Of a stretch of 64,000 nucleotides of DNA, positions 1 to 64,000 are shown in pieces. The stretch is from Pseudomonadota bacterium (GTDB lineage: Bacteria; Desulfobacterota; Desulfobacteria; Desulfobacterales; RPRI01). A model generated the notes under the pieces. The model saw nothing but the letters and a program-made list of their open reading frames with translations, was not told the DNA's origin and made no database searches. The position numbers and the translations under genes are program-made. The stretch's first letter is position 1. Each line of letters begins with the position of its first letter. The stretch covers positions 96,001-160,000 of the forward strand of contig JBDRRF010000076.1 of assembly GCA_043825875.1 (NCBI GenBank), given 5' to 3'.

Positions 1-1675
1 AACTCTTCAAACCTTCCATTTGGGGATAAGCCATGATGACCGTATAATCATATTGTTTTAAATAGTTTTCAAAATCCTGACAAAACCATTCTTTTGCATC
101 AGGATTAAGCAAGACAATGCTATAAATATTGCGGGCCGTCTCGGCAAGCGGTCTGTATTCTTTTACTGTTGCCATGAGTTGCCTGATAAAAGCATCTATT
201 GTTTCTGTTTTAAGCGTAGTCCATTGCTCACGGACCTGATCGTCTCCTATATTATCCGGGTCCAATTCTGTTCCGTAATGTTTCTTAAATGCTTTTAGAG
301 CGGATGGATGGAAATCTTCAAAATCAGTCAGGTAGGCATCATCCTGGAACAGGATGCCGTCAAAGCGCACATTGGCTGCCAAATCCCTGTAAATAGATTT
401 TACAAATTCAAGGTTTTTCTCCTCAAAGGGGGAAAGCCTGCGATACCATGAAGAGGTAGTTTTGATTTGATTATCTTTATACTCTTTTACTTTCAGGCTT
501 TCGTTTAAAACCTTATCCGGCAGCTCATAACTTAAAACAGGCATCCAGACAAATACTTTCATGCCTCTGATCCGTATTCTATTTACTGCATGGCTTAAAA
601 AATCCATCTCAACGGCCAGGGTATTGTTTGAAAAATATACTGAACTAATATTGCCTGTTGCTTGCCGGTCACAAAAAGCCTGAAGGACCACTGTATTCAC
701 ACCTGATGCCATCAGCCTTTCTATTACAAGCCCCAGATTATGATCACTTTCCTCAAACGATTCAGGATTTACGATCATATCAAGATCGATCTGTACACAA
801 CGGGTATCATCCTTATACTTGAAATCTTCTTTCATTTTAGAAGCAAATTCATTGTATTTCATCAATTTCGTAATAATGTTACGATTGACAGCGGTCAATT
901 TTTTAATGGAGGCCTTATCCGGTTTGAGAGTCAAAATTATTTTAAAGCCAAGTTTTTGTGCTTCATCTATCCCAAGACCATTGTGTTCGCCATAGGGCCA
1001 GGTAAGAATCCACGGGCTGGTTCCGGTAACTTCTTTGATTTTATGAATACTTTTTTTAAGGTCAGTTTTTATTCTATTTCGAAACTCTTTATCGCTTTCA
1101 TATCTTTTCTCTTCTTTAAAGAAGGCAAAAGTGCTCATGGCAGGCTCTGTGTTTCCTGCCGGGTTGTATACTATCGCCTTGTGAGAGTCATTCGAATGTG
1201 AGGCAATATATACCCGGCCTGAATCAGCCATTTCCTTAATCTGTTTCCATGACATCAGATCTTTGTTTCCTACATATTCCGGCTTTTCTTCTATCCATGA
1301 ACAGACCACCGAAAGTACTGCGGAATAACCGTATTTTTTCAATACAGGATATACAAACTGATAAAACGAAAGATATGCATCATCAAAAGTCAGCAAAACC
1401 GCTTTTTCAGGAAGGGGTTTTATCCCTTTTTTTGCAGCCATAATGTCATCAGGATTGATAACCGTATAACCGTTTTCCTTGAGATATTCCAAATGATTTA
1501 CAAAAACATGCCGTGCCACGTCCATAGACACCGATTCTTTTGCAGGGATATCGTGATAACAGAGAACGAGAAATTCTTCCGATGCAAAACAAGGCCATAC
1601 AAACAGAAATATAATGGTTATATAAGCTGTTATTCTAGAAATTTTTTCTAAGACCAAAGAAGGCGCTAAAAACAT
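1..1675 (-). CDS. pgaB: Poly-beta-1,6-GlcNAc N-deacetylase PgaB (partial, runs off the left edge)
   Basis: Absent from the ORF track. Manual translation from ATG at 1675 gives MFLAPSLVLEK...FLVLCYHDIP...KAVLLTFDDAY...IASHSNDSH, i.e. CE4 deacetylase motifs. Overlaps the end of pgaA. Start codon is approximate. Confidence 0.85.
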   Translation of the reverse strand, partial: MFLAPSLVLEKISRITAYITIIFLFVWPCFASEEFLVLCYHDIPAKESVSMDVARHVFVNHLEYLKENGYTVINPDDIMAAKKGIKPLPEKAVLLTFDDAYLSFYQFVYPVLKKYGYSAVLSVVCSWIEEKPEYVGNKDLMSWKQIKEMADSGRVYIASHSNDSHKAIVYNPAGNTEPAMSTFAFFKEEKRYESDKEFRNRIKTDLKKSIHKIKEVTGTSPWILTWPYGEHNGLGIDEAQKLGFKIILTLKPDKASIKKLTAVNRNIITKLMKYNEFASKMKEDFKYKDDTRCVQIDLDMIVNPESFEESDHNLGLVIERLMASGVNTVVLQAFCDRQATGNISSVYFSNNTLAVEMDFLSHAVNRIRIRGMKVFVWMPVLSYELPDKVLNESLKVKEYKDNQIKTTSSWYRRLSPFEEKNLEFVKSIYRDLAANVRFDGILFQDDAYLTDFEDFHPSALKAFKKHYGTELDPDNIGDDQVREQWTTLKTETIDAFIRQLMATVKEYRPLAETARNIYSIVLLNPDAKEWFCQDFENYLKQYDYTVIMAYPQMEGLKS

Positions 1676-4484
1676 GTGTCGAATCTCCATCATATATTTT
1701 TCTGTCCCATCCTGCATTCCAGAGGAATGCGAAGGTCTTCGAAATATCAACCGTTTGTTCATAGGTAATGCCGTAAATTGCATAAGACTTAAAACCGCTC
1801 TGAGCAAAAAGTCCTTCACGCGTATAGATAGACGATCTGACCTTTTTATCGTAGCGGGCATAATGCATATAATGAAAAGTTTGCGTCAGCATAAAAGTAT
1901 AACTTTCTTGTGGACTGAAATAATCCACGTCCTGCTTGCTGTTTGCGGAATAGTTTAATTCTCCCCCCATCCTGATTTTGAAATCCGGCAAATTAAATAC
2001 ATTTTGATCATAATAAAGAGTTACGCCCGAGCCTCTGTTCCCATCGCTTATTCGATTTTGGCTTAAAGAAAAGCCATAATATCTTAAATCGCTTTCGTTA
2101 TAACGTAAATCAAAGGATATATTTTTCCCTTCAACGCCGATAGCACGGGCTCTTATGGGAATTTCAAGAAGAAATGAGTTGAATCCGCCCGTAATGTCAA
2201 GATGGTCTGTAGGCAACCAGTTTACTGTGGTATAATAACCGAAATCTTTGGCACCTTCATAATCAAACGTAACGGCCTGCCTCCAGATTATCTCCGGAAA
2301 TACTATCCATTCACAACCAAGTCCTGCCCGGTTCCAATCATATTTCAAACCATCATCAGAGGTCTTCTGCCAGACGATTTCCTGAAAAATCTTGAAAGTG
2401 GTTGTAACCGGTTCAGTCATACTTGATCGAAGAAAAAATTCCTCGGCTCCGGGTGATTCCTGAATAAATTTTCCTTCAATCCAGAACTCATTCATATCTT
2501 CAACATGAAAGGTTTCAACAAGATCTATTACATGTTTATCCTTCGGAAATTTCTGATAGAGTTTTTTAGCAAGTTTTCTGGCATCTTCCTTATAATTTAA
2601 CTGATTCAGGGTTCTCGCAATACCGATCTGGATGCTACTGTTAAAGGTTGAATTATCAATATTTTGGGCAATATTAAATTCTTCCAGCGCCCGTCTTGGC
2701 CAACCCCTCCATAAGTATGTGTATGCAAGTGCATTTCGGTTCCCCGAATTCATGCCCGCCTTGTCCATAAATGATGTAAAATGCTCCTGGGCTTTTTTTA
2801 GTTTATCCTGAAAAGCCCAATGCCATCCACGTGCCTGGAATGCCTCAAGCCTTAACCATGGATCAAGCTGTTTTTCCTTATCAAGGTATAACTGTATCTC
2901 TTCCCATGTCTGTTCCGCTTCCTTCCATTTACGCAATTCCTGATAAGTATAAAAAAGGCCCATCAGCGTTGAAAATGGAGATGCTGATCCTTTTTTGATT
3001 GTAAGCTGATAGAAGTACAGTGCTTTTTCAGGTTCCTCCAAATAAAGATATGCATCTGCAACGGCCTGAGTAACATAGGAAGGTATTGATGAAATATCAT
3101 GATTGATAAGGTGAAACTGATCTATGATTTCCTGCATCCGTTCTTTGCTTCGCAGCGCAGTAATGTAGTCATATCGCGCACGAATGTCAGCAGGGTTTTC
3201 ATCCAGTATTTTTTTTAGGATTTTTTCCGCTTTCTCCGGTTGGTCCCACCTTAATCTGTTTCTGGCACGGTCTTCTTCAAGGGAGTGTATAAATGATTGT
3301 TCCGAATTCTTGTTTAATATTGCCTCATCATAGGCAATACTCGATGATCCCAAATCCGATAGTGCTCTTAACTTAAGTTTCTGTGCAACAGCATTTTTCG
3401 GCTTTAAGAGCAAAATCGCTTCATATACATCTATTGCTGCCAGAAAATCTCGTTGCTTTTCATAGACAAAGGCTTTTGCAAAAAGAGCATCCACGGTAAA
3501 ACAGTCCTTAATCAAGACTTTTTCCAACGCTTGATGGGCAGCTAAAAACTCATTTTTCATGGTAAGAGGATAGGCAGACCCAATTGGGGCAAGGCAGGAA
3601 TCCGGCCATTTGCTAACAATAAAGCGATAAATCCGTAGCGAATTATCGTAATTTCCCGCTTTAAAATAACTCCATGCCAGTTCAAGAAGAATACCAGGAG
3701 AAAGCGTTTCCATGTCGAATTGAATAAGCTTAGGTAGGTGATTTATCTGCCCGTTATCCACATCAAGGATAAGATTGAAAGGAAAATTATCCCTGTATTG
3801 ATTCTGTAAGATATGGATGTCATCTGAAGATAGAAAGGAAAAAACCGCTTTGCGCTTATCATATACTTCTTTTATCAATAACTCATTTGTTTCAGCCTGT
3901 AAATACTTCAGATATCCTGTATATGCTTTTCTATAGTTTTGTTCTTTTTGAAACAGATCAGCCCGAAGAAAACTTATTATATTTGGAGAGACGGTATTTT
4001 TGCTTTGCGCTTCATTTATCAAACTATGGGCTTTTGCATAATTTCCTGTTTGAAAAAGGCAATAAAGAACGCCTTTAAATGCTTCGCTGTCGCCAGGGTT
4101 TTCTGAAAGGACCCATTCATAAAGCTGCTGTGCCTCCTGGTATCGGCCCAGGTCGAAAAATGCACGGGCTACGGCTTTGTTCACATAAGGCAGCTTTTGA
4201 AGATCTTTTTTATGTTTTAGGAAAAAATCGACTGCTTCCCGTTTGTTTCCGGTCCAAACCAGACAAACCGCATAGTCCGCTTTAATGAAAATGTGGTTGG
4301 GATCTTTCTTAATAGCATTTATCAGGAATGGAAGAGCTTCGGCGTAATTTTCCTGCTTTATAAAGCTTACTGCCCGATCATAATCAATTTGGATTTCAGA
4401 AATATTTCCTGAATAGGCAATGTTATGAACAAACGAAGCAATCGTTAGACAAAGCAAAAACAGGATATGCCTTCTTTTATACAC
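1635..4484 (-). CDS. pgaA: PgaA-family PNAG export porin with TPR repeats
   Basis: Signal peptide, many TPR-like helices, RGWPRRA motif, C-terminal beta-barrel with YFSP and a terminal Phe; adjacent to pgaB. Confidence 0.85.
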   Translation of the reverse strand: MYKRRHILFLLCLTIASFVHNIAYSGNISEIQIDYDRAVSFIKQENYAEALPFLINAIKKDPNHIFIKADYAVCLVWTGNKREAVDFFLKHKKDLQKLPYVNKAVARAFFDLGRYQEAQQLYEWVLSENPGDSEAFKGVLYCLFQTGNYAKAHSLINEAQSKNTVSPNIISFLRADLFQKEQNYRKAYTGYLKYLQAETNELLIKEVYDKRKAVFSFLSSDDIHILQNQYRDNFPFNLILDVDNGQINHLPKLIQFDMETLSPGILLELAWSYFKAGNYDNSLRIYRFIVSKWPDSCLAPIGSAYPLTMKNEFLAAHQALEKVLIKDCFTVDALFAKAFVYEKQRDFLAAIDVYEAILLLKPKNAVAQKLKLRALSDLGSSSIAYDEAILNKNSEQSFIHSLEEDRARNRLRWDQPEKAEKILKKILDENPADIRARYDYITALRSKERMQEIIDQFHLINHDISSIPSYVTQAVADAYLYLEEPEKALYFYQLTIKKGSASPFSTLMGLFYTYQELRKWKEAEQTWEEIQLYLDKEKQLDPWLRLEAFQARGWHWAFQDKLKKAQEHFTSFMDKAGMNSGNRNALAYTYLWRGWPRRALEEFNIAQNIDNSTFNSSIQIGIARTLNQLNYKEDARKLAKKLYQKFPKDKHVIDLVETFHVEDMNEFWIEGKFIQESPGAEEFFLRSSMTEPVTTTFKIFQEIVWQKTSDDGLKYDWNRAGLGCEWIVFPEIIWRQAVTFDYEGAKDFGYYTTVNWLPTDHLDITGGFNSFLLEIPIRARAIGVEGKNISFDLRYNESDLRYYGFSLSQNRISDGNRGSGVTLYYDQNVFNLPDFKIRMGGELNYSANSKQDVDYFSPQESYTFMLTQTFHYMHYARYDKKVRSSIYTREGLFAQSGFKSYAIYGITYEQTVDISKTFAFLWNAGWDRKIYDGDSTHVFSAFFGLRKNF

Positions 4485-4561
4485 TTAAAGTCTTTCCTTA
4501 TCATATATGAGCTTTGTATTTTTCAAACCTAACTAAAGAACGCTTTATGTATTTACCAAAG

Positions 4562-4590
4562 ATCATACCAGAAAAGGGAAAAAAGTGCAA
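4562..4590 (-). promoter_or_regulatory. Putative sigma70 promoter of pgaAB
   Basis: Minus strand reads TTGCAC-N17-TATGAT with an extended -10 TG, about 80 bp upstream of pgaA. Confidence 0.45.
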
Positions 4591-4672
4591 TGCGAAAGAT
4601 AATTCCATATGTGGTATGGAAGAGCCTAGTGCAAAAAAGGTGGCTAAGTAACAAAAGATAAAAAACAACCTA

Positions 4673-5107
4673 TTAATTACTTTTTTTTAGTAGATTTTTA
4701 ATCCATTCCAATTCTGCAACCGCCCATTGACAATTAAGACTAACAGCGTAATTGAGCAATTCAACTTTTTCATTATTTATTCGTACTCCGCGCATTGGTT
4801 TTTCTACTTCTTCTTCGTATGGGATCACTTTAGTAACCGGCAAACCTTCAGATTCTAAGAATCCCTCCATAAATGGTATCTCTTTAACATTATCGTCGTC
4901 AACTAAAACTGATACATTAGGAACTTCTATTATTAAAGGCATATTTGCGTACTGCTTTTTTAAATAAGCACAATAGCTCAAGGCAATTTTAGCTTCATTT
5001 AATTTAGGATAAACATTGATTTCTGATGATCTAGCTAAATCTTTCTGACTTTGTTTTAGATTTGATGATTCCGTCAAGTCATCCTGTCTTCGTTTCCAAA
5101 TTGACAT
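4673..5107 (-). CDS. Hypothetical protein (about 144 aa)
   Basis: Open frame with a GGAGGTG RBS before ATG at 5107; no recognisable motif. Confidence 0.55.
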   Translation of the reverse strand: MSIWKRRQDDLTESSNLKQSQKDLARSSEINVYPKLNEAKIALSYCAYLKKQYANMPLIIEVPNVSVLVDDDNVKEIPFMEGFLESEGLPVTKVIPYEEEVEKPMRGVRINNEKVELLNYAVSLNCQWAVAELEWIKNLLKKSN

Positions 5108-5376
5108 TTTTTTCACCTCCAAAAAATACTTGAGTTTGTAGCTGAATAAATAATATCTATCATAACCGTAAACTGATAGAGCGTTAACAACTTTTATTTA
5201 AATATTTAGGTGGAAGTCATATTGAATAGTTTCTTTTCAATACCGGAAATTTTTAAAACTATCAATATCATAGTTAAAAATATATTGGCAACGTATAATT
5301 GATATCCTTAGGAAGTTCATTGTTCAATGATGGTCTGCCTATGCAAACTACTGTTCTAAAAATTAGTATGCCGACA

Positions 5377-5519
5377 GAGCCAGTTTCAAAACGCCCCATC
5401 TCGGCCGATCTCAGCTTTGGGTAAAAATTTCTATCCTCGAAATACTCCATGTATTCCTGCGGTAAAAATTTTTTACCCGCCTTGACCTTAAACAAACTGA
5501 AACGTTTTGAACGTGGCTC
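5377..5519 (-). mobile_element. MITE-like palindromic repeat, copy 1 (inverted relative to the other copies)
   Basis: Termini GAGCCAGTTTCAAAACG and CGTTTTGAACGTGGCTC; reverse complement aligns with the copies at 20142 and 47990; flanks GACA/AACA. Confidence 0.8.
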
Positions 5520-5618
5520 AACATTTTGGGAATTAATCGGATGGATGCGATGCATATACCACAGATCAAGATTCTGAGGTATATCAGCAAAGGGTTGGCT
5601 GCGACAGAGAAAACAATT

Positions 5619-5753
5619 TTAAATATCTTTAATGTCTCCAATCAGTTTATCAAACTGCTCAACGTCCACAACCGGTGATGTAGTGAAGCTGATTCCGGTT
5701 AATTTATGTAACGCCACTGAAGAATACTTTCCATACATTATAAATATTGGCAT
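5619..5753 (-). pseudogene. GYD-domain-like protein with an internal deletion (44 aa remnant)
   Basis: GGAG RBS, then MPIFIMYGKYSS joined directly to VALHKLTGISFTTSPVVDVEQFDKL. These resemble the N- and C-termini of ~95 aa GYD-domain proteins, with the GYD-containing middle missing. Confidence 0.55.
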
Positions 5754-5773
5754 ACTGATCCTCCTTTTTTTAC

Positions 5774-6661
5774 CTAAAGCAGCCCGGCCTCTTTCATTAT
5801 ATCTACAACCTTTTCTTCTTTGCCGATTGCCATTATATGAACACCATCACAAATTTTTTCTTCCTTTATCTTTCTTATCATACGCCCTGCGATTTCAATT
5901 CCTTTATTTAATGCGCCGCCTTTTGGAGCAGCAGCCATTTCATCTATAAGATCCTGCGGAACTAAAACGCCCGCAACGTTTTTATTCATAAAACGCGCCA
6001 TCGGAGCAGAAGTTAAAAGTATTATACCTGCAAGTATTTTAACCGGAAACTGGCGGGCGTACTCCATAAACTCATTGAAATTATCAAGATCATATACTGC
6101 CTGTGTCTGTATAAATTCAGCACCTGCTTCGATCTTTTTTTCAAATTTTATCAACTGCGGCTCAAGAGGTTTGGCTTCAGGTGTAACAATTGCACCTGCA
6201 CAGAAGCTCACTCCACCATCGAGTTCATTTCCTGCCATATCTTTTCCTTTTTCAAGTTTTCTTATTGCAGCCACAAGCTGGCTTGAATCAAGATCAAAAA
6301 CGCCTTTTGCTTCCTTGTGATCTCCCAGCATAACCGAATCGCCTGTAAGGCATAAAACATTGTTTATACCACGGCTGGAAGCAAACAAAAGATCAGCCTG
6401 AAGTGCCAGGCGATTGCGATCCCGGCAGGTCATCTGAAGAATTGGCTCGCCACCAAGTTCTTTTACTAAAAGAGCACCGCCTAAAGAAGGATATCGCATT
6501 ACAGAACTCTGATGATCGGTTACATTCATGGCATCCACCTTATCTTTTAGCAATTCAATATGGTGGGTCATTTTAACAAGGTTCGTACCTTTGGCCGGAG
6601 CGACTTCGCAGGTAACTACAAATTTGCCGGAATCAAGGGCTTTTTTAAATGCTGATGGCAT
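5774..6661 (-). CDS. metF: 5,10-methylenetetrahydrofolate reductase, catalytic subunit
   Basis: VTCEVAP, NVTD, MTCRDRNRLALQ, CLTGD and KKIEAGAEFIQTQ motifs. Confidence 0.93.
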   Translation of the reverse strand: MPSAFKKALDSGKFVVTCEVAPAKGTNLVKMTHHIELLKDKVDAMNVTDHQSSVMRYPSLGGALLVKELGGEPILQMTCRDRNRLALQADLLFASSRGINNVLCLTGDSVMLGDHKEAKGVFDLDSSQLVAAIRKLEKGKDMAGNELDGGVSFCAGAIVTPEAKPLEPQLIKFEKKIEAGAEFIQTQAVYDLDNFNEFMEYARQFPVKILAGIILLTSAPMARFMNKNVAGVLVPQDLIDEMAAAPKGGALNKGIEIAGRMIRKIKEEKICDGVHIMAIGKEEKVVDIMKEAGLL

Positions 6662-6697
6662 AAATTATTTCCTTTCATTATCTGAAAGTATATAACA

Positions 6698-7348
6698 TCA
6701 AACCGGAATTTGAAATTTTCCAGGACTGGGTTCACCAAGATGATTTCGTGGTTTTTTGTAAACCCGCATAACATCAAGGCGTTCTAGTTCCTTTAATCGA
6801 TTGTAAATTAAAGTCCATGCACAGTCTTTGTTGGAATCGATTTCACATTTTCCGTTATTTGTACCGCCACAAGGACCATTAACCAGTCCTTTATGACAGG
6901 CAGTTACAGGACATATTCCGCCGGTTTCTCCTATTACACATATGCCGCACTGTGTGCATACTTCATTATATTCACCGGCACCTGTTTCCTTTCCGACAAA
7001 AAGAGTATTCAATGCCGGAATGGCAATTTTATTGATCTGTCGGGCAATGGTTTGAACACCGAACGCACATGTCATAATAAGCAGCCCGTCAGCCTGTTTC
7101 AACTGAGCCTCGAATTCTCTTAAAATATCTGCCGTCAGATTGTCGCATGCCACAGGAACAACTGTGTTGCCTGTAACGACTTTACCTTTCTCCGACAAAG
7201 AATTTTTCATGGCTTCTACCTGCAATATCCCACCGGTTTGTGTAAGAGTAACGCAGGTTCCGCAGCCGATTATAAATACTCTGTTTATTCCGTAAAGAAG
7301 GCTTTCAATTTCTTCCATCGATTTTTGTTGAGTAATAGATCGGATCAT
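6698..7348 (-). CDS. metV: MTHFR small Fe-S/Zn subunit MetV
   Basis: GCGTC, CAFGVQ and CTQCGIC...ICPVTACHKGLVNGPCGG...KCE...CAW motifs; directly upstream of metF. Confidence 0.9.
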   Translation of the reverse strand: MIRSITQQKSMEEIESLLYGINRVFIIGCGTCVTLTQTGGILQVEAMKNSLSEKGKVVTGNTVVPVACDNLTADILREFEAQLKQADGLLIMTCAFGVQTIARQINKIAIPALNTLFVGKETGAGEYNEVCTQCGICVIGETGGICPVTACHKGLVNGPCGGTNNGKCEIDSNKDCAWTLIYNRLKELERLDVMRVYKKPRNHLGEPSPGKFQIPV

Positions 7349-10300
7349 ACTTCACTCTTCTCCTTTTCTAAATCGCATCTTAGACACCTTATAGCTTCAA
7401 AGCGGGCCTCTTGTTCGGAAAACCCCTTTTCAACCTCCCGAAAATCTTTGACACGATCTTCAGGTTCTTCAAACTCGATTTTAACCCTTGGCTTTGCTTC
7501 AGCAGATTCTTCCTCAAGAGCCAGGCCGGTTTCCTGGGCCAGGTCAGTTTTTTCATCCGGTATACTAATGCGTGAGCTGTCACCTGACAAATATTTATCA
7601 ATCGCCAGCGCAGCACGCCTGCCTGAAGCAATTGCCCGGATCACGTAAGTCGGTCCGGTCGTGAAATCACCGCCAGCAAAAACTCCGGGAACATTGGTTG
7701 ACAGCGTGTTTTCATCCACAACCAAACTTCCCCACAATGCTCTTTCCAACTGGCTGTCTTCGGGTAAAAAGGACATATCGGGAGCCTGTCCGATTGAAAT
7801 AATGATGTTATCGGTATCCACATACTGAGTGTCATTGATATCGCATTCCGGGCTGAACCGCCCTTCCTGATTAAACACGGAAATACACCGGGTGAAACTG
7901 ATGCCATTGACTTTACCATTCTCGTGAAAAATCCGGGTGGGCGACCAGGAAGGGTTGAGAATAATCCCCTCATCTATGGCCTCTTCAATATCTTTTTCCC
8001 ATGCCGGCATTTCATCCCGGCTTTCCAGACAGAATATTTGCACAACCTCAGAACCTAAACGAAGCGCCGTCCTCGCAACGTCAATAGCCACATTCCCTCC
8101 GCCGATAATCACTGCTTTTCCTTTCAGTGAAATATCTTTTCCGGTTCGCACGTCGCTTAAAAATGTTAACCCGTATTGCAAACCTTCAAGACCGTCTTCT
8201 TCACCCTGAACGCCGATTCGTTTACTGGCCTGTGCGCCCGAAGCTATAAATACGGCTTCAAAACCTTCTTTCATTAAGTCATTGACAGTATGATTGGCGT
8301 CAATGGGATAATTACAAAATATTTTAACACCCGCATTCTCTATATATTTGATTTCTGCTTCAATTACTTTCCGGGGCAAACGGAATTCGGGAACAGCGAT
8401 GCCCAACATCCCGCCGGGAAGTGGCTGAGCTTCATAAACAGTAGTTTCATAACCCATTTGAGCCAGAAAATAGGCGCAAGTAAGTCCAGCAGGTCCTGCG
8501 CCGATAACCGCCACTTTCTCTTCGTGGGTAACTGGAAACTGGGAACGCTCCGAACCGATATTATCAAAATACCAGTCTGCCGCAAATCGCTTGAGCGTTC
8601 GAATGGCTACCGGTTCATCAAGCTCTCCGCGCCTGCACTTGAATTCGCAGGGATGAATGCAGATTCTGCCGCATACCGCCGGAAACGGATTCTTTTCCCG
8701 GATGATATCGACCGCCTGTTGATATTTCCCACCAGCTATGGCCGCCACGTAGTTGGGCACATCAATTCCGGCCGGACAGGCATGCTGACATGCAGATATA
8801 ACCATGGAATCACAAACAGCTCCGGCGCACCGATGCTCATGAATATGATCTAAATACTCCTTTTCGAAATATTTGAGCGTCGAAAGCGCCGGTTTGGAGC
8901 AAGCCTGGCCCAGACCGCACAGGGATGCTTCTGCCATGGTTTCGCCAATAGATTTGATGGTATCAATATCTTCAATCCGACCGCGCCCCTGGGTAATCCG
9001 GGTCAGAATTTCCAGCATCTGCGTTGTGCCCAAACGACATGGGGCGCATTTGCCGCATGATTCCGATTGTGTAAAATCCAGGAAAAATCTGGCAATTTCG
9101 ACCATGCAGTTATTTTCATCCAGAACCACCATTCCGCCGGACCCCATAATGGCCCCAATCCGCTGAATCGTATCATAATCAACGGGAAGATTTAAAAACT
9201 GCGCGGAAACGCAACCACCTGCCGGTCCACCCATTTGAACGGCTTTAAATTTTCGACCCTTGGGAATGCCTCCGCCGATATCAAATACAATATCTTTAAT
9301 AGTTGCACCGATGGGAACTTCCACCAAACCGGTATTATGCACTTTTCCGGCAAGAGAAAATATTTTGGTGCCTTTGCTTTTTTCCGTACCGATTTGAGCA
9401 TACCAGGCAGCCCCGTTCTTTATAATCAAAGGGATATTTGCCCATGTTTCTACATTGTTTATATTTGTTGGTTTGGCATCCAAACCGGCCTGCGCCGGGA
9501 AGGGGGGGCGCGGCCTTGGCATTCCGCGTTTTCCTTCAATGGATGCCATGAGTGCGGTCTCCTCGCCGCAGACAAAGGCACCGGCGCCCATCTTTAATGC
9601 AAGCTGGAAATTAAAACCCGTTCCTAAGATGTTTTCTCCCAGAAGCCCCAGTTCCTTCATTTGTTCTAAAGCAATAGTCAGATGTTCAACTGCGATAGGG
9701 TATTCTTCACGTACATAAATATATCCGTACTCCGCTCCCATCGCATAAGCGCCGACAAGCATCCCCTCCATGACGGCATGGGGATCACCTTCAAGGATAG
9801 CCCGGTCCATAAATGCACCTGGATCTCCTTCATCCGCATTGCAAATCACGTACTTCGGAATACTTTTCTCCTGCCTGGCAAAGCCCCACTTGATTCCTGT
9901 GTAGAAACCGGCACCACCCCTGCCTCTTAGCTTAGATATCTTAACTTCTTCGATTACTGATTCAGGCGTCATATTGGAAAGAGCTTTAACAATCGCCTTA
10001 TATCCTCCGGCCGCAATATAATGCTCGATTTTTGTCGGATCGATCCGCCCACAATTGGCTAATACGCGCCGTTCCTGTTTCATGTAAAAGGGAATCTGCT
10101 TCTTGTAATAAATCGGCTTTAATGTCTTGGGATCACGGTAAGCCAACCGCTCAATCAACAGGTTGTTTTTTAAGGTCTGACCCACAATTTCCGCGGCATC
10201 TTGCGGGTCAACTTCCTGATATTGAATCCCTAAAGGTTCGATAGCAATCACAGGCGCCTTTGCGCAAAATCCATGACAACCGGTCGACCGGACTTCCACA

Positions 10301-10476
10301 TCGTGTGAAAGTCCCTGTTTTGCGACCTCTTCCTGTATAGCACTCAATACCTGCTCCGCACCGTATGCCCGACAGCCGGTCATACAAACATGGATCTCGG
10401 TTTTCTCCTTGGCGGTATCCTCCAGAATTTTATTGCGGAGCCATTCCAACTGGCCGATGGATGAGAGCTTCTTCAT
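7345..10476 (-). CDS. NuoF/HydB-like NADH-binding flavoprotein fused to a GltD/NfnB-like FAD oxidoreductase
   Basis: Thioredoxin-like Fe-S N-terminus (TGCHGFC), GRGGAGF, NADEGDPGAFMDR, ESCGKCAPCR; then CQHACP...CGRICIHPCEFKC, GAGPAG, GGGNVA, AGGD and a terminal RCLRC. Confidence 0.9.
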   Translation of the reverse strand: MKKLSSIGQLEWLRNKILEDTAKEKTEIHVCMTGCRAYGAEQVLSAIQEEVAKQGLSHDVEVRSTGCHGFCAKAPVIAIEPLGIQYQEVDPQDAAEIVGQTLKNNLLIERLAYRDPKTLKPIYYKKQIPFYMKQERRVLANCGRIDPTKIEHYIAAGGYKAIVKALSNMTPESVIEEVKISKLRGRGGAGFYTGIKWGFARQEKSIPKYVICNADEGDPGAFMDRAILEGDPHAVMEGMLVGAYAMGAEYGYIYVREEYPIAVEHLTIALEQMKELGLLGENILGTGFNFQLALKMGAGAFVCGEETALMASIEGKRGMPRPRPPFPAQAGLDAKPTNINNVETWANIPLIIKNGAAWYAQIGTEKSKGTKIFSLAGKVHNTGLVEVPIGATIKDIVFDIGGGIPKGRKFKAVQMGGPAGGCVSAQFLNLPVDYDTIQRIGAIMGSGGMVVLDENNCMVEIARFFLDFTQSESCGKCAPCRLGTTQMLEILTRITQGRGRIEDIDTIKSIGETMAEASLCGLGQACSKPALSTLKYFEKEYLDHIHEHRCAGAVCDSMVISACQHACPAGIDVPNYVAAIAGGKYQQAVDIIREKNPFPAVCGRICIHPCEFKCRRGELDEPVAIRTLKRFAADWYFDNIGSERSQFPVTHEEKVAVIGAGPAGLTCAYFLAQMGYETTVYEAQPLPGGMLGIAVPEFRLPRKVIEAEIKYIENAGVKIFCNYPIDANHTVNDLMKEGFEAVFIASGAQASKRIGVQGEEDGLEGLQYGLTFLSDVRTGKDISLKGKAVIIGGGNVAIDVARTALRLGSEVVQIFCLESRDEMPAWEKDIEEAIDEGIILNPSWSPTRIFHENGKVNGISFTRCISVFNQEGRFSPECDINDTQYVDTDNIIISIGQAPDMSFLPEDSQLERALWGSLVVDENTLSTNVPGVFAGGDFTTGPTYVIRAIASGRRAALAIDKYLSGDSSRISIPDEKTDLAQETGLALEEESAEAKPRVKIEFEEPEDRVKDFREVEKGFSEQEARFEAIRCLRCDLEKEKSEV

Positions 10477-10494
10477 GCTTATACGTCATCCTCC

Positions 10495-10968
10495 TTATTT
10501 TTTGCTATACTGCCCCAACACACTGGTGACTTTGGTGGGGTTTAATTTGCCAAAATAATCCCTGTTCACCATCATGGTGGGCGCCAAAAAACATGCACCA
10601 AGGCAGGCTACCGTTTCAAGGGTGAATTGATAATCAGCGCCGGTCTCACCTTCTTTCAGATTAAGTTCTTTTTGCACATGTCTGAGTATATTCCGGCTTC
10701 CCTTGACATGGCAGGCTGTCCCGCGGCAAACTCTTAGAACAAATCGTCCTTTGGGTTTTAATGAAAAACCGGAATAAAACGTAATCACACCCTGAACCTG
10801 AGTCGGGTACATATTAAGCGCTTCTGCAATAGGTTCAATGGATTCAGGAGGAACATACCCGAAGGTTTCCTGTACTTCCTGAAGTAACGGGATCAAACCC
10901 CATTTTTCATCCTGATGCTTTTCAATAATCTCTGTTAGCTTGTTCCGGTTGATCGGTTCAGGTTCCAT
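10495..10968 (-). CDS. NuoE/HydC-like [2Fe-2S] subunit
   Basis: CRGTAC...CLGAC ligand pattern. Confidence 0.9.
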   Translation of the reverse strand: MEPEPINRNKLTEIIEKHQDEKWGLIPLLQEVQETFGYVPPESIEPIAEALNMYPTQVQGVITFYSGFSLKPKGRFVLRVCRGTACHVKGSRNILRHVQKELNLKEGETGADYQFTLETVACLGACFLAPTMMVNRDYFGKLNPTKVTSVLGQYSKK

Positions 10969-11010
10969 TTTTAGTCTTACTCCTTAAAAATTTAATAGAA
11001 TAAAGGGGCC

Positions 11011-11165
11011 AAGGATTCGAGGAGTCAAGGGTTCAAGTGTTTAAAAGTTAATAATCTTGCCGGGGTTGTTATCTTTTCTTTCAACATCCCCGACACCTCT
11101 TTTTTGTTTTGAGTTGATTGTTTATATTTATTTTCCCACTTGAACCCTTGAATCCTTGAATCCTT
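11011..11165. repeat. Long intergenic inverted repeat built from 8-bp tandem units
   Basis: AAGGATTCGAGGAGTCAAGGGTTCAAGTG (11011-11039) is nearly the reverse complement of CACTTGAACCCTTGAATCCTTGAATCCTT (11137-11165). Confidence 0.75.
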
Positions 11166-11166
11166 T

Positions 11167-13839
11167 TTATAGTTTTTCTATTCTGACCTGGCAGAAATCA
11201 ACAGCACTTTTTTCCGCCTGCTTTATTTGTTCAAGATTAACAAGATTCATTACATCATTACTATTTACTGCCATTGGAATAAAAATATGCCCGGCAGGAA
11301 GAGAAGTATTTGTCTTAAATTCTCTTTCAATTGAACCGTATGCTGATTTCACTCTGATTCTTTTATCATCAACTAGCTCAAGCTTGCGACAATCGGATAC
11401 TGAAATCTCGATTTCACCCTTTTTATCATATAAACTGATTCTTTTTGAACGAGATGTTCTTGTTCCACTTCCCAAATGAAAGCGCAAAGTACCAATTCGG
11501 GCCGTTAAAGGATAATTCTCATCTTTTTGCAAAGTACTCTTTGGTGTAACAGAAGAAAATATAAATCGATTCCCGTTTCCGTTAAAAGGTGTTTTGGAAT
11601 CATTATTTTTAATCCAGTCCTGGCGATGATTTCCAAACCCTTCATACATGGGAACAACCCGCCTGATTTCCTGTCTTATTTTTTCTATTGTCTCGTATTG
11701 CTCAGGATATCCCATTTTCTTTGCCAAAAGGGAAAGAATCTGCCAATCCGCCTTTGCCTCACCCGGTGGTGATACCACTGCCGCAAATGTCTGGATACGA
11801 CCTTCCATATTGGTAAATGACCCGCTTTTTTCAGCAAATAAAGCCGCAGGAAGAATTACATCGGCAAGTTTTGCTAAGCGATTGTTTAATATGTCCTGGA
11901 CAACTATAAATTCTAATTTGCCAAGAGCAGCTTCTACCCTTTTTGGCTGGGGAAGTGCTCTTATAAGATTTTCTCCCATAATATATGCAGCTTTTAGTTG
12001 TCCGCTCTCAGCCGCTTCGATAAAGCCTGCCATGTCAAGCCCTGGTTCTAAAGGAAGTTTTACTTGCCACTTGTTTTCAAGTATTTTCCTGTTTTCATCA
12101 ATACCAAGAAAGCGTCGCCCTGGAAGAAAATCCGGAACAACACCCATATCAAAAGCACCTACCTGATTATTTTCTTCAACCGGAATATAAAAACCGCATC
12201 CTTTCTTACCAATACTTCCGGCAAGAAGACCCAGATTATACAAAGCATCAACAGTTCTCATGCCTTCCGGATTATGCAAAATATCAGGCCCGATAACAAA
12301 AGCGATATTTTTGCCTTTAATCGAATCTGCCGTTTTTTCCAAATCCTGATACTTTATCCCGTTTTGCCTTAATATCTTGTTATCATCCAATGCATTCAGG
12401 CTTTCGGCAAACGAGTCGAATCCTTCCGCATAACGGCCAACAAAATCCTTATCATAAGCTTTTTCTTTTAATATTATTTTAGATATTACATTTATCAAAT
12501 CAGCGTTTGATGCATCCAAGTGTTCAGGCGGTGAAGAACGTATCCATTGTTTGGCCAATGCAGAAAGATCGCTGCGTTCTGAATCCATAACAATCATAAA
12601 TGATCCGTTTCCGGCAGCTCTTTTGAGATGATAACCTGCAACCGGCACCGTATGATCGCAATCAACATTTACTGCAAAAATAACCTGGGCTTTTTTTAAA
12701 TCAGACAGCGGCGTAACCCGGCATGTTCCATATGTCTTTTTTTCAATATATGACAAAAGCATTTGTCCTGGTACATAACCGCCGTTTATCAGGTTAGAGG
12801 TTTGAAAAATTACACGGGCGATTTTCTGGAATAAATAATTTTCCTCATTGGAGCATTTTGATGATCCAATAAATGCGATGCTTTGCGGGCCGTGTTTTCT
12901 TTTGATTTCGGAAAGCTTTGCAGCAACAGTTTCCATTGCATTGTCCCAGGAAACTTTTACTTGCACATTTTTAAAATCTTCGTCTTTTTTTCTGATCATG
13001 GGGTGAGTGAGTCTGTCCGGCGAGTTGATATAATCGTTTGAAAAGTGACCTCTCACACAAAGAGTTACACCATTAACCGTTTGCTTATAATGCGACGGAT
13101 TAACTTCAACTATTTGCCCACCGGATACTCCTATGGTAAGAGAGCATCCTGCTCCGCAGAATCCGCAGATGGAATCATTTTCTCTTTCGGGCGTGCCTGC
13201 ATGGTGAAAGTATTTTGGCGCCAATGCGCCGGTAGGACATACGGAAACACATGTACCGCAAAATGTGCAATTGGAATTTTCTAAAAAAGTTTCATGAACC
13301 GTTGCGGGTCTTGATCTAAAACCACGGTTGTTATAGTCAATAGCTCCGGTGACTACAAGTTCGTGATCCGCACGGATGCATTTACCGCAAAGAATGCATT
13401 TGCTTAAATCCCTTGTTATGAAAGGGTTGATCTGCTCAAAGGGTTTGTAATTCGGCATTTTGTAAAGGCCATGCTCAGCCACACCTAATTTAGCTGCGAT
13501 TTTTCTAAGCTCACAGCGATTACCCTTACTACAGACAATACATGATTCAGGATGCTCTGCCATCATAAGGCGCACAATATTTCGGCGATGATTTAAAATA
13601 CGGGGGGTATCGGTTAGTATTACCATATCCTGCATTGCAGGAGTTACACATGAAGCCATTAAACGGCCGGATTTTTTATCTTCAACAAGACATATCCGGC
13701 AGGCCCCATATGGTTTAAGATCCGGATGAAAACACAGTGTGGGAATATAAATGCCATTTTGGGTTGCAGCTGTCAGGATGGTAGTTCCGGCATTACACGT
13801 AATCTTTTGATCATTGATATTGAACAAAATGTTTTCCAC
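11167..13839 (-). CDS. FdhA/NuoG-like molybdopterin-oxidoreductase-fold Fe-S subunit (apparently without the Mo/W ligand)
   Basis: N-terminal 2Fe-2S, HxxxCxxCxxxxxC, 2x[4Fe-4S] and CGFCGAGC motifs; EKSGSFTNMEGRIQ; no Cys or Sec at the usual ligand position. GTG start. Confidence 0.85.
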   Translation of the reverse strand: MENILFNINDQKITCNAGTTILTAATQNGIYIPTLCFHPDLKPYGACRICLVEDKKSGRLMASCVTPAMQDMVILTDTPRILNHRRNIVRLMMAEHPESCIVCSKGNRCELRKIAAKLGVAEHGLYKMPNYKPFEQINPFITRDLSKCILCGKCIRADHELVVTGAIDYNNRGFRSRPATVHETFLENSNCTFCGTCVSVCPTGALAPKYFHHAGTPERENDSICGFCGAGCSLTIGVSGGQIVEVNPSHYKQTVNGVTLCVRGHFSNDYINSPDRLTHPMIRKKDEDFKNVQVKVSWDNAMETVAAKLSEIKRKHGPQSIAFIGSSKCSNEENYLFQKIARVIFQTSNLINGGYVPGQMLLSYIEKKTYGTCRVTPLSDLKKAQVIFAVNVDCDHTVPVAGYHLKRAAGNGSFMIVMDSERSDLSALAKQWIRSSPPEHLDASNADLINVISKIILKEKAYDKDFVGRYAEGFDSFAESLNALDDNKILRQNGIKYQDLEKTADSIKGKNIAFVIGPDILHNPEGMRTVDALYNLGLLAGSIGKKGCGFYIPVEENNQVGAFDMGVVPDFLPGRRFLGIDENRKILENKWQVKLPLEPGLDMAGFIEAAESGQLKAAYIMGENLIRALPQPKRVEAALGKLEFIVVQDILNNRLAKLADVILPAALFAEKSGSFTNMEGRIQTFAAVVSPPGEAKADWQILSLLAKKMGYPEQYETIEKIRQEIRRVVPMYEGFGNHRQDWIKNNDSKTPFNGNGNRFIFSSVTPKSTLQKDENYPLTARIGTLRFHLGSGTRTSRSKRISLYDKKGEIEISVSDCRKLELVDDKRIRVKSAYGSIEREFKTNTSLPAGHIFIPMAVNSNDVMNLVNLEQIKQAEKSAVDFCQVRIEKL

Positions 13840-13871
13840 GATAAGCTCCTTTGGGCAAAATAAAGAAGTAT

Positions 13872-14747
13872 TTATTTTAAGCCGGCAGCATCAAAATATT
13901 TCCTCAACTTATCTTCCCCACCTATTGTAATAATATGCACGCCCTGGCAAAGCTGCTTTAAGCCTTTAATCGTATCCGAAAACAATTCTATGCTTGCTTG
14001 TTCTTTATCTGCTGCTTCGGAAAGTTTTCTTATCATCCATTCAGGCACTAATCCTGGCTTCATATGACGGTTTAAAAACTTTGCCATTCCTGCCGTACGT
14101 ATTATCAATACTTCAGCAATAACCGGGATCCCGAATGTATTCGTACGACCAAGAAATTTCTCAAAATGATCAAGATCAAATACCGGCGTAGTTAGAAAAT
14201 AACCCGTTCCAATTTGAATCATTTCTTCCATTTCTTTCATTTCAAGATCGGGAACATTTTTACCCCAAGCCGACTCCACACCTGATCCCATAAAAAATTC
14301 CGCACTGGCAGATAGTTCTTTTCCTTCTAAAGTTTGGCCCTTTCGCAGATGTTCAAGAACGGATTGCAACTTACCGGCATCCACATGGAAAAACATCATT
14401 TCATTAAGACTGTCGCCGGTAATACGGTAATCTTCAGTAAATACCAACAGATTATCTATACTGGATTCATGTGCATGCAGGAGGTCTTGTTGAAGCTGAA
14501 GTCGATCCTTATTTCTGGTAGTAGTTTGATATATGGGTTCAAAACGATTGTGTTTGAGGACATCACAAGCATTAATGCTATCAACGGCAACACCTTCAAA
14601 ATCAATCTCTGACAGTGATACGCCATCTACGCGGCCTCTGACAAGCTTCAGGCTTTCGATAAGTTCATTCGGATCCTTATCCATAGGGGACTGAAATTCA
14701 GAAGTCACAACAAAATCTTTTCGCTGAAGAGCTTCTTTAAGCTTCAT
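13872..14747 (-). CDS. Divergent MetF-like protein (second MTHFR paralogue)
   Basis: VTSEFQSP, TTTRNKDRLQLQ, GTGYFLTTPVFD and CQGVHII align with the MetF at 5774 but carry substitutions. Confidence 0.8.
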   Translation of the reverse strand: MKLKEALQRKDFVVTSEFQSPMDKDPNELIESLKLVRGRVDGVSLSEIDFEGVAVDSINACDVLKHNRFEPIYQTTTRNKDRLQLQQDLLHAHESSIDNLLVFTEDYRITGDSLNEMMFFHVDAGKLQSVLEHLRKGQTLEGKELSASAEFFMGSGVESAWGKNVPDLEMKEMEEMIQIGTGYFLTTPVFDLDHFEKFLGRTNTFGIPVIAEVLIIRTAGMAKFLNRHMKPGLVPEWMIRKLSEAADKEQASIELFSDTIKGLKQLCQGVHIITIGGEDKLRKYFDAAGLK

Positions 14748-14785
14748 TCGTACCTCCCTGGCATTAAGAATACTACACCATATTC

Positions 14786-15355
14786 TTACGATCCAAGCAA
14801 TCGTGCTACTTCGGTTTTTAATTGAGCAAGAGGAAAAGGTTTGGAAAAGCAGACATCGGCACCGTATTTTTTCATCTGATTAAATTTTTCTTCATCAAGA
14901 TATGCTGACAAAACTATAATTTTGGTATTTTTAGTTTCGTCATTACTCTTTATCGTTTTGCATACCTCATTTCCCTTAATATCAGGCATCATGATATCAA
15001 GAATTAAGAGATGAGGCTTAAAATGATTGACCTGGAGACCTGCCTCAAATCCGTCAGATGCAGAGATAACCTCATAGTCATTTTCATCTTCTTCCAGCGA
15101 TTGTACAATTGATTCAACAATTATGGGATCATCATCAACCACAAGAATTCTTTTGCGGGTATCTTTTGTCTCTTTTTCAGGAATCGGAATTCCTTGTTTT
15201 AGCATAAATGTTTCAAGGTCATTTATGCTGATACGGCGATGTCCTCCCGGAGTTTTATAAGCCTTGAAATATCCTGCATCGATCCAGTTTATAATGGTTT
15301 TAGATGATACTCTGCAATACTGGCCAGCTTGATATACTGTGAATATGTCATCCAT
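14786..15355 (-). CDS. Response regulator with an N-terminal excisionase-type HTH and a C-terminal receiver domain
   Basis: FTVYQAGQYCRVSSKTIINWIDAG...TPGGHRRI; ILVVDDD...LDIMMP...KP. Confidence 0.9.
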   Translation of the reverse strand: MDDIFTVYQAGQYCRVSSKTIINWIDAGYFKAYKTPGGHRRISINDLETFMLKQGIPIPEKETKDTRKRILVVDDDPIIVESIVQSLEEDENDYEVISASDGFEAGLQVNHFKPHLLILDIMMPDIKGNEVCKTIKSNDETKNTKIIVLSAYLDEEKFNQMKKYGADVCFSKPFPLAQLKTEVARLLGS

Positions 15356-15616
15356 ATCGGGACTCCTTTTTTTGCAAGATCTTTGCCCCTTGGAATACTC
15401 TGTTGAAATGGAGTGAAGAAGTTCAAATTAAAGCTTTTTGATTATTATATTAATTGCAGAATTATATCTTTGTCAAGATATATTTATAAAATAAATCATA
15501 AATATATATATTATAATGATTTATATATTAATTTTTTAACAATAAGTAACCAGCTGGATACTTACAAAGTTCCTATATTTTATTTATTATAGTTATTATA
15601 GTTTATATGGTTCATC

Positions 15617-17443
15617 TTAGTCCTGTTTTACAGGCAGTAAAATTGTAAACTCAGCTCCTTCGCCGGGGGCGCTTTTTACCTTTATATCACCGCCATGATC
15701 TTGTATAAACCCATAGCAAACGGATAACCCAAGCCCGACCCCTTTTACGCTGGGCTTTGTAGTAAAAAAACTGTCAAATATTTTATCAATATTTTCTTCC
15801 AAAATTCCGCCACCGGTATCTGTAAACCGTATGTTAACAAATCCATTTGACTCAAAAGTCTTAACTGTAAATGTACCACCATCTATCATTGCATCCTTTG
15901 CATTTGAAACCATGTTTAAAAAAACCTGACGTAACTGGTTAGTTGATGCTATTACTTTATTTATTTTATTATCGAATTCCGTCTTTATTTTTATGCTGTT
16001 TTCCTGGAATTGTTTCTCATAAAGCATCATTATTTCATCTAATATAACATTTACATCCACAGGTTTCTTTTCCTCATACTCGGGCTTTGAAAAAGACAGC
16101 ATTTTGCGAAGCATTTCTGCAAGCCGGACAATTTCTGAAAGTGACATATCCAGCAATTTTCGTCTTTTATTTTCAGGCGAAATTTCCGTTTTTAACAATT
16201 CAAGTGTATTCATAATTCCATAAAGAGGATTATTAAGCTCATGTGCTATCTGTGATGTAAGGCGTCCCATTGCCGCCAGTTTTTCCGACTGCAAGAGTTG
16301 TTCGCGTGTATCTCTTAGCGTGTGCTCCATCTCAATCCGTTCGGTAATATCAACAAATGACCCTACTGATGTAACCTCATTACCATTATCATCATAAATC
16401 ATGGCAGCAGACAAATTGCCCTCAATAGTCTTTCCATCCTTACGCACATAATGCACGGGTTGAGAACGGAACATGCCAACACCGCCATGTTCAGGGCTGC
16501 GTATCATCTTCATGATTTTATGTGCCATGCCTTCAGGATAAATTTTACTTATATTCATTTTACCTATTACTTCGCTGGCCGGATATCCAAGCATGTCTTC
16601 TGCTGCCCGATTCCAGATAATAATATTGCCCTTAATATCGGCAGCCATAATTGCATCAGGTGAATTTTGAATAATCTTGTTCATAAAATCCCGTGCTTCT
16701 TTAAGCCTTCTTTCCATCTCATACCGGTGGGATTGGTCAACAACTATTCCCTCATAGCCTACGATATTGCCATTAAGGTCATACCGGACATGGCTTGTCA
16801 TCAAAACCGGAATGGAGCTTTTATCTTTTCGCTTAAAAATTGCCGCATAATCTATAACACGCCCATCTCTTTCTATCATTTTCTGAAACTCTCGCCTATC
16901 ATCAGGGTGAGTATAAAGATCAGTAATGATATTTATTTTTAAGAATTCTTCTTTGCTTGAATATCCCAGCATATCGAGTATACCCTGATTTACATCAATA
17001 AACTTACCATCCTTTGTGCTGATATAAACACCAACTCCTACATGCTCAAACAAATTACGGTAGTCTTCAACGGATGCTTTTAATATGGCTTCATGCTGTT
17101 TACGGTAAGTAATATCCCGATAGATAAATATGCTTGAAAACGTACTATCTGAATTTTCCAATGATATTTTCTTTACCATAAAAGTTTTATCAATTTTTGG
17201 AATATAAAGCTCCTGCTGAAACTCTTCTTCGTTTAAAGTTCGGTCCTGACCTTTCACAGTGCACCATGGACAGATATCATTACTGTCATTAATTATCTTA
17301 TAACATTTTTTGCCAACACCTTTACCAAACATACGAATCATGCTCAGATTCATAAACTCTATTTTAAAATCCTGGGCAATTACATAAATTCCGTCTTCCA
17401 GATTATCAAGAATTGCATTTAACTTCTGCTTTTCGTAATCCAT
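15617..17443 (-). CDS. Cytoplasmic multi-PAS sensor histidine kinase
   Basis: Three PAS-like segments, AHELNNPL H-box, N box NAKDAM, DTGGG, FFTTK and GLGLSV; no obvious transmembrane helix. Confidence 0.92.
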   Translation of the reverse strand: MDYEKQKLNAILDNLEDGIYVIAQDFKIEFMNLSMIRMFGKGVGKKCYKIINDSNDICPWCTVKGQDRTLNEEEFQQELYIPKIDKTFMVKKISLENSDSTFSSIFIYRDITYRKQHEAILKASVEDYRNLFEHVGVGVYISTKDGKFIDVNQGILDMLGYSSKEEFLKINIITDLYTHPDDRREFQKMIERDGRVIDYAAIFKRKDKSSIPVLMTSHVRYDLNGNIVGYEGIVVDQSHRYEMERRLKEARDFMNKIIQNSPDAIMAADIKGNIIIWNRAAEDMLGYPASEVIGKMNISKIYPEGMAHKIMKMIRSPEHGGVGMFRSQPVHYVRKDGKTIEGNLSAAMIYDDNGNEVTSVGSFVDITERIEMEHTLRDTREQLLQSEKLAAMGRLTSQIAHELNNPLYGIMNTLELLKTEISPENKRRKLLDMSLSEIVRLAEMLRKMLSFSKPEYEEKKPVDVNVILDEIMMLYEKQFQENSIKIKTEFDNKINKVIASTNQLRQVFLNMVSNAKDAMIDGGTFTVKTFESNGFVNIRFTDTGGGILEENIDKIFDSFFTTKPSVKGVGLGLSVCYGFIQDHGGDIKVKSAPGEGAEFTILLPVKQD

Positions 17444-17707
17444 GTTTTTCCTTTAAGATAAGTATATAAATAATTGATGGCCAATGTTATATAAAGCTTT
17501 CCATTTCTTGACATTATAGTATCATACCAGTATATCTTAACATAGAATATGTTATTTGCAATTTCCGTTCAATAGCAATATGAATATTAATTACCATTTA
17601 TTCTTCATCTTTTTTTGATAAGCTTATTATTAAATTAATTTTTCTCACTTCAAGGCTTATAATGATGAAAGATGAAATATCCCTGATTATATTTTAAGGA
17701 TACAAAA

Positions 17708-19504
17708 ATGATTGATATCAGTAAATATTGTCCTGAATATTTGTTGTCGGCTATTCCACAACCTTTTGAAATTGCAAAAAAGGCCGCAACACTTGATGAA
17801 TTCAGGCTTGAAATAGCCGATTATGTTCATACTATGCATTATGAAATGTTTGATGATGATGATTTATCAAGCGAAAGCAGAATTATTCGCGTCAGGGATT
17901 GTGCACGAGCCATCAACAGGGCATTTATTCGTCAGTCGGAAGAAAAAGCACAATTTTCCATATCCCAGGCAATTTCTGATATAGCCCATAAAGTTCCGCG
18001 ACCTGATCTTTCTCCGGCATTTTATGCTGAAATACTTAATTTGTTTTTGGGTTTGCAAGGAAAAGGGCCTGCTCCTCGTTTTGCAGATTCGTATCTGGAA
18101 CCCAGCCACCTTGAAGGACGTGAAGCTGCTCTTGAGCGAAGCGATCAACTGGATGCTCTTTCTGTGGAAATGTACAGACAAACAAGCAAATACACGGATG
18201 GCTTAAACGAAGATTCAGTTAATCGCCGCAGTATGCGCAAAAATCATATTCTTCAAAAACTCGGAGCAACGCCTGAAAACTGGTATGACTGGCGCTGGCA
18301 GTTTCAAAATGTTTTACGTGATGTTAACCAGATTAAAAATCTTTTAAATCTGACTCCGGATGAAGCTGCTGCTATTGAAAAAGTAAGAAAAAATAAAATA
18401 CCTTTTGGTATTACTCCCTATTATCTTTCTCTTATGGATGATGACCCTGATTCGGGAAGAGACCGCTCCATCCGGGCCCAGGTTATTCCACCTTCAACAT
18501 ATATAGAACAGCTTGCATTAAGAGATGATAAAGATAAATCCTGCTTTGATTTTATGTGTGAAAGTGATACATCTCCTATAGATCTTATAACCCGCAGATA
18601 TCCGGAAATCTGCATTTTTAAACCTTTTAATACATGCCCTCAAATCTGTGTTTATTGCCAGAGAAACTGGGAAATCGAAGATGCAATGATGCCGGGCGCT
18701 TTGGCTTCAGATCAAAAAATTATGGAAGCAGTATCATGGATTAAAGCACATCCGGCCATCCAAGAAGTTCTGATTACCGGCGGTGATCCTTTTGGAATGA
18801 ATGATTATGATATAGACCGTATAATTTCATTGATAGCAGACATACCTTCAGTTGAACGAATTCGTATAGGCACCAGAACATTGGTAACAGCTCCCATGCG
18901 GCTTACGGAAACACTTGCGGATATTCTGGCCAAATACCGGATTCCAGGAAAAAGGCAGATTGCCGTTGTTACTCATGTACAGCACGCATATGAGCTTACT
19001 CCTGAAACACTTGCAGCAATTGAAAAACTAAAAACCAGGGGTATCCCGGTTTTTAACCAGCTAGTATATACATTTTATGTTTCAAGGCGTTTTGAAGCAG
19101 CATTTTTAAGAAAAACTCTTACCAATTGTGGCATAGAACCATATTATACTTTCAACACCAAGGGCAAGGAAGAAACTATTGAATACAGGGTGCCGATAGC
19201 ACGCCTGCTTCAGGAACAAAAAGAAGAGACACGTTTGTTTCCAGGCCTTGTCCGAACGGATGAAGCAGTTTATAATGTGCCGGGCATGGGCAAGAACTAC
19301 CTTAGGGCTGTTCAGCATCGCGATCTTCTTTCCGTACTGCCGGACGGCTCACGCCTTTATCAATTTCATCCATGGGAAAAAAATATTACGAAAACACTTT
19401 CAACTTACATAGGACAGGATGTACCTATTCTTGACTATCTTTGCAGGCTTGAAGATGTTGGCGAAGATCCGGATAATTACAACACAATCTGGTATTATTT
19501 TTGA
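17708..19504 (+). CDS. KamA-family (lysine 2,3-aminomutase-like) radical SAM protein with a long N-terminal extension
   Basis: WYDWRWQ, ITPYY, TRRYP, CPQICVYCQR, LITGGDP, RIGTR and PGMGK motifs. Confidence 0.85.
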   Translation: MIDISKYCPEYLLSAIPQPFEIAKKAATLDEFRLEIADYVHTMHYEMFDDDDLSSESRIIRVRDCARAINRAFIRQSEEKAQFSISQAISDIAHKVPRPDLSPAFYAEILNLFLGLQGKGPAPRFADSYLEPSHLEGREAALERSDQLDALSVEMYRQTSKYTDGLNEDSVNRRSMRKNHILQKLGATPENWYDWRWQFQNVLRDVNQIKNLLNLTPDEAAAIEKVRKNKIPFGITPYYLSLMDDDPDSGRDRSIRAQVIPPSTYIEQLALRDDKDKSCFDFMCESDTSPIDLITRRYPEICIFKPFNTCPQICVYCQRNWEIEDAMMPGALASDQKIMEAVSWIKAHPAIQEVLITGGDPFGMNDYDIDRIISLIADIPSVERIRIGTRTLVTAPMRLTETLADILAKYRIPGKRQIAVVTHVQHAYELTPETLAAIEKLKTRGIPVFNQLVYTFYVSRRFEAAFLRKTLTNCGIEPYYTFNTKGKEETIEYRVPIARLLQEQKEETRLFPGLVRTDEAVYNVPGMGKNYLRAVQHRDLLSVLPDGSRLYQFHPWEKNITKTLSTYIGQDVPILDYLCRLEDVGEDPDNYNTIWYYF

Positions 19505-19524
19505 CCGGTCTTTTCACAAGTCCA

Positions 19525-20118
19525 TCAAATATTAATCACCTTATCTGCTACCTGCATAGCTGTAACTATATCCAGCATGTTGGTAGTCTCACCAACTTTC
19601 TTTTTTTCAAGCAATTTGAAATGATCAAGACATGTCCCACACACAAGTATAGTAATGCCGCTTTCTTCCAGCTCTTTTAATGCTTTAAGAGCAGCTGATC
19701 CTTCTGTCGTAAGCTTTACTCCATTATTTACAAATACAAGCCTCCAAAGCTCTTTACCCATCTCTTTCAGCGTTTTGATAAAATTTACAATAAGTTTTTT
19801 ACCAAGTTCGTCATCGCCATAACCCATTCTGTCTGTGGCCACCATAACCATTATTTTTTTTTCACTGCTTCCGGATTGTTTATCTTTTTTAGGCAACAAT
19901 TTTTCTTCACAAGCTCCGGCTATAATGAAATCCTGATCTTTCTGCTTAACGGAGGTTTTGAAACCCTGATTTTCCAAAAATCTGCTTACATTCTGCCTGG
20001 CAGCTTCATTATCAACAATAACCACAATTTCTTTTACACCTTCGGTTTCAACAGCAGCCTTAGTTTGAAGCACAGGTGCCGGGCAGGATAGGCCGCGGGC
20101 ATCTATTTCTTTTTTCAT
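19525..20118 (-). CDS. yedF: Selenium-metabolism sulfurtransferase-like protein YedF (TusA plus DsrE-like domains)
   Basis: IDARGLSCPAPV, NGVKL, VCGTCLDHF and TNMLDI motifs. Start set at MKKEID after a GAGGGAG RBS. Confidence 0.85.
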   Translation of the reverse strand: MKKEIDARGLSCPAPVLQTKAAVETEGVKEIVVIVDNEAARQNVSRFLENQGFKTSVKQKDQDFIIAGACEEKLLPKKDKQSGSSEKKIMVMVATDRMGYGDDELGKKLIVNFIKTLKEMGKELWRLVFVNNGVKLTTEGSAALKALKELEESGITILVCGTCLDHFKLLEKKKVGETTNMLDIVTAMQVADKVINI

Positions 20119-20141
20119 TGATTCTCCCTCACAATTAATTC

Positions 20142-20284
20142 GAGCCACTTTCAAAACGTTTCAGTTTGGTCAAGCTCAAGGCGGGCGAAAATTTCAACCG
20201 CAGGAATACATTGAGTATTTCGAGGATTGAAATTTGAGCCCAACGCTTAAGATCGGCCAAAATGGGGCGTTTTGAAACTGGCTC
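20142..20284 (+). mobile_element. MITE-like palindromic repeat, copy 2
   Basis: TIR GAGCCACTTTCAAAACG...CGTTTTGAAACTGGCTC flanked by an ATTC direct repeat; lies between selD and yedF. Confidence 0.85.
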
Positions 20285-20286
20285 AT

Positions 20287-21336
20287 TCATATAATTTTAA
20301 TTTTTTCTTCAGGTTCCGTTGTAACTTCTCCGATCATGGCAGCTTGTGAGATCCCTTTTTCTTTCAACCGATAAAGAAGCTCTTTGGCGCTATCTGCAGC
20401 AACACAGATCAGCAAACCGCCGGATGTCTGGGGGTCAAAAAAAACATCCTGAAGTAAAATATCCACAGAAGATGAAATATCTACTATATGCTCCCGGAAC
20501 TTCCGGTTTTTATGCATTCCGGCAGGTATCATTCCCATAGCGGCATATTCTAATGCTTCTTTTAAGACCGGCACACTGTTTGCCTGAATATGAATACCTA
20601 ATCCCGAACCAATCACCATCTCAGCCATATGCCCAAGAAGTCCGAAGCCGGTAATATCCGTACAGGCATGAACCGGAAACTCCATCATAACTTCTGCCGC
20701 ATCACGGTTTAAAGTTGCCATAAGCCGGGTTACAGTATCAATAAGTTTGTCGGATGCAAGCCCACCTTTTATGGCAGTATTTATAATGCCTGTACCAAGA
20801 GGCTTTGTCAGAATCAAACGATCTTCTGCTTGTAGATTATTCTTGGTAAGCACTCGCTTGGGATGCACAAATCCCGTGACTGATAAGCCATATTTTAATT
20901 CCTTATCCTCAATACTGTGACCGCCAACAAGCACTGTACCTGCTTCCGTAAGCTTATCAAGGCCGCCCTGGATTATTTGACGCAAAACATCTATATCCAT
21001 GGTCTTGATCGGAAAGCCGACCAGGTTCATGGCTGTTTTAGGTGTTCCACCCATAGCATAAACATCACTAAGTGCATTGGCAGCAGCAATCTGACCGAAC
21101 CAGTAAGGATCATCTACAATAGGGGTAAAAAAATCCACTGTCTGGATCAACGCCAGATCATCTGAAACCCTGTAAACACCCGCATCATCTGCCCGGTCCA
21201 AGCCTACCAAAACATTTTCGTTAGTTGGAAATACCATTCCGCACAATGCTCTGTCCAGGTCCCCTGGCGCAAGTTTAGACGCTCAACCGGCACCTGCAAC
21301 TGTTTCAGTCAGCCTTAATTTCTTTATGTCTTCCAT
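20287..21336 (-). CDS. selD: Selenide, water dikinase (selenoprotein; in-frame UGA at 21283-21285)
   Basis: MEDIKKLRLTETVAGAG-UGA-ASKLAPGDL continues in frame into the ORF-track protein (DDAGV, TVDFFTP, ANALSDVYAMGG, TDITGFGL, DPQTSGGL). Confidence 0.93.
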
Positions 21337-21419
21337 AAAATATCCCCTTTAAAAACCCTGCACTATTTCACCTTGATCGCAATCATAACATACTTCAAAT
21401 AATATTAGCCATTAATTGT

Positions 21420-22163
21420 TCATTCTCCGGCAAGAAGAGCTGCTCCAAAAGCACCAACCATCTGGGGATCATTTGGTATCAGAATTTTTCGACCCAGTCT
21501 TTCTGCAAGTAAGTTACGCATACAAGGATTTTTTGCTACGCCACCCGTAAAAACGATTTCGCCTTCCGATGATACACGATTAATCATTCCGGTTGTACGT
21601 CGTATAACACTATTGTGCAAACCCTTTGCAATTTCACGCCTTTTGCAACCTCTTGCAATAAGGGAAACAACTTCGGATTCGGCAAACACAGTACACATGC
21701 TTGAAATATTGATATCGTTTTTTGCATAAAATGCTTCCGTGCCAAAATCGTCAATATCAAAACCCAAAGTCTTTGCCATGATTTCCAGAAACTTTCCTGT
21801 ACCGGCAGCGCATTTGTCATTCATTTCAAACTTTTTTATTTTTCCGTTACTATGCAAAGAAATAGCTTTGCTATCCTGCCCGCCAATATCAAGCACAGTC
21901 TGAGCATCGGGAAATAAAGCCCGCGCACCCCTGGCATGAGCTTTAATTTCAGTTATCGTAGGCATATCAAAAGATGACCCGATCAGAGAGCGCCCATAGC
22001 CTGTTGCTATAATGTTATCGTACGATATTTTGCGCAACAGACCTTTCACCTGTGAAACAGGATCATAACCGGTATCGGTCATGAAGTTATATATGATTTT
22101 ATCCGCTTCTATAACGACAAGTTCTATTGTACGAGATCCGATATCAATTCCTGCATAACGCAT
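21420..22163 (-). CDS. BadF/BadG/BcrA/BcrD-type [4Fe-4S] ATPase activator
   Basis: GIDIGS, ATGYGR, DIGGQDSK, MNDKCAAGTG, CTVFAESE and GGVA motifs. Confidence 0.92.
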   Translation of the reverse strand: MRYAGIDIGSRTIELVVIEADKIIYNFMTDTGYDPVSQVKGLLRKISYDNIIATGYGRSLIGSSFDMPTITEIKAHARGARALFPDAQTVLDIGGQDSKAISLHSNGKIKKFEMNDKCAAGTGKFLEIMAKTLGFDIDDFGTEAFYAKNDINISSMCTVFAESEVVSLIARGCKRREIAKGLHNSVIRRTTGMINRVSSEGEIVFTGGVAKNPCMRNLLAERLGRKILIPNDPQMVGAFGAALLAGE

Positions 22164-22172
22164 TATTATCTT

Positions 22173-23450
22173 TTATCCTAAAATTTCAAGAAAAGCTTCA
22201 ATCCTTGTTTTTAGTTGCCCTGCATCCTCCATGCTATAATCGGTTTCTATCCTAAGTACCGGAATGTTCTCATTTTCAAGAGTTTTTTCAATGGGCATTG
22301 ATTCCATGATATATGGCTGGCAAAACTGCAAACCATAAAGAATTACTCCGTCCACCTTGTATGTGGCAACCATTTCCCGGATATGATCCAGGCGTTCATG
22401 GTTTGGAGTAAAAACTGCGCAATCGATCTTGTAATAGCGATCCACGATGTCTTCAATCATTTCGTCAACAGTTTTGCCGGATTCATCCGTCAGATTCCGC
22501 ACACCTCTTTCACCAACACAGGATTCTTCTCCCACAATAACAGCACCTGAGGTTTCCACTATAAAAGGAAGCTTCCAGTTGGGTACAGCCTGTGGGCATC
22601 CTGAAACAAGAATACGGGGAGTCTTTTCTGGAAATACTCCTTTTTCTTCTTTTATTCTTTTTTCCAGTTCGTCACAGATTTTATTTACAGACTCAGTAAA
22701 CCGGGCCGGATTATCATAGAAAGAAACCTGGTTTGCCAAAAGCGCATCCAAACCGAATATAGGCGCAGGATCGGCTTTGCGCAGAGCCGAAAGATGATGT
22801 ATGGCATTTCGTTTAGCATTTACAGTCTGAATTGACTGTTTTAAGGATTCGGCAGTAATGGGAACCCTGGTAAGTTTTTCAAGTGCTTCTTTAAAACGAT
22901 AATATTCAGCTTTTAAAAGCGCCCTGCCCTGCTCTGATTTTATTTGGGGCAAATCCATAACATAAAGGTTATTAACCAAAGAGTTTAACGATTCATATGC
23001 TTTCTTTTTGCCGTCACAGGTGTTTTCGCCTACAACCATATCAGCGCTTTCCAGATATGGACAAACCTTGCCGAGCTTAAATCCGAATGCGGATTTAATA
23101 AGTGCGCAAGTATTTCTCGGCAAATATTTTTCAACTTCTTCTATTGCAAAGTCAGCACCGGAGCAAAGCCCTACCAGAGTGGCATTGGCAGCTAATACAA
23201 TTTCTTCCGGCACAAATACACAGTATGATCCGATGATTTTTCGCCCGGCTTCTTTTTCATCCAAAAGCTCTTTTATCCGCAAACCATGTACTTCGCTCAT
23301 TACAAAATCGAAATATCCCATATTTTGAGGCCGGTTTTTTTGCGCTGCATAAATATCTCGATATGCTTTTCCCAAAACCCCAAGCAACATATCATGGGCA
23401 TCAAGATCAAGCCCCAGATTCTTCCACATATCACGGTAATCTTCGCTCAT
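22173..23450 (-). CDS. Double-cubane-cluster-type reductase (2-hydroxyacyl-CoA dehydratase D family)
   Basis: YCVFVPEE, LCSG, NTCALIK, TCDGKKK, ESCVG, IDCAVF, QFCQPY and ETDYS...GQLKTRIEAF; single subunit paired with an activator. Confidence 0.8.
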   Translation of the reverse strand: MSEDYRDMWKNLGLDLDAHDMLLGVLGKAYRDIYAAQKNRPQNMGYFDFVMSEVHGLRIKELLDEKEAGRKIIGSYCVFVPEEIVLAANATLVGLCSGADFAIEEVEKYLPRNTCALIKSAFGFKLGKVCPYLESADMVVGENTCDGKKKAYESLNSLVNNLYVMDLPQIKSEQGRALLKAEYYRFKEALEKLTRVPITAESLKQSIQTVNAKRNAIHHLSALRKADPAPIFGLDALLANQVSFYDNPARFTESVNKICDELEKRIKEEKGVFPEKTPRILVSGCPQAVPNWKLPFIVETSGAVIVGEESCVGERGVRNLTDESGKTVDEMIEDIVDRYYKIDCAVFTPNHERLDHIREMVATYKVDGVILYGLQFCQPYIMESMPIEKTLENENIPVLRIETDYSMEDAGQLKTRIEAFLEILG

Positions 23451-23885
23451 TTTTTACTCCTCCAGCCCAAAAGCATGGTTTTTTAATAAATTTTGCAAAG
23501 GATAATACTTTACAAATACACTATACTTATAATATCCCTCTCACCGATATCATCTGCATGTCAAATAGATAGTACTAATATCTATAGGTATAATTTATAG
23601 ATAAACTTAATGATGCCAGCCAAACAACAACTATTCCTGTCCTACCCTGCTTGATAACCGGCTATAGCCATTCCTTTTATATTTTTTTCTTAAACAGTTT
23701 AAATTCAATCAATCATAACATTTCTCATAAATACATAAATTTATACTCTTGTTTAAAAAACCTATTGATTTAATTTAAGCAAAGTATTAACGAAATTTCC
23801 GTATTGTTGTTCATTATACAAGTTGTTTATTTTAAACGTTTTCTGGAATAAATAATCCGATATCTCATTTTATTCTTTATTGGAT

Positions 23886-24049
23886 GAGACTTTTGAAAAA
23901 TGTTCAATTTTGCTCAAGTTCAAGGAAGGCGAAAATTTTAACCACAGGAATACATCGGGTATTTCGAGGATAGCGCTAAAGCTTCACTGCGTGCGAAATT
24001 TGAGCATGACGACGGAATCGGATGAAAGGGGGCGTTTTGCAAAGGTCTC
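23886..24049 (+). mobile_element. MITE-like palindromic repeat, divergent copy 3 with an insert of about 22 bp
   Basis: Shares the core CAGGAATACAT..GTATTTCGAGGAT; ends are GAGACTTTTGAAAAA and TTTTGCAAAGGTCTC. Confidence 0.7.
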
Positions 24050-24074
24050 AAAAGGATTGAACATGACCGGATAT

Positions 24075-24116
24075 AAAAAAGCCCCGATCTTCATATAATT
24101 GAAGCACGGGGCTTTT
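24075..24116. terminator. Intrinsic terminator downstream of aor
   Basis: AAAAAAGCCCCG...CGGGGCTTTT hairpin with A/T tracts on both sides. Confidence 0.65.
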
Positions 24117-24154
24117 GTTTTTAAATGTTTTAAACTATCAAAAATTAGCTAGTA

Positions 24155-26050
24155 CTATTTATCAAAACCTGAATTCATACCTTTTAGAGAAAGCGTAAGC
24201 TCTTCGATTCTGCCCGAACTGAGTGTGCCCTCCTTGGAGTCCCAGCCCCGCTCCTCATAGTAAGCAGTTAAAAGATCATCGAGATTAGCACTATTTAGCG
24301 GCGGGAATAATGAGTTTCCAAACTTGACAGACTCGGCAAGGAACCTTTCGGGTACACCGTCGTCTTTTCGGGTTGCGCCTTCGCGCATATTAAAAGCTTT
24401 TCTCATGTCACGGCCACGAGCAGCAGCTTCAAACAGTCCTTTGGCATCCATATCAATTCCGGTAGCAGCAAAATAAAGGTCCGCCCATAAACTGACATCA
24501 AACTCCTGATATATGTAATGCATGCAAATACCCAGACATTCCAATATAAAACTATGATCGTCCGCCCATTTGGTCATGCGGGGAACATTATACCCATCAG
24601 GACCGGAAGATACGCTTTTAATATCTTTTTCCGTCATTCCTACCTTTTTGCAGTATCGGACCAGTTCATCTCCTGACGTCTTGAAAAACATTATGTTTGA
24701 GAAGTGACCGGTTGCATTGGTCAATGCACCAAGAAGAAAGGCGGATAAAAAGATACGCGACTCTATGCCGCCTATTCCCTTGAAGTGAATCGCATAATAT
24801 TCGGCCCCACGACCGATCTGCCGGGATGCCTCTACAAGACCATTTGCCAAAACATCTCCGATACCTCTCCTGTAAGCAATATCTCGCACTAGCCTGTGAA
24901 GGGTTGCTGCATCCCAATCAAGGACCAATCCGCCAGTATCAGCTTTTGTAATAATTTTTTTCTCATAGAGTTCAATAGCCATAGCTGCTATGCCTGAAAT
25001 GGAAATCTGATCCATTCCAAGCCGGTTGCTCATTTCGGCAAACCGGAGTGCTTGGGGCCATCCTGTAACACCGCAATTGATAGCCGTTATAATCGGATTC
25101 AATCCGCAAGATATTGGCAATGCCAGCCCGTCAAGCTCACCGCCTTTTTTTCCGGCCATATAATGTTTGCATCCAACAGGGCATGAAAAGCAACTTCGCC
25201 TACTCCGGTGGATTTGATCCAGTAGCTTATCAATATCGTAGTCTTTCAGCAACTCCGGCCCGGCGGTATTGCGAAAGTTCCGGTAAGCAAGTCCGCCCGT
25301 ATTGACCACACCTTCTAAATGAGCCAGGCCCTTGCCGTATTTACGGAAGTTTTCATTCTGCAGTTTTGGGATTTCTTTGCATAATTTGTTTACTATCTTA
25401 ATAAATTTCTTAGGGTCCGCCACACTAATACCCTGACTTCCAAAGGTAGCAATAGCCTTTAGATTTTTTGAGCCCATCACCGCTCCCATCCCTGTTCGCG
25501 CAAATGCCGAGTATTTATTGGCAATTATACTTGCATCCCTTACAAGATTTTCTCCGGCAGGCCCAATGCTCAATACTGTGTACAGCCTTCCCAGTTCATC
25601 CCATACAGCATCGGTTGTTTCCCAGGTATCTTTGCCCCATATGTGACCAGCTTCACGAATCTCAACTTCATCCCCTATCTTCAAATACACGGGCCTATCT
25701 GCCTTGCCGGTGATAATAACATGGTCATAACCTGCAAACTTCAGCATTCCCATGTGTCCGCTGCCTGATGATCCGATAAACCGGGAAGAAGGTGATTTAG
25801 CAGTAATATTGGATTTGCCTGCACCAGGAGTCAGTGTACCAACCAGAGGCCCGACACCTAATATAAGAGCATTTTCAGGCGATAAAGGCTCAACATTCGG
25901 TTCAATATAGTCATAAGCCAGGCGAGCATTGATTCCGGCACCACCAAGAAACTTATAAATTAATTCTTCATTAAGGGGTATTTTACTGATACTGCCAGTG
26001 CTTAAATCAACTTTTAGGATGTTGCCTGCGTAAGCGTTTATTTTATCCAT
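24155..26050 (-). CDS. aor: Aldehyde:ferredoxin oxidoreductase family (tungsten AOR)
   Basis: YAGNILKVDLS, FLGGAG, SIGPAGE, RTGMGAVMGSKNLKA, CFSCPVGC, LGMDQIS and YYEERGWD motifs. Confidence 0.9.
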   Translation of the reverse strand: MDKINAYAGNILKVDLSTGSISKIPLNEELIYKFLGGAGINARLAYDYIEPNVEPLSPENALILGVGPLVGTLTPGAGKSNITAKSPSSRFIGSSGSGHMGMLKFAGYDHVIITGKADRPVYLKIGDEVEIREAGHIWGKDTWETTDAVWDELGRLYTVLSIGPAGENLVRDASIIANKYSAFARTGMGAVMGSKNLKAIATFGSQGISVADPKKFIKIVNKLCKEIPKLQNENFRKYGKGLAHLEGVVNTGGLAYRNFRNTAGPELLKDYDIDKLLDQIHRSRRSCFSCPVGCKHYMAGKKGGELDGLALPISCGLNPIITAINCGVTGWPQALRFAEMSNRLGMDQISISGIAAMAIELYEKKIITKADTGGLVLDWDAATLHRLVRDIAYRRGIGDVLANGLVEASRQIGRGAEYYAIHFKGIGGIESRIFLSAFLLGALTNATGHFSNIMFFKTSGDELVRYCKKVGMTEKDIKSVSSGPDGYNVPRMTKWADDHSFILECLGICMHYIYQEFDVSLWADLYFAATGIDMDAKGLFEAAARGRDMRKAFNMREGATRKDDGVPERFLAESVKFGNSLFPPLNSANLDDLLTAYYEERGWDSKEGTLSSGRIEELTLSLKGMNSGFDK

Positions 26051-26091
26051 TGCCTACTCCTATTCGATGCTTATGTTGATTTTGAGTAAGA

Positions 26092-26373
26092 TCAGACTTT
26101 TTCAGGCATCTGATTAAATCCGTCTGCTAACTTTTCGATAACAAGTGCGTCAAATTCACAGTATTGCACACATACTCCACATAAATTACAATCATTTTTA
26201 AGCGTTATCTCAAAACATTCCATATTGTAAAATGGCACAACCATGATTTTTGATTTTGATATATTAAAGGCCTTTTCAGTAGATGTGAAAAAAGAGCAGG
26301 CCAGGCTGCATCGAAGACAACCTGTGCAAAATTCCGGGGATATTATAATTTTTTTGTTTTTCTTTTTAGACAT
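26092..26373 (-). CDS. 4Fe-4S ferredoxin-type subunit of the AOR operon
   Basis: CTGCLRCSLAC and CNLCGVCVQYC motifs. Confidence 0.85.
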   Translation of the reverse strand: MSKKKNKKIIISPEFCTGCLRCSLACSFFTSTEKAFNISKSKIMVVPFYNMECFEITLKNDCNLCGVCVQYCEFDALVIEKLADGFNQMPEKV

Positions 26374-26539
26374 GATTTACCCCCTTTTGCTTTTTGATAA
26401 GGATTTTTTGTATATGTTATATGGTTTACAGCAAATATGATATTGAAAAAACAATAATTCATCAAGAAAAAAGGGGAATAGCTTTGCACTTAGGGTTGGC
26501 TACTCCTTCCAGTCGCTTTTACTTTCGGTTCACCTTCCG

Positions 26540-26605
26540 ATTCGCTTCACCATTAGACAACTCATAACGAAGATGCCCTTGCCTTCGGCTAATGTTTATG
26601 TCTCG
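26540..26605 (-). mobile_element. Degenerate group IIC intron domain-I fragment
   Basis: CTCATAA...TGCCCTTGCCTTCGGCTAATGTTTATG is shared with the better-preserved fragment at 39035-39168. Confidence 0.45.
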
Positions 26606-26613
26606 AAAATACC

Positions 26614-26636
26614 TTGACTTATCATATTTAATAAGT
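26614..26636 (+). promoter_or_regulatory. Putative toxin-antitoxin promoter/operator
   Basis: TTGACT -35 overlapping the inverted repeat ACTTAT-N8-ATAAGT, just upstream of the toxin gene. Confidence 0.45.
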
Positions 26637-26650
26637 TATTAAATTTAATA

Positions 26651-26923
26651 ATGTGGCGCATACGAGAACATCACAATTTAAATAAGATTATTGCAAAATT
26701 ACCGTTGCAGGTCGTGAAAAAATACGAACTTTGGAAAGATATTGTTTTTCGACATGGGCCAGATATATTACGTGAATTTCCTGGTTTTCATGACGAAAAA
26801 TTAAAAGGAGAGTTTGAAGGACAACGATCATCACGGCTTAATATTCAATATCGTGTTATTTATTCTATCGAAAAAGAGATAGTATCAGTTTATACCATTG
26901 ATATAACACCACATAAATATTAG
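26651..26923 (+). CDS. RelE/HigB-like type II toxin
   Basis: 90 aa with HDEKLKG...RSSRLNIQYRVIY...ITPHKY; precedes an HTH antitoxin. Confidence 0.85.
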   Translation: MWRIREHHNLNKIIAKLPLQVVKKYELWKDIVFRHGPDILREFPGFHDEKLKGEFEGQRSSRLNIQYRVIYSIEKEIVSVYTIDITPHKY

Positions 26924-26935
26924 GGGGTTAAAATA

Positions 26936-27211
26936 ATGAAAATTAAAAAATCGGACTATATGCCGGCAAAACAGCATACGATCTTAACTACCGGAGAAGT
27001 AATTAAAATGTTGCGTGAACTAAAAGGATGGACTCAAGAGGAATTATCAAAATATTGCTCTATCAATGCAAAAAATATCAGTATGCTTGAAAATGATAAA
27101 TTAGAAATAGGGAAAAAAAGGGCCTTGCAACTCGCCACTGCATTTAATGTACATCCTGCTATAATTATGTTTCCTGAATACGAATCAAAAGAAATTCAAA
27201 AAGCGGCATAA
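26936..27211 (+). CDS. HigA-like XRE-HTH antitoxin
   Basis: LRELKGWTQEELSK...ISMLEND...IGKKRA...LATAFNVHP. Confidence 0.85.
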   Translation: MKIKKSDYMPAKQHTILTTGEVIKMLRELKGWTQEELSKYCSINAKNISMLENDKLEIGKKRALQLATAFNVHPAIIMFPEYESKEIQKAA

Positions 27212-27327
27212 CAAAGGGTTAACCGGAAATGCTGTTGAGACGCCGAAGAATTTTTTATCAGTTTGTTGCCAATAGATGTAATCGTCTTGTTCAAATCAAT
27301 GGTGGATTTTTAAGCAGATTTTTTCTG

Positions 27328-27385
27328 CCACAACATGAAAATCAACAGGACCCCAAAAGCCGGGCCGGTGCTTAAACCGTTGAAC
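27328..27385 (+). repeat. attC-like integron recombination site
   Basis: CCACAAC-ATGAA-AATCAAC...GTGCTT-AAACC-GTTGAAC, 58 bp imperfect palindrome with R''/R' cores. Confidence 0.6.
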
Positions 27386-27473
27386 GAGACGCTACGCCGC
27401 AGAAAAAACCTCAAATTAGTATATACTCACATAGCAGCCAAATTCCGGGCATTATTTCATGAGGAGATACATC

Positions 27474-28571
27474 ATGATTTTTTTAAAACCAAATATTGAA
27501 AAGCTTAGAAAAAACCACAATATAAAAGGACTGCTCAAAGCGCTATCCTATAAAGAAGCATTTATCAGATCAGATGCCGCCTTTACTATCGGTCAAATAT
27601 TTGAGGGATATAATAAAAGTCCTTTAAAAGACGAAGCCTCTACAGCATTAGTACAAACATTGGTGGATTCTGATTTTAATGTACAAGAGACCACTGTCTA
27701 CGCTCTTGGACACATGAGGCAAGTTGAGCCACTGATTGAGGTACTTAATAACGGTGAAAAGCAATTACGTATTGTTGCCGCAAAAGTAATGGGATGGAAT
27801 TTACAAAACCTGTCAGTTATAGACGCATTGGTTATAGCTTTAAAAAATGATAGAGATGAAGAAGTCAGGAGTAATGCTGCCAGTTCACTGGGAAGTATAA
27901 TAGAAGATCGAAAACGTCAATTTGATCAATATGAAGAAAACTATGATAAAAAAATTATCGACGACTGTTGTAAAGTATTGTTGGAAGCACTTAGAGATAC
28001 ACCATTGGTTTATTCGAATGCTCTCTGGGCCTTGGCCAAATCAAAAAAGAATGATGTTATCCCTCATTTGATTAAAGGATTAGGTGATGAAAATGGAGCA
28101 GTCCGTAAAATGGCTGCCGTGGGTTTGGGTATGGTAGGGTCTGCCGTCGGAAAAGAGGGGGTTAACAGTTTGGTAAGAACTGTACAAAATAGTAATGAAT
28201 CCGTAGAAACACGCGAATGCGCCATTCGTTCTTTGGGTAGTATTCAGAACGATATTGCCCTACAAGCACTGCATTTATTGCATGAAAGTCCTGTCGCTGA
28301 TAAATTCAATACAACCATTGATTATGCTCTCGGGCAGTATCCATCGAATAAAACAGCGGTAGCAGCAAAACAGCATAAACAAACATGGCAGTATTGGGCA
28401 TATATCCATAAGCACGGTCAATTACAAGTAAAAGAATGGTATCAAGGTAATACTTTTATTCAAGAAGCACCCACATCTCCAAATGTTAAGCATTTCCTTG
28501 AAGAGCCTTTCGAAGCAACATCTATTGAAGAGGCAGAGGAGATTGCCGCTAAATTACTGAATCTTAATTAA
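27474..28571 (+). CDS. HEAT/PBS-lyase repeat protein with a distinct C-terminal domain
   Basis: Repeated VR..AA..LG units; AGGAG RBS before ATG at 27474. Confidence 0.8.
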   Translation: MIFLKPNIEKLRKNHNIKGLLKALSYKEAFIRSDAAFTIGQIFEGYNKSPLKDEASTALVQTLVDSDFNVQETTVYALGHMRQVEPLIEVLNNGEKQLRIVAAKVMGWNLQNLSVIDALVIALKNDRDEEVRSNAASSLGSIIEDRKRQFDQYEENYDKKIIDDCCKVLLEALRDTPLVYSNALWALAKSKKNDVIPHLIKGLGDENGAVRKMAAVGLGMVGSAVGKEGVNSLVRTVQNSNESVETRECAIRSLGSIQNDIALQALHLLHESPVADKFNTTIDYALGQYPSNKTAVAAKQHKQTWQYWAYIHKHGQLQVKEWYQGNTFIQEAPTSPNVKHFLEEPFEATSIEEAEEIAAKLLNLN

Positions 28572-28579
28572 CTAATGCA

Positions 28580-28638
28580 AGCGCACATAAGGAATAAGGA
28601 TTGATTTGCGGGTCCACAATCTTATCCGGTGGTTGAAC
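28580..28638 (+). repeat. Degenerate attC-like site
   Basis: GGAATAAGGATTG...CAATCTTATCC stem with unpaired bases, ending GTTGAAC, immediately after the HEAT gene stop. Confidence 0.45.
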
Positions 28639-28717
28639 AAGCCCGGTGTCTTTATATAATCCCTTTAAAAGAAAAAGTAACTAAAGGTCAAATGTAGACC
28701 TGACATCATTTGTCTCT

Positions 28718-29503
28718 TCATATAATTTCAAGTTTATCGATGATATGTGGTAGCAAATACTCTAATAGATCAAGAGCTTTAGTTGTAACTTCAACAACGT
28801 TATTTGGCGTCGGCTCTAAGCGTTCTATTATTCTCCTTTTTTCACCCTTAACCATTCCAATATATTCTTTATCGTAGATAAAATCGAATGATGACTGGCC
28901 TGTTAAAAATAAATTTCCAATATCTAACCCGATCCATGGTTTTTCAAATCCAATGAGGAACGACATAAAGGTTCGTAATGAACCACGTTCAAATCCAATG
29001 AATAACTTATTATCATTCGATATTTTTCTATAGAAAGATCTTGCTCCAAATATAGGTTTTTTCTTGGCGATTTTGTATCCAGGATCTCGTTCTTTTATTG
29101 TTTCTTTTATTAATTTATTTACATCAAATTTCGGATATACTTCTGAGTATCCAGTAATATACGCCATATAATTTGTGCCCTCACGTACTTTATACCATTT
29201 GTAGAATTCATCTCTTGCTTCTATTAAGTCAGGATATCTATCATAGAAGGATCGCGATTCAGAAAGCCCAATAAGGCCAGAGAATTGTTCTTTAACATTT
29301 TGTTTAAAATATTGAACAAGTTTATCCTTGATGTTTTTGTCGATATCATCTTTGTAAATGTGATACTTTTCTAAAACCTCATATGATACTTCTTTTGGCC
29401 AATTAAAATTATCAAAAGGTGAGACCCTAAATATTATCTGTTCTGTCAACTCAATTAGTTTCTTACCTGTATGAAACTTTTCTTTTTCATCCATACATTT
29501 CAA
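28718..29503 (-). CDS. Hypothetical protein (about 260 aa, low GC)
   Basis: Long open frame with no motif recognised; the start may be ATG at 29494. Confidence 0.65.
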   Translation of the reverse strand: MKCMDEKEKFHTGKKLIELTEQIIFRVSPFDNFNWPKEVSYEVLEKYHIYKDDIDKNIKDKLVQYFKQNVKEQFSGLIGLSESRSFYDRYPDLIEARDEFYKWYKVREGTNYMAYITGYSEVYPKFDVNKLIKETIKERDPGYKIAKKKPIFGARSFYRKISNDNKLFIGFERGSLRTFMSFLIGFEKPWIGLDIGNLFLTGQSSFDFIYDKEYIGMVKGEKRRIIERLEPTPNNVVEVTTKALDLLEYLLPHIIDKLEII

Positions 29504-29733
29504 TCCTAAACATAACTAGGAGTTCTATAGAAAAAAACTACCTTTTATGCGAATTTGCAGGTTATACAGAAAAAGCAAGTTAAGTGCCAATACTGCTTTT
29601 TGTGCTTTATCCTTTGCCGGCAATAATGTTTTAAATAGCCCGATCCAGGTATCTCGAATACCAATTTACACTAGAGAGCGCAGCCTACTCCCGGTTTTTA
29701 TAGTTCAGGCATTCAAAACAAAGATCACAAATA

Positions 29734-30321
29734 CTACCTTGTCCTCTGTTTTAAAATTTCCTCCCTGCTCTCAGGAGGGTCATCTTTTCTTATGCGAACT
29801 AAATCAACAAAACTACACCTTTTTAAAGCTTCTTCTCTGTCCTGGTCTTCGTTTCTTGTACGAACTATATCGGAGGGCTGATCTATAAAATCCCCATACC
29901 TGAATTTTTGTTCAAGATTTGATAGCTGTGTTTCAGTACTCTCTAAGTGTTTTTCCGTTTCAACAGCATTTGAAAAATACAGGATATTTCGCTCAAGTGT
30001 TTCAAACGCAACCTTATTCCCGCTTTTCAAAACCTTCCTGGCATCTTCCAATAACTCCGATACAATCGGAAGTTCATCTTTGATATCCTTATATATATCT
30101 GATTCCTCCAGGAACATCTCCCCTTTGCCGGTAAATAACCAGTTGAGATTCACATTAACGTTACCTGCCCAATTAATTAGAGCATCCAAATCCACGCTGT
30201 TACGTTTTATTTTATTAGACAGATTTTTATCTGATATATCAAATATTAATAACGCAATATCCTTTTGAGTCTTCCCTGTTATTTCCTTAATTCTTTCAAT
30301 TATTATTTTATAATCTATCAT
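29734..30321 (-). CDS. Phage CI-like repressor (HTH)
   Basis: IIERIKEITGKTQKDIA...NLNWLFTGKGEMF, typical of CI-type N-terminal domains. Confidence 0.75.
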   Translation of the reverse strand: MIDYKIIIERIKEITGKTQKDIALLIFDISDKNLSNKIKRNSVDLDALINWAGNVNVNLNWLFTGKGEMFLEESDIYKDIKDELPIVSELLEDARKVLKSGNKVAFETLERNILYFSNAVETEKHLESTETQLSNLEQKFRYGDFIDQPSDIVRTRNEDQDREEALKRCSFVDLVRIRKDDPPESREEILKQRTR

Positions 30322-30399
30322 TTAGCGTATTTATTTTTTGAAATGATAACAAATCGGTGGATATAATCCTTAATTCAAACAAAAGGTATCTCATGAAAA

Positions 30400-30660
30400 C
30401 TAAGATACTGTATATTCTTTCCATGGAATCAGGGATGGATCAATTAACTTCATAAAACCCAGCAGGTCTTTACTACCCTGATACTCAAACAATCCACATG
30501 AACTCTTCGACGCTAAAATGAGCGGAATCCCAGGAAAAAGCCCTTGGTAAGCTGCCCGCGTCTTTCTTGAAACTTGTATAGTTTGCATTGCTGATTTGTT
30601 AACTATTACGATAGCAAATGTAACAGCTTGTTCTTTAATCACGGCACCAGAAATCTTCAT
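30400..30660 (-). CDS. Small hypothetical protein
   Basis: 86 aa with a GGGGGA RBS; MKISGAVIKEQAVTFAIV...IPWKEY. Confidence 0.6.
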   Translation of the reverse strand: MKISGAVIKEQAVTFAIVIVNKSAMQTIQVSRKTRAAYQGLFPGIPLILASKSSCGLFEYQGSKDLLGFMKLIDPSLIPWKEYTVS

Positions 30661-30722
30661 TTTAATCCCCCTTTCCGGGTTAATGATGGTTTTAAATATA
30701 TTATTAAAATCAGGAGTAAGTA

Positions 30723-30963
30723 ATGCGTCCGGCAGACAGACAAAGCGCCTTGAAAAAAGCAGGCTTCACTCAAAAAGATATAGCAAAGGAGCTTGGTATG
30801 GGCCAAATGCCCGTGTCGAACGAAAACAACGGTGTTCCAACTTACGAAAGCATCCGCCAAGGCAATTGCACAAAAGATCGGGAAAGAATAAACGGAAGTT
30901 TTCCCGCAGTATTATTTTGGCAATAAACGCCTGCGTAAAAACTGGATTATAAATAGTCTATAA
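30723..30963 (+). pseudogene. Ner/Nlp-like (Mu-type) DNA-binding protein, frameshifted
   Basis: MRPADRQSALKKAGFTQKDIAKELG after an AGGAG RBS; the Ner-like tail AIAQKIGKE*TEVFPQYY lies in the +1 frame with an internal stop. Confidence 0.55.
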
Positions 30964-31164
30964 GTATAAGAAAGTCAATGCTTAAAAAGCGAAACAATAT
31001 AGATAAAAAACCATACCTTTATTAAAATTAAGAAGTGTGATAATTATGAAATATATTTTTACCCACCCCTCGTTACTGAAACGGGAATAGATGATTGTGT
31101 GGCGCTTAAGAAAAGCAACACTATCAGAACCTACGATCTTATTAAATAAACTTTGAGGCTTACC

Positions 31165-32862
31165 GTGACACGACTAAAACTGCTTATAGGCCAATGGATA
31201 GCTCAAACTGCCAGAAGATTACGCAATAACTTCTATCTTTATCTTGCCGCCCTGTTTACGCTTTTTGTATTGTTTGATGCCGGCGTGTTACATGTGGGAG
31301 AAAACATGCGTCAAAGGACATTTGATTTCATGGTCCGAAGCCGTGTGATTGTGCCTAAGCCGGATAAAGAGATTGTGATTGTGGATATAAACGAAGCCAG
31401 TTTAGCTGCTATGGCAAAGGAATATGGACGCTATCCATGGCCGCGTCAGGTGTTCGGCGAGTTTTTAGAAAATATCGAAGCACAAAAACCCAAAGCCATC
31501 GTTTTTGATATTTTATTTAGTGATGCTGATATAACCAACCCGGATAGCGATGCTTATTTTAATGAAACCATAGCTGACACGGATAACACTTTCTTTCCTT
31601 TTATACGGTTGTCGGAAACCCAGGATAAACTTAGCGCATTAAAACCTGTTATGCTGCCAGGCGTAACTGAAATAATCAAAGGGCAATCGGATAAAGATGC
31701 CACGATTGCCTTGATATTACCACATTTTGCGGCAGCAATTAATTCTGGCCGTTTAGGGTTCAATAACATATACCCGGATAAAGACGGCATAGTACGTGAA
31801 TATCGCCTTTATAGAGATGATTATGGCTGGAAGGTGCCATCGCTGTCTATGAAAGTCGGTAATATGCTTGGCTACAACATGCCGGAAACACAAAGTGTGC
31901 TTATCAATTGGCGCGGCAAACCCTTTACCTACCAATACGTCACATTCAGCGATGTACTTTTTGACATGAGCAGTAAAGTAAAAAAACGTCCGCAAAATGA
32001 ATTTACCGGAAAAATCGTCATCATCGGCTCTACCGCACCCAGTCTGTTTGACCTTAAGGCAACGCCTATGGCTAAAATTTATCCGGGAGTGGAAATTTTA
32101 GCTACCGCCATTGATAATGTCAAACATGGTGATTATCTTCATGTCTGGCGCGGTTTTCTATCCTATGTATTTATCAGCCTGTTACTTATATGGCTCACAA
32201 CCGCAGCTTTTTATAAGAATGCAGATCGCAACAAATTAAACAGGATTTTCAGTAGCAGCCAGATTATCTTACTGGTAATTTCTTATATCAGCATCAACAC
32301 CACAAATACTTACATACCCTTGAGCGGCCCGGTCATTTGGGCTATTGCGTATTTCAGCATCGCTAAAGTTTATGCACTGGCCACTGACCTTGCTCTGCAA
32401 CGATGGTTGGCATTTGGCGTAAAAACCGGCAAGGGAGAATCGCAGGCACTTATTATGCCTATTTTGGTGGAAAGCGAATATCCTTTAGGCGATGCGATGC
32501 TTAAAAAACTAAAGCGGCAAATTGAACTTAATTGCCGCACACCTAATAATGTCGATATCCTGAAGGGTTCTCAAAGTGGTATTTGGGGATTATTTGGCGA
32601 CACGATTGTTGTAAACTGGACTTATTCCGAAGCACTTGATCAATATGCACAAAAAGCAAAGCAGGATGCAGAGCAATTGGCCGGACAATTATCTGCAATA
32701 TTGAAAAATGTTGGCTTACCCGACGATACTCAAGTATATTACTCTATGCATACAGGAGGATTGACAGGAGACAAGCCGTTAGCAAACCAATGGCGCAGCT
32801 TGTTTGCCCAGGCCATTCTCAAATTAGAACATAACGGAAAGGTTAACCATGAAAATATATAA
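31165..32862 (+). CDS. CHASE2-domain membrane protein with a short atypical cytoplasmic domain
   Basis: IVIVDINEASL...YPWPR...FDILF, DKDGIVR, GKIVIIGSTA and PGVEILATAIDN, followed by three TM segments; GTG start. Confidence 0.85.
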   Translation: MTRLKLLIGQWIAQTARRLRNNFYLYLAALFTLFVLFDAGVLHVGENMRQRTFDFMVRSRVIVPKPDKEIVIVDINEASLAAMAKEYGRYPWPRQVFGEFLENIEAQKPKAIVFDILFSDADITNPDSDAYFNETIADTDNTFFPFIRLSETQDKLSALKPVMLPGVTEIIKGQSDKDATIALILPHFAAAINSGRLGFNNIYPDKDGIVREYRLYRDDYGWKVPSLSMKVGNMLGYNMPETQSVLINWRGKPFTYQYVTFSDVLFDMSSKVKKRPQNEFTGKIVIIGSTAPSLFDLKATPMAKIYPGVEILATAIDNVKHGDYLHVWRGFLSYVFISLLLIWLTTAAFYKNADRNKLNRIFSSSQIILLVISYISINTTNTYIPLSGPVIWAIAYFSIAKVYALATDLALQRWLAFGVKTGKGESQALIMPILVESEYPLGDAMLKKLKRQIELNCRTPNNVDILKGSQSGIWGLFGDTIVVNWTYSEALDQYAQKAKQDAEQLAGQLSAILKNVGLPDDTQVYYSMHTGGLTGDKPLANQWRSLFAQAILKLEHNGKVNHENI

Positions 32863-33355
32863 AGCTATATTATTAGCAGCCTTATTACTGCCGGGATTAT
32901 CCTTAGCAGGCGAAATGGGAAGTGCTCTTAAAGCGGATATCATTCGCGCGGAACCTTATTCCGATGCTAAAAAAACAGGTAGTTTTGCGCGTGGCGATAA
33001 ACTGGAAATTCTTAGCAAAAAAGGTGGGTGGCTAAAGATAAAAACCGCAAAAAACAGCGGATGGGTACGCTTATTATCGGTTAAACGCGGTATCAGCAAA
33101 GGCGGTAATGAGGCCACAGGCATTCTGGCATTAGCAAGTGGCCGTGCAGGCACAGGACAGGTGGTAGCAACAACCGGTATACGCGGTTTAAATGAGGAAG
33201 AACTTAAAAGCGCTGAATATAATGCAGCCGAAGTCAAAAAGCTGGAAAGCTATACCCAAACTTCTGAGCAAGGCCGGCAGTTCGCTCAAAGCGGTGGTCT
33301 TGAATCCGTCATATTTTCCTACTTGCCGGAATCACAAAATAAAGGAGATAAATAA
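32849..33355 (+). CDS. Secreted bacterial SH3-domain protein
   Basis: Signal peptide; IRAEP...GGWLKI...GWVR; TTGIRGL. Confidence 0.75.
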   Translation: MKIYKAILLAALLLPGLSLAGEMGSALKADIIRAEPYSDAKKTGSFARGDKLEILSKKGGWLKIKTAKNSGWVRLLSVKRGISKGGNEATGILALASGRAGTGQVVATTGIRGLNEEELKSAEYNAAEVKKLESYTQTSEQGRQFAQSGGLESVIFSYLPESQNKGDK

Positions 33356-34254
33356 TGCGCTCACTTTATTCCATACTTATTTTTATGTTTGCCATCTTTT
33401 TACTGCAAGCATGCGCTAATGATTTTGGAGCTGCATTAAATGAAGTAGTCAAGAGCAGCACTTCTTGGGAAACCGGCACAGACAGTAAAGAAACTTCATC
33501 CACAAATACAGCAAAAAGCGAAAGCAAACCAGCGTTTAACTTATTAAGTCCCTCCAGGCAGGAAGAAATTCAGATAGGCCGCCAAATCACGGGCAATCTG
33601 CTGGGAGCAGCTCCACTTGTAAATGATGCAGAACTGCAAAATTATGTAAATAAAGTCGGACGCTGGGTAGCCAATCAGGGTGAACGCGCAGATTTACCCT
33701 GGCACTTTGGCGTAATCGAAAGCGAAGACATCAATGCCTTTGCCGCGCCCGGCGGCTATGTTGTCATCACCAAAGGACTTTATCGGAAATTGGAAAACGA
33801 AGCACAACTGGCAGGAGTGCTCTCTCATGAAATAGCCCACGTTATCAGGAGTCACCATCTCAAAATCCTGCAAAAAACCCAACTGCTGAATTTTGGTTCA
33901 GACTTACTGGGCAAGCAATTAGGCAGGGATAATCAGGTAATCCAAAAACTGATCGGCAGCGGTGCGGAAGTTTGCGCCCGCAGCCTTGACAAGAGTGCCG
34001 AATTTGAAGCCGACCGCATGGGTGTAGTACTAAGCACCAGGGCCGGTTACGAGCCTTTTGGTTTACCTGAAGTTCTGCAAGCAATCGGGCAAACAGGCAG
34101 GGATGAAAGCAGAGTGGCCTTGCTGTTTACAACCCATCCACATCCTGATGACAGATTAACAAAACTGGACGATGCCATTGGTAACAGGCTGGATAGTATT
34201 AAAGATGGAAAGACACTGGGTGAACGGTTTTATCGTTTGAAGAATCAGGAATAG
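33355..34254 (+). CDS. M48-family zinc metallopeptidase lipoprotein
   Basis: Lipobox LQAC; NAFAAPGG, HEIAH, EFEAD and THP motifs. Confidence 0.9.
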   Translation: MRSLYSILIFMFAIFLLQACANDFGAALNEVVKSSTSWETGTDSKETSSTNTAKSESKPAFNLLSPSRQEEIQIGRQITGNLLGAAPLVNDAELQNYVNKVGRWVANQGERADLPWHFGVIESEDINAFAAPGGYVVITKGLYRKLENEAQLAGVLSHEIAHVIRSHHLKILQKTQLLNFGSDLLGKQLGRDNQVIQKLIGSGAEVCARSLDKSAEFEADRMGVVLSTRAGYEPFGLPEVLQAIGQTGRDESRVALLFTTHPHPDDRLTKLDDAIGNRLDSIKDGKTLGERFYRLKNQE

Positions 34255-34362
34255 GCGGATTCACAAACCATCCCGACAGTTTCCCGATTGCCTTCTACTT
34301 TCATATCGCAACCAACATTTTTTGCACCTTTATTTGCGAAAAGAACAGCTACAGCCCTGCCC

Positions 34363-34400
34363 TGCCCCATATCTGAACACGATAACGCAGATATGGGGCA
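34363..34400. terminator. Hairpin between convergent genes
   Basis: TGCCCCATATCTG...CAGATATGGGGCA, a perfect 13-bp stem. Confidence 0.5.
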
Positions 34401-34424
34401 CAAGATGACGTTTATGGACGGACA

Positions 34425-34871
34425 CTATTTAGGCTCAATCTCTACCAGCGTTACATTGACGCCACAAGTAGCCTGTGGATCAAGTATATACTCTTTGAAG
34501 ATCTTAAACTTGTCTTCAAAATGATTCTTTATTGTTTCTTTGTCGAATTCAAGCAAATTTGCTGCAATGCCCATTTCCTGCGCTTTGTCACGTCCTGAAT
34601 CGGCGTTGTCTACTCCAAAAGCCACTCCGTATAAACCTTCTCCATGCTTTTCAAGATGTTGAACCATTCCCATGGCTAATGGATTGGTAGTTCCAGGCAA
34701 TGGTGAAAAAAGTTCTATTCCGGCTTCCCAGCTGATCGCGCATCTTACGCCAAAGATCTCTTCTACTTTAGCATCATGAAAAGTAACACCCAACAATTTT
34801 GAATAAAGTGCTACTGCTTTTTCAAAATCCCGTGCAACAATGTATACCCTGTTAACTCCTTTGACTTTCAT
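34425..34871 (-). CDS. VOC/glyoxalase family protein (methylmalonyl-CoA epimerase-like)
   Basis: D.EKA..LYSKLLG, IELFSP, HGEGLYGVAF and GVNVTLVE. Confidence 0.8.
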   Translation of the reverse strand: MKVKGVNRVYIVARDFEKAVALYSKLLGVTFHDAKVEEIFGVRCAISWEAGIELFSPLPGTTNPLAMGMVQHLEKHGEGLYGVAFGVDNADSGRDKAQEMGIAANLLEFDKETIKNHFEDKFKIFKEYILDPQATCGVNVTLVEIEPK

Positions 34872-34910
34872 GTTTCATCTCCTAATATTATAGTTTATTC
34901 TAATATTTCT

Positions 34911-34983
34911 TTATCTCTCTGATGCCTCTTTAGCGCTGTTCTCGCCTGCTATACGACCCGAAGGTTTAAATTTTAGCAGACAT
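34911..34983 (-). pseudogene. Deletion scar of an FAD-binding (fumarate reductase-type) flavoprotein
   Basis: Encodes SGRIAGENSAKEASER*, a typical C-terminal motif, next to an out-of-frame RBS and ATG. Confidence 0.45.
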
Positions 34984-35044
34984 CTACATTTCCACCTCTT
35001 TTTTTAATGCAAGCATAATAGCTTTAGATGGGTTCTTTAAAAGT

Positions 35045-36616
35045 TCAACTAATTAATTTGCTAAAATCTATCCCCAAATCTTCCATAACTACTTGAATAC
35101 CGGCTCTTGCACCGCCAAATACGCCAGGTCCGGGATGCGTACATGATCCGATCATATATAATTTATCAACAGGTGTATGGTAATTGTGCCAGCCGGAAAA
35201 AGGACGGTTTCCGGACATCTGCAAATTATATGTTCCTATCTGGCATATGTCGCCATTCATCATTGTGGCATTATGTCTTTCATAAAATAAAGGAGAATGA
35301 ATGGCTCTTCCTAAAATATTATCGCTTCCCATGTTGGTAGCCAGATCCTGCAATTTGCCCAAAATATCATCTGCCACATCCGTTTCTATTTCATCCCATT
35401 TTTTAGGTCCGCCGTCTCTTAAAGCATAAGGTGCAAATGAATACAGGTACATGGTATGCTGACCTTCAGGCGCTCTTGTCGGATCAAGTTGTGTTGCAAC
35501 AAAGGATGAAAAAACATCATTTCTTGGAATCCCGTTATCAATAGCTTGAAAAGCATGCTGAAATTCATACGGGTCTGAATTGTGATATGCCATCCAGTGC
35601 GATTTAAATCCGTTTTTCCAGATCGGAGCTTCTTTTAATGCAAGATGCTGGTTTAAAGCGGAAAATCCGGAATGCTTTAATGTCCTCACATTTTCTACAA
35701 AATCTTCAGGCAGCTTACTTCCCGATACCATACCGGGAAATACTTGTTTAATGTTTAAAGTAGATAAAACCGCTTTTGATGCCTCAATCTCTTCACCGCT
35801 ATCAAGGACTATACCTGTTGCTTTGCCATCGGAAATCTTAAATTCTTTTACAGTGCTTGAAAGCTTTATCGTGCCGCCCATAGATTCAAAACACTTTGCC
35901 AATGCTACAGATAACATACCGGAGCCGCCAACAGGAAACCCACTACCGTATTTATGCTGCAATGGTATGAATAGAAAAAGATGAAGCCCGGTGCCTTTTA
36001 CAAAAGGATTGATCATTTGTTCTGCCGAAAAACGTGTCATAATAATGCGCATTTTATCACTTTCAAACCAGTCTTCGGCTATATCCCAGGCGCTTGACAA
36101 CAAAGCTTTGATAAGTATTCGGCCCGCAGGGTTTGAATCCATCATGGCCATTGTCTGCCCAAAACTTGGTGTAGGATTATACATTCCCATAAGCAACATA
36201 TCCAGTAACTGAAACGACCAGTCATGGAATTTACGATAGGCTTCAGCATCCCGTGGCGAAAACTGAGCTATGCTTTCACAGGTTTGATCAAGGCTTCGAT
36301 GTTGTGTAAAATACGAACCATCATCAAAGTTTACTCCAGCAAACGAATCAGGTGTAATATATTTCAACCCGAATTTGGATAATAATCCAAGCTCATCATT
36401 TTGTATCAGAGGATTCGGATAAATCAGGCCATGCCAGGTAGAGCAAACATCATGTTTGAATCCTGGCACTGTTATTTCATCGGTAAATACTCCGCCACCT
36501 ACCTTATTTCTGCTTTCAATCACACATACTTTAACACCCGCCTTTGCAAGATATGAAGCAGCTATTAAACCATTATGACCTGCGCCAACCACTACTACAT
36601 CGTATTTTTCCGCCAT
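35045..36616 (-). CDS. Phytoene dehydrogenase-like FAD-dependent oxidoreductase
   Basis: GAGHNGL...GGG...PGF.HD.CS, PVGGSG and THPGPGV motifs. Confidence 0.88.
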   Translation of the reverse strand: MAEKYDVVVVGAGHNGLIAASYLAKAGVKVCVIESRNKVGGGVFTDEITVPGFKHDVCSTWHGLIYPNPLIQNDELGLLSKFGLKYITPDSFAGVNFDDGSYFTQHRSLDQTCESIAQFSPRDAEAYRKFHDWSFQLLDMLLMGMYNPTPSFGQTMAMMDSNPAGRILIKALLSSAWDIAEDWFESDKMRIIMTRFSAEQMINPFVKGTGLHLFLFIPLQHKYGSGFPVGGSGMLSVALAKCFESMGGTIKLSSTVKEFKISDGKATGIVLDSGEEIEASKAVLSTLNIKQVFPGMVSGSKLPEDFVENVRTLKHSGFSALNQHLALKEAPIWKNGFKSHWMAYHNSDPYEFQHAFQAIDNGIPRNDVFSSFVATQLDPTRAPEGQHTMYLYSFAPYALRDGGPKKWDEIETDVADDILGKLQDLATNMGSDNILGRAIHSPLFYERHNATMMNGDICQIGTYNLQMSGNRPFSGWHNYHTPVDKLYMIGSCTHPGPGVFGGARAGIQVVMEDLGIDFSKLIS

Positions 36617-36709
36617 TTTTAAAAACTCCTTTCTGTTTATAGTGTTTGTATATAAAACTCTGTGAAAGATTTGATTTTATAAGGTAGTTAAAATATAATT
36701 GTGAGTAAG

Positions 36710-36943
36710 CTACAGACTTCTGCCAGCATTAATATCCTTCATAGATTGCTTCATTACCTCACGTGGTGATAGACAATCTCCTGCATATAGTTCCCCAACG
36801 TTACCTCTCAAAGCATGGTAAAGTTGAATATTAGCCTTATTCCATGTTGCCAGAACAAACGAATCTACTTCTTCAATATTTCTTTCCTTGTGGGTAAAAG
36901 CATCAACTAAACAACCCTCGAATGCAAGTCGTTGGGTTTTAAT
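36710..36943 (-). pseudogene. C-terminal remnant of an NADH:flavin oxidoreductase
   Basis: EVDSFVLAT..KAN..LY..LRG.VGELYAGDCLSPR...AGRSL tail, fused in frame behind an IS200 fragment. Confidence 0.55.
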
Positions 36944-37079
36944 AGGAATCCAGACCAGGTGGACTTTAAGATAATTTTTTGTATGTGCTCCACGTTGATA
37001 AAATCGCATAGTGAGACATTATAATCTTTTCTTCGCCTAAAGGCGATGGATTTCAACCATCCCTTAAAGAGGCATTAAA
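36944..37079 (-). mobile_element. tnpA: IS200/IS605-family left-end remnant with a truncated tnpA
   Basis: MRFYQRGAHTKNYLKVHLVWIP resembles a TnpA N-terminus; subterminal hairpin TCGCC-TAAA-GGCGA lies upstream. Confidence 0.65.
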
Positions 37080-37105
37080 AGCAATTATTTTTTATATGAT
37101 TTTAT

Positions 37106-37121
37106 TGCTTAGATCATGCCA
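37106..37121 (-). promoter_or_regulatory. Putative sigma54 (-24/-12) promoter
   Basis: Minus strand TGGCATGATCTAAGCA (GG-N10-GC), facing the flavoprotein genes. Confidence 0.55.
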
Positions 37122-37334
37122 AATAATTAATATTAATTATATCAGGAAAATATACATATCCGAATATAAGGGGCCACGATAAAAAAGATGTTTTTGTGAT
37201 ATTTCATAATTGGTTTTATGCTATAATGCACAATATACTAAATATCATAAATAGAATTGATTTTTAGGATAGCAAAAGGAATGGACTGCCTATTTTTTGG
37301 AAACCGGATGAATTGTTAAACAGACATTCTGCTT

Positions 37335-38894
37335 TTACCCATTACTACCCTTTTTTATATAGCGATCTTTTAGTTCCCATTTCTGGATTTTTCCGGTATG
37401 AGTTAAAGGCATACTATCTATAAAATCAACAGACTTTGGGGCCTTATAACGAGCCAGATTATCTTTGCATAGCTTTATGATTTCATCTTCCGTAGCTTTT
37501 TTGCCTTCTTTTAAAACGATTACCGCTTTTACTGCTTCACCCCATTCAGGGTCCGGTACCCCGATTACTGCTACAATTTCAACGGCAGGATGTTTGTAGA
37601 TTATATCTTCTACCTGCTTTGGCGTAATATTTTCTCCTCCGCTTATAATAATATCTTTCTTCCTGCCGGTAATATAGATATAATTATCTTCATCCAAGTA
37701 AGCCATATCCCCTGAATGAAACCATCCATCCTTTAATACTTTTGCAGTTTCTTCAGGATTTCCCCAGTACCCTTGCATCAGATTGTCGCCTCTGTAAACC
37801 AATTCACCTTCTATCCCGCTTTCAACAAATTTACCTTCATCATTAATTATTCTTATATCACAACTGGGCATTTCCTTTCCGACGGACAACATTCTGCGCA
37901 TTTGTTTTTTGGTTCCGTTAAGCACATGATCTTTTGGCGGTAAAGCTGTGGCACAACCTGCAAGTTCGGTAAAGCCATAAAGATGAACAAACTTATTGCC
38001 GAATTTTGGAATTGCTCTTTCTAAAATTGAAAACGGCATTGGCGCACCGCCATATATATACCACCGTACCGAAGAGTGATCATATTTATCCAAGTCAGGA
38101 TAGTTCAACACCCGCAAAAGTGTAGTTAAAACAAAATGTGAAACAGCAGTAATTTTTTCTTTTTCAATAGCATTTAATATAAGATCAGGGTCAGGTCTTT
38201 TTATAAACACAAGACTTCCGCTCATATAACTTATTGCCATATTAAACCAGAAAAACGGGATATGAAAATAAGGACTAAATATCAAAAGATTGTCTTTTTC
38301 GGTAAGTTGAAATTTGATAACAACATCTCTTGAACCTGCCAGCCAGCTTTTATGAGTCCATATTACTTCCTTGGGCATACCGGTTGTGCCACTAGTATGT
38401 ATCAAGGCCGCTATATCTTCTTCCTTAACAACCACATCAGGCCGCTCATAAGTACTTTGAGAAATTAATGTTTCGTAATCGTAAGTATTATTGTTGCTCG
38501 TTTTCCCTACTGAAATAAATATTTGAACTTCTTTTACAGATGGCTTTATGGATTCCATTAACCGGCTGTATGTTTGCTCAAAAAATATCCCTTTAACGCC
38601 ACAACTTGTAATTAAATGGATTATCTCATCTTCAGAAAAGTGCGCATTTATGGGAATAACAATCATTGCTCCTGTTGTAACGGCAAGTACTATTTCCTGT
38701 GCTTCAATCATATTATGAGGAAACAAAAATGCTACCCTGTCTTCTTTTTTAAGCCCTAAACTTCGTAAAGCATTGGCAAGGCCGTATATCCTCTTTGCAA
38801 CTTCTTCAAAACTTAATCTCTTATCTTCAAAACATACAGCAGCCTTTTGTGGATATCTCCAAAGATTTCTGTCGATAACATCCCCGATAACCAT
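37335..38894 (-). CDS. Acyl-CoA synthetase (AMP-forming, long-chain-fatty-acid-CoA ligase family)
   Basis: HTSGTTGMPK, YGFTE, GWFHSGD, GRKKDIIISGGENI and GKIQK motifs. Confidence 0.92.
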   Translation of the reverse strand: MVIGDVIDRNLWRYPQKAAVCFEDKRLSFEEVAKRIYGLANALRSLGLKKEDRVAFLFPHNMIEAQEIVLAVTTGAMIVIPINAHFSEDEIIHLITSCGVKGIFFEQTYSRLMESIKPSVKEVQIFISVGKTSNNNTYDYETLISQSTYERPDVVVKEEDIAALIHTSGTTGMPKEVIWTHKSWLAGSRDVVIKFQLTEKDNLLIFSPYFHIPFFWFNMAISYMSGSLVFIKRPDPDLILNAIEKEKITAVSHFVLTTLLRVLNYPDLDKYDHSSVRWYIYGGAPMPFSILERAIPKFGNKFVHLYGFTELAGCATALPPKDHVLNGTKKQMRRMLSVGKEMPSCDIRIINDEGKFVESGIEGELVYRGDNLMQGYWGNPEETAKVLKDGWFHSGDMAYLDEDNYIYITGRKKDIIISGGENITPKQVEDIIYKHPAVEIVAVIGVPDPEWGEAVKAVIVLKEGKKATEDEIIKLCKDNLARYKAPKSVDFIDSMPLTHTGKIQKWELKDRYIKKGSNG

Positions 38895-39034
38895 TTTAAT
38901 CCCTCCAGTGGTTGATAAGAACCAGCTTTATTATGTGAAAGATATAAGGAGATCACCCTTGGGTGTCAAGGAAATAATTGGAAGACAACCGGAATCGGAA
39001 TAAGTGAATAATATATTGATATTATAATCTATTA

Positions 39035-39168
39035 ATCCAGATTTCATACAGAACCTCATAATTCTGCCCTTGCCTTCGAATAGTATTTATGTTTATGATA
39101 TTAACGATTAATAGAATTAACACACAGGGGACATTCATCCTATAAACATACGCCCATGCCGTGTGCGC
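39035..39168 (-). mobile_element. 5' fragment of a group IIC(-attC) intron
   Basis: Minus strand begins GCGCACACGGCATGGGCGTATGTTTATAGGATGAATGTCCCCTGTG, resembling class C 5' ends, and abuts an attC-like site. No RT gene is present. Confidence 0.6.
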
Positions 39169-39220
39169 ACCTGAAAATTCACCGATCCCAAAAATCGGGT
39201 TGGTGATTATACCAATAGGA
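39169..39220 (+). repeat. Degenerate attC-like site
   Basis: AC-CTGAA-AATTCACC...GGTGATT-ATACC; similar to the 27328 site, but with the GTT core decayed. Confidence 0.45.
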
Positions 39221-39225
39221 GCATC

Positions 39226-39783
39226 ATGAAAGACTATTATCGCCCAATACTTTTGTGGATTTTTGCTTTCCTGATCGTTTCATCAATCAGCACAAATGCA
39301 TACTGTGAAACAGCTGCTGTATCATTAGATCAACCAGGCCCAATCTTTAAGATGGAATTTAGACGCCATACATGCAATGTAATTTTAATGGAACTGACAT
39401 TTTCAACGGCACAGATTTCCCGGGAGGAAGAAGTCCAGCTTATTGGTAATGGATCATACCAGGCAGATACTAAAGAATTGATTAATCCAGGAATAACTGT
39501 GCCTCTTAGAATTCGAGTTGTAAAAATTGAATCAAAATTATTAGGGCAAGCAAAGGAAAGAGAAATTCGCTCGTGGGAATGCAAAACGCAGGGCATATCG
39601 TCGTTTTCACCAGGCCCAGAGAGGTCAGTAAGTCGAAGCGCAGGTTCAATAACTCTTCCGAGAGGAAAGTATCGAATTGAGGTATCATTACTTGAACCGG
39701 TTACCGCGCTAAAAGACATTCCAGCTTACTTTGGGTTTGGATCATCCTTTAAAATCAGCCCAAATCGTGAAGACTGCCGATAA
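39226..39783 (+). CDS. Hypothetical secreted protein (cassette-like)
   Basis: AGGAG RBS and N-terminal signal peptide; starts immediately after the attC-like site. Confidence 0.65.
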   Translation: MKDYYRPILLWIFAFLIVSSISTNAYCETAAVSLDQPGPIFKMEFRRHTCNVILMELTFSTAQISREEEVQLIGNGSYQADTKELINPGITVPLRIRVVKIESKLLGQAKEREIRSWECKTQGISSFSPGPERSVSRSAGSITLPRGKYRIEVSLLEPVTALKDIPAYFGFGSSFKISPNREDCR

Positions 39784-39869
39784 TCTTTAACTTGTAATGT
39801 ATCAAAAAATCGATGCGGCAGACTGACGGTTTTGCTATATACCTCAACAGGCATAGATAAAGAAAACAT

Positions 39870-40595
39870 ATGAATCCAAACGAATATACAAAACGGATTA
39901 AATCCAAAATACTCGACTGGGGTGCCGATTTGGTCGGAGTGGCGGATGCCGAACCCTTGAGAGAACTTAAAGTTAATCCACCTGATTTACTGGATGGTTT
40001 CACACATGCTGTTTCAATTGCTATTCAGTTGCCGGTAGCTGTATTTGAGACAATTACAGATAAACCTACACCGGTTTATAGCGCAATATATAAAACCGCT
40101 AATAGTATTTTAGATGAACTTGCATATCGCACCTCAGTACTGCTTCAAAAAGACGGATACCTCAGCCTTCCTGTACCGGCATCCCAGATTCTTGATCGTA
40201 AAAACTGGTATGCTGCAATCAGCCACAAAGCTGTGGCAAGAATGGCAGGTCTTGGCTGGCAAGGAAAAAATCTACTTCTTATAACGCCTCAATTCGGTTC
40301 CAGGGTTCGTCTTGTAACCATTCTCACACAAGCACCGCTAACAGCCGATACTCCTATGGAGAACCGGTGCGGAAGCTGTATGTTATGCCGCAATTCCTGC
40401 CCTGTCCAGGCGATCAGAGGAGTAAATACAGCAGACCATTACAAAGACAGGGAAGAAGCCTTACATTTTTCCAGATGTGTTGAAAAACTTATGGAAGAAT
40501 ATGCAAAACTACCTGATATCGGCGCACCTATCTGCGGCATCTGTATCAAGGTTTGCCCGTTTGGCCGTAAAACTGGAAAATTGCATGATATTTAA
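39870..40595 (+). CDS. QueG/reductive-dehalogenase-like 2x[4Fe-4S] protein
   Basis: GADLVGVA, SHKAVARMAGLGWQGKN, GSRVRL, CGSCMLCRNSCP and CGICIKVCP motifs. Confidence 0.8.
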   Translation: MNPNEYTKRIKSKILDWGADLVGVADAEPLRELKVNPPDLLDGFTHAVSIAIQLPVAVFETITDKPTPVYSAIYKTANSILDELAYRTSVLLQKDGYLSLPVPASQILDRKNWYAAISHKAVARMAGLGWQGKNLLLITPQFGSRVRLVTILTQAPLTADTPMENRCGSCMLCRNSCPVQAIRGVNTADHYKDREEALHFSRCVEKLMEEYAKLPDIGAPICGICIKVCPFGRKTGKLHDI

Positions 40596-41199
40596 AAAAA
40601 AGAAAGATATATCAACATTAGATGATGTTCTCAAATCAAGCTGGAAAGAACTTCACAAAGGTGTTCGAAATTTCAGACATCCCTTTTACAGACCGGCCTT
40701 TACTACTATTACCAATAACAAACCGGAAGTGCGAACCATCATTCTGAGAGGTTTTTTGGAAGAAGACCGGACATTGATATCTTACTGCGATGCCAGATCT
40801 CCCAAAGTTTCTCAGATCCGAAATAATCCTAATGTGAGCTGGTTATTCTATCATCCTAAAAAGTGGCTACAGTTGCGTCTATCAGGAACAGCTACGGTCC
40901 ATATTGACGATAATACGTCTGAATCTCAATGGAAGAAAGTAAGCCAAACCAATAGAATCAACTACTGCACAGAAATGCCGCCTGGTTCGCCCACCAATAA
41001 ACCTACTTCCGGCCTGCCGGATTTTGCCCGTGATCAAGCACTTAAACTGCTTGATCATCCGGAAGCCTATAAAAATTTTGCCGCCATTGTCTGCCGGTTC
41101 AATGAAATGGACTGGTTGCTGCTGAAAATGACGGGGCACATCCGGGCGAAATTTCATTGGGAAGATAATCGCATAAATGCATCATGGGTAATCCCATAA
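40585..41199 (+). CDS. Pyridoxamine 5'-phosphate oxidase-like FMN-binding protein
   Basis: PEVRTIILR, DARSPKV, LFYHP..LQLRLSG, DWLLL...H.RA.F and W..P; start placed at ATG 40585. Confidence 0.8.
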   Translation: MIFKKKKDISTLDDVLKSSWKELHKGVRNFRHPFYRPAFTTITNNKPEVRTIILRGFLEEDRTLISYCDARSPKVSQIRNNPNVSWLFYHPKKWLQLRLSGTATVHIDDNTSESQWKKVSQTNRINYCTEMPPGSPTNKPTSGLPDFARDQALKLLDHPEAYKNFAAIVCRFNEMDWLLLKMTGHIRAKFHWEDNRINASWVIP

Positions 41200-41251
41200 G
41201 CATTAGTGGCGACATATAAAATGCCACCCTACGTTTGATGAAATACAGAAG

Positions 41252-41294
41252 AGTTACGGCAGATGAGATGCGAGGCGGGGTTTTACATCCCGCC
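41252..41294 (+). repeat. REP-like palindrome, copy A
   Basis: GGCGGGGTTTTACATCCCGCC preceded by AGTTACGGCAGATG; an inverted relative lies at 54255. Confidence 0.5.
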
Positions 41295-41490
41295 CCACGT
41301 TTTATAAATGGATTTATCTCTTCTTCACTATTATCAAGTCTTGTTGGTGGGGGGGAGGTTCCGATGGTTAGGCAGTTATGAAAAATATAAATGCGGTTCT
41401 TTTTATTGAATAGCTTCCTGAAAGAAAGCATCCGACAACGTTGAGCTTGATCCACCATTTCAACCAGAAATCAATAAAAATAGGGAAAAG

Positions 41491-41706
41491 TGTCGGAATA
41501 GTTTACAAAATCAGTTTTTTTAAAATACCATCATATATAATTGTATTTCTTATATAAAAGCCGTGAAAGAGCAATTTTCCTCATATCAAGCGTAGGGATT
41601 CTTTACATAATTATTTATACGAATATCACCATAACTGCATGTTATTCTTATATTATAGATAACTATTACCCATTTTGGTGTTTGAAAACTGTCGGATTTC
41701 TTTACA
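41491..41706 (+). promoter_or_regulatory. Three TGT-N11-ACA-type enhancer-like boxes upstream of the PEP-CTERM gene
   Basis: TGTCGGAATAGTTTACA (41491), CGTAGGGATTCTTTACA (41591) and TGTCGGATTTCTTTACA (41690). Confidence 0.65.
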
Positions 41707-41833
41707 AATTTAACCTCAACATTAAATTATTATTTCTTTCATCTGTGCAAATCAGACATTGCCATTTATGATTATTAATAAATATGAAGTGGTTGTAATT
41801 ACATAATATATAAGTAAGCCCTTGTTCGAGGCA

Positions 41834-41849
41834 TGGTATAATATTTGCT
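41834..41849 (+). promoter_or_regulatory. Sigma54 (-24/-12) promoter
   Basis: TGGTATAATATTTGCT (GG-N10-GC), about 50 bp before the start codon. Confidence 0.65.
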
Positions 41850-41896
41850 ATATTATCAACAAACATATAAAAACTATTAAAAAGGAGGATAAAAAA

Positions 41897-42649
41897 TTGA
41901 AGAAATATTTTATAGGATTGGCATCCGTATTATTAATGTTTTGTATAGTGGGGATAGCACAGGCAGATACAATTAATTTAACAGGAACAATACGTGATTT
42001 CAATTCCAGTCATCAACACTTTGAATCAAGTATTGATAATCTTGTTACGGGTTTGGTTGAAAACACCTTAGGAGCTGATAAAAATCCTGTGCGTACTACA
42101 AAGACTACAAGCTCAATGCCCGGTGATTTATCTCTATTTAACCAATGGTACAATGATGTTGCAGGGGTTAACATGGCCGACAGTCTTACCATAACCCTTG
42201 ACAATGGCGGCTCCGGCGATGTTTATTCATACAGCAATAATTCATTCTTCCCTATCGATAACCAGTTGCTTGGAAATGAAGGAAGATCTCACAACTACCA
42301 TTTTACATACGAACTTCATTCCAGCTTTACCTACCAGGGGGGCGAAATTTTCTCTTTCACAGGAGATGATGATTTATGGGTTTTTATTAATGATGAGCTT
42401 GCTGTTGACTTGGGTGGAATCCATGGTGCAGTAAGTGGAAGTGTGGCTTTGAACACATTAGGGCTAATATTAGGTAATGATTATGATTTTGATCTGTTTT
42501 TTGCTGAACGTCATACAACCCAATCAAATTTTAGCATTGAGACATCAATTCTGCTTAAAGAAACCACCGTCCCCGAACCCGCCACCATGCTGCTCTTAGG
42601 CCTTGGGATAGTTGGTTTGGCAGGGGTCAGGAGAAAGATTAAGAAGTAA
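41897..42649 (+). CDS. PEP-CTERM surface protein with a fibro-slime (PA14-like) domain
   Basis: Signal peptide; FFPID, HNYHFT.E, F.GDDDLWVFIN..LAVDLGG.H and FFAERHT..SNF; C-terminal VPEPATMLLLGLG...RRKIKK. TTG start after AGGAGG. Confidence 0.92.
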   Translation: MKKYFIGLASVLLMFCIVGIAQADTINLTGTIRDFNSSHQHFESSIDNLVTGLVENTLGADKNPVRTTKTTSSMPGDLSLFNQWYNDVAGVNMADSLTITLDNGGSGDVYSYSNNSFFPIDNQLLGNEGRSHNYHFTYELHSSFTYQGGEIFSFTGDDDLWVFINDELAVDLGGIHGAVSGSVALNTLGLILGNDYDFDLFFAERHTTQSNFSIETSILLKETTVPEPATMLLLGLGIVGLAGVRRKIKK

Positions 42650-42678
42650 CAAAAATATAATTCTATTTAGTTCCACAG

Positions 42679-42711
42679 AAAGGCAGGGCCAGAAATGGTC
42701 CTGCCTTTTTT
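42679..42711 (+). terminator. Intrinsic terminator
   Basis: AAAGGCAGGGCCA-GAAA-TGGTCCTGCCTTTTTT. Confidence 0.75.
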
Positions 42712-43006
42712 ATTGTATGTTTCAAACAGCATTCGTTACCTTTCGAAATTATTTATATTAACGTTTTGTAGGTGAAGCCGCCACATCTTCACAATCCCCC
42801 ATTTCCGCTATATTCAAACCGAAATTACAGATATAAACGCCGATCCGGATTTATTCAGACTCTCTGCTTTCCCGATGCAACACGGTTTCCGATTAAATAT
42901 CTTCTCTGCAATGATTTATGTTATCATGCCTGCAACATAAAACATCGGCCAGTAAAATTAAAAAGTAACAAATATGTTTATTTATTTGGTGAAATGCGGT
43001 ACAAAA

Positions 43007-43206
43007 ATATCGGCCAATATATCGGCCAAAATCCTGGATGTTTTTCTGTTTATTTAACTGCAATAATTCGTTTTGACTTATTATTTTATTTTACTAGATC
43101 GGCCAATATACCGGCCAAACTTTCAATATAACCAATAATTCATATTTAAAAGAGTACTCACAATCAGTTAAAGCATAAGGATTTAATATCGGCCAAATTA
43201 CCGGTA
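43007..43206 (+). repeat. Three phased pairs of 12-bp direct repeats (consensus ATATCGGCCAAW)
   Basis: Pairs start at 43007, 43096 and 43186; the second unit of the third pair is degenerate. Confidence 0.7.
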
Positions 43207-43224
43207 TATGCCTGGAGGGTAAAC

Positions 43225-44439
43225 ATGGAAGATGGTTTTTATACAAAAGTTTCGGAAATGGAACCAATGATGCCTATTGATCCTACGGGAGAACTCGACG
43301 ATTTGGCGATTGAGGTGATTCGTAAATCAGCCTGCATTAGTACCGCTGTTCATCCGGTTACCCGAAGAGGAGTAGTGGAATTAGTAAGAAAAATGAACAG
43401 CTACTATTCCAATTTAATAGAAGGGCACAACACTCATCCTGTAGACATTGATCGAGCTATGCGAGAAGACTTTTCCAGTGATCCTGCAAAAAGAGCAAGG
43501 CAATTGGAAAGTAAAGCACATATAGAAGTTCAGAAATATATCGAGACCCACATCGAAAATGCTCCGGAAACAGTCATTACGAGCAAGAGTTTTTTGTGCC
43601 TGATACACCAAGAATTTTATAAGCGTATGCCTGAAGAGTACCTTGTCGTACAACGTGCGGATGGAAAAGCTGAAAAGGTGATCCCTGGCAAAACAAGGGA
43701 ATTAGATGTTGAGGTTGGGAGGCATTTGCCACCTAAATCAGAATATATAAGCGCTTTTATGAAAAGATTCGAAGAAGTCTATAACCCTCAAAAACTGAAT
43801 GGTTTAAGTCAGGTTATTGCGGCGGCGGCATCTCATCACCGCCTGTCATGGATTCATCCTTTTATAGATGGCAATGGGAGAGTTACACGCCTTATGACTC
43901 ATGCCTACCTGAAAAAGGCAAAAATAGATGGCCACGGCTTGTGGACTGTATCCCGGGGTTTTGCAAGAAATCGGGAAGATTACCTTGCTTCCTTAGCAGG
44001 AGCAGACCAACCTCGCAGAGGAGACCTGGATGGCCGAGGAAATTTGACACAAGCCGGACTGTTGGAGTTTTGTAAATTCTTTCTTAAAATTGCTATTGAC
44101 CAAATTGACTTTATGTCGGCCCTTTTGGAATTAGATGGAATGCAGAAACGAATACAAGCAGCGGTTGATCGTCAAGTTTCTTTTGGTGAACTGAAACCTG
44201 AATCGGGGCATTTACTAAGAGATGTATTTTTACGCGGTGAAATCCCTCGCGGAGAAATCCCGAATATCATCGGAATGCCTGAACGTTCAGCACGTAGGGT
44301 CGTCAGTAGTTTACTGGTAAAAGGATATTTAGTTTCCAATTCGGAAAAAGGGCCTGTAATGCTCGGTTTTCCAGCATCCATAGTGGGGTATTATTTCCCT
44401 CACCTTTATCCTGAAGGAGTTGAATCCAATCTTGATTAG
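43225..44439 (+). CDS. Fic family protein with a C-terminal HTH-like region
   Basis: Canonical HPFIDGNGRVTR Fic motif; SNLIEG inhibitory-type motif. Confidence 0.92.
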   Translation: MEDGFYTKVSEMEPMMPIDPTGELDDLAIEVIRKSACISTAVHPVTRRGVVELVRKMNSYYSNLIEGHNTHPVDIDRAMREDFSSDPAKRARQLESKAHIEVQKYIETHIENAPETVITSKSFLCLIHQEFYKRMPEEYLVVQRADGKAEKVIPGKTRELDVEVGRHLPPKSEYISAFMKRFEEVYNPQKLNGLSQVIAAAASHHRLSWIHPFIDGNGRVTRLMTHAYLKKAKIDGHGLWTVSRGFARNREDYLASLAGADQPRRGDLDGRGNLTQAGLLEFCKFFLKIAIDQIDFMSALLELDGMQKRIQAAVDRQVSFGELKPESGHLLRDVFLRGEIPRGEIPNIIGMPERSARRVVSSLLVKGYLVSNSEKGPVMLGFPASIVGYYFPHLYPEGVESNLD

Positions 44440-44454
44440 CCCATGTACTACTTC

Positions 44455-45516
44455 TTATTTACTGCAAATCCGGCATCCAAGTAGGCATTGCGGGCACAAC
44501 AAGTGCAGCGAATCGCAAAACCCGACATTATATGTGCTTGTCCCGCATCCTTCACAAACTAACGGATCAATCGATTTGGTTGAAGGGTTATAGATCATGG
44601 CAAGTTTTTTTATTTTCCGGCCGATGGCTGCATTGTAGCTAATCTTAATGGATGGAGAATTAATGATCATGGCTCCGCATAATACAAGCCGTATCTTGAT
44701 GCTGTATTTTTTAAAAAGGTCATCTTTTTTTTTCTCAAGCTCAAGAGGAATTAATAGTATCTTTTCCCGTCGATCCGATTTTAACTGATCTGAAATACCC
44801 GGCCTTTTCAAGCTGTTTTCCATTTCCTGCTTTAGCCCGGTATAGTATTCATCTAAATTATCAACATCCCGTTTAAACCGTCTGTTCATGTTGCTCTGAA
44901 ATATTTTAATTTCATCGGCAAGAACAATAGGAACATTATTTTCGACCGCCTGAATCAACCTTTCAATTACGGTTTTTTCAATAACACTTTTCCTGTCCCC
45001 TGATTCATATTTTTTTTCGGTATAATAAAGAGCGTCTTCTATTCCTGCAACACAAGCTCCGGTTTCAAGATTAAAGCACAAAGACACCATGCCTTCTTTC
45101 TGTTCATCGCTTTGAGCTATATACCGACATGGAAGCACAATATAACGGGTTAATGTTTCAGCATGGTTTTCAACCGTACCTGAAGCGCCGTTAAACGAAA
45201 ATATATCCGTTATCAACTTGTCAAATCCCTGGCTTTTTATGTAATTAAAATGCAGTGAGCATTCCACCACCGGTATGGTATCACAAACATGGTTTAATAT
45301 TTTATCAAGAAACGCTGAGCCGTATGCAACGGAAAATTCTCCCTGGGCATCTTCTCCGGTTTGAACTTTAAAATGATCGGGAGTATTTAGTTGCTCCGCC
45401 AATGCTTCAGGAATAAGTACTTCCATCTGATTTGCATGACTTTCCGTTGCTACACCATAAATCCGAAAAAATTTATTTGCAAAATCTGTGAGCGTTTGGT
45501 CAGAGTTAGAGTTCAT
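44455..45516 (-). CDS. YqhG-like protein with a C-terminal Cys/His zinc finger
   Basis: SDEQKEG, coiled-coil middle and CEGC...CDSLHLLCPQC...CRIC; overlaps the SNF2 stop. Confidence 0.65.
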   Translation of the reverse strand: MNSNSDQTLTDFANKFFRIYGVATESHANQMEVLIPEALAEQLNTPDHFKVQTGEDAQGEFSVAYGSAFLDKILNHVCDTIPVVECSLHFNYIKSQGFDKLITDIFSFNGASGTVENHAETLTRYIVLPCRYIAQSDEQKEGMVSLCFNLETGACVAGIEDALYYTEKKYESGDRKSVIEKTVIERLIQAVENNVPIVLADEIKIFQSNMNRRFKRDVDNLDEYYTGLKQEMENSLKRPGISDQLKSDRREKILLIPLELEKKKDDLFKKYSIKIRLVLCGAMIINSPSIKISYNAAIGRKIKKLAMIYNPSTKSIDPLVCEGCGTSTYNVGFCDSLHLLCPQCLLGCRICSK

Positions 45517-47842
45517 AATTTTCTCCAAAAAGATTCTTGTCTAGTTCTCTGGTTTTTTCATGTTGTGTTTTTAAACGCTTCAAATGCGAACCAAGACCGG
45601 CAAATTCTTTTTCCCGTTCAGCCTGAGATGGTGCATTAACCCAGATATTATATACAATATCCTCGAATTCGGATTCTCCGTGGATACGGCCGATTATCAT
45701 ATCAATTTCACCAATAACCATTTCGAACATATTAATTTTACGGTCAAGGATCTCAAGTATATGATCCTCAATACTCCCGGCATTACACAGATTATAAATC
45801 ATCACCTGTTTGTCCTGACCTATTCTGTGAATTCTTCCTATACGTTGCTCGATTTTCATAGGATTCCACGGCAAATCGTAATTAACCATCTGACAACAAA
45901 ATTGGAGATTTCGGCCTTCTCCGCCAATCTCGGTAGTAATCAGAACATCCTTTTGTTCACGAAAAATACGGATTTGTTCATCTTTTGTAACATTGTCCAT
46001 ACTGCCGTGAAAAAGGACATGCGGAATATCGTACCAGGTTAAAAATTCGGAAATCTGCTCAAGTGAACCAATATATTTTACAAAAACTATGATTTTACCT
46101 TTTTGTTTCTGTATCAGCTTAAGAAGTGTTTTGTTTTTTCCCGTTTCTCCCATAATTGTGCGGCACAGATTGACTATTCTTCTTATTTCATCCTGATTCT
46201 CATCCGGCAGGTCTTTTTTGGCAAGAATCCGGTTCAGAGTGATTTCCAGTGCCCGCGGCGATGATCCTGCTTCAGCAAGCAGATTTTTCAGTAAAAGCCT
46301 GGCTCCGGCACCTTTTGTCCGGTTGATGGCATCAACCAGACAAACTACGCGTTCATACAACTCGTTTTCACTTTGCCCCGGTTCAACACGAATTGTTTGT
46401 GCAAATCTGGGTGGAATATCAATCTTAGCCAAAGCCCTGGTATTGCGGATCATCACCTGACCGAGAAGTTCTCTTAACTGCCTTTTGTTTTGAGGGCTGG
46501 CCGGATCACCTTTTGTCATGAATTCTTTTCGAAATTCCGTTTGTGTCTTTAACTGGCCGGGTTTTAACAAAGTAATCAGGTTGTATAACTCCATAAGGTT
46601 ATTTTCAACCGGAGTCGCTGTTAAAAGCAGCAAGAACCTTTTTTTAAGGGCATTGACCAGTTTCCAGTTAAGCGTGCTGCGGTTCTTTAAGTGATGCGCT
46701 TCATCAACAATTACAATATCATATTCTTTTTCCGTCACATGTTTGAAATTTTTTGGTGATTTGGTATGGTTGATGGACGCCAGAATAAACGGCCTATCCC
46801 AAAAATCATCACTGTTCTTAAATTCGGGGTCATCAGTAGACGTAACATCTATCCCGAATTTCACTTTCAGTTCTTCCCGCCACTGGCTGACAAGAGGTGT
46901 AGGGGTCAGGATCAATGCGTTTTTTACCATTCCCCGCTGCATATACTCCTTAAGCACAATTCCGGCTTCTATTGTTTTACCAAGACCTACCTCATCAGAC
47001 AAAAGCGCACGTCCTCTGAAGGTCTTTAAAACTTTTCTGGCTGTTTCCTCCTGATACCAAAATGATTTTATATTTTTTAAGGAAGAAAGGCAGATTAAAT
47101 TTTCAAAAGAATCCATAAAATGGAGCCGGTGTGCTTCCAGGATCAAATTGTAAAGATCAACAGCAGCCGTAGTCCGGTTTTCTGCAAGACTTTTTGTGAA
47201 AGATAAAGTGTCAATCGAAAATGTCGCCGGAATATCCGGCAAGTCCTGTTTTTGGGGTTTTGCAGGTTTTGCCGGAGGGTTCCTGTTGGAGTCAGCAGCC
47301 GGTTCGGGTTTTTCCCGCTTTATTATTGGCTTCTTTTCGATTTGAATCTGTTTAGACTTGTTTTTATGTTCAAGCATGAACAGGCAGTATTGCCTGGAAT
47401 CGGCTATTCGGGATTTAATCTTATTTTTTTTCTGAATATTCATTTCCGGCAAACGGACAAGAAGTACTTCCAGAATATTTATGGCATCCTCAAACCGTTT
47501 TTCTTTAACAAGGGTATCGGCATAAAGCGGCAGGAATTCATTCTCCAGTTTGTTCATGCGGTACAATTTATCCAATCCGATCAGCAAAACATCATTTCTT
47601 CCCATTTCACGCCCGATATAGATAATTTCATTTAAACAATCCTCATCAGCCGGGTTTAGCTTAATTGCTTTTTGCAGATATATTAAAGCCTTTTCATAAT
47701 TTTCGGACTCAATCTGCCACATGGCTTCATCATAATAGAATTCCGATTTCAGGCTTTTATTTTCCGCATGCTGCGCTTTACGCTTGTTTAGCTTTTTAGC
47801 CTTTTCCCTTGCTTTTCGTTTTTCTTCCTTTGTTTTCGCCAT
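45506..47842 (-). CDS. SNF2-family helicase (YqhH-like) with an N-terminal TPR region
   Basis: DEVGLGKTIE, DEAHH, LTATP, GGEGRNLQ and YDLPWNPMKIEQRIGRIHRIGQ motifs. Confidence 0.9.
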   Translation of the reverse strand: MAKTKEEKRKAREKAKKLNKRKAQHAENKSLKSEFYYDEAMWQIESENYEKALIYLQKAIKLNPADEDCLNEIIYIGREMGRNDVLLIGLDKLYRMNKLENEFLPLYADTLVKEKRFEDAINILEVLLVRLPEMNIQKKNKIKSRIADSRQYCLFMLEHKNKSKQIQIEKKPIIKREKPEPAADSNRNPPAKPAKPQKQDLPDIPATFSIDTLSFTKSLAENRTTAAVDLYNLILEAHRLHFMDSFENLICLSSLKNIKSFWYQEETARKVLKTFRGRALLSDEVGLGKTIEAGIVLKEYMQRGMVKNALILTPTPLVSQWREELKVKFGIDVTSTDDPEFKNSDDFWDRPFILASINHTKSPKNFKHVTEKEYDIVIVDEAHHLKNRSTLNWKLVNALKKRFLLLLTATPVENNLMELYNLITLLKPGQLKTQTEFRKEFMTKGDPASPQNKRQLRELLGQVMIRNTRALAKIDIPPRFAQTIRVEPGQSENELYERVVCLVDAINRTKGAGARLLLKNLLAEAGSSPRALEITLNRILAKKDLPDENQDEIRRIVNLCRTIMGETGKNKTLLKLIQKQKGKIIVFVKYIGSLEQISEFLTWYDIPHVLFHGSMDNVTKDEQIRIFREQKDVLITTEIGGEGRNLQFCCQMVNYDLPWNPMKIEQRIGRIHRIGQDKQVMIYNLCNAGSIEDHILEILDRKINMFEMVIGEIDMIIGRIHGESEFEDIVYNIWVNAPSQAEREKEFAGLGSHLKRLKTQHEKTRELDKNLFGENYEL

Positions 47843-47989
47843 ATTATAACACTCAAACCGATTTGTTGGTAAAATCTCCTTATTTAATAAGTCCTGTATG
47901 AATTATTGAAAGGTTGATATTAGAATAAATATATATATAATTTCAATGCAAAACTATATATAAAACCGGAGAAAATATATCATACAAAG

Positions 47990-48131
47990 GAGCCACTTTC
48001 AAAACGTTTCAGTTTGGTCAAGCTCAAGGCGGGAGAAAATTTAAACCACAGGAATACATTGAGTATTTCGAGGATTGAAATTTGAGCCCAACGCAGAGAT
48101 CAGCCAAAATGGGGCGTTTTGAAACTGGCTC
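47990..48131 (+). mobile_element. MITE-like palindromic repeat, copy 4
   Basis: Near-identical to copy 2 and flanked by an AAAG direct repeat, immediately before the aminotransferase RBS. Confidence 0.85.
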
Positions 48132-48144
48132 AAAGGAGCTTTTT

Positions 48145-49329
48145 ATGGATAGCATCTTTTCTGATCGAATTACTGATGTCCCGCGTTCATTTATCCGCGA
48201 AATACTCAAGGTTGCTCTCGATCCATTGGTAATTTCTTTTGCAGGCGGTCTTCCAAACAGAGAACTTTTTCCTGTTTATGAGATAAGAGAAGCTACAAAC
48301 AAAGTATTTGGCATACATGGAAGAGATATTTTCCAGTACAGCAATTCGGAAGGTTATCAGCAATTAAGAGAATACATAGCAGATCGCTATTACCAAAAAA
48401 GAAACCTTAACGTATCAATTGAAAACATACTGATCACAAGCGGATCTCAGCAGGGTTTGGATCTTTTAGGTAAGATTTTTCTCAATGATGGTGATGGCAT
48501 AATAATAGAGGAACCAGGGTATCTGGGTGCCATTCAGGCATTCTCGATATATAGACCGAAGTTTTTGCCGGTTCCGGTTTCCGATGAAGGAATGGATACT
48601 AAGCGGCTACAGGCAATTATCGCTTCTGAAAAACCGAAATTGATGTACACAGTACCCAACTTTCAGAATCCATCAGGCATTTGCTATTCACAAAAAAACA
48701 GAGTTGAGGTTTCGGAAATACTACAGGAAAGCAGTACAATTTTAATTGAAGATGATGCCTATGGCGAGCTGAGATTCACCGGAGAAAACAAGCAGTACTT
48801 TAAAGAATTACTGCCTGACAATACAGTGCTGTTGGGATCATTTTCAAAAACGGTCGTTCCCGGATTCCGGTTAGGATGGATTGTAGCTCCAAAACACATA
48901 ATGGACAAACTTATTATCGCAAAACAGGCATCAGATCTTCATACAAGCCATTTTCTACAAAGTATTATATATCATTATCTGAAGGACAATGATTTTGATA
49001 AACATATAGATAAAATCAGATACGCCTATGGGAAGCAATGCGCGTCTATGTTAAACAGCATACAGGAATTTTTTCCGGCCGACGTAACGTTTACCAGACC
49101 GGAAGGCGGAATGTTTGTATGGGCCGAACTACCACAAGGAACAACATCGCTTGAATTATTTGATGTTGCGGTAAAAGACAATGTCATATTTGTGCCAGGC
49201 GATCCTTTTTATGTGAATAAAACAAAGACACGCACTCTGCGGCTTAATTTCTCATGTGTCGATGAAGCAACTATTCGGATTGGGATCAGGAAACTGGGAA
49301 ATACAATTAAAAAGCTTATAACAAGATAA
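48145..49329 (+). CDS. PLP-dependent aminotransferase class I (LysN/MocR-like)
   Basis: SFAGGLP, GSQQGLDL, PNFQNPSG, EDDAY and GSFSK..PG.RLGW. True start is MDSIFS; the ORF-track extension is MITE sequence. Confidence 0.9.
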   Translation: MDSIFSDRITDVPRSFIREILKVALDPLVISFAGGLPNRELFPVYEIREATNKVFGIHGRDIFQYSNSEGYQQLREYIADRYYQKRNLNVSIENILITSGSQQGLDLLGKIFLNDGDGIIIEEPGYLGAIQAFSIYRPKFLPVPVSDEGMDTKRLQAIIASEKPKLMYTVPNFQNPSGICYSQKNRVEVSEILQESSTILIEDDAYGELRFTGENKQYFKELLPDNTVLLGSFSKTVVPGFRLGWIVAPKHIMDKLIIAKQASDLHTSHFLQSIIYHYLKDNDFDKHIDKIRYAYGKQCASMLNSIQEFFPADVTFTRPEGGMFVWAELPQGTTSLELFDVAVKDNVIFVPGDPFYVNKTKTRTLRLNFSCVDEATIRIGIRKLGNTIKKLITR

Positions 49330-49472
49330 AATCGATATTTTTAATGAAACGAATAGATTTTTATCACAAAAATGGCAATAAACTACCAATAAGGCAACAT
49401 CGGAATTATCCAATATTATAAGAATATTGTTCAATATATTGTCAGGCTTTATCCTTTCGGAGAAAAACAATA

Positions 49473-50093
49473 ATGAAGAACAAAGCAATCATTATCAACG
49501 GGGCCTTACGAATCAAAGGAAACACAGATTCCCTTGTAAACTGGATTATTGAAGGTGCTGCTGAATCAGACGTTGAAATTGATCTTATGACTCTCAGAGA
49601 ACTATCTATCGGTAACTGCACAGGTTGTTATAATTGTATGTCCAAATCCACTTGCTCTATTGAAGACGATATGACAGGAATTCGCACTTCTATGCTGAGT
49701 GCTCAATTATTGATATTTGCTTCACCCTTGTATTGGTGAGGAGTTACAGGTTTAATGAAAACGTTTTTAGACCGGCTATTCTTTTATTACCATCCGAAGA
49801 CAAAGCCCCGGATTTCCGGTAAGAAGGCCATCATTGTAACCCCCATGAACCAGCAAAATGTGTTTTATGAGTCTGAAATACTGGTCAGTTTCTATACACG
49901 ACTGCTCAACTGTCTTGGCATAAATAAAATAGATATGTTCTTTTTCGGTGATATTATGACCAAAAAGAACATTTTACAAAAGCCCAAATATCTCAAAGAA
50001 GCTTATGCTATCGGAAAAAACATTTTAAGTACAATTAGTAATGGTAATACCGAATTTCAAAAAACAAGCATCCAAATTATCAAAGGAGCTTAA
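49473..50093 (+). CDS. Flavodoxin-like / iron-sulfur flavoprotein with an in-frame UGA at 49737-49739 (Sec candidate or pseudogene)
   Basis: GNT, CTGCYNC....C..EDDM and ASPLYW-UGA-GVTGLMKTFLDR; the two ORF-track pieces share one frame. Confidence 0.75.
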
Positions 50094-50153
50094 CAAGGAC
50101 TTTCAATCAGTTTCATACTCCCTGTATAAACCCATTTATAACACTATTTCCTA

Positions 50154-50492
50154 TTACAAAACAATTGCCATATCCCCCAGCAGAACATCCGGAGGCACTG
50201 ATTCACCACGGGCATTTACCTGCTCGAAGTAATCATGGAATCCGGTCTTGATTACTTCCTGTTCGAAAAACACTGCTTTTTCCTTATCTGGCATTTGCCA
50301 TACGGCAATATATTTGAAATCGGCTTTATATTCCGTGTCTTCGTCGTTTATGGCAAAACTCAGTAATTTTACACCGGATTCAGTCAACATTCCAATTACA
50401 GGAAAAAGGCTGTCTATGAAAGATTTGCGCTCGTTATCCGAAAGTCCGATCCATGCCGGTTTTGGCTTCCATAATTCCACATAAATATGCAT
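50154..50492 (-). CDS. Hypothetical protein (DUF6616-like)
   Basis: YVELWKPKPAW...AVWQMPD...GFHDYFEQVNARG; AAGGAG RBS. Confidence 0.65.
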   Translation of the reverse strand: MHIYVELWKPKPAWIGLSDNERKSFIDSLFPVIGMLTESGVKLLSFAINDEDTEYKADFKYIAVWQMPDKEKAVFFEQEVIKTGFHDYFEQVNARGESVPPDVLLGDMAIVL

Positions 50493-50538
50493 TTGTGTCG
50501 CTCCTTATTTAAAATTGGTTCTATGGGCAAATAATATA

Positions 50539-51453
50539 TCATTTATTTGATAGAAGTTGATACACTACCTCATGGCATGGAACGCTAAGTCCATACTCTT
50601 TGGCACAATTTATTATGTATCCTGTGAATATATCAAGCTCCGTTTTTTTCTTTCTTTCAAAATCCATTTGCAGTGAAGATTTGGTTTCATATGGAAACAA
50701 GGATACCTTATCAACAGACTTTTTACAAATATCATCAGGAAGAATTATATTCTGATATTTTGAAATGCTTTCGACTTCTTTTAATAAACCCAACAAGAGG
50801 CTTTTACTTTCGGTATTCTCCATAATTTCGCCGAATGTTTTTTTGCAATAAGAAGTTGCGCTTGCAAGAGGAGAAACAAACATATATTTTTCCCATATAA
50901 CATTTTTTATGTCTTTGCGGTATTCGGCCTTTATGCCTGCATCTTTTAGCAGTTGTTCAATTTTTAAATATTCTTTACTTGTACTTTCACTTCCAAAATA
51001 GAATTTACATGATCCGCCCGATTGACGAACAACACCGGCATTTTCAATTGATGCACCGATATATACGCAACCGTCTAATATCCGAATATCAGGAAGCACA
51101 GCCTTTAAACGTTCTGCATTATCCACTCCATTTAATAAAGTAATTGCCACCGTGTTTTTATTCACACAATTTTTAAATAATTTTGCACTTTCTTCAAGAT
51201 CATAGCTTTTCACACAAAAAATTATTAAATCAAACAAACCGCAACTTTCCGGATCACTGCTTGCTTTGTAAGGTCTTGCAACAAAAGCACCCTCATCTGC
51301 AATTACTTTTAAGCCGTTTTTAATTATTTCTTCCAGATGTTTTCCGCGGGCTATAAATACTGTTTTTATATCGTTTCTGTTTTCAGAATATCTTGCCAGT
51401 TTCCCGCCAAAATATCCGCCCACACCACCGATTCCCATTATTGCGATTTTCAT
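50539..51453 (-). CDS. panE: 2-dehydropantoate 2-reductase
   Basis: GIGGVGGYFG, CVKSYD, LLNG, WEKY and SSLQMD...TELD motifs. Confidence 0.88.
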   Translation of the reverse strand: MKIAIMGIGGVGGYFGGKLARYSENRNDIKTVFIARGKHLEEIIKNGLKVIADEGAFVARPYKASSDPESCGLFDLIIFCVKSYDLEESAKLFKNCVNKNTVAITLLNGVDNAERLKAVLPDIRILDGCVYIGASIENAGVVRQSGGSCKFYFGSESTSKEYLKIEQLLKDAGIKAEYRKDIKNVIWEKYMFVSPLASATSYCKKTFGEIMENTESKSLLLGLLKEVESISKYQNIILPDDICKKSVDKVSLFPYETKSSLQMDFERKKKTELDIFTGYIINCAKEYGLSVPCHEVVYQLLSNK

Positions 51454-51459
51454 TTTAAT

Positions 51460-51753
51460 TCATGTAACCTCTGTAAAGAGATTTACCGACACTGAATCAA
51501 TAAACTCACCTGCTGTTTCCTTAAAACTCAGCAAATAAGGTTGCTGGCTGTGAAAGTCAAAAGATTTTCTATCAGCAAATTTTTCTATCATTGTAAACAA
51601 GTTTGGATTTTCAAGCCCTTCGTAAAGAACATAACTTATGCAGCCGTCTTCATTTCTGGTCGGTTCAATCAGGGCACTTAATGCATTTTTTAATTTTTCT
51701 GTACAACCTTCTTTAGCAGTAAATGTTGCAACGCAGGTAATATTTTCTTTCAT
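51460..51753 (-). CDS. Antibiotic-biosynthesis-monooxygenase (ABM) domain protein
   Basis: AKEG...PTRNEDGCISY.L...F.MIEKF...H; start MKENIT. Confidence 0.8.
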   Translation of the reverse strand: MKENITCVATFTAKEGCTEKLKNALSALIEPTRNEDGCISYVLYEGLENPNLFTMIEKFADRKSFDFHSQQPYLLSFKETAGEFIDSVSVNLFTEVT

Positions 51754-51776
51754 TTCCTTACCTTCCTTTTTATTTT

Positions 51777-52382
51777 CTAAAGCCCATGGTTTAAAATTTT
51801 CTGATGGATATACCTGGATTTGCCCTGACAACTTAAACATTCTGATCCATCTTTTTGAGGATAGGCTTCTTTGCAGTTAGTACATACAATTATTGCACCT
51901 TTGCTGTGCTTGCCCAAATATTTACTATCAATAGTTATACTTTGTATTCCACAGATATCAGCGCCTGCTTCCTCGATTTGTTCTAAAAGCAAATCTTTAT
52001 TCTGTTCTTTTTTTGTTTTGAGCTTAAAAAGCCAGCTTTTAATCTCCGGATACTGTTCCAGCTTTTTCGGATCTAAAAAAACACGAACTCCTTCTCCGGT
52101 AAATTTATCATAAAGACTTAAGGCAAACAGGCCTAAATTGTTTACTGTAACCCTGCCGTTTCCTGTGGTACACGGTGTAAGGATCTGAATAGCGTCAGGC
52201 AGACAGCTTAATGTCTCACAAAGAGCCTCAAAAAGTACTCCTTCAGGCATATGCTGCATAGCATAATCGACCATTATTCCTCCGACAAGGATTCCCGGAG
52301 CTGGGTATCCATGAAAATCTTTGGCAGCAGCCACATACTCTTTAAAAGAATAACGGCCAATCATTTTTTTGTTATTTTTCAT
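51777..52382 (-). CDS. FmdE/FwdE family protein with a C-terminal zinc finger
   Basis: FHGYPAPG, CET.SCLPDAIQILTPCT.GN and CTNCKE...CLSC motifs. Confidence 0.85.
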   Translation of the reverse strand: MKNNKKMIGRYSFKEYVAAAKDFHGYPAPGILVGGIMVDYAMQHMPEGVLFEALCETLSCLPDAIQILTPCTTGNGRVTVNNLGLFALSLYDKFTGEGVRVFLDPKKLEQYPEIKSWLFKLKTKKEQNKDLLLEQIEEAGADICGIQSITIDSKYLGKHSKGAIIVCTNCKEAYPQKDGSECLSCQGKSRYIHQKILNHGL

Positions 52383-52532
52383 TACTTTTACCCAAATATA
52401 TTCTTATTAAAATTTTATATCGATACCAAAGGTGCTCTTTACATTTGCCTATGCTACATTACTTATGGAAGAATCTTTTTCAACAAATAATTCCTCTTTT
52501 TAAAATAATTGATACTAACGCATGGGTATATG

Positions 52533-52769
52533 CTATTCATCGGAGATTACAGGATCAAGTACAATAGCTCTATATGCACAAACCTTTGTGCATTTATTAC
52601 ATCCAACACATATGGAACCACGCTTTAGTCTTGTTTTTTTCAATTTCTCATCAAAGATGATGTATTGCTTTGAGCAAACTACAATGCACTTTTTGCAACT
52701 TTGACATTTATCAGATTTAATCCGAATTCTATAGGCTAAATGCTTCTTTGCCTGTGCTGCGGTATTCAA
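52533..52769 (-). CDS. 2x[4Fe-4S] ferredoxin-like protein
   Basis: CQSCKKCIVVC and CVGCNKCTKVC; TTG start after GGAGG. Confidence 0.75.
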   Translation of the reverse strand: MNTAAQAKKHLAYRIRIKSDKCQSCKKCIVVCSKQYIIFDEKLKKTRLKRGSICVGCNKCTKVCAYRAIVLDPVISDE

Positions 52770-53048
52770 CTGATACCTCCTCTTAACTCTGCTTGAAAAC
52801 AACCAAATCCGGCTTCCCCAGTTTTTGAAATCAGATAAATTTATATAATACCATATTGGATCAATTATCAAATATAAATGTGCTTTATTAATAATATTGG
52901 TAGCTTTTTTATAATAAAATAAGCGGTAATATAAATTCGTAAAAGTTGAGATACTTGCAAGAATAGGAATATTGAAATATAAGAGAGTTGGATTTATGAA
53001 ATATAATAGTTGCTTTATTCAAGACCATCAAAAACTACGGAAATATAA

Positions 53049-54188
53049 ATGAAATCAAAAGATATCGGATTTAAACTTATTGCCATTGATCAATGCGGTG
53101 CAAGACTGGGCGAATTTAATACAGCTCACGGCATAGTACATACTCCTGCCTTTATGCCTGTGGGTACCGCCGGATTTGTACGATCTATTACTCCAAGAGA
53201 TGTTGCCGAAACGAATTCCGAAGTTGTGCTTGCAAACACTTATCATCTTTCCATCGGTGAAAGACTTGCTACGGTTAAACGATTGGGAGGTCTTCACCGT
53301 TTTATGGGCTGGGATAAAACCATACTTACCGACTCAGGCGGTTTTCAGGTTTTTTCTCTTCCCGGAAAAGAAATAAGCGATGACGGCGTTTCTTTTTCCT
53401 ATGAGGAAGGCGGAGAACGCATTTTCTTTTCTCCTGAGCGCTCAATGGAGATTCAGCGTGATCTTGGAGCAGATATCGTAATGGCTTTTGATGAATGTGT
53501 TGAACATACGGCTTCAAGAGAATATATACGACAATCGGTTGAGCGGACTACCGAATGGGCAAAACGCTGCCGAAAAGTTGGATTAAAAGAATACCAGTTT
53601 ATGTTCGGAATCGTTCAGGGCGGTATTTTTCCTGAACTTCGGCAAAAAAGTGCTGCCGGAATCACCTCAATTCCTTTTGACGGTTATGCGATAGGCGGAG
53701 TCAGCGTAGGCGAGGGTTTCGAGCTTATGAAAAAAGTGGTTGAAATCACAGCGCCTTTATTGCCGGAACATAAACCCAAGTATTTAATGGGGGTTGGACT
53801 TCCTGAAGATTTGCTTGCAGCGGTAAAAGGCGGAATGGATATGTTCGACTGTGTAATTCCTACAAGGTACGCCAGGCAAGGAACCCTTTTTACACGGATG
53901 GGTAAAATCAGAATTCTTGATAAAACCTACCGTAAAGACAAGTTTCCCCTTGATACAAAATGTCAGTGCTACACATGCAAAACATATCCACGAATGGTTT
54001 TGCGTTATCTGCTGTTTTCCCGCGATCCTCTTGCTGAAACACTTCTTACCATTCACAACCTGACCTTTTATCAGGATTTAATGAAAGACATAAGAAACGC
54101 CATAAAACAAAACCGCTATAACGATTTTTGCGAAGAATGGCTTGAAGTGTATAAGAAAAAAAGCAGAAAGAACAAAGATAGCGAGTAA
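53049..54188 (+). CDS. tgt: tRNA-guanine transglycosylase
   Basis: TPAFMPVGT, NTYHL, TDSGGFQV, DMFDCV.PTR and CQCYTC...HN motifs. Confidence 0.95.
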   Translation: MKSKDIGFKLIAIDQCGARLGEFNTAHGIVHTPAFMPVGTAGFVRSITPRDVAETNSEVVLANTYHLSIGERLATVKRLGGLHRFMGWDKTILTDSGGFQVFSLPGKEISDDGVSFSYEEGGERIFFSPERSMEIQRDLGADIVMAFDECVEHTASREYIRQSVERTTEWAKRCRKVGLKEYQFMFGIVQGGIFPELRQKSAAGITSIPFDGYAIGGVSVGEGFELMKKVVEITAPLLPEHKPKYLMGVGLPEDLLAAVKGGMDMFDCVIPTRYARQGTLFTRMGKIRILDKTYRKDKFPLDTKCQCYTCKTYPRMVLRYLLFSRDPLAETLLTIHNLTFYQDLMKDIRNAIKQNRYNDFCEEWLEVYKKKSRKNKDSE

Positions 54189-54254
54189 AACTCAACCCGA
54201 AAAGCAGAGGGCCTCAGTAAAACCTCTATGGAAGGGGTATGCAAAGAAAAAGGC

Positions 54255-54294
54255 GGCGGGGTGTAAAACCCCGCCCTACACATCTGCTGTTACT
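54255..54294 (-). repeat. REP-like palindrome, copy B (GTAG-type)
   Basis: Minus strand AGTAACAGCAGATGT-GTAG-GGCGGGGTTTTACACCCCGCC. Confidence 0.5.
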
Positions 54295-54457
54295 GTAGAA
54301 ACAATCTACCGATCCTCGATATCATATCTTGTATCTTCCTTCGATATTCATTATTTTTTATTCGATATTCGATATTTTAATTACTTTTTAGCGCTTATGA
54401 CCCCCGGTTTCTGATACCTGCCCCCTGATCCTTGGACACTCTATTTAGTTTTTCTCA

Positions 54458-56143
54458 TCATATCCTTGTTAGCTGCCGGTATTTAATTCGGTGAGGCTGG
54501 TTTGCCGCAGCCCCTAAACGAGCTTTCATATCCGCTTCATATTCGGAGTAGTTTCCTTCAAACCATACTACTTTGCTGTTTCCTTCAAAAGCTAGTATAT
54601 GGGTTGCTATCCTGTCAAGAAACCACCTGTCATGACTTATCACAACCGCACAACCTCCGAAGTTCTCAAGCGCTTCTTCCAAAGCCCGCATGGTGTTTAC
54701 ATCAAGGTCATTTGTAGGTTCATCAAGAAGAAGTACATTAGCACCTTCTTTTAACATACGTGCAAGATGCACCCTGTTTCTTTCTCCGCCTGAAAGCAAT
54801 CCGACTTTTTTCTGCTGATCGGTTCCTGAAAAATTAAACTTAGACACATAGGCGCGCGAGTTTACTTCCTTGTTTCCTAACATAACGATATCAAGCCCTT
54901 CAGAAATTACTTCCCATATACTTTTTGACGGGTCAAGAACATCCCTGCTTTGATCAACATATGCCGTTTTTACGGTTTCTCCGATTTTAATTTCTCCCGA
55001 ACCAGGCTTGTCTTGCCCTACTATCATTCTAAACAACGTAGTTTTTCCGGCGCCGTTAGGGCCAACAACTCCGATTATACCGCCTGGAGGAAGAGAAAAA
55101 GTCATGTTTTCAATAAGAAGATTATTATTAAAGCCCTTAGATACATCTTTTGCCTCTATTACTATATTCCCGAGACGGGGTCCGGGTGGAATGTATATTT
55201 CAAGATCTTTCGCTCTTTTTTCAACTTCCTGGCCAAGAAGAGCTTCGTAAGAATTAATACGCGCCTTGGATTTGGCATGACGTCCTTTAGGAGATAACCT
55301 GATCCATTCAAGCTCTCTTTGCAATGTCTTACGGCGCTCGCTTGTTGTCTTTTCTTCCTGTGATAGTCTTGCCTGCTTTTGCTCAAGCCATGACGAATAG
55401 TTTCCTTTCCAGGGAATTCCGTGGCCTTTATCCAGCTCAAGTATCCATCCGGCAACATTATCAAGAAAATACCTGTCATGAGTTACGGCAATAATTGTTC
55501 CCGCATAATTTTTCAGATGATGTTCAAGCCATGCAACAGATTCTGCATCAAGATGGTTTGTAGGCTCATCAAGAAGCAGAATATCCGGTTTTTGAAGTAG
55601 TAATCTGCAAAGAGCAACACGTCTTTTCTCGCCACCTGACAACACCTTTACAGCTGTTTCTCCGGAAGGGCATCTAAGGGCATCCATAGCCATTTCAAGG
55701 CGTGCATCAAGATCCCAGGCATCAAGCACATCAAGTTTTTCCTGCACTACGCCCTGGCGCTCGATAAGCTTATTCATTTCATCATCTGACATAGGCTCTG
55801 CAAATTTTTCATTTATGCTGTTATATTCATTAACAACATCAACTATATCCTGCACTCCTTCTTCAACTATTCCCTTCACAGTCTTGTTTTCATTAAGTAT
55901 CGGCTCTTGCTCCAGCAAACCTATAGTGTGTCCGGGAGAAAGAATTGTCTTTCCAACAAATTCATTGTCAACCCCGGCAAGAATCTTAAGTAATGAGCTT
56001 TTGCCCGAACCGTTTAAGCCAAGAACTCCAATCTTTGCACCATAAAAATAAGAAAGATTGATATCTTTAATAATAGGTTTCTTGTCATAAAATTTACTTA
56101 CCCCAATCATGGAATATATTATTTTGTTAGGATCATTACTCAT
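54458..56143 (-). CDS. ettA: Energy-dependent translational throttle protein (ABC-F)
   Basis: GAKIGVLGLNGSGKS, LSGGE, ELEWIRLSPKGRHAKSKAR and PHRIKYR motifs. Confidence 0.95.
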   Translation of the reverse strand: MSNDPNKIIYSMIGVSKFYDKKPIIKDINLSYFYGAKIGVLGLNGSGKSSLLKILAGVDNEFVGKTILSPGHTIGLLEQEPILNENKTVKGIVEEGVQDIVDVVNEYNSINEKFAEPMSDDEMNKLIERQGVVQEKLDVLDAWDLDARLEMAMDALRCPSGETAVKVLSGGEKRRVALCRLLLQKPDILLLDEPTNHLDAESVAWLEHHLKNYAGTIIAVTHDRYFLDNVAGWILELDKGHGIPWKGNYSSWLEQKQARLSQEEKTTSERRKTLQRELEWIRLSPKGRHAKSKARINSYEALLGQEVEKRAKDLEIYIPPGPRLGNIVIEAKDVSKGFNNNLLIENMTFSLPPGGIIGVVGPNGAGKTTLFRMIVGQDKPGSGEIKIGETVKTAYVDQSRDVLDPSKSIWEVISEGLDIVMLGNKEVNSRAYVSKFNFSGTDQQKKVGLLSGGERNRVHLARMLKEGANVLLLDEPTNDLDVNTMRALEEALENFGGCAVVISHDRWFLDRIATHILAFEGNSKVVWFEGNYSEYEADMKARLGAAANQPHRIKYRQLTRI

Positions 56144-56164
56144 CTTCTTTAAATTTCTCCTTAT

Positions 56165-56890
56165 TCACAAAAGCCGCCTGGCATTTCTCTCAGGAAGCCC
56201 TGCTTTTATAATTTTATTTACTACAGAATTAATATCGTAAGAGATATATTTTACTTCAATTGAATCATTTAATGTATCCCATATAATATATTTGGCATGC
56301 TTGTCACCGTCTCTTGGCTGCCCCACGCTTCCGGCGTTTATTATATAGCGCTTATCGGCGCAAAGCTGCGTTACGCCTTTATCCAGAACGTTATGTGCTA
56401 TAGTACTTCCATCAATTTCAATTAATCTTAAGCTATGCGTATGACCTATAAAACATACCCTCTCCTCGTATTTTCCTAAAGCATCAAATATCCCTTTTTT
56501 GTCAAATTCAAACATATATTTTGTCGGCGATTCAGGAGGAAAACCGTGAACAAAACGAGAACTGTAAGTTAGTATGCTTTTCTTAAGGCTTTTAACAAAA
56601 CGTAAAGATTCTTCTTTTAGCATACCTATTGTGATTAGCATAGAACGGTATGCAGAAGGATTAAATCTTGATAGATACTCCCGATTGATAATACATAGTT
56701 CATGGTTTCCCAGGACAGTCGGTATTTTACGATCACAAATCATTTTGATGGTTTCATTCGGTTCAGGCCCGTAACCTATGACATCACCAAGACAAACTAT
56801 TTTATCTGCACCCGAAATATCGATATCGGCCAGAACTGCTTCAAATGCTTCTGCGTTGCCATGAATATCCGAAACAACTGCAAGTTTCAT
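56165..56890 (-). CDS. Metallophosphoesterase family protein
   Basis: SDIHGN, LGD.IGYG, GNHE, GHTH and GSVGQPRD motifs. Confidence 0.9.
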   Translation of the reverse strand: MKLAVVSDIHGNAEAFEAVLADIDISGADKIVCLGDVIGYGPEPNETIKMICDRKIPTVLGNHELCIINREYLSRFNPSAYRSMLITIGMLKEESLRFVKSLKKSILTYSSRFVHGFPPESPTKYMFEFDKKGIFDALGKYEERVCFIGHTHSLRLIEIDGSTIAHNVLDKGVTQLCADKRYIINAGSVGQPRDGDKHAKYIIWDTLNDSIEVKYISYDINSVVNKIIKAGLPERNARRLL

Positions 56891-56907
56891 AAAGCTCCGT
56901 AAGAATA

Positions 56908-57204
56908 TCAGCGGTCTTTTTTCTGTGCCCTGTAAATGCTTTCGTTTACTTCAAGTTCAAACAGATTTTCGCCAAGTAAATTAAGAATCGCTTTCCCTTC
57001 TTCTGTTCCTGCAAGAACCGGATGCCTGCCTCTTAAATGAGCAAAATCCGTATATTCTAGGAAACTCTTAAGTCCTTCGATTTTTTCTTCCAACTCAGAA
57101 TCTGTCGATTCAGAATTTTCGAAAAATTCGGTAATGCTATTATTATATAGGCGCTTAGCCTCTGTTTCTATGCAATGCCCGGATAGATTCATTTTAATTT
57201 TCAT
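56908..57204 (-). CDS. Hypothetical protein
   Basis: 98 aa ORF in operon-like spacing with its neighbours. Confidence 0.6.
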   Translation of the reverse strand: MKIKMNLSGHCIETEAKRLYNNSITEFFENSESTDSELEEKIEGLKSFLEYTDFAHLRGRHPVLAGTEEGKAILNLLGENLFELEVNESIYRAQKKDR

Positions 57205-57247
57205 AAGTACACAAGTTTATGATTTGTAAAATCTACATGATACCGGT

Positions 57248-57676
57248 TTAATAATGTGAGTTATATGCTTTCTTCCATGGATCACGACGAAGTGCTTCAG
57301 CATTTGCAAGCGCTAAATACAGCGCTCCCACAGCAAGCTCTGCACAATGAAAATGATTTTCGGGCAGAGTTTCAAGATATTCGGCCACAGCTTCAGGAGT
57401 AACATCCCAAGCCTTTTCCAGTGTTTTCCCCTCTACCATATCAATAAGCGTATTTGTACATGCAACAGTGTTAATACATCCGTTGATATGATATGAAGCT
57501 GTTTCAATAATATCGCCACGGGTTATTATAAAAAGCTCAATGGTATCTCCGCAATCGCCCTCTTTTTTGCCATAACCATCCGGGGTTTTAATGATTTCAT
57601 TTTTATCATTCATAAAAGCCATTTTCAGGAATTTATCAGAATGATTTTGCCAAAAATCAGATACTTCTGTGCTCAT
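57248..57676 (-). CDS. IscU/NifU-N-like Fe-S scaffold protein
   Basis: GDCGD, GC and HCAELA Cys triad. Confidence 0.85.
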   Translation of the reverse strand: MSTEVSDFWQNHSDKFLKMAFMNDKNEIIKTPDGYGKKEGDCGDTIELFIITRGDIIETASYHINGCINTVACTNTLIDMVEGKTLEKAWDVTPEAVAEYLETLPENHFHCAELAVGALYLALANAEALRRDPWKKAYNSHY

Positions 57677-57799
57677 TTTTTTCTCCAAAACAATTGTCTT
57701 ATAAATATTATATATTTAATTAAGTCTTTTAATAAAACCACAATAGCATTGCAAGCTTTATAAAAGCGGTAAACATGTTGCCTTTTGTCTATTTTCGTT

Positions 57800-58546
57800 T
57801 TATTCGTTAAACCATTTTCTTAATTGTGGGATATACTCATCGGGAAAAGCGTGTTCTACACCTGGCATTTTTACTATAGTTACATCAGGTTGCCAGCCCA
57901 TTGCGTGATTTGCATCCACAAAATCAAGCAAATGGCGCCGCCATTTGTATCTGCGGCTTCCGCCAACAAATTGGATAAAGCGCTTTTTTCGAACAACTAT
58001 TTTATGACCGCTTGTAATGTAACAACCTCCGTCTAAAAGATAGAAGCCTGAAAAATGTTTCATAATAAAAGGATCTACAGCCGAAACCAGCATTGCTGTT
58101 GTGTGTGCACCATTTGAAAATCCGCCAAACAAACTTCGTTTTGCATCAATATTAAAAACAGCATCAAATAAGGTCTTTAACATCTTCCGGTAACACTTGG
58201 AAATTATCAGCAGATCATCATATGCTCCTATCAATACACCTTTAAACATTTCTTCAGGATCAAGGGCTTTTTTAAAAAGCGGCAATGCTACTGCTATAAA
58301 ATCTTTATCAGCCGTCAGTTTACGGACGTAATTTAAATTCTCTCTGTTTATAATTCCGCCATCTCCGCCTGCAATATATACCAAAACGGGAAATAGTGCA
58401 TCCTGTGTATAGTTTTTGGGCAGACAAGCAAGCAGCCGGGGTGTTACCCTTTTGCCTTTTTTCAACCCATATAATGTATCCGGCAGTTCATCAAACGCGA
58501 ACTCCAGTACAGCTTTTGCTTTCAAAGGATTTTTGTTCTTATCCAT
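57800..58546 (-). CDS. Alpha/beta-hydrolase-fold hypothetical protein
   Basis: LP.NY.....PVLV...GGDG, GFSNG nucleophile elbow and a C-terminal GVEHAF; likely start MDKNK. Confidence 0.65.
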   Translation of the reverse strand: MDKNKNPLKAKAVLEFAFDELPDTLYGLKKGKRVTPRLLACLPKNYTQDALFPVLVYIAGGDGGIINRENLNYVRKLTADKDFIAVALPLFKKALDPEEMFKGVLIGAYDDLLIISKCYRKMLKTLFDAVFNIDAKRSLFGGFSNGAHTTAMLVSAVDPFIMKHFSGFYLLDGGCYITSGHKIVVRKKRFIQFVGGSRRYKWRRHLLDFVDANHAMGWQPDVTIVKMPGVEHAFPDEYIPQLRKWFNE

Positions 58547-58663
58547 AATAAAATCCCGGCAAGAATGGAGTATTTTACATCGAAGCGATGAGAAACATAA
58601 TATGATATAAATATATAGAAGTCTATATTTTATAAACAAGGAAGTATTGAGCAATAACTATTC

Positions 58664-59278
58664 CTACCGCGATAAAGCAACAAGCCTGTAAACCAGTGCT
58701 CCTGAAAGCCAGGCTACATCTTCCGGTGAAAGAATATCGCCTATATTGTCATTGAATAATATATTTGCTTCAGATGGAAATTCTTCATCGCCATACCAGA
58801 TAATAAGCTGCAATGAAACATGCGGAAATAGTATAAACTCGAAAGCGGCATCACCTGCATCAAAGGCTTTTCCTTCTAAATATTTTGCAGCGTTAGCAAA
58901 TAAACTGATATTATTGCCGAAAATATCTTTTAAAGGATTTATGGCCCTGTTAACAAAAGCGGAATAATAAAAAGATGCTCCGGGAATTTCCCGAAATGAA
59001 ATCCAGTTTGAATAACCGGTTATTATTGCTTTTGCTAAAAGATAATGCAGTATAATAACCTGTTCCTGAATTGGCACTTCTTTTGGTTCAGGAGATTCAT
59101 CCTTAAATTCAAAATCTGGCCAGCTGACAATATAGAGTCTGTTTAAAAAAGGAACCCTTAATCTATTATTATCAACAAGTTCATATCCTGATCTATTTGC
59201 TATATCAGATAAGGTATCGTTTGAAAGATCCTGAACTGCGATTTTTTTTGCGTTAATATAATCATCAACACGCGCCAT
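58664..59278 (-). CDS. DUF3786 domain protein
   Basis: ILHYL, WISFREIPG..FY..AF and W.GDEEFP.EANILF...L..ED motifs. Confidence 0.8.
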   Translation of the reverse strand: MARVDDYINAKKIAVQDLSNDTLSDIANRSGYELVDNNRLRVPFLNRLYIVSWPDFEFKDESPEPKEVPIQEQVIILHYLLAKAIITGYSNWISFREIPGASFYYSAFVNRAINPLKDIFGNNISLFANAAKYLEGKAFDAGDAAFEFILFPHVSLQLIIWYGDEEFPSEANILFNDNIGDILSPEDVAWLSGALVYRLVALSR

Positions 59279-59311
59279 TTTTTAACTCCTGGTGCCGGCG
59301 GTAAAACAAAT

Positions 59312-59341
59312 AAAAGCCTCACCTTATCAGGCGAGGCTTTT
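59312..59341. terminator. Intrinsic terminator after acsE
   Basis: AAAAGCCTCACC...GGCGAGGCTTTT hairpin. Confidence 0.65.
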
Positions 59342-59362
59342 ATTATTTATTTATCTAAAAAA

Positions 59363-60244
59363 TTATACCTCAAGCCATGAATCCGAGTACAGAGTCTTGC
59401 CAAGAATTACATTAGTAGTCTTGACATAATCCTGCATTTCTTTTGAAAGACTTGCCATATCCGGCTCATTGCCATCCATGGTTGCATAGATCAGGTCAAT
59501 AATATCCTGACGTTTGCCTTTTGCAATTTCAGTCAGTTGCAAGTCAAGAGGATCCGAAATAACCGAATACATACCTTTTCTTCCAAGCATAACCATGTAT
59601 GTCTGATTCAGAATAGGACGCAGATGAACCGGCGGTCCATTTGAAATATTTGACAAACCACATGTGCTCTTTGCACCTGGAGCTATATCTTCGATCATTG
59701 CCTGAAACTCCATAAGGCTGATAAGCTGAGGCTGCTGGATATTAACAGGTGTTACTATGCCATCTACCCAGATTTTTTCATTCGGAATACCTGCTTCATT
59801 TGCAGCATATAAAAGTTCTACACAAAGTGCGGCGCGTTCATTCTCATCACGAGGAAGACCGTCAGGTCCCCACATGAGCGCTATAAAATCCGCATTATAC
59901 TCTGCTGCAAGAGGAATCATTTTCTCATATCTCTCAGGACGGCACATGATGGAATTGATAAGAGGCGGAAGTTTACAAACTTTTAAAGCCGCTTCAATTG
60001 CGCCTATGTTTGATGTATCTAAGACCAGAGGAACATCACTTACTACTTCCTGAACCACTTCAACAACCCATGGCATAAGTTCATGACCGTCTTTTTTTGC
60101 CGGCCCAAGATTTATATCGATATAATCCATACCCTTTTCTTTTTGAAAAAGAGCCTCTTCCTGGATCGGTTTCGGATCGCGTTCTTTGAAGGCCTTCCCG
60201 ATCTTTTTTGAAATAACATTTAAGCTTTCACCAATAAGTAACAT
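59363..60244 (-). CDS. acsE: Methyltetrahydrofolate:corrinoid Fe-S protein methyltransferase
   Basis: IGESLN, IDIN.G, LDTSN, INS and GLSNISNG pterin-binding TIM-barrel motifs; lies in the acs cluster. Confidence 0.9.
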   Translation of the reverse strand: MLLIGESLNVISKKIGKAFKERDPKPIQEEALFQKEKGMDYIDINLGPAKKDGHELMPWVVEVVQEVVSDVPLVLDTSNIGAIEAALKVCKLPPLINSIMCRPERYEKMIPLAAEYNADFIALMWGPDGLPRDENERAALCVELLYAANEAGIPNEKIWVDGIVTPVNIQQPQLISLMEFQAMIEDIAPGAKSTCGLSNISNGPPVHLRPILNQTYMVMLGRKGMYSVISDPLDLQLTEIAKGKRQDIIDLIYATMDGNEPDMASLSKEMQDYVKTTNVILGKTLYSDSWLEV

Positions 60245-60326
60245 ACGACCTCCCCGTTTATTTGCTAACGGTTGTTAATGGCAGCGGTTCTCCTGTTTGC
60301 AAAAGAAAACCGCCACCTTCTTATTA

Positions 60327-61667
60327 TTACATTGCCTTCAAAAATGCCGGAATATGTGCTGCTTCACGCGGACCAACCATAATTTTCCATCCGGGAAGCT
60401 CTTCTTCCATATCACCTGCAATTGCTGCAGCATAGCCAGGAATAATAATCTGCTGATGCTTTACCTTGTCAGTAATACCACTCTTTTTAACGAATACTCC
60501 GACATCATCGCCCGAAAATTTTCCGGCAGCCCATGCAGTCATAACCGAAAGGCCTTCTGAATCTTTTATCAACAACCATGCAGGAACCTTACTGCTTTCA
60601 ATTTCACCTGAAACGATAAAATAAGTAAGAGCAAAATTTGTTGTAATAAGCACGGGTGAATTTTCATCAGGATTCCCGATCGGATAAATTCCCTCTGTTA
60701 CAGTCATCGGTCTTTGTGGGTCAGTGAATATATTGAGTCTTTCAAGAAGAAGAGGAAATACGCTCTCGCTCTTGAAATCAGACATCACTACAATACCGCC
60801 ATATTTGGCTACATGCGTTGCAGCAATAAGAGTTTCCATATCAAGGTTTGAAGCCATCTCACATGGAAATGTTATTGTCGAAAAACCAAGAGATCTGTTT
60901 CCTGATTTAAGAGCTGCACGTCTTATAGCAACCAAATCTTCTAACGACTGCTTAATTTCTCTTGAGCCCGGATCAACTATAAGGTCTTTTAAACCCATTC
61001 CGGTCAGCTTATCAGTCAGAGGAATCAAGCCTTCAACGGAATTTGCCTTAACTGCAAGAGGCAGATCATTTGCTTTTGCTATCTCACCCATTGCATCAAC
61101 ATTGCCTTCTGTTGCAGCATATATTAAAGGTTTCTTAAATTTACATGCTTCTACTCCGGCTTTAATTACATCTGCGTTTTCACTCATAAGAATGAGATTG
61201 AATTCGGAAGTTTCGGCAATTAATTTTGCCTTCTTTGCGAATTCTTTTCCATCCCCTTTTGCATCCTTAAGAGCAATAATTTCAGGTCTTAAATTCAATC
61301 CAACCCTTTCATACTGAAAAGCATTCCAGACTTTAAGCTTATCTTTAAGCTCTGCATCCTTAATATCAGAATTAACAAGAGCAGCAAATGCTGTCGGGTT
61401 GAAAAATGTTTTTTCATGGCGGTATTGTACAGTCTCACCACCGGTCGTAATCGAACGGACGCCTTTACCAACAACAACAGGCCGTATAGGAGGCGCTGAA
61501 GCCGCTGAGAGTTGTTCTTTAGCTTCGTCAGAAACATATGGACAGCTATCAAGCTCAGCCTTGCCGGATGCCAAGTTCATGGCAAATGCAAGGCATGTGG
61601 GAACGCCACACTCCTTACAGTTGGTTTTTGGCAGGAGTTTGAATATCTGAATACCAGTTAATGCCAT
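60327..61667 (-). CDS. acsC: Corrinoid iron-sulfur protein large (gamma) subunit
   Basis: LPKTNCKECG.PTCLAFA...CPY, TDPQRP, TNFALTYF, SVMTAWAAGKF and GPREA motifs. Confidence 0.95.
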   Translation of the reverse strand: MALTGIQIFKLLPKTNCKECGVPTCLAFAMNLASGKAELDSCPYVSDEAKEQLSAASAPPIRPVVVGKGVRSITTGGETVQYRHEKTFFNPTAFAALVNSDIKDAELKDKLKVWNAFQYERVGLNLRPEIIALKDAKGDGKEFAKKAKLIAETSEFNLILMSENADVIKAGVEACKFKKPLIYAATEGNVDAMGEIAKANDLPLAVKANSVEGLIPLTDKLTGMGLKDLIVDPGSREIKQSLEDLVAIRRAALKSGNRSLGFSTITFPCEMASNLDMETLIAATHVAKYGGIVVMSDFKSESVFPLLLERLNIFTDPQRPMTVTEGIYPIGNPDENSPVLITTNFALTYFIVSGEIESSKVPAWLLIKDSEGLSVMTAWAAGKFSGDDVGVFVKKSGITDKVKHQQIIIPGYAAAIAGDMEEELPGWKIMVGPREAAHIPAFLKAM

Positions 61668-61723
61668 TTTTATCTCCTTATTTAATTAAAATACAAAAAA
61701 TTCTTATTTGCCGACTTTTTCAA

Positions 61724-63937
61724 TTATCCTAACAGCGAAGGCATGGTAAGAGCCGGGTGTCCAACTTTCTGAAGAAAAGGCATAATTTCTTCTTCGGTGA
61801 TTCCAACTGTCTCATCAGCGATCATATCATACAGATTGGGATATCCAAGCGCTTCCCCTCTTTTTATTATTCTGTCTTTGATCTCTTCTTTCAGACTCTT
61901 TGGCATCCAAACCATTCTTAATAGCCCACCATCACCTATGAGAAATTTTCCCTGAGTGATATTAAATTTTGAATGTCCCACAAATCCGGGAGATGATGCT
62001 CCTCCACCCATGACACCTGCCAGTGTAGTGAACTTCATACCACATGGTGTTTCACCCGAGTAGTCACGGTGAACAGTCATAACTCCGTTGCATGTAGGTA
62101 ATGTGGCTGCAATAGCTTCGCAGCAACCGCATGTTGTCATCGGATCTTTAATCATCGAGTAGAAATTATAGTGTGTAACAGCGCCTCTTGAGGCCTTGAA
62201 TACAAAGTCATTAACACCCTTCCATTGTCCAAGAACCGGATCAAGACATTCGCCCTTTTCAATCGGCTGATTTGGGCCGGTCGGATTAATTTCAAAAGAA
62301 GCCTTGCAGTCCATCCAGTTATATGCTCCACAAAGGCCTGTTCTTTCGGGGCTTACCGTACAAACATGGTTTGGAGCAAAAGACTGGCAAAGAGTACATG
62401 AATAATATGTTTCAACCGATTCATCGGTCATCTTTTCAACGCGCTCATCTCTGGTCCTGTATTCAGCTCTCGCACGTTTTGCTAGTTTTGCAACATCTTC
62501 TTTCTTTGTGTAAAGCGTTACCTGAACCTTGTCCACTATTTTCTGGAAATCCTGGTGGAACTTGGCATGAAGCACAACACCGATGTCTTTAAGAGAAAAG
62601 CCCTTGTCTACCGCTGCCTTGCTTACACGAACCCATGCAATATCTCTTTGTCCGATATGCATTATGCTCTGTATGTAGTTTACAAGGTGATGAATCTGAC
62701 GTTCTAAAATCGGCTCAAAATCGGCCTGGAATTCACGGCCGGCAATCTGAACATAGATTCCGAGATCAAATGATGCACCCGGCTTTACGTCTTTGATGTC
62801 AGGTCCGATAACTTCGACCTTGCCGTCTTCAATTTCATTCATCTCTGCCATTTTGACAAGCTCAATTGCCGTGCTCTTGCCACCACCCATCTGGCAGTAA
62901 AGATCGGCGCCTCTTACACGCTCGCCTTCATAAGCAGGACCAAAAGAGCATGGAATATCTATCTTTGAAACAGTTACCTTGAGGCCTCTGATTTCAACTG
63001 ATCTCTGCACCATTTCATCGTGAGGTACATTAGCCACAACATGCTCATATGTACATATACCGGTTGGAAGAATCTCAGGAATATCCGTATCTGCAAGAGT
63101 CGGAAAGCCCCAGTTAACACAACCTGCTGCTGCTGCTGCCCATTCGGCGTTAACATCGCCAAGAGCGTTAACGAAAGCAAAAACACGGTCCTTATTATAA
63201 AGAAGCATGCGCTTGTAATCACCCGGCTTGATTCCACCAAATGCCATAGCAGCCCTGTTTGCAAAACCAAGTGCAAAAATAGCTGAAGAGATATCAGGAC
63301 CGAAAGGCACTATTCTCGTATTCCAGCCTATCTGTACTCCAGCTTCAATAAGCTGTTCAGCAACTGTTGTTCCGTTCTGGTTTGCGGCCAGGAAGATATA
63401 AAGACTTCTTTTCTGGTATTCTTCAACAATTAATTTCGCAGTTTCCGGATCAGGTGCAGCACCGACAATAGCTGCAAATCCGGGAGCAGAGCCATCAACA
63501 AACTCAACGCCTCTTTTTCTGAAAACAGTGTCGTCCGCTGCTCCCAGCCATATTTTTCCTGCTTCCTGATCAATATCTTCGGAATGAAGATAAAAATCGG
63601 GAGTATTTAAATATCTTATTGCTTCTTCAATTTCAAAAGCAAAAAGGGCTGCCATACCTGCATCAAGAAGAGGTCCAAGATAAGGAAGATGATGGCTTCC
63701 TTTTACATGGGGAGGCAAAAGACCTCTTGCAAATTCCAGGGGTTTTTTCATGTCTTCAAGGGTTTCGACTTTCATGCCCAGAAGAGAATATATTACCGGA
63801 AGGTAATAAGCCGTATTGGGAAACCCGACTTTTGTGTCGGCACTATAGGTTGCAAGGGCCTTTTTGTATATACCTTCAACCTTTGATACTATATTATATC
63901 CGCCCTGAATGGCGGCAAATGCTACTAATCTTGACAT
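61724..63937 (-). CDS. acsB: Acetyl-CoA synthase (CODH/ACS beta subunit)
   Basis: FPNTAYYLP, ERQIHH, YSCTLCQSFAPNHVC...LCGA and PMTTCGCCE motifs. Confidence 0.96.
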   Translation of the reverse strand: MSRLVAFAAIQGGYNIVSKVEGIYKKALATYSADTKVGFPNTAYYLPVIYSLLGMKVETLEDMKKPLEFARGLLPPHVKGSHHLPYLGPLLDAGMAALFAFEIEEAIRYLNTPDFYLHSEDIDQEAGKIWLGAADDTVFRKRGVEFVDGSAPGFAAIVGAAPDPETAKLIVEEYQKRSLYIFLAANQNGTTVAEQLIEAGVQIGWNTRIVPFGPDISSAIFALGFANRAAMAFGGIKPGDYKRMLLYNKDRVFAFVNALGDVNAEWAAAAAGCVNWGFPTLADTDIPEILPTGICTYEHVVANVPHDEMVQRSVEIRGLKVTVSKIDIPCSFGPAYEGERVRGADLYCQMGGGKSTAIELVKMAEMNEIEDGKVEVIGPDIKDVKPGASFDLGIYVQIAGREFQADFEPILERQIHHLVNYIQSIMHIGQRDIAWVRVSKAAVDKGFSLKDIGVVLHAKFHQDFQKIVDKVQVTLYTKKEDVAKLAKRARAEYRTRDERVEKMTDESVETYYSCTLCQSFAPNHVCTVSPERTGLCGAYNWMDCKASFEINPTGPNQPIEKGECLDPVLGQWKGVNDFVFKASRGAVTHYNFYSMIKDPMTTCGCCEAIAATLPTCNGVMTVHRDYSGETPCGMKFTTLAGVMGGGASSPGFVGHSKFNITQGKFLIGDGGLLRMVWMPKSLKEEIKDRIIKRGEALGYPNLYDMIADETVGITEEEIMPFLQKVGHPALTMPSLLG

Positions 63938-64000
63938 ATGTTCCTCCTTCGTTGAGGATTATTCTAACCTCAGTATTAAATATGCAAACATGCCGCAATT

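Follow-up and report, generated by a model that had tools for sequence, protein, structure and literature searches.

How the methylene-/methyl-THF step is coupled in anaerobes has long been an open point in the Wood-Ljungdahl pathway, and this question is sharpest for its oxidative direction, the one that sulfate reducers use. The types of MetVF methylene-THF reductase share a core of MetV and MetF and differ in the electron-input module, being two-subunit in C. ljungdahlii and equipped with RnfC2 in A. woodii and with HdrABC-MvhD in Moorella and Sporomusa. To our knowledge, the X type is the sole MetVF class without biochemistry. This arrangement was named by Yi et al. 2021 (PMC8515935), who put forward a hypothetical MetFV-NuoEFG pentamer in Dethiosulfatarculus sandiegensis; the X-type passages of that paper describe this group III MTHFR as widespread in Desulfobacterales and never studied, and they assume bifurcation by analogy with Hyt.

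The NuoEFG part has several described relatives. In the Bfu family (Schut 2022), BfuB carries an FMN domain, SLBB, the B1 cluster, a B2 site with a conserved His and a ferredoxin-type B3/B4 domain, while BfuC carries C1 and BfuA carries A1/A2. According to the relevant section of PMC12018979, B3/B4 are required for ferredoxin reduction and C1 alone cannot reduce ferredoxin. StnABC / Nfn-Bfu (NfnABC; PDB 8oh5, 9bov, 9n5u; described in parts of PMC7483475, PMC10482914 and PMC12018979) has a GltD domain inserted in its NuoG subunit, where it feeds the mid-potential branch, and B3/B4 that reduce ferredoxin. Finally, the section of Zheng and Huang 2024 (PMC11406978) on 'sub-type I' BfuB describes a fusion in which a C-terminal DPD_II plus FAD/NAD(P) domain replaces B3/B4 of NuoF/HydB; it comes with [FeFe]-hydrogenase A subunits, and a second bifurcating FAD is raised for the GltD fusion.

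Results

The window, by which we mean the whole 64,000-nucleotide stretch analysed, contains the following cluster:

14747-13872, minus strand: divergent metF (metF2), 291 aa
13839-11167, minus strand: FdhA/NuoG-like subunit, 890 aa
10968-10495, minus strand: NuoE-like subunit, 157 aa
10476-7345, minus strand: NuoF::GltD fusion, 1043 aa
7348-6698, minus strand: metV, Fe-S subunit (Pfam PF12225), 216 aa
6661-5774, minus strand: metF, catalytic subunit of MetVF methylene-THF reductase (Pfam MTHFR, E 7e-41), 295 aa

Pfam domains agree with the identity of each of the six ORFs, and the gaps between them, from metF2 to metF, are 32, 198, 18, -4 (an overlap) and 36 bp. The preliminary description had placed the six genes on one strand, with a 4-bp overlap of the fusion gene and metV and with acs genes about 45 kb away. 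All three points were borne out, as every ORF is on the minus strand, the overlap is seen in the ORF coordinates 7345 and 7348, and acsE/acsC/acsB are located at 59363-63937. The synteny check proposed at the same time was carried out on 80 loci fetched via the divergent metF, 38 of which had enough downstream DNA (at least 8.2 kb). The six-gene order was kept in 36 of these 38 and the layout is, therefore, not due to chance. The overlap, or a near-contact, between metV and the fusion gene is maintained across families, and 8 terminators were found within the cluster vs. 11.5 expected, a count that is uninformative. No shared methyltransferase or other metabolic neighbour recurred among 83 loci.

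With nuoEFG homologues directly upstream of metV-metF, the cluster is assigned to the X type by gene arrangement, and the arrangement itself is not new. Judged by gene order, nuoG-like, nuoE, nuoF::gltD, metV and metF are a conserved five-gene core, as in the X type, and the cluster is conserved in sulfate-reducer-type bacteria. Several features reported here are absent from the X-type passages of PMC8515935: fusion to GltD, missing B3/B4, a dead molybdenum site, metF2, the regulator, and two forms of the nucleotide site. Given the X type named there and the fusion architecture already in print in the sub-type I section of PMC11406978, the module can no longer be called distinct, as had initially been proposed. 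When the literature was searched for biochemical work on such a complex and for the CLE form described below, with subscription journals and bioRxiv supplements outside the range, only the papers cited here turned up.

The NuoG/FdhA-like subunit retains five Fe-S clusters, with cluster cysteines invariant in 60/60 rows, and has lost the molybdenum-ligand Cys and the next His (NGGY vs. TCARVCH). A Mo/W-ligating Cys or Sec followed by His was absent from all 60 NuoG-like rows, and none of the metV-linked NuoG sites that were read had the motif. Loss of these ligand residues rules out an active formate dehydrogenase. The 890-aa protein lacks a FAD domain, and its alignment to StnC is confined to the part beyond the GltD insert of the latter. 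From these residues, the subunit is predicted to be a catalytically dead electron wire and scaffold.

The fusion protein is composed of the following domains:

residues 21-99: 2Fe-2S_thioredx
residues 178-349: Complex1_51K
residues 373-418: SLBB
residues 460-544: NADH_4Fe-4S
residues 549-638: Fer4_20
residues 654-952: Pyr_redox_2

Using site definitions from PMC9304861, PMC12018979 and PMC10482914, we located in its NuoF/HydB half a B5 site, an FMN/NAD site (AFM 221-223, Glu306), the B1 cluster and a B2 site, the residues of which (C457, T495, H544, C550, C555) are each conserved in 48/48. This half retains all other bifurcation-type features (ADEG, AFM, B2 His and B5). Its FMN sits between B1 and C1, the position seen in bifurcating Bfu cores, and none of the ligands has been lost. 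The GltD domain begins 8 residues past the last B2 ligand, where B3/B4 start in HydB, and no Pfam domain or motif of the ferredoxin-type B3/B4 domain (IPR017896) was detected past fusion residue 555. It contains two clusters, Lys629 (invariant, 48/48), FAD, a FAD-proximal Arg699 that is invariant in the aligned rows, and CLE (816-818) in place of YRR. Pfam domains and synteny together uphold the original observation that GltD is fused to NuoF rather than to NuoG in a conserved MetVF-linked module.

Regarding the remaining subunits, the NuoE/HydC-like protein (2Fe-2S_thioredx by Pfam) has 4 cysteines invariant in 56/56 rows and is predicted to carry the mobile C1 [2Fe-2S] cluster, and 12 cysteines of metV are invariant in 44/44 rows. 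In metF, aligned also to T. thermophilus MTHFR, three key residues are conserved across 39 rows; Glu19, Asp108 and Gln187 are the counterparts of E. coli Glu28, Asp120 and Gln183, whose roles are given in the corresponding part of PMC11094777.

The module thus has the Bfu features listed above (FMN domain, SLBB, B1, the B2 His, C1 and A1/A2) except for the B3/B4 domain. It shares with StnABC / Nfn-Bfu the same three building blocks, a Lys-ligated cluster beside FAD, an inactive FdhF-like domain and a B2 site with Thr, but its GltD domain, in the window without YRR, replaces B3/B4 and lies outside the NuoG-like subunit. Membership of the Stn/Bfu group was rejected, as B3/B4 have given way to a GltD domain whose Lys ligand is that of non-bifurcating FAD sites and the NuoG-like subunit is devoid of a molybdenum ligand. 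It likewise resembles sub-type I BfuB, but is combined with a dead FDH-like A subunit and MetVF in place of a hydrogenase subunit. Its resemblance to NfnAB (NfnSL; PDB 4ylf, 5jca) lies in a GltD fold that binds FAD and two clusters and has an Arg next to the flavin; in contrast to NfnAB, Lys replaces the Glu ligand of the proximal cluster, a FAD of the NfnB type being rejected on its residues, and no NfnA/NfnS gene occurs among the window ORFs or conserved neighbours. The absence of B3/B4 and of the arginines of NADPH relatives in the window GltD argues against the Stn-like transhydrogenase with ferredoxin coupling suggested at first, and, with a foreign copy of two genes that likely prefers NADH to NADPH, the module is probably not the transhydrogenase that it resembles.

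In the GltD-type fold, the 2'-phosphate of NADPH is bound via arginines, which is the basis for reading CLE as an NADH site. The nucleotide site of the fusion exists in two forms, YRR and CLE, and this finding is new here. YRR-type arginines are present in 5/5 solved NADPH relatives shown, while the window GltD domain has retained GGGNVA, exchanged YRR for CLE and lost the GRRRP loop; this second arginine loop disappears together with YRR in CLE copies. Among close orthologues (n = 48), 34/48 have CLE and 14/48 YRR. CLE was found in 3/12 further metV-linked fusions vs. 0/48 other fusions, not an independent-sample result, as CLE arose perhaps only twice; it occurs in 0/6 hydrogenase-linked fusions among near relatives. 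Fusion partners at 60 loci were intact FDH (15), HoxYH (9), metV (12) and other genes (24). Glu818 of CLE is not at the classical acidic position, and no passage tying a CLE-type site to NADH was found in PMC12018979, PMC10482914 and another paper. Judging by the lost arginines, the CLE form of the GltD domain likely uses NADH over NADPH. Since operons for formate dehydrogenase and hydrogenase throughout the phylum carry this fusion as well, the question of its cofactor use and coupling reaches beyond this cluster.

The window copy is CLE, whereas its three closest relatives are YRR. The boundaries of the exchanged segment and a nearby repeat are:

7349..10950 (ends approximate), minus strand: replaced cassette, almost exactly nuoE + nuoF::gltD
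11005..11166: intergenic inverted repeat (REP-like), between nuoG and nuoE

Compared with sister genome G008, the cassette shows 61-78% nucleotide identity and its flanks 85-99%; GC3 of the cassette is 0.44-0.47 vs. 0.30-0.34, and the trees of the cassette and its neighbours conflict in AU tests. On this evidence, nuoE-nuoF::gltD of the window is a gene-precise foreign CLE cassette. An assembly chimera was rejected as the source of the mosaic, as both junctions are spanned, at flat depth and without a single difference, by contigs re-assembled from run X1, a check on the assembly only, since X1 is possibly the source data. Each arm of the REP-like repeat has 25 matches in the genome, and the repeat predates the swap because G008 and G011 have it too. 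The window CLE cassette and the G008 YRR cassette make a natural matched pair with neighbouring subunits 92-99% identical, and so allow a direct comparison of cofactor use and coupling.

Upstream of metF2 lie a regulator, a kinase and a promoter region:

14786..15355, minus strand: response regulator, HTH_17 + receiver (Pfam)
15443..15478, minus strand: conserved promoter region, TTGACA then 9-bp direct repeats
15617..17443, minus strand: soluble three-PAS histidine kinase (Pfam)

The response regulator is a seventh conserved gene that the preliminary description had passed over, together with the PAS kinase. The regulator is directly upstream of metF2 in 70/70 loci with room, and the kinase lies upstream in 34/52 with room. 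The direct-repeat consensus, CTATAATAA, is degenerate in the window; it gave 134 matches in 65 upstream regions, whereas 100 shuffles gave 16 on average (max 25), and 9 was the dominant spacing. Over the genome, the best match to the promoter profile was the window itself (30.6), the next being 23.9 and below. The repeats are a candidate operator of the response regulator.

MetF2 retains Glu17 and Asp106 but has Thr for Gln in 28/28 aligned metF2 rows, Glu105 where LTGD has its Gly, and Glu/Met at the positions of two lysines. Its model (pLDDT 86) has MTHFRs at 12-19% identity as best fold matches. MetF2 is likely flavin-free and, travelling with the response regulator in 70/70 loci, probably regulatory. 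It may instead be a flavin-independent reductase of the mycobacterial type, in keeping with the retained Glu and Asp, but the listed fold matches are all flavin-dependent MTHFRs and the Atlas named only MTHFR clusters. Further, metF2 stays with the regulator where the redox partner changes, and 6/12 metV-linked fusions, found without metF2 as bait, have no adjacent metF2. An obligatory sixth subunit is therefore disfavoured, and the complex of six gene products originally envisaged is not supported.

Discussion

With confidence close to, though short of, even, we favour the interpretation that the five-gene core encodes a single soluble, ferredoxin-independent NAD(P)H methylene-THF reductase complex, here likely with NADH at both flavins. 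One hydride would enter at FMN, the NAD site of which is intact, and a second at the GltD FAD, from where electrons would pass through the two GltD clusters and reach C1, the mobile cluster carried by NuoE, the GltD arm taking the place of reduced ferredoxin and B3/B4 in Bfu enzymes. They would leave via B1, the NuoG clusters and MetV to the MetF flavin, MetVF filling the 'third substrate' role that formate dehydrogenase or NiFe hydrogenase has in sister operons. Methylene-THF is a high-potential sink (-200 mV), so that the second arm could afford NADH, and we propose that this is why the arginine-less form occurs only beside metV. The computed energy for 2 NADH + 2 methylene-THF is about -31 kJ, and the favoured direction would be methyl-THF formation. 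Lys629 corresponds to the non-bifurcating FAD site of StnC/NfnA in the pertinent sections of PMC12018979 and PMC10482914. With the known ferredoxin outlet of Bfu enzymes closed to it, the module provides a sharper test of the X type. Against the favoured reading, the bifurcation-type features of the NuoF half would not be needed by a simple NADH wire, the GltD clusters could, by analogy with NfnB, bind ferredoxin, and a machine with two flavins and about ten clusters is costly without energy conservation.

The FMN between B1 and C1, with all ligands retained, speaks for a ferredoxin-free NADH/NADP bifurcation, an alternative that we regard as unlikely. Here, FMN would split the electrons of 2 NADH, uphill to NADP+ via C1 and GltD and downhill to methylene-THF via NuoG; in reverse, NADPH would pay for methyl-THF oxidation by NAD+. 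From the potentials in PMC9304861 Table 1 and -200 mV, this reaction is near equilibrium (about 4 kJ either way), while methyl-THF to NAD+ alone is +15 kJ. It suits the YRR alleles (14/48), but both arginine patches are missing in the window copy and most close orthologues, and the reaction collapses if NAD occupies both sites. The two Bfu branches would also have to trade the roles that they normally play, and we found no example of this.

Ferredoxin-coupled bifurcation, advanced in the preliminary description and by Yi et al., seems improbable to a similar degree. Reduced ferredoxin, docked on the GltD or NuoG clusters, would drive methyl-THF oxidation, with FAD or FMN as the splitting site. 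The yield, about -27 kJ for methyl-THF + reduced ferredoxin + 2 NAD+, would suit, in thermodynamic terms, a sulfate reducer that oxidises acetyl-CoA, and as the scheme works best with NAD it would also account for CLE. The invariance of Arg699 and the second bifurcating FAD suggested in the fusion section of PMC11406978 fit as well. Yet B3/B4, without which C1 is unable to reduce ferredoxin, are missing; the cluster ligand is Lys, vs. Glu in bifurcating NfnB/NfnL; StnC has the same Arg and does not bifurcate (PMC10482914); and 20/27 AcsB-bearing genomes are without MetV of this type.

Slightly more doubtful is a composite, in which a rewired Bfu-type core without ferredoxin, its low-potential partner being NAD(P)H by way of the GltD arm, would couple methyl-THF oxidation to NADPH near equilibrium in YRR alleles and be NADH-only in CLE alleles, with lineages switching between the two by exchange of the nuoE-nuoF::gltD cassette and a flavin-free MetF paralogue sensing one-carbon folates and controlling the operon through the direct-repeat-binding regulator. 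We give least credence to co-regulated separate enzymes (MetVF alone, working like the ferredoxin-dependent type with two subunits, beside a Nuo-like trimer that is a free diaphorase or transhydrogenase), for although Sporomusa stnABC lies directly downstream of metVF and was purified as a separate enzyme (PMC7483475), and metV was kept here when nuoE and the fusion gave way to copies that differ by about 26-30%, the trimer without MetVF has no third substrate beside its dead NuoG, both flavins would serve the same nucleotide in CLE copies, and the contact of the fusion gene with metV is kept across families.

As a ferredoxin-independent reductase, the complex would be an isoenzyme that the kinase and the regulator, together with the MetF-like protein, likely switch, and X-type MetVF is likely accessory to the Wood-Ljungdahl pathway. 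This MetV type was found in 7/31 genomes, any MetV in 29/31 and AcsB in 27/31; further metV-metF pairs, some HdrA-like/MvhD-linked and some of other kinds, lie on contigs C8 and C41 of the genome to which the window belongs.

Gene order and composition of the cluster

ORF analysis confirmed that six minus-strand genes, metF2 (the divergent metF), a NuoG/FdhA-like gene, nuoE, a nuoF::gltD fusion, metV and metF, lie with the gaps and the 4-bp overlap reported in the preliminary description, and Pfam/NCBIfam supported all six identities as well as the acs genes, located at 59363-63937. The cluster has two upstream members:

15355-14786, minus strand, HTH_17/receiver regulator
17443-15617, minus strand, kinase with three PAS domains

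Species-representative genomes were scanned with divergent MetF as bait, and the best 80 of 117 confirmed relatives (66-90% identity; titles mostly Desulfobacterales or Deltaproteobacteria) were taken. The six-gene order is conserved, being kept in 36/38 loci with room; the NuoG-like gene comes next after metF2 in 73 of 76, the regulator stands ahead of metF2 in all 70 and the kinase ahead of the regulator in 34/52. Because these loci were selected via metF2, operons without it cannot appear in the set. Three exceptions (L058, L090, L093) have the regulator and metF2 without Nuo-like genes after them; all three contain HdrA, and L058 and L093 a metV-metF pair from another clade. With another bait, 12 metV-linked fusions had metF2 directly upstream in five cases, downstream in one and none seen in six (1.2-1.9 kb fetched), and in G016, a close relative, a deletion (L024:8679-9152) has collapsed the regulator and metF2 to a remnant, leaving five enzyme genes intact. 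Since metF2 is not always present next to the fusion, the predicted enzyme unit consists of five genes; of the six-gene complex first proposed, the gene set and order stand, while metF2 as a sixth subunit is not supported.

MetF has its three catalytic residues. In MetF2, Glu and Asp are retained, but Gln is replaced by Thr, the Gly of LTGD is replaced by Glu, and two lysines are lost, the changed positions being presumably flavin contacts; its structure is confidently predicted as a barrel, and the MTHFRs that it matches share 12-19% identity with it. A TTGACA-type promoter element (pattern with two variant letters allowed) lies upstream of the regulator in 64/65 regions, and 9-bp direct repeats after it gave 134 matches vs 16 in shuffles, in related, not independent, sequences. 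BldC, a MerR-like protein, reportedly binds direct repeats. The repeats may constitute an operator, and MetF2 may sense folate.

Subunit anatomy

In sequence comparison, the NuoF half of the fusion is nearest to bifurcating HydB subunits, and B5, the FMN/NAD site, B1 and the B2 site, as named in Bfu enzymes, are retained in 48/48 fusion orthologues. By offset, Glu306 is the counterpart of a residue to which PMC12018979, in its accessible part, ascribes the choice of NADH rather than NADPH; in the same paper, removal of B4 from NfnABC nearly abolishes bifurcation and C1 is unable to reduce ferredoxin directly. The ferredoxin-type B3/B4 domain was not found after Cys555 of the fusion, the GltD domain beginning 8 residues later. 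This domain is nearest to NfnA/StnC and, like them, has a lysine cluster ligand (Lys629, 48/48 fusions), whereas bifurcating NfnB has glutamate; a C-terminal RCLRC completes the first of its clusters, a feature shared with StnC (Stn and NfnABC details from accessible parts of PMC7483475, PMC10482914, PMC12018979 and PMC11829005). The NuoG-like (A) subunit keeps five clusters in 60/60 rows, and residue alignment found no molybdenum ligand in it. The Stn-like, ferredoxin-coupled transhydrogenase of the preliminary description could not be upheld: Bfu/Stn tests failed, and B3/B4 is gone from the fusion.

Two forms of the GltD nucleotide site and replacement of a cassette

The motif YRR follows the second Rossmann strand in all five displayed solved NADPH-type relatives. 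Among 48 close fusion orthologues, 14 have YRR and 34 (one of these SLE) have CLE, which lacks the arginines and is accompanied by loss of the second arginine loop. A phylum search with the fusion passed E 1e-230 in 106/301 genomes, some through the NuoF half alone; about 110 places among the matches listed span both halves, and 60 were fetched by hand down the ranking. All 48 not adjoining metV were YRR (15 with formate dehydrogenase, FDH; 9 with the NiFe hydrogenase HoxYH; 24 other), and three of the 12 adjoining metV were CLE. The label requires at least two changes on a GltD tree built without motif columns and at least five on the NuoF tree (FastTree), so that either the fusion halves recombined or the site switched repeatedly; as origins of CLE are few, no statistical weight is claimed for its association with metV. 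By analogy with the glutathione-reductase fold, we take loss of these arginines to mean NADH preference; no passage confirming this was found in the literature consulted. At L027:8006-16531 and among L121-L180, the fusion accompanies HoxYH or FDHs, the latter mostly of the selenocysteine kind, and is then always YRR in this sample.

The window is CLE; its closest relatives, G008, G011 and G016, are all YRR. In 300-bp windows, identity to G008 is 85-99% outside and 61-78% inside ~10950-7349 (nuoE and nuoF::gltD), where G008 and G011 share 79-89%; GC3 rises from 0.30-0.34 in the flanks to 0.44-0.47 within this segment. In trees of 20 of 36 complete sets, with tested groups picked after identities were seen, the flanks place the window as sister to G008 and reject grouping with the CLE clade (AU p 1e-4), and the cassette places it inside that clade and rejects grouping with congeners (AU p 0.003). 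Re-assembled contigs of sequencing run X1, possibly the source data, span both cassette ends without differences; in run X2, a relative's contig matches up to 7349 and diverges beyond. The identity drop, conflicting trees and bridged ends thus demonstrate that the replacement is real and gene-precise.

Predicted reaction

In sister operons the catalytic third-substrate enzyme joins through the A subunit; because this subunit is dead here and MetVF adjoins, MetVF would most simply take that place. Energies were computed from potentials including Table 1 of PMC9304861, accessible in part. Our best reading, to which we assign a nearly even chance from sequence, is a predicted ferredoxin-independent reductase, NADH-only in the window: 2 NADH with 2 methylene-THF yields -31 kJ, and NADH plus NADPH with 2 methylene-THF -50 kJ. 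NADP-coupled bifurcation is improbable, the window having CLE; it would fit the YRR relatives, which carry the motif of NADPH enzymes, and at +4 kJ transfer from 2 NADH to methylene-THF and NADP+ lies near equilibrium. Equally improbable is ferredoxin-coupled bifurcation, as the fusion has no B3/B4, although methyl-THF plus reduced ferredoxin to 2 NAD+ would be favourable at -27 kJ. Methyl-THF to NAD+ by itself comes to +15 kJ. That MetVF and the adjoining Nuo-like module are separate enzymes is quite unlikely.

Relation to published types and other MetV/MetF genes

In their accessible parts, Yi et al. 2021 (PMC8515935) describe NuoEFG homologues upstream of metFV as an unstudied 'X type', with bifurcation speculated, Zheng and Huang 2024 (PMC11406978) a BfuB with a DPD_II/FAD domain in place of B3/B4, and Schut et al. 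2022 (PMC9304861) a Bfu definition under which BfuB must contain the ferredoxin-type domain (further background, likewise in part: PMC11094777, PMC9430772, PMC8097209, PMC5736913, PMC10553843). With layout and fusion architecture already in print, the earlier suggestion of a distinct module is not supported. The cluster is real and conserved, and represents an uncharacterised variant of an enzyme type that has been proposed before. To this we add that the cluster fails the Bfu/Stn tests, that the CLE form is restricted to MetVF-linked fusions and comes with a natural swap of alleles, and that metF2 may be read as regulatory.

This MetV type (at least 70% identity) occurs in 7/31 related genomes, any MetV in 29 and AcsB in 27; all seven also have AcsB and another MetV, and in the window's genome there are another three metV-metF pairs plus other MetF-like genes. 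The cluster encodes an accessory isoenzyme rather than the only reductase of the Wood-Ljungdahl pathway.

On contig C8 of this genome, a second degenerate MetF-like gene (L113:17111-17971; SGEE for LTGD, without Gln) is surrounded by two-component genes, in the vicinity of an operon with HdrA-like, MvhD, metV and metF genes, its relatives passing E 1e-60 in 17/31 genomes; a place next to regulators may recur among MetF-like proteins. At L115:127-7552 (contig C41 of this genome), two genes with glutamate-synthase FMN domains come directly after a metV-metF pair and may represent a further type of MetVF partner, and L117:6566-8116 (contig C31 of this genome) encodes a 517-aa protein with N-terminal MetF and a C-terminal MetV-like cysteine segment. 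Two StnC-like genes, in which GltD is inserted in a NuoG/FdhA-like protein (L114:11803-17627 and L118:8597-12721), are each split over two ORFs with YRR, one being convergent with a metV-metF pair.

Within the window, a ~150-bp element just 3' of metF (5371-5525) gives rise to a spurious 93-aa ORF; BLAST finds the element 278 times across the genome, 247 of these matches exceeding 120 bp. selD (20287-21330), followed by yedF, has an in-frame TGA just 5' of its called start (GAG*ASKL) and is probably a selenocysteine form. A fibro-slime domain gene lies at 41822-42649 and an SNF2-like helicase, with weak, below-cut-off similarity to DISARM DrmD, at 45506-47842.
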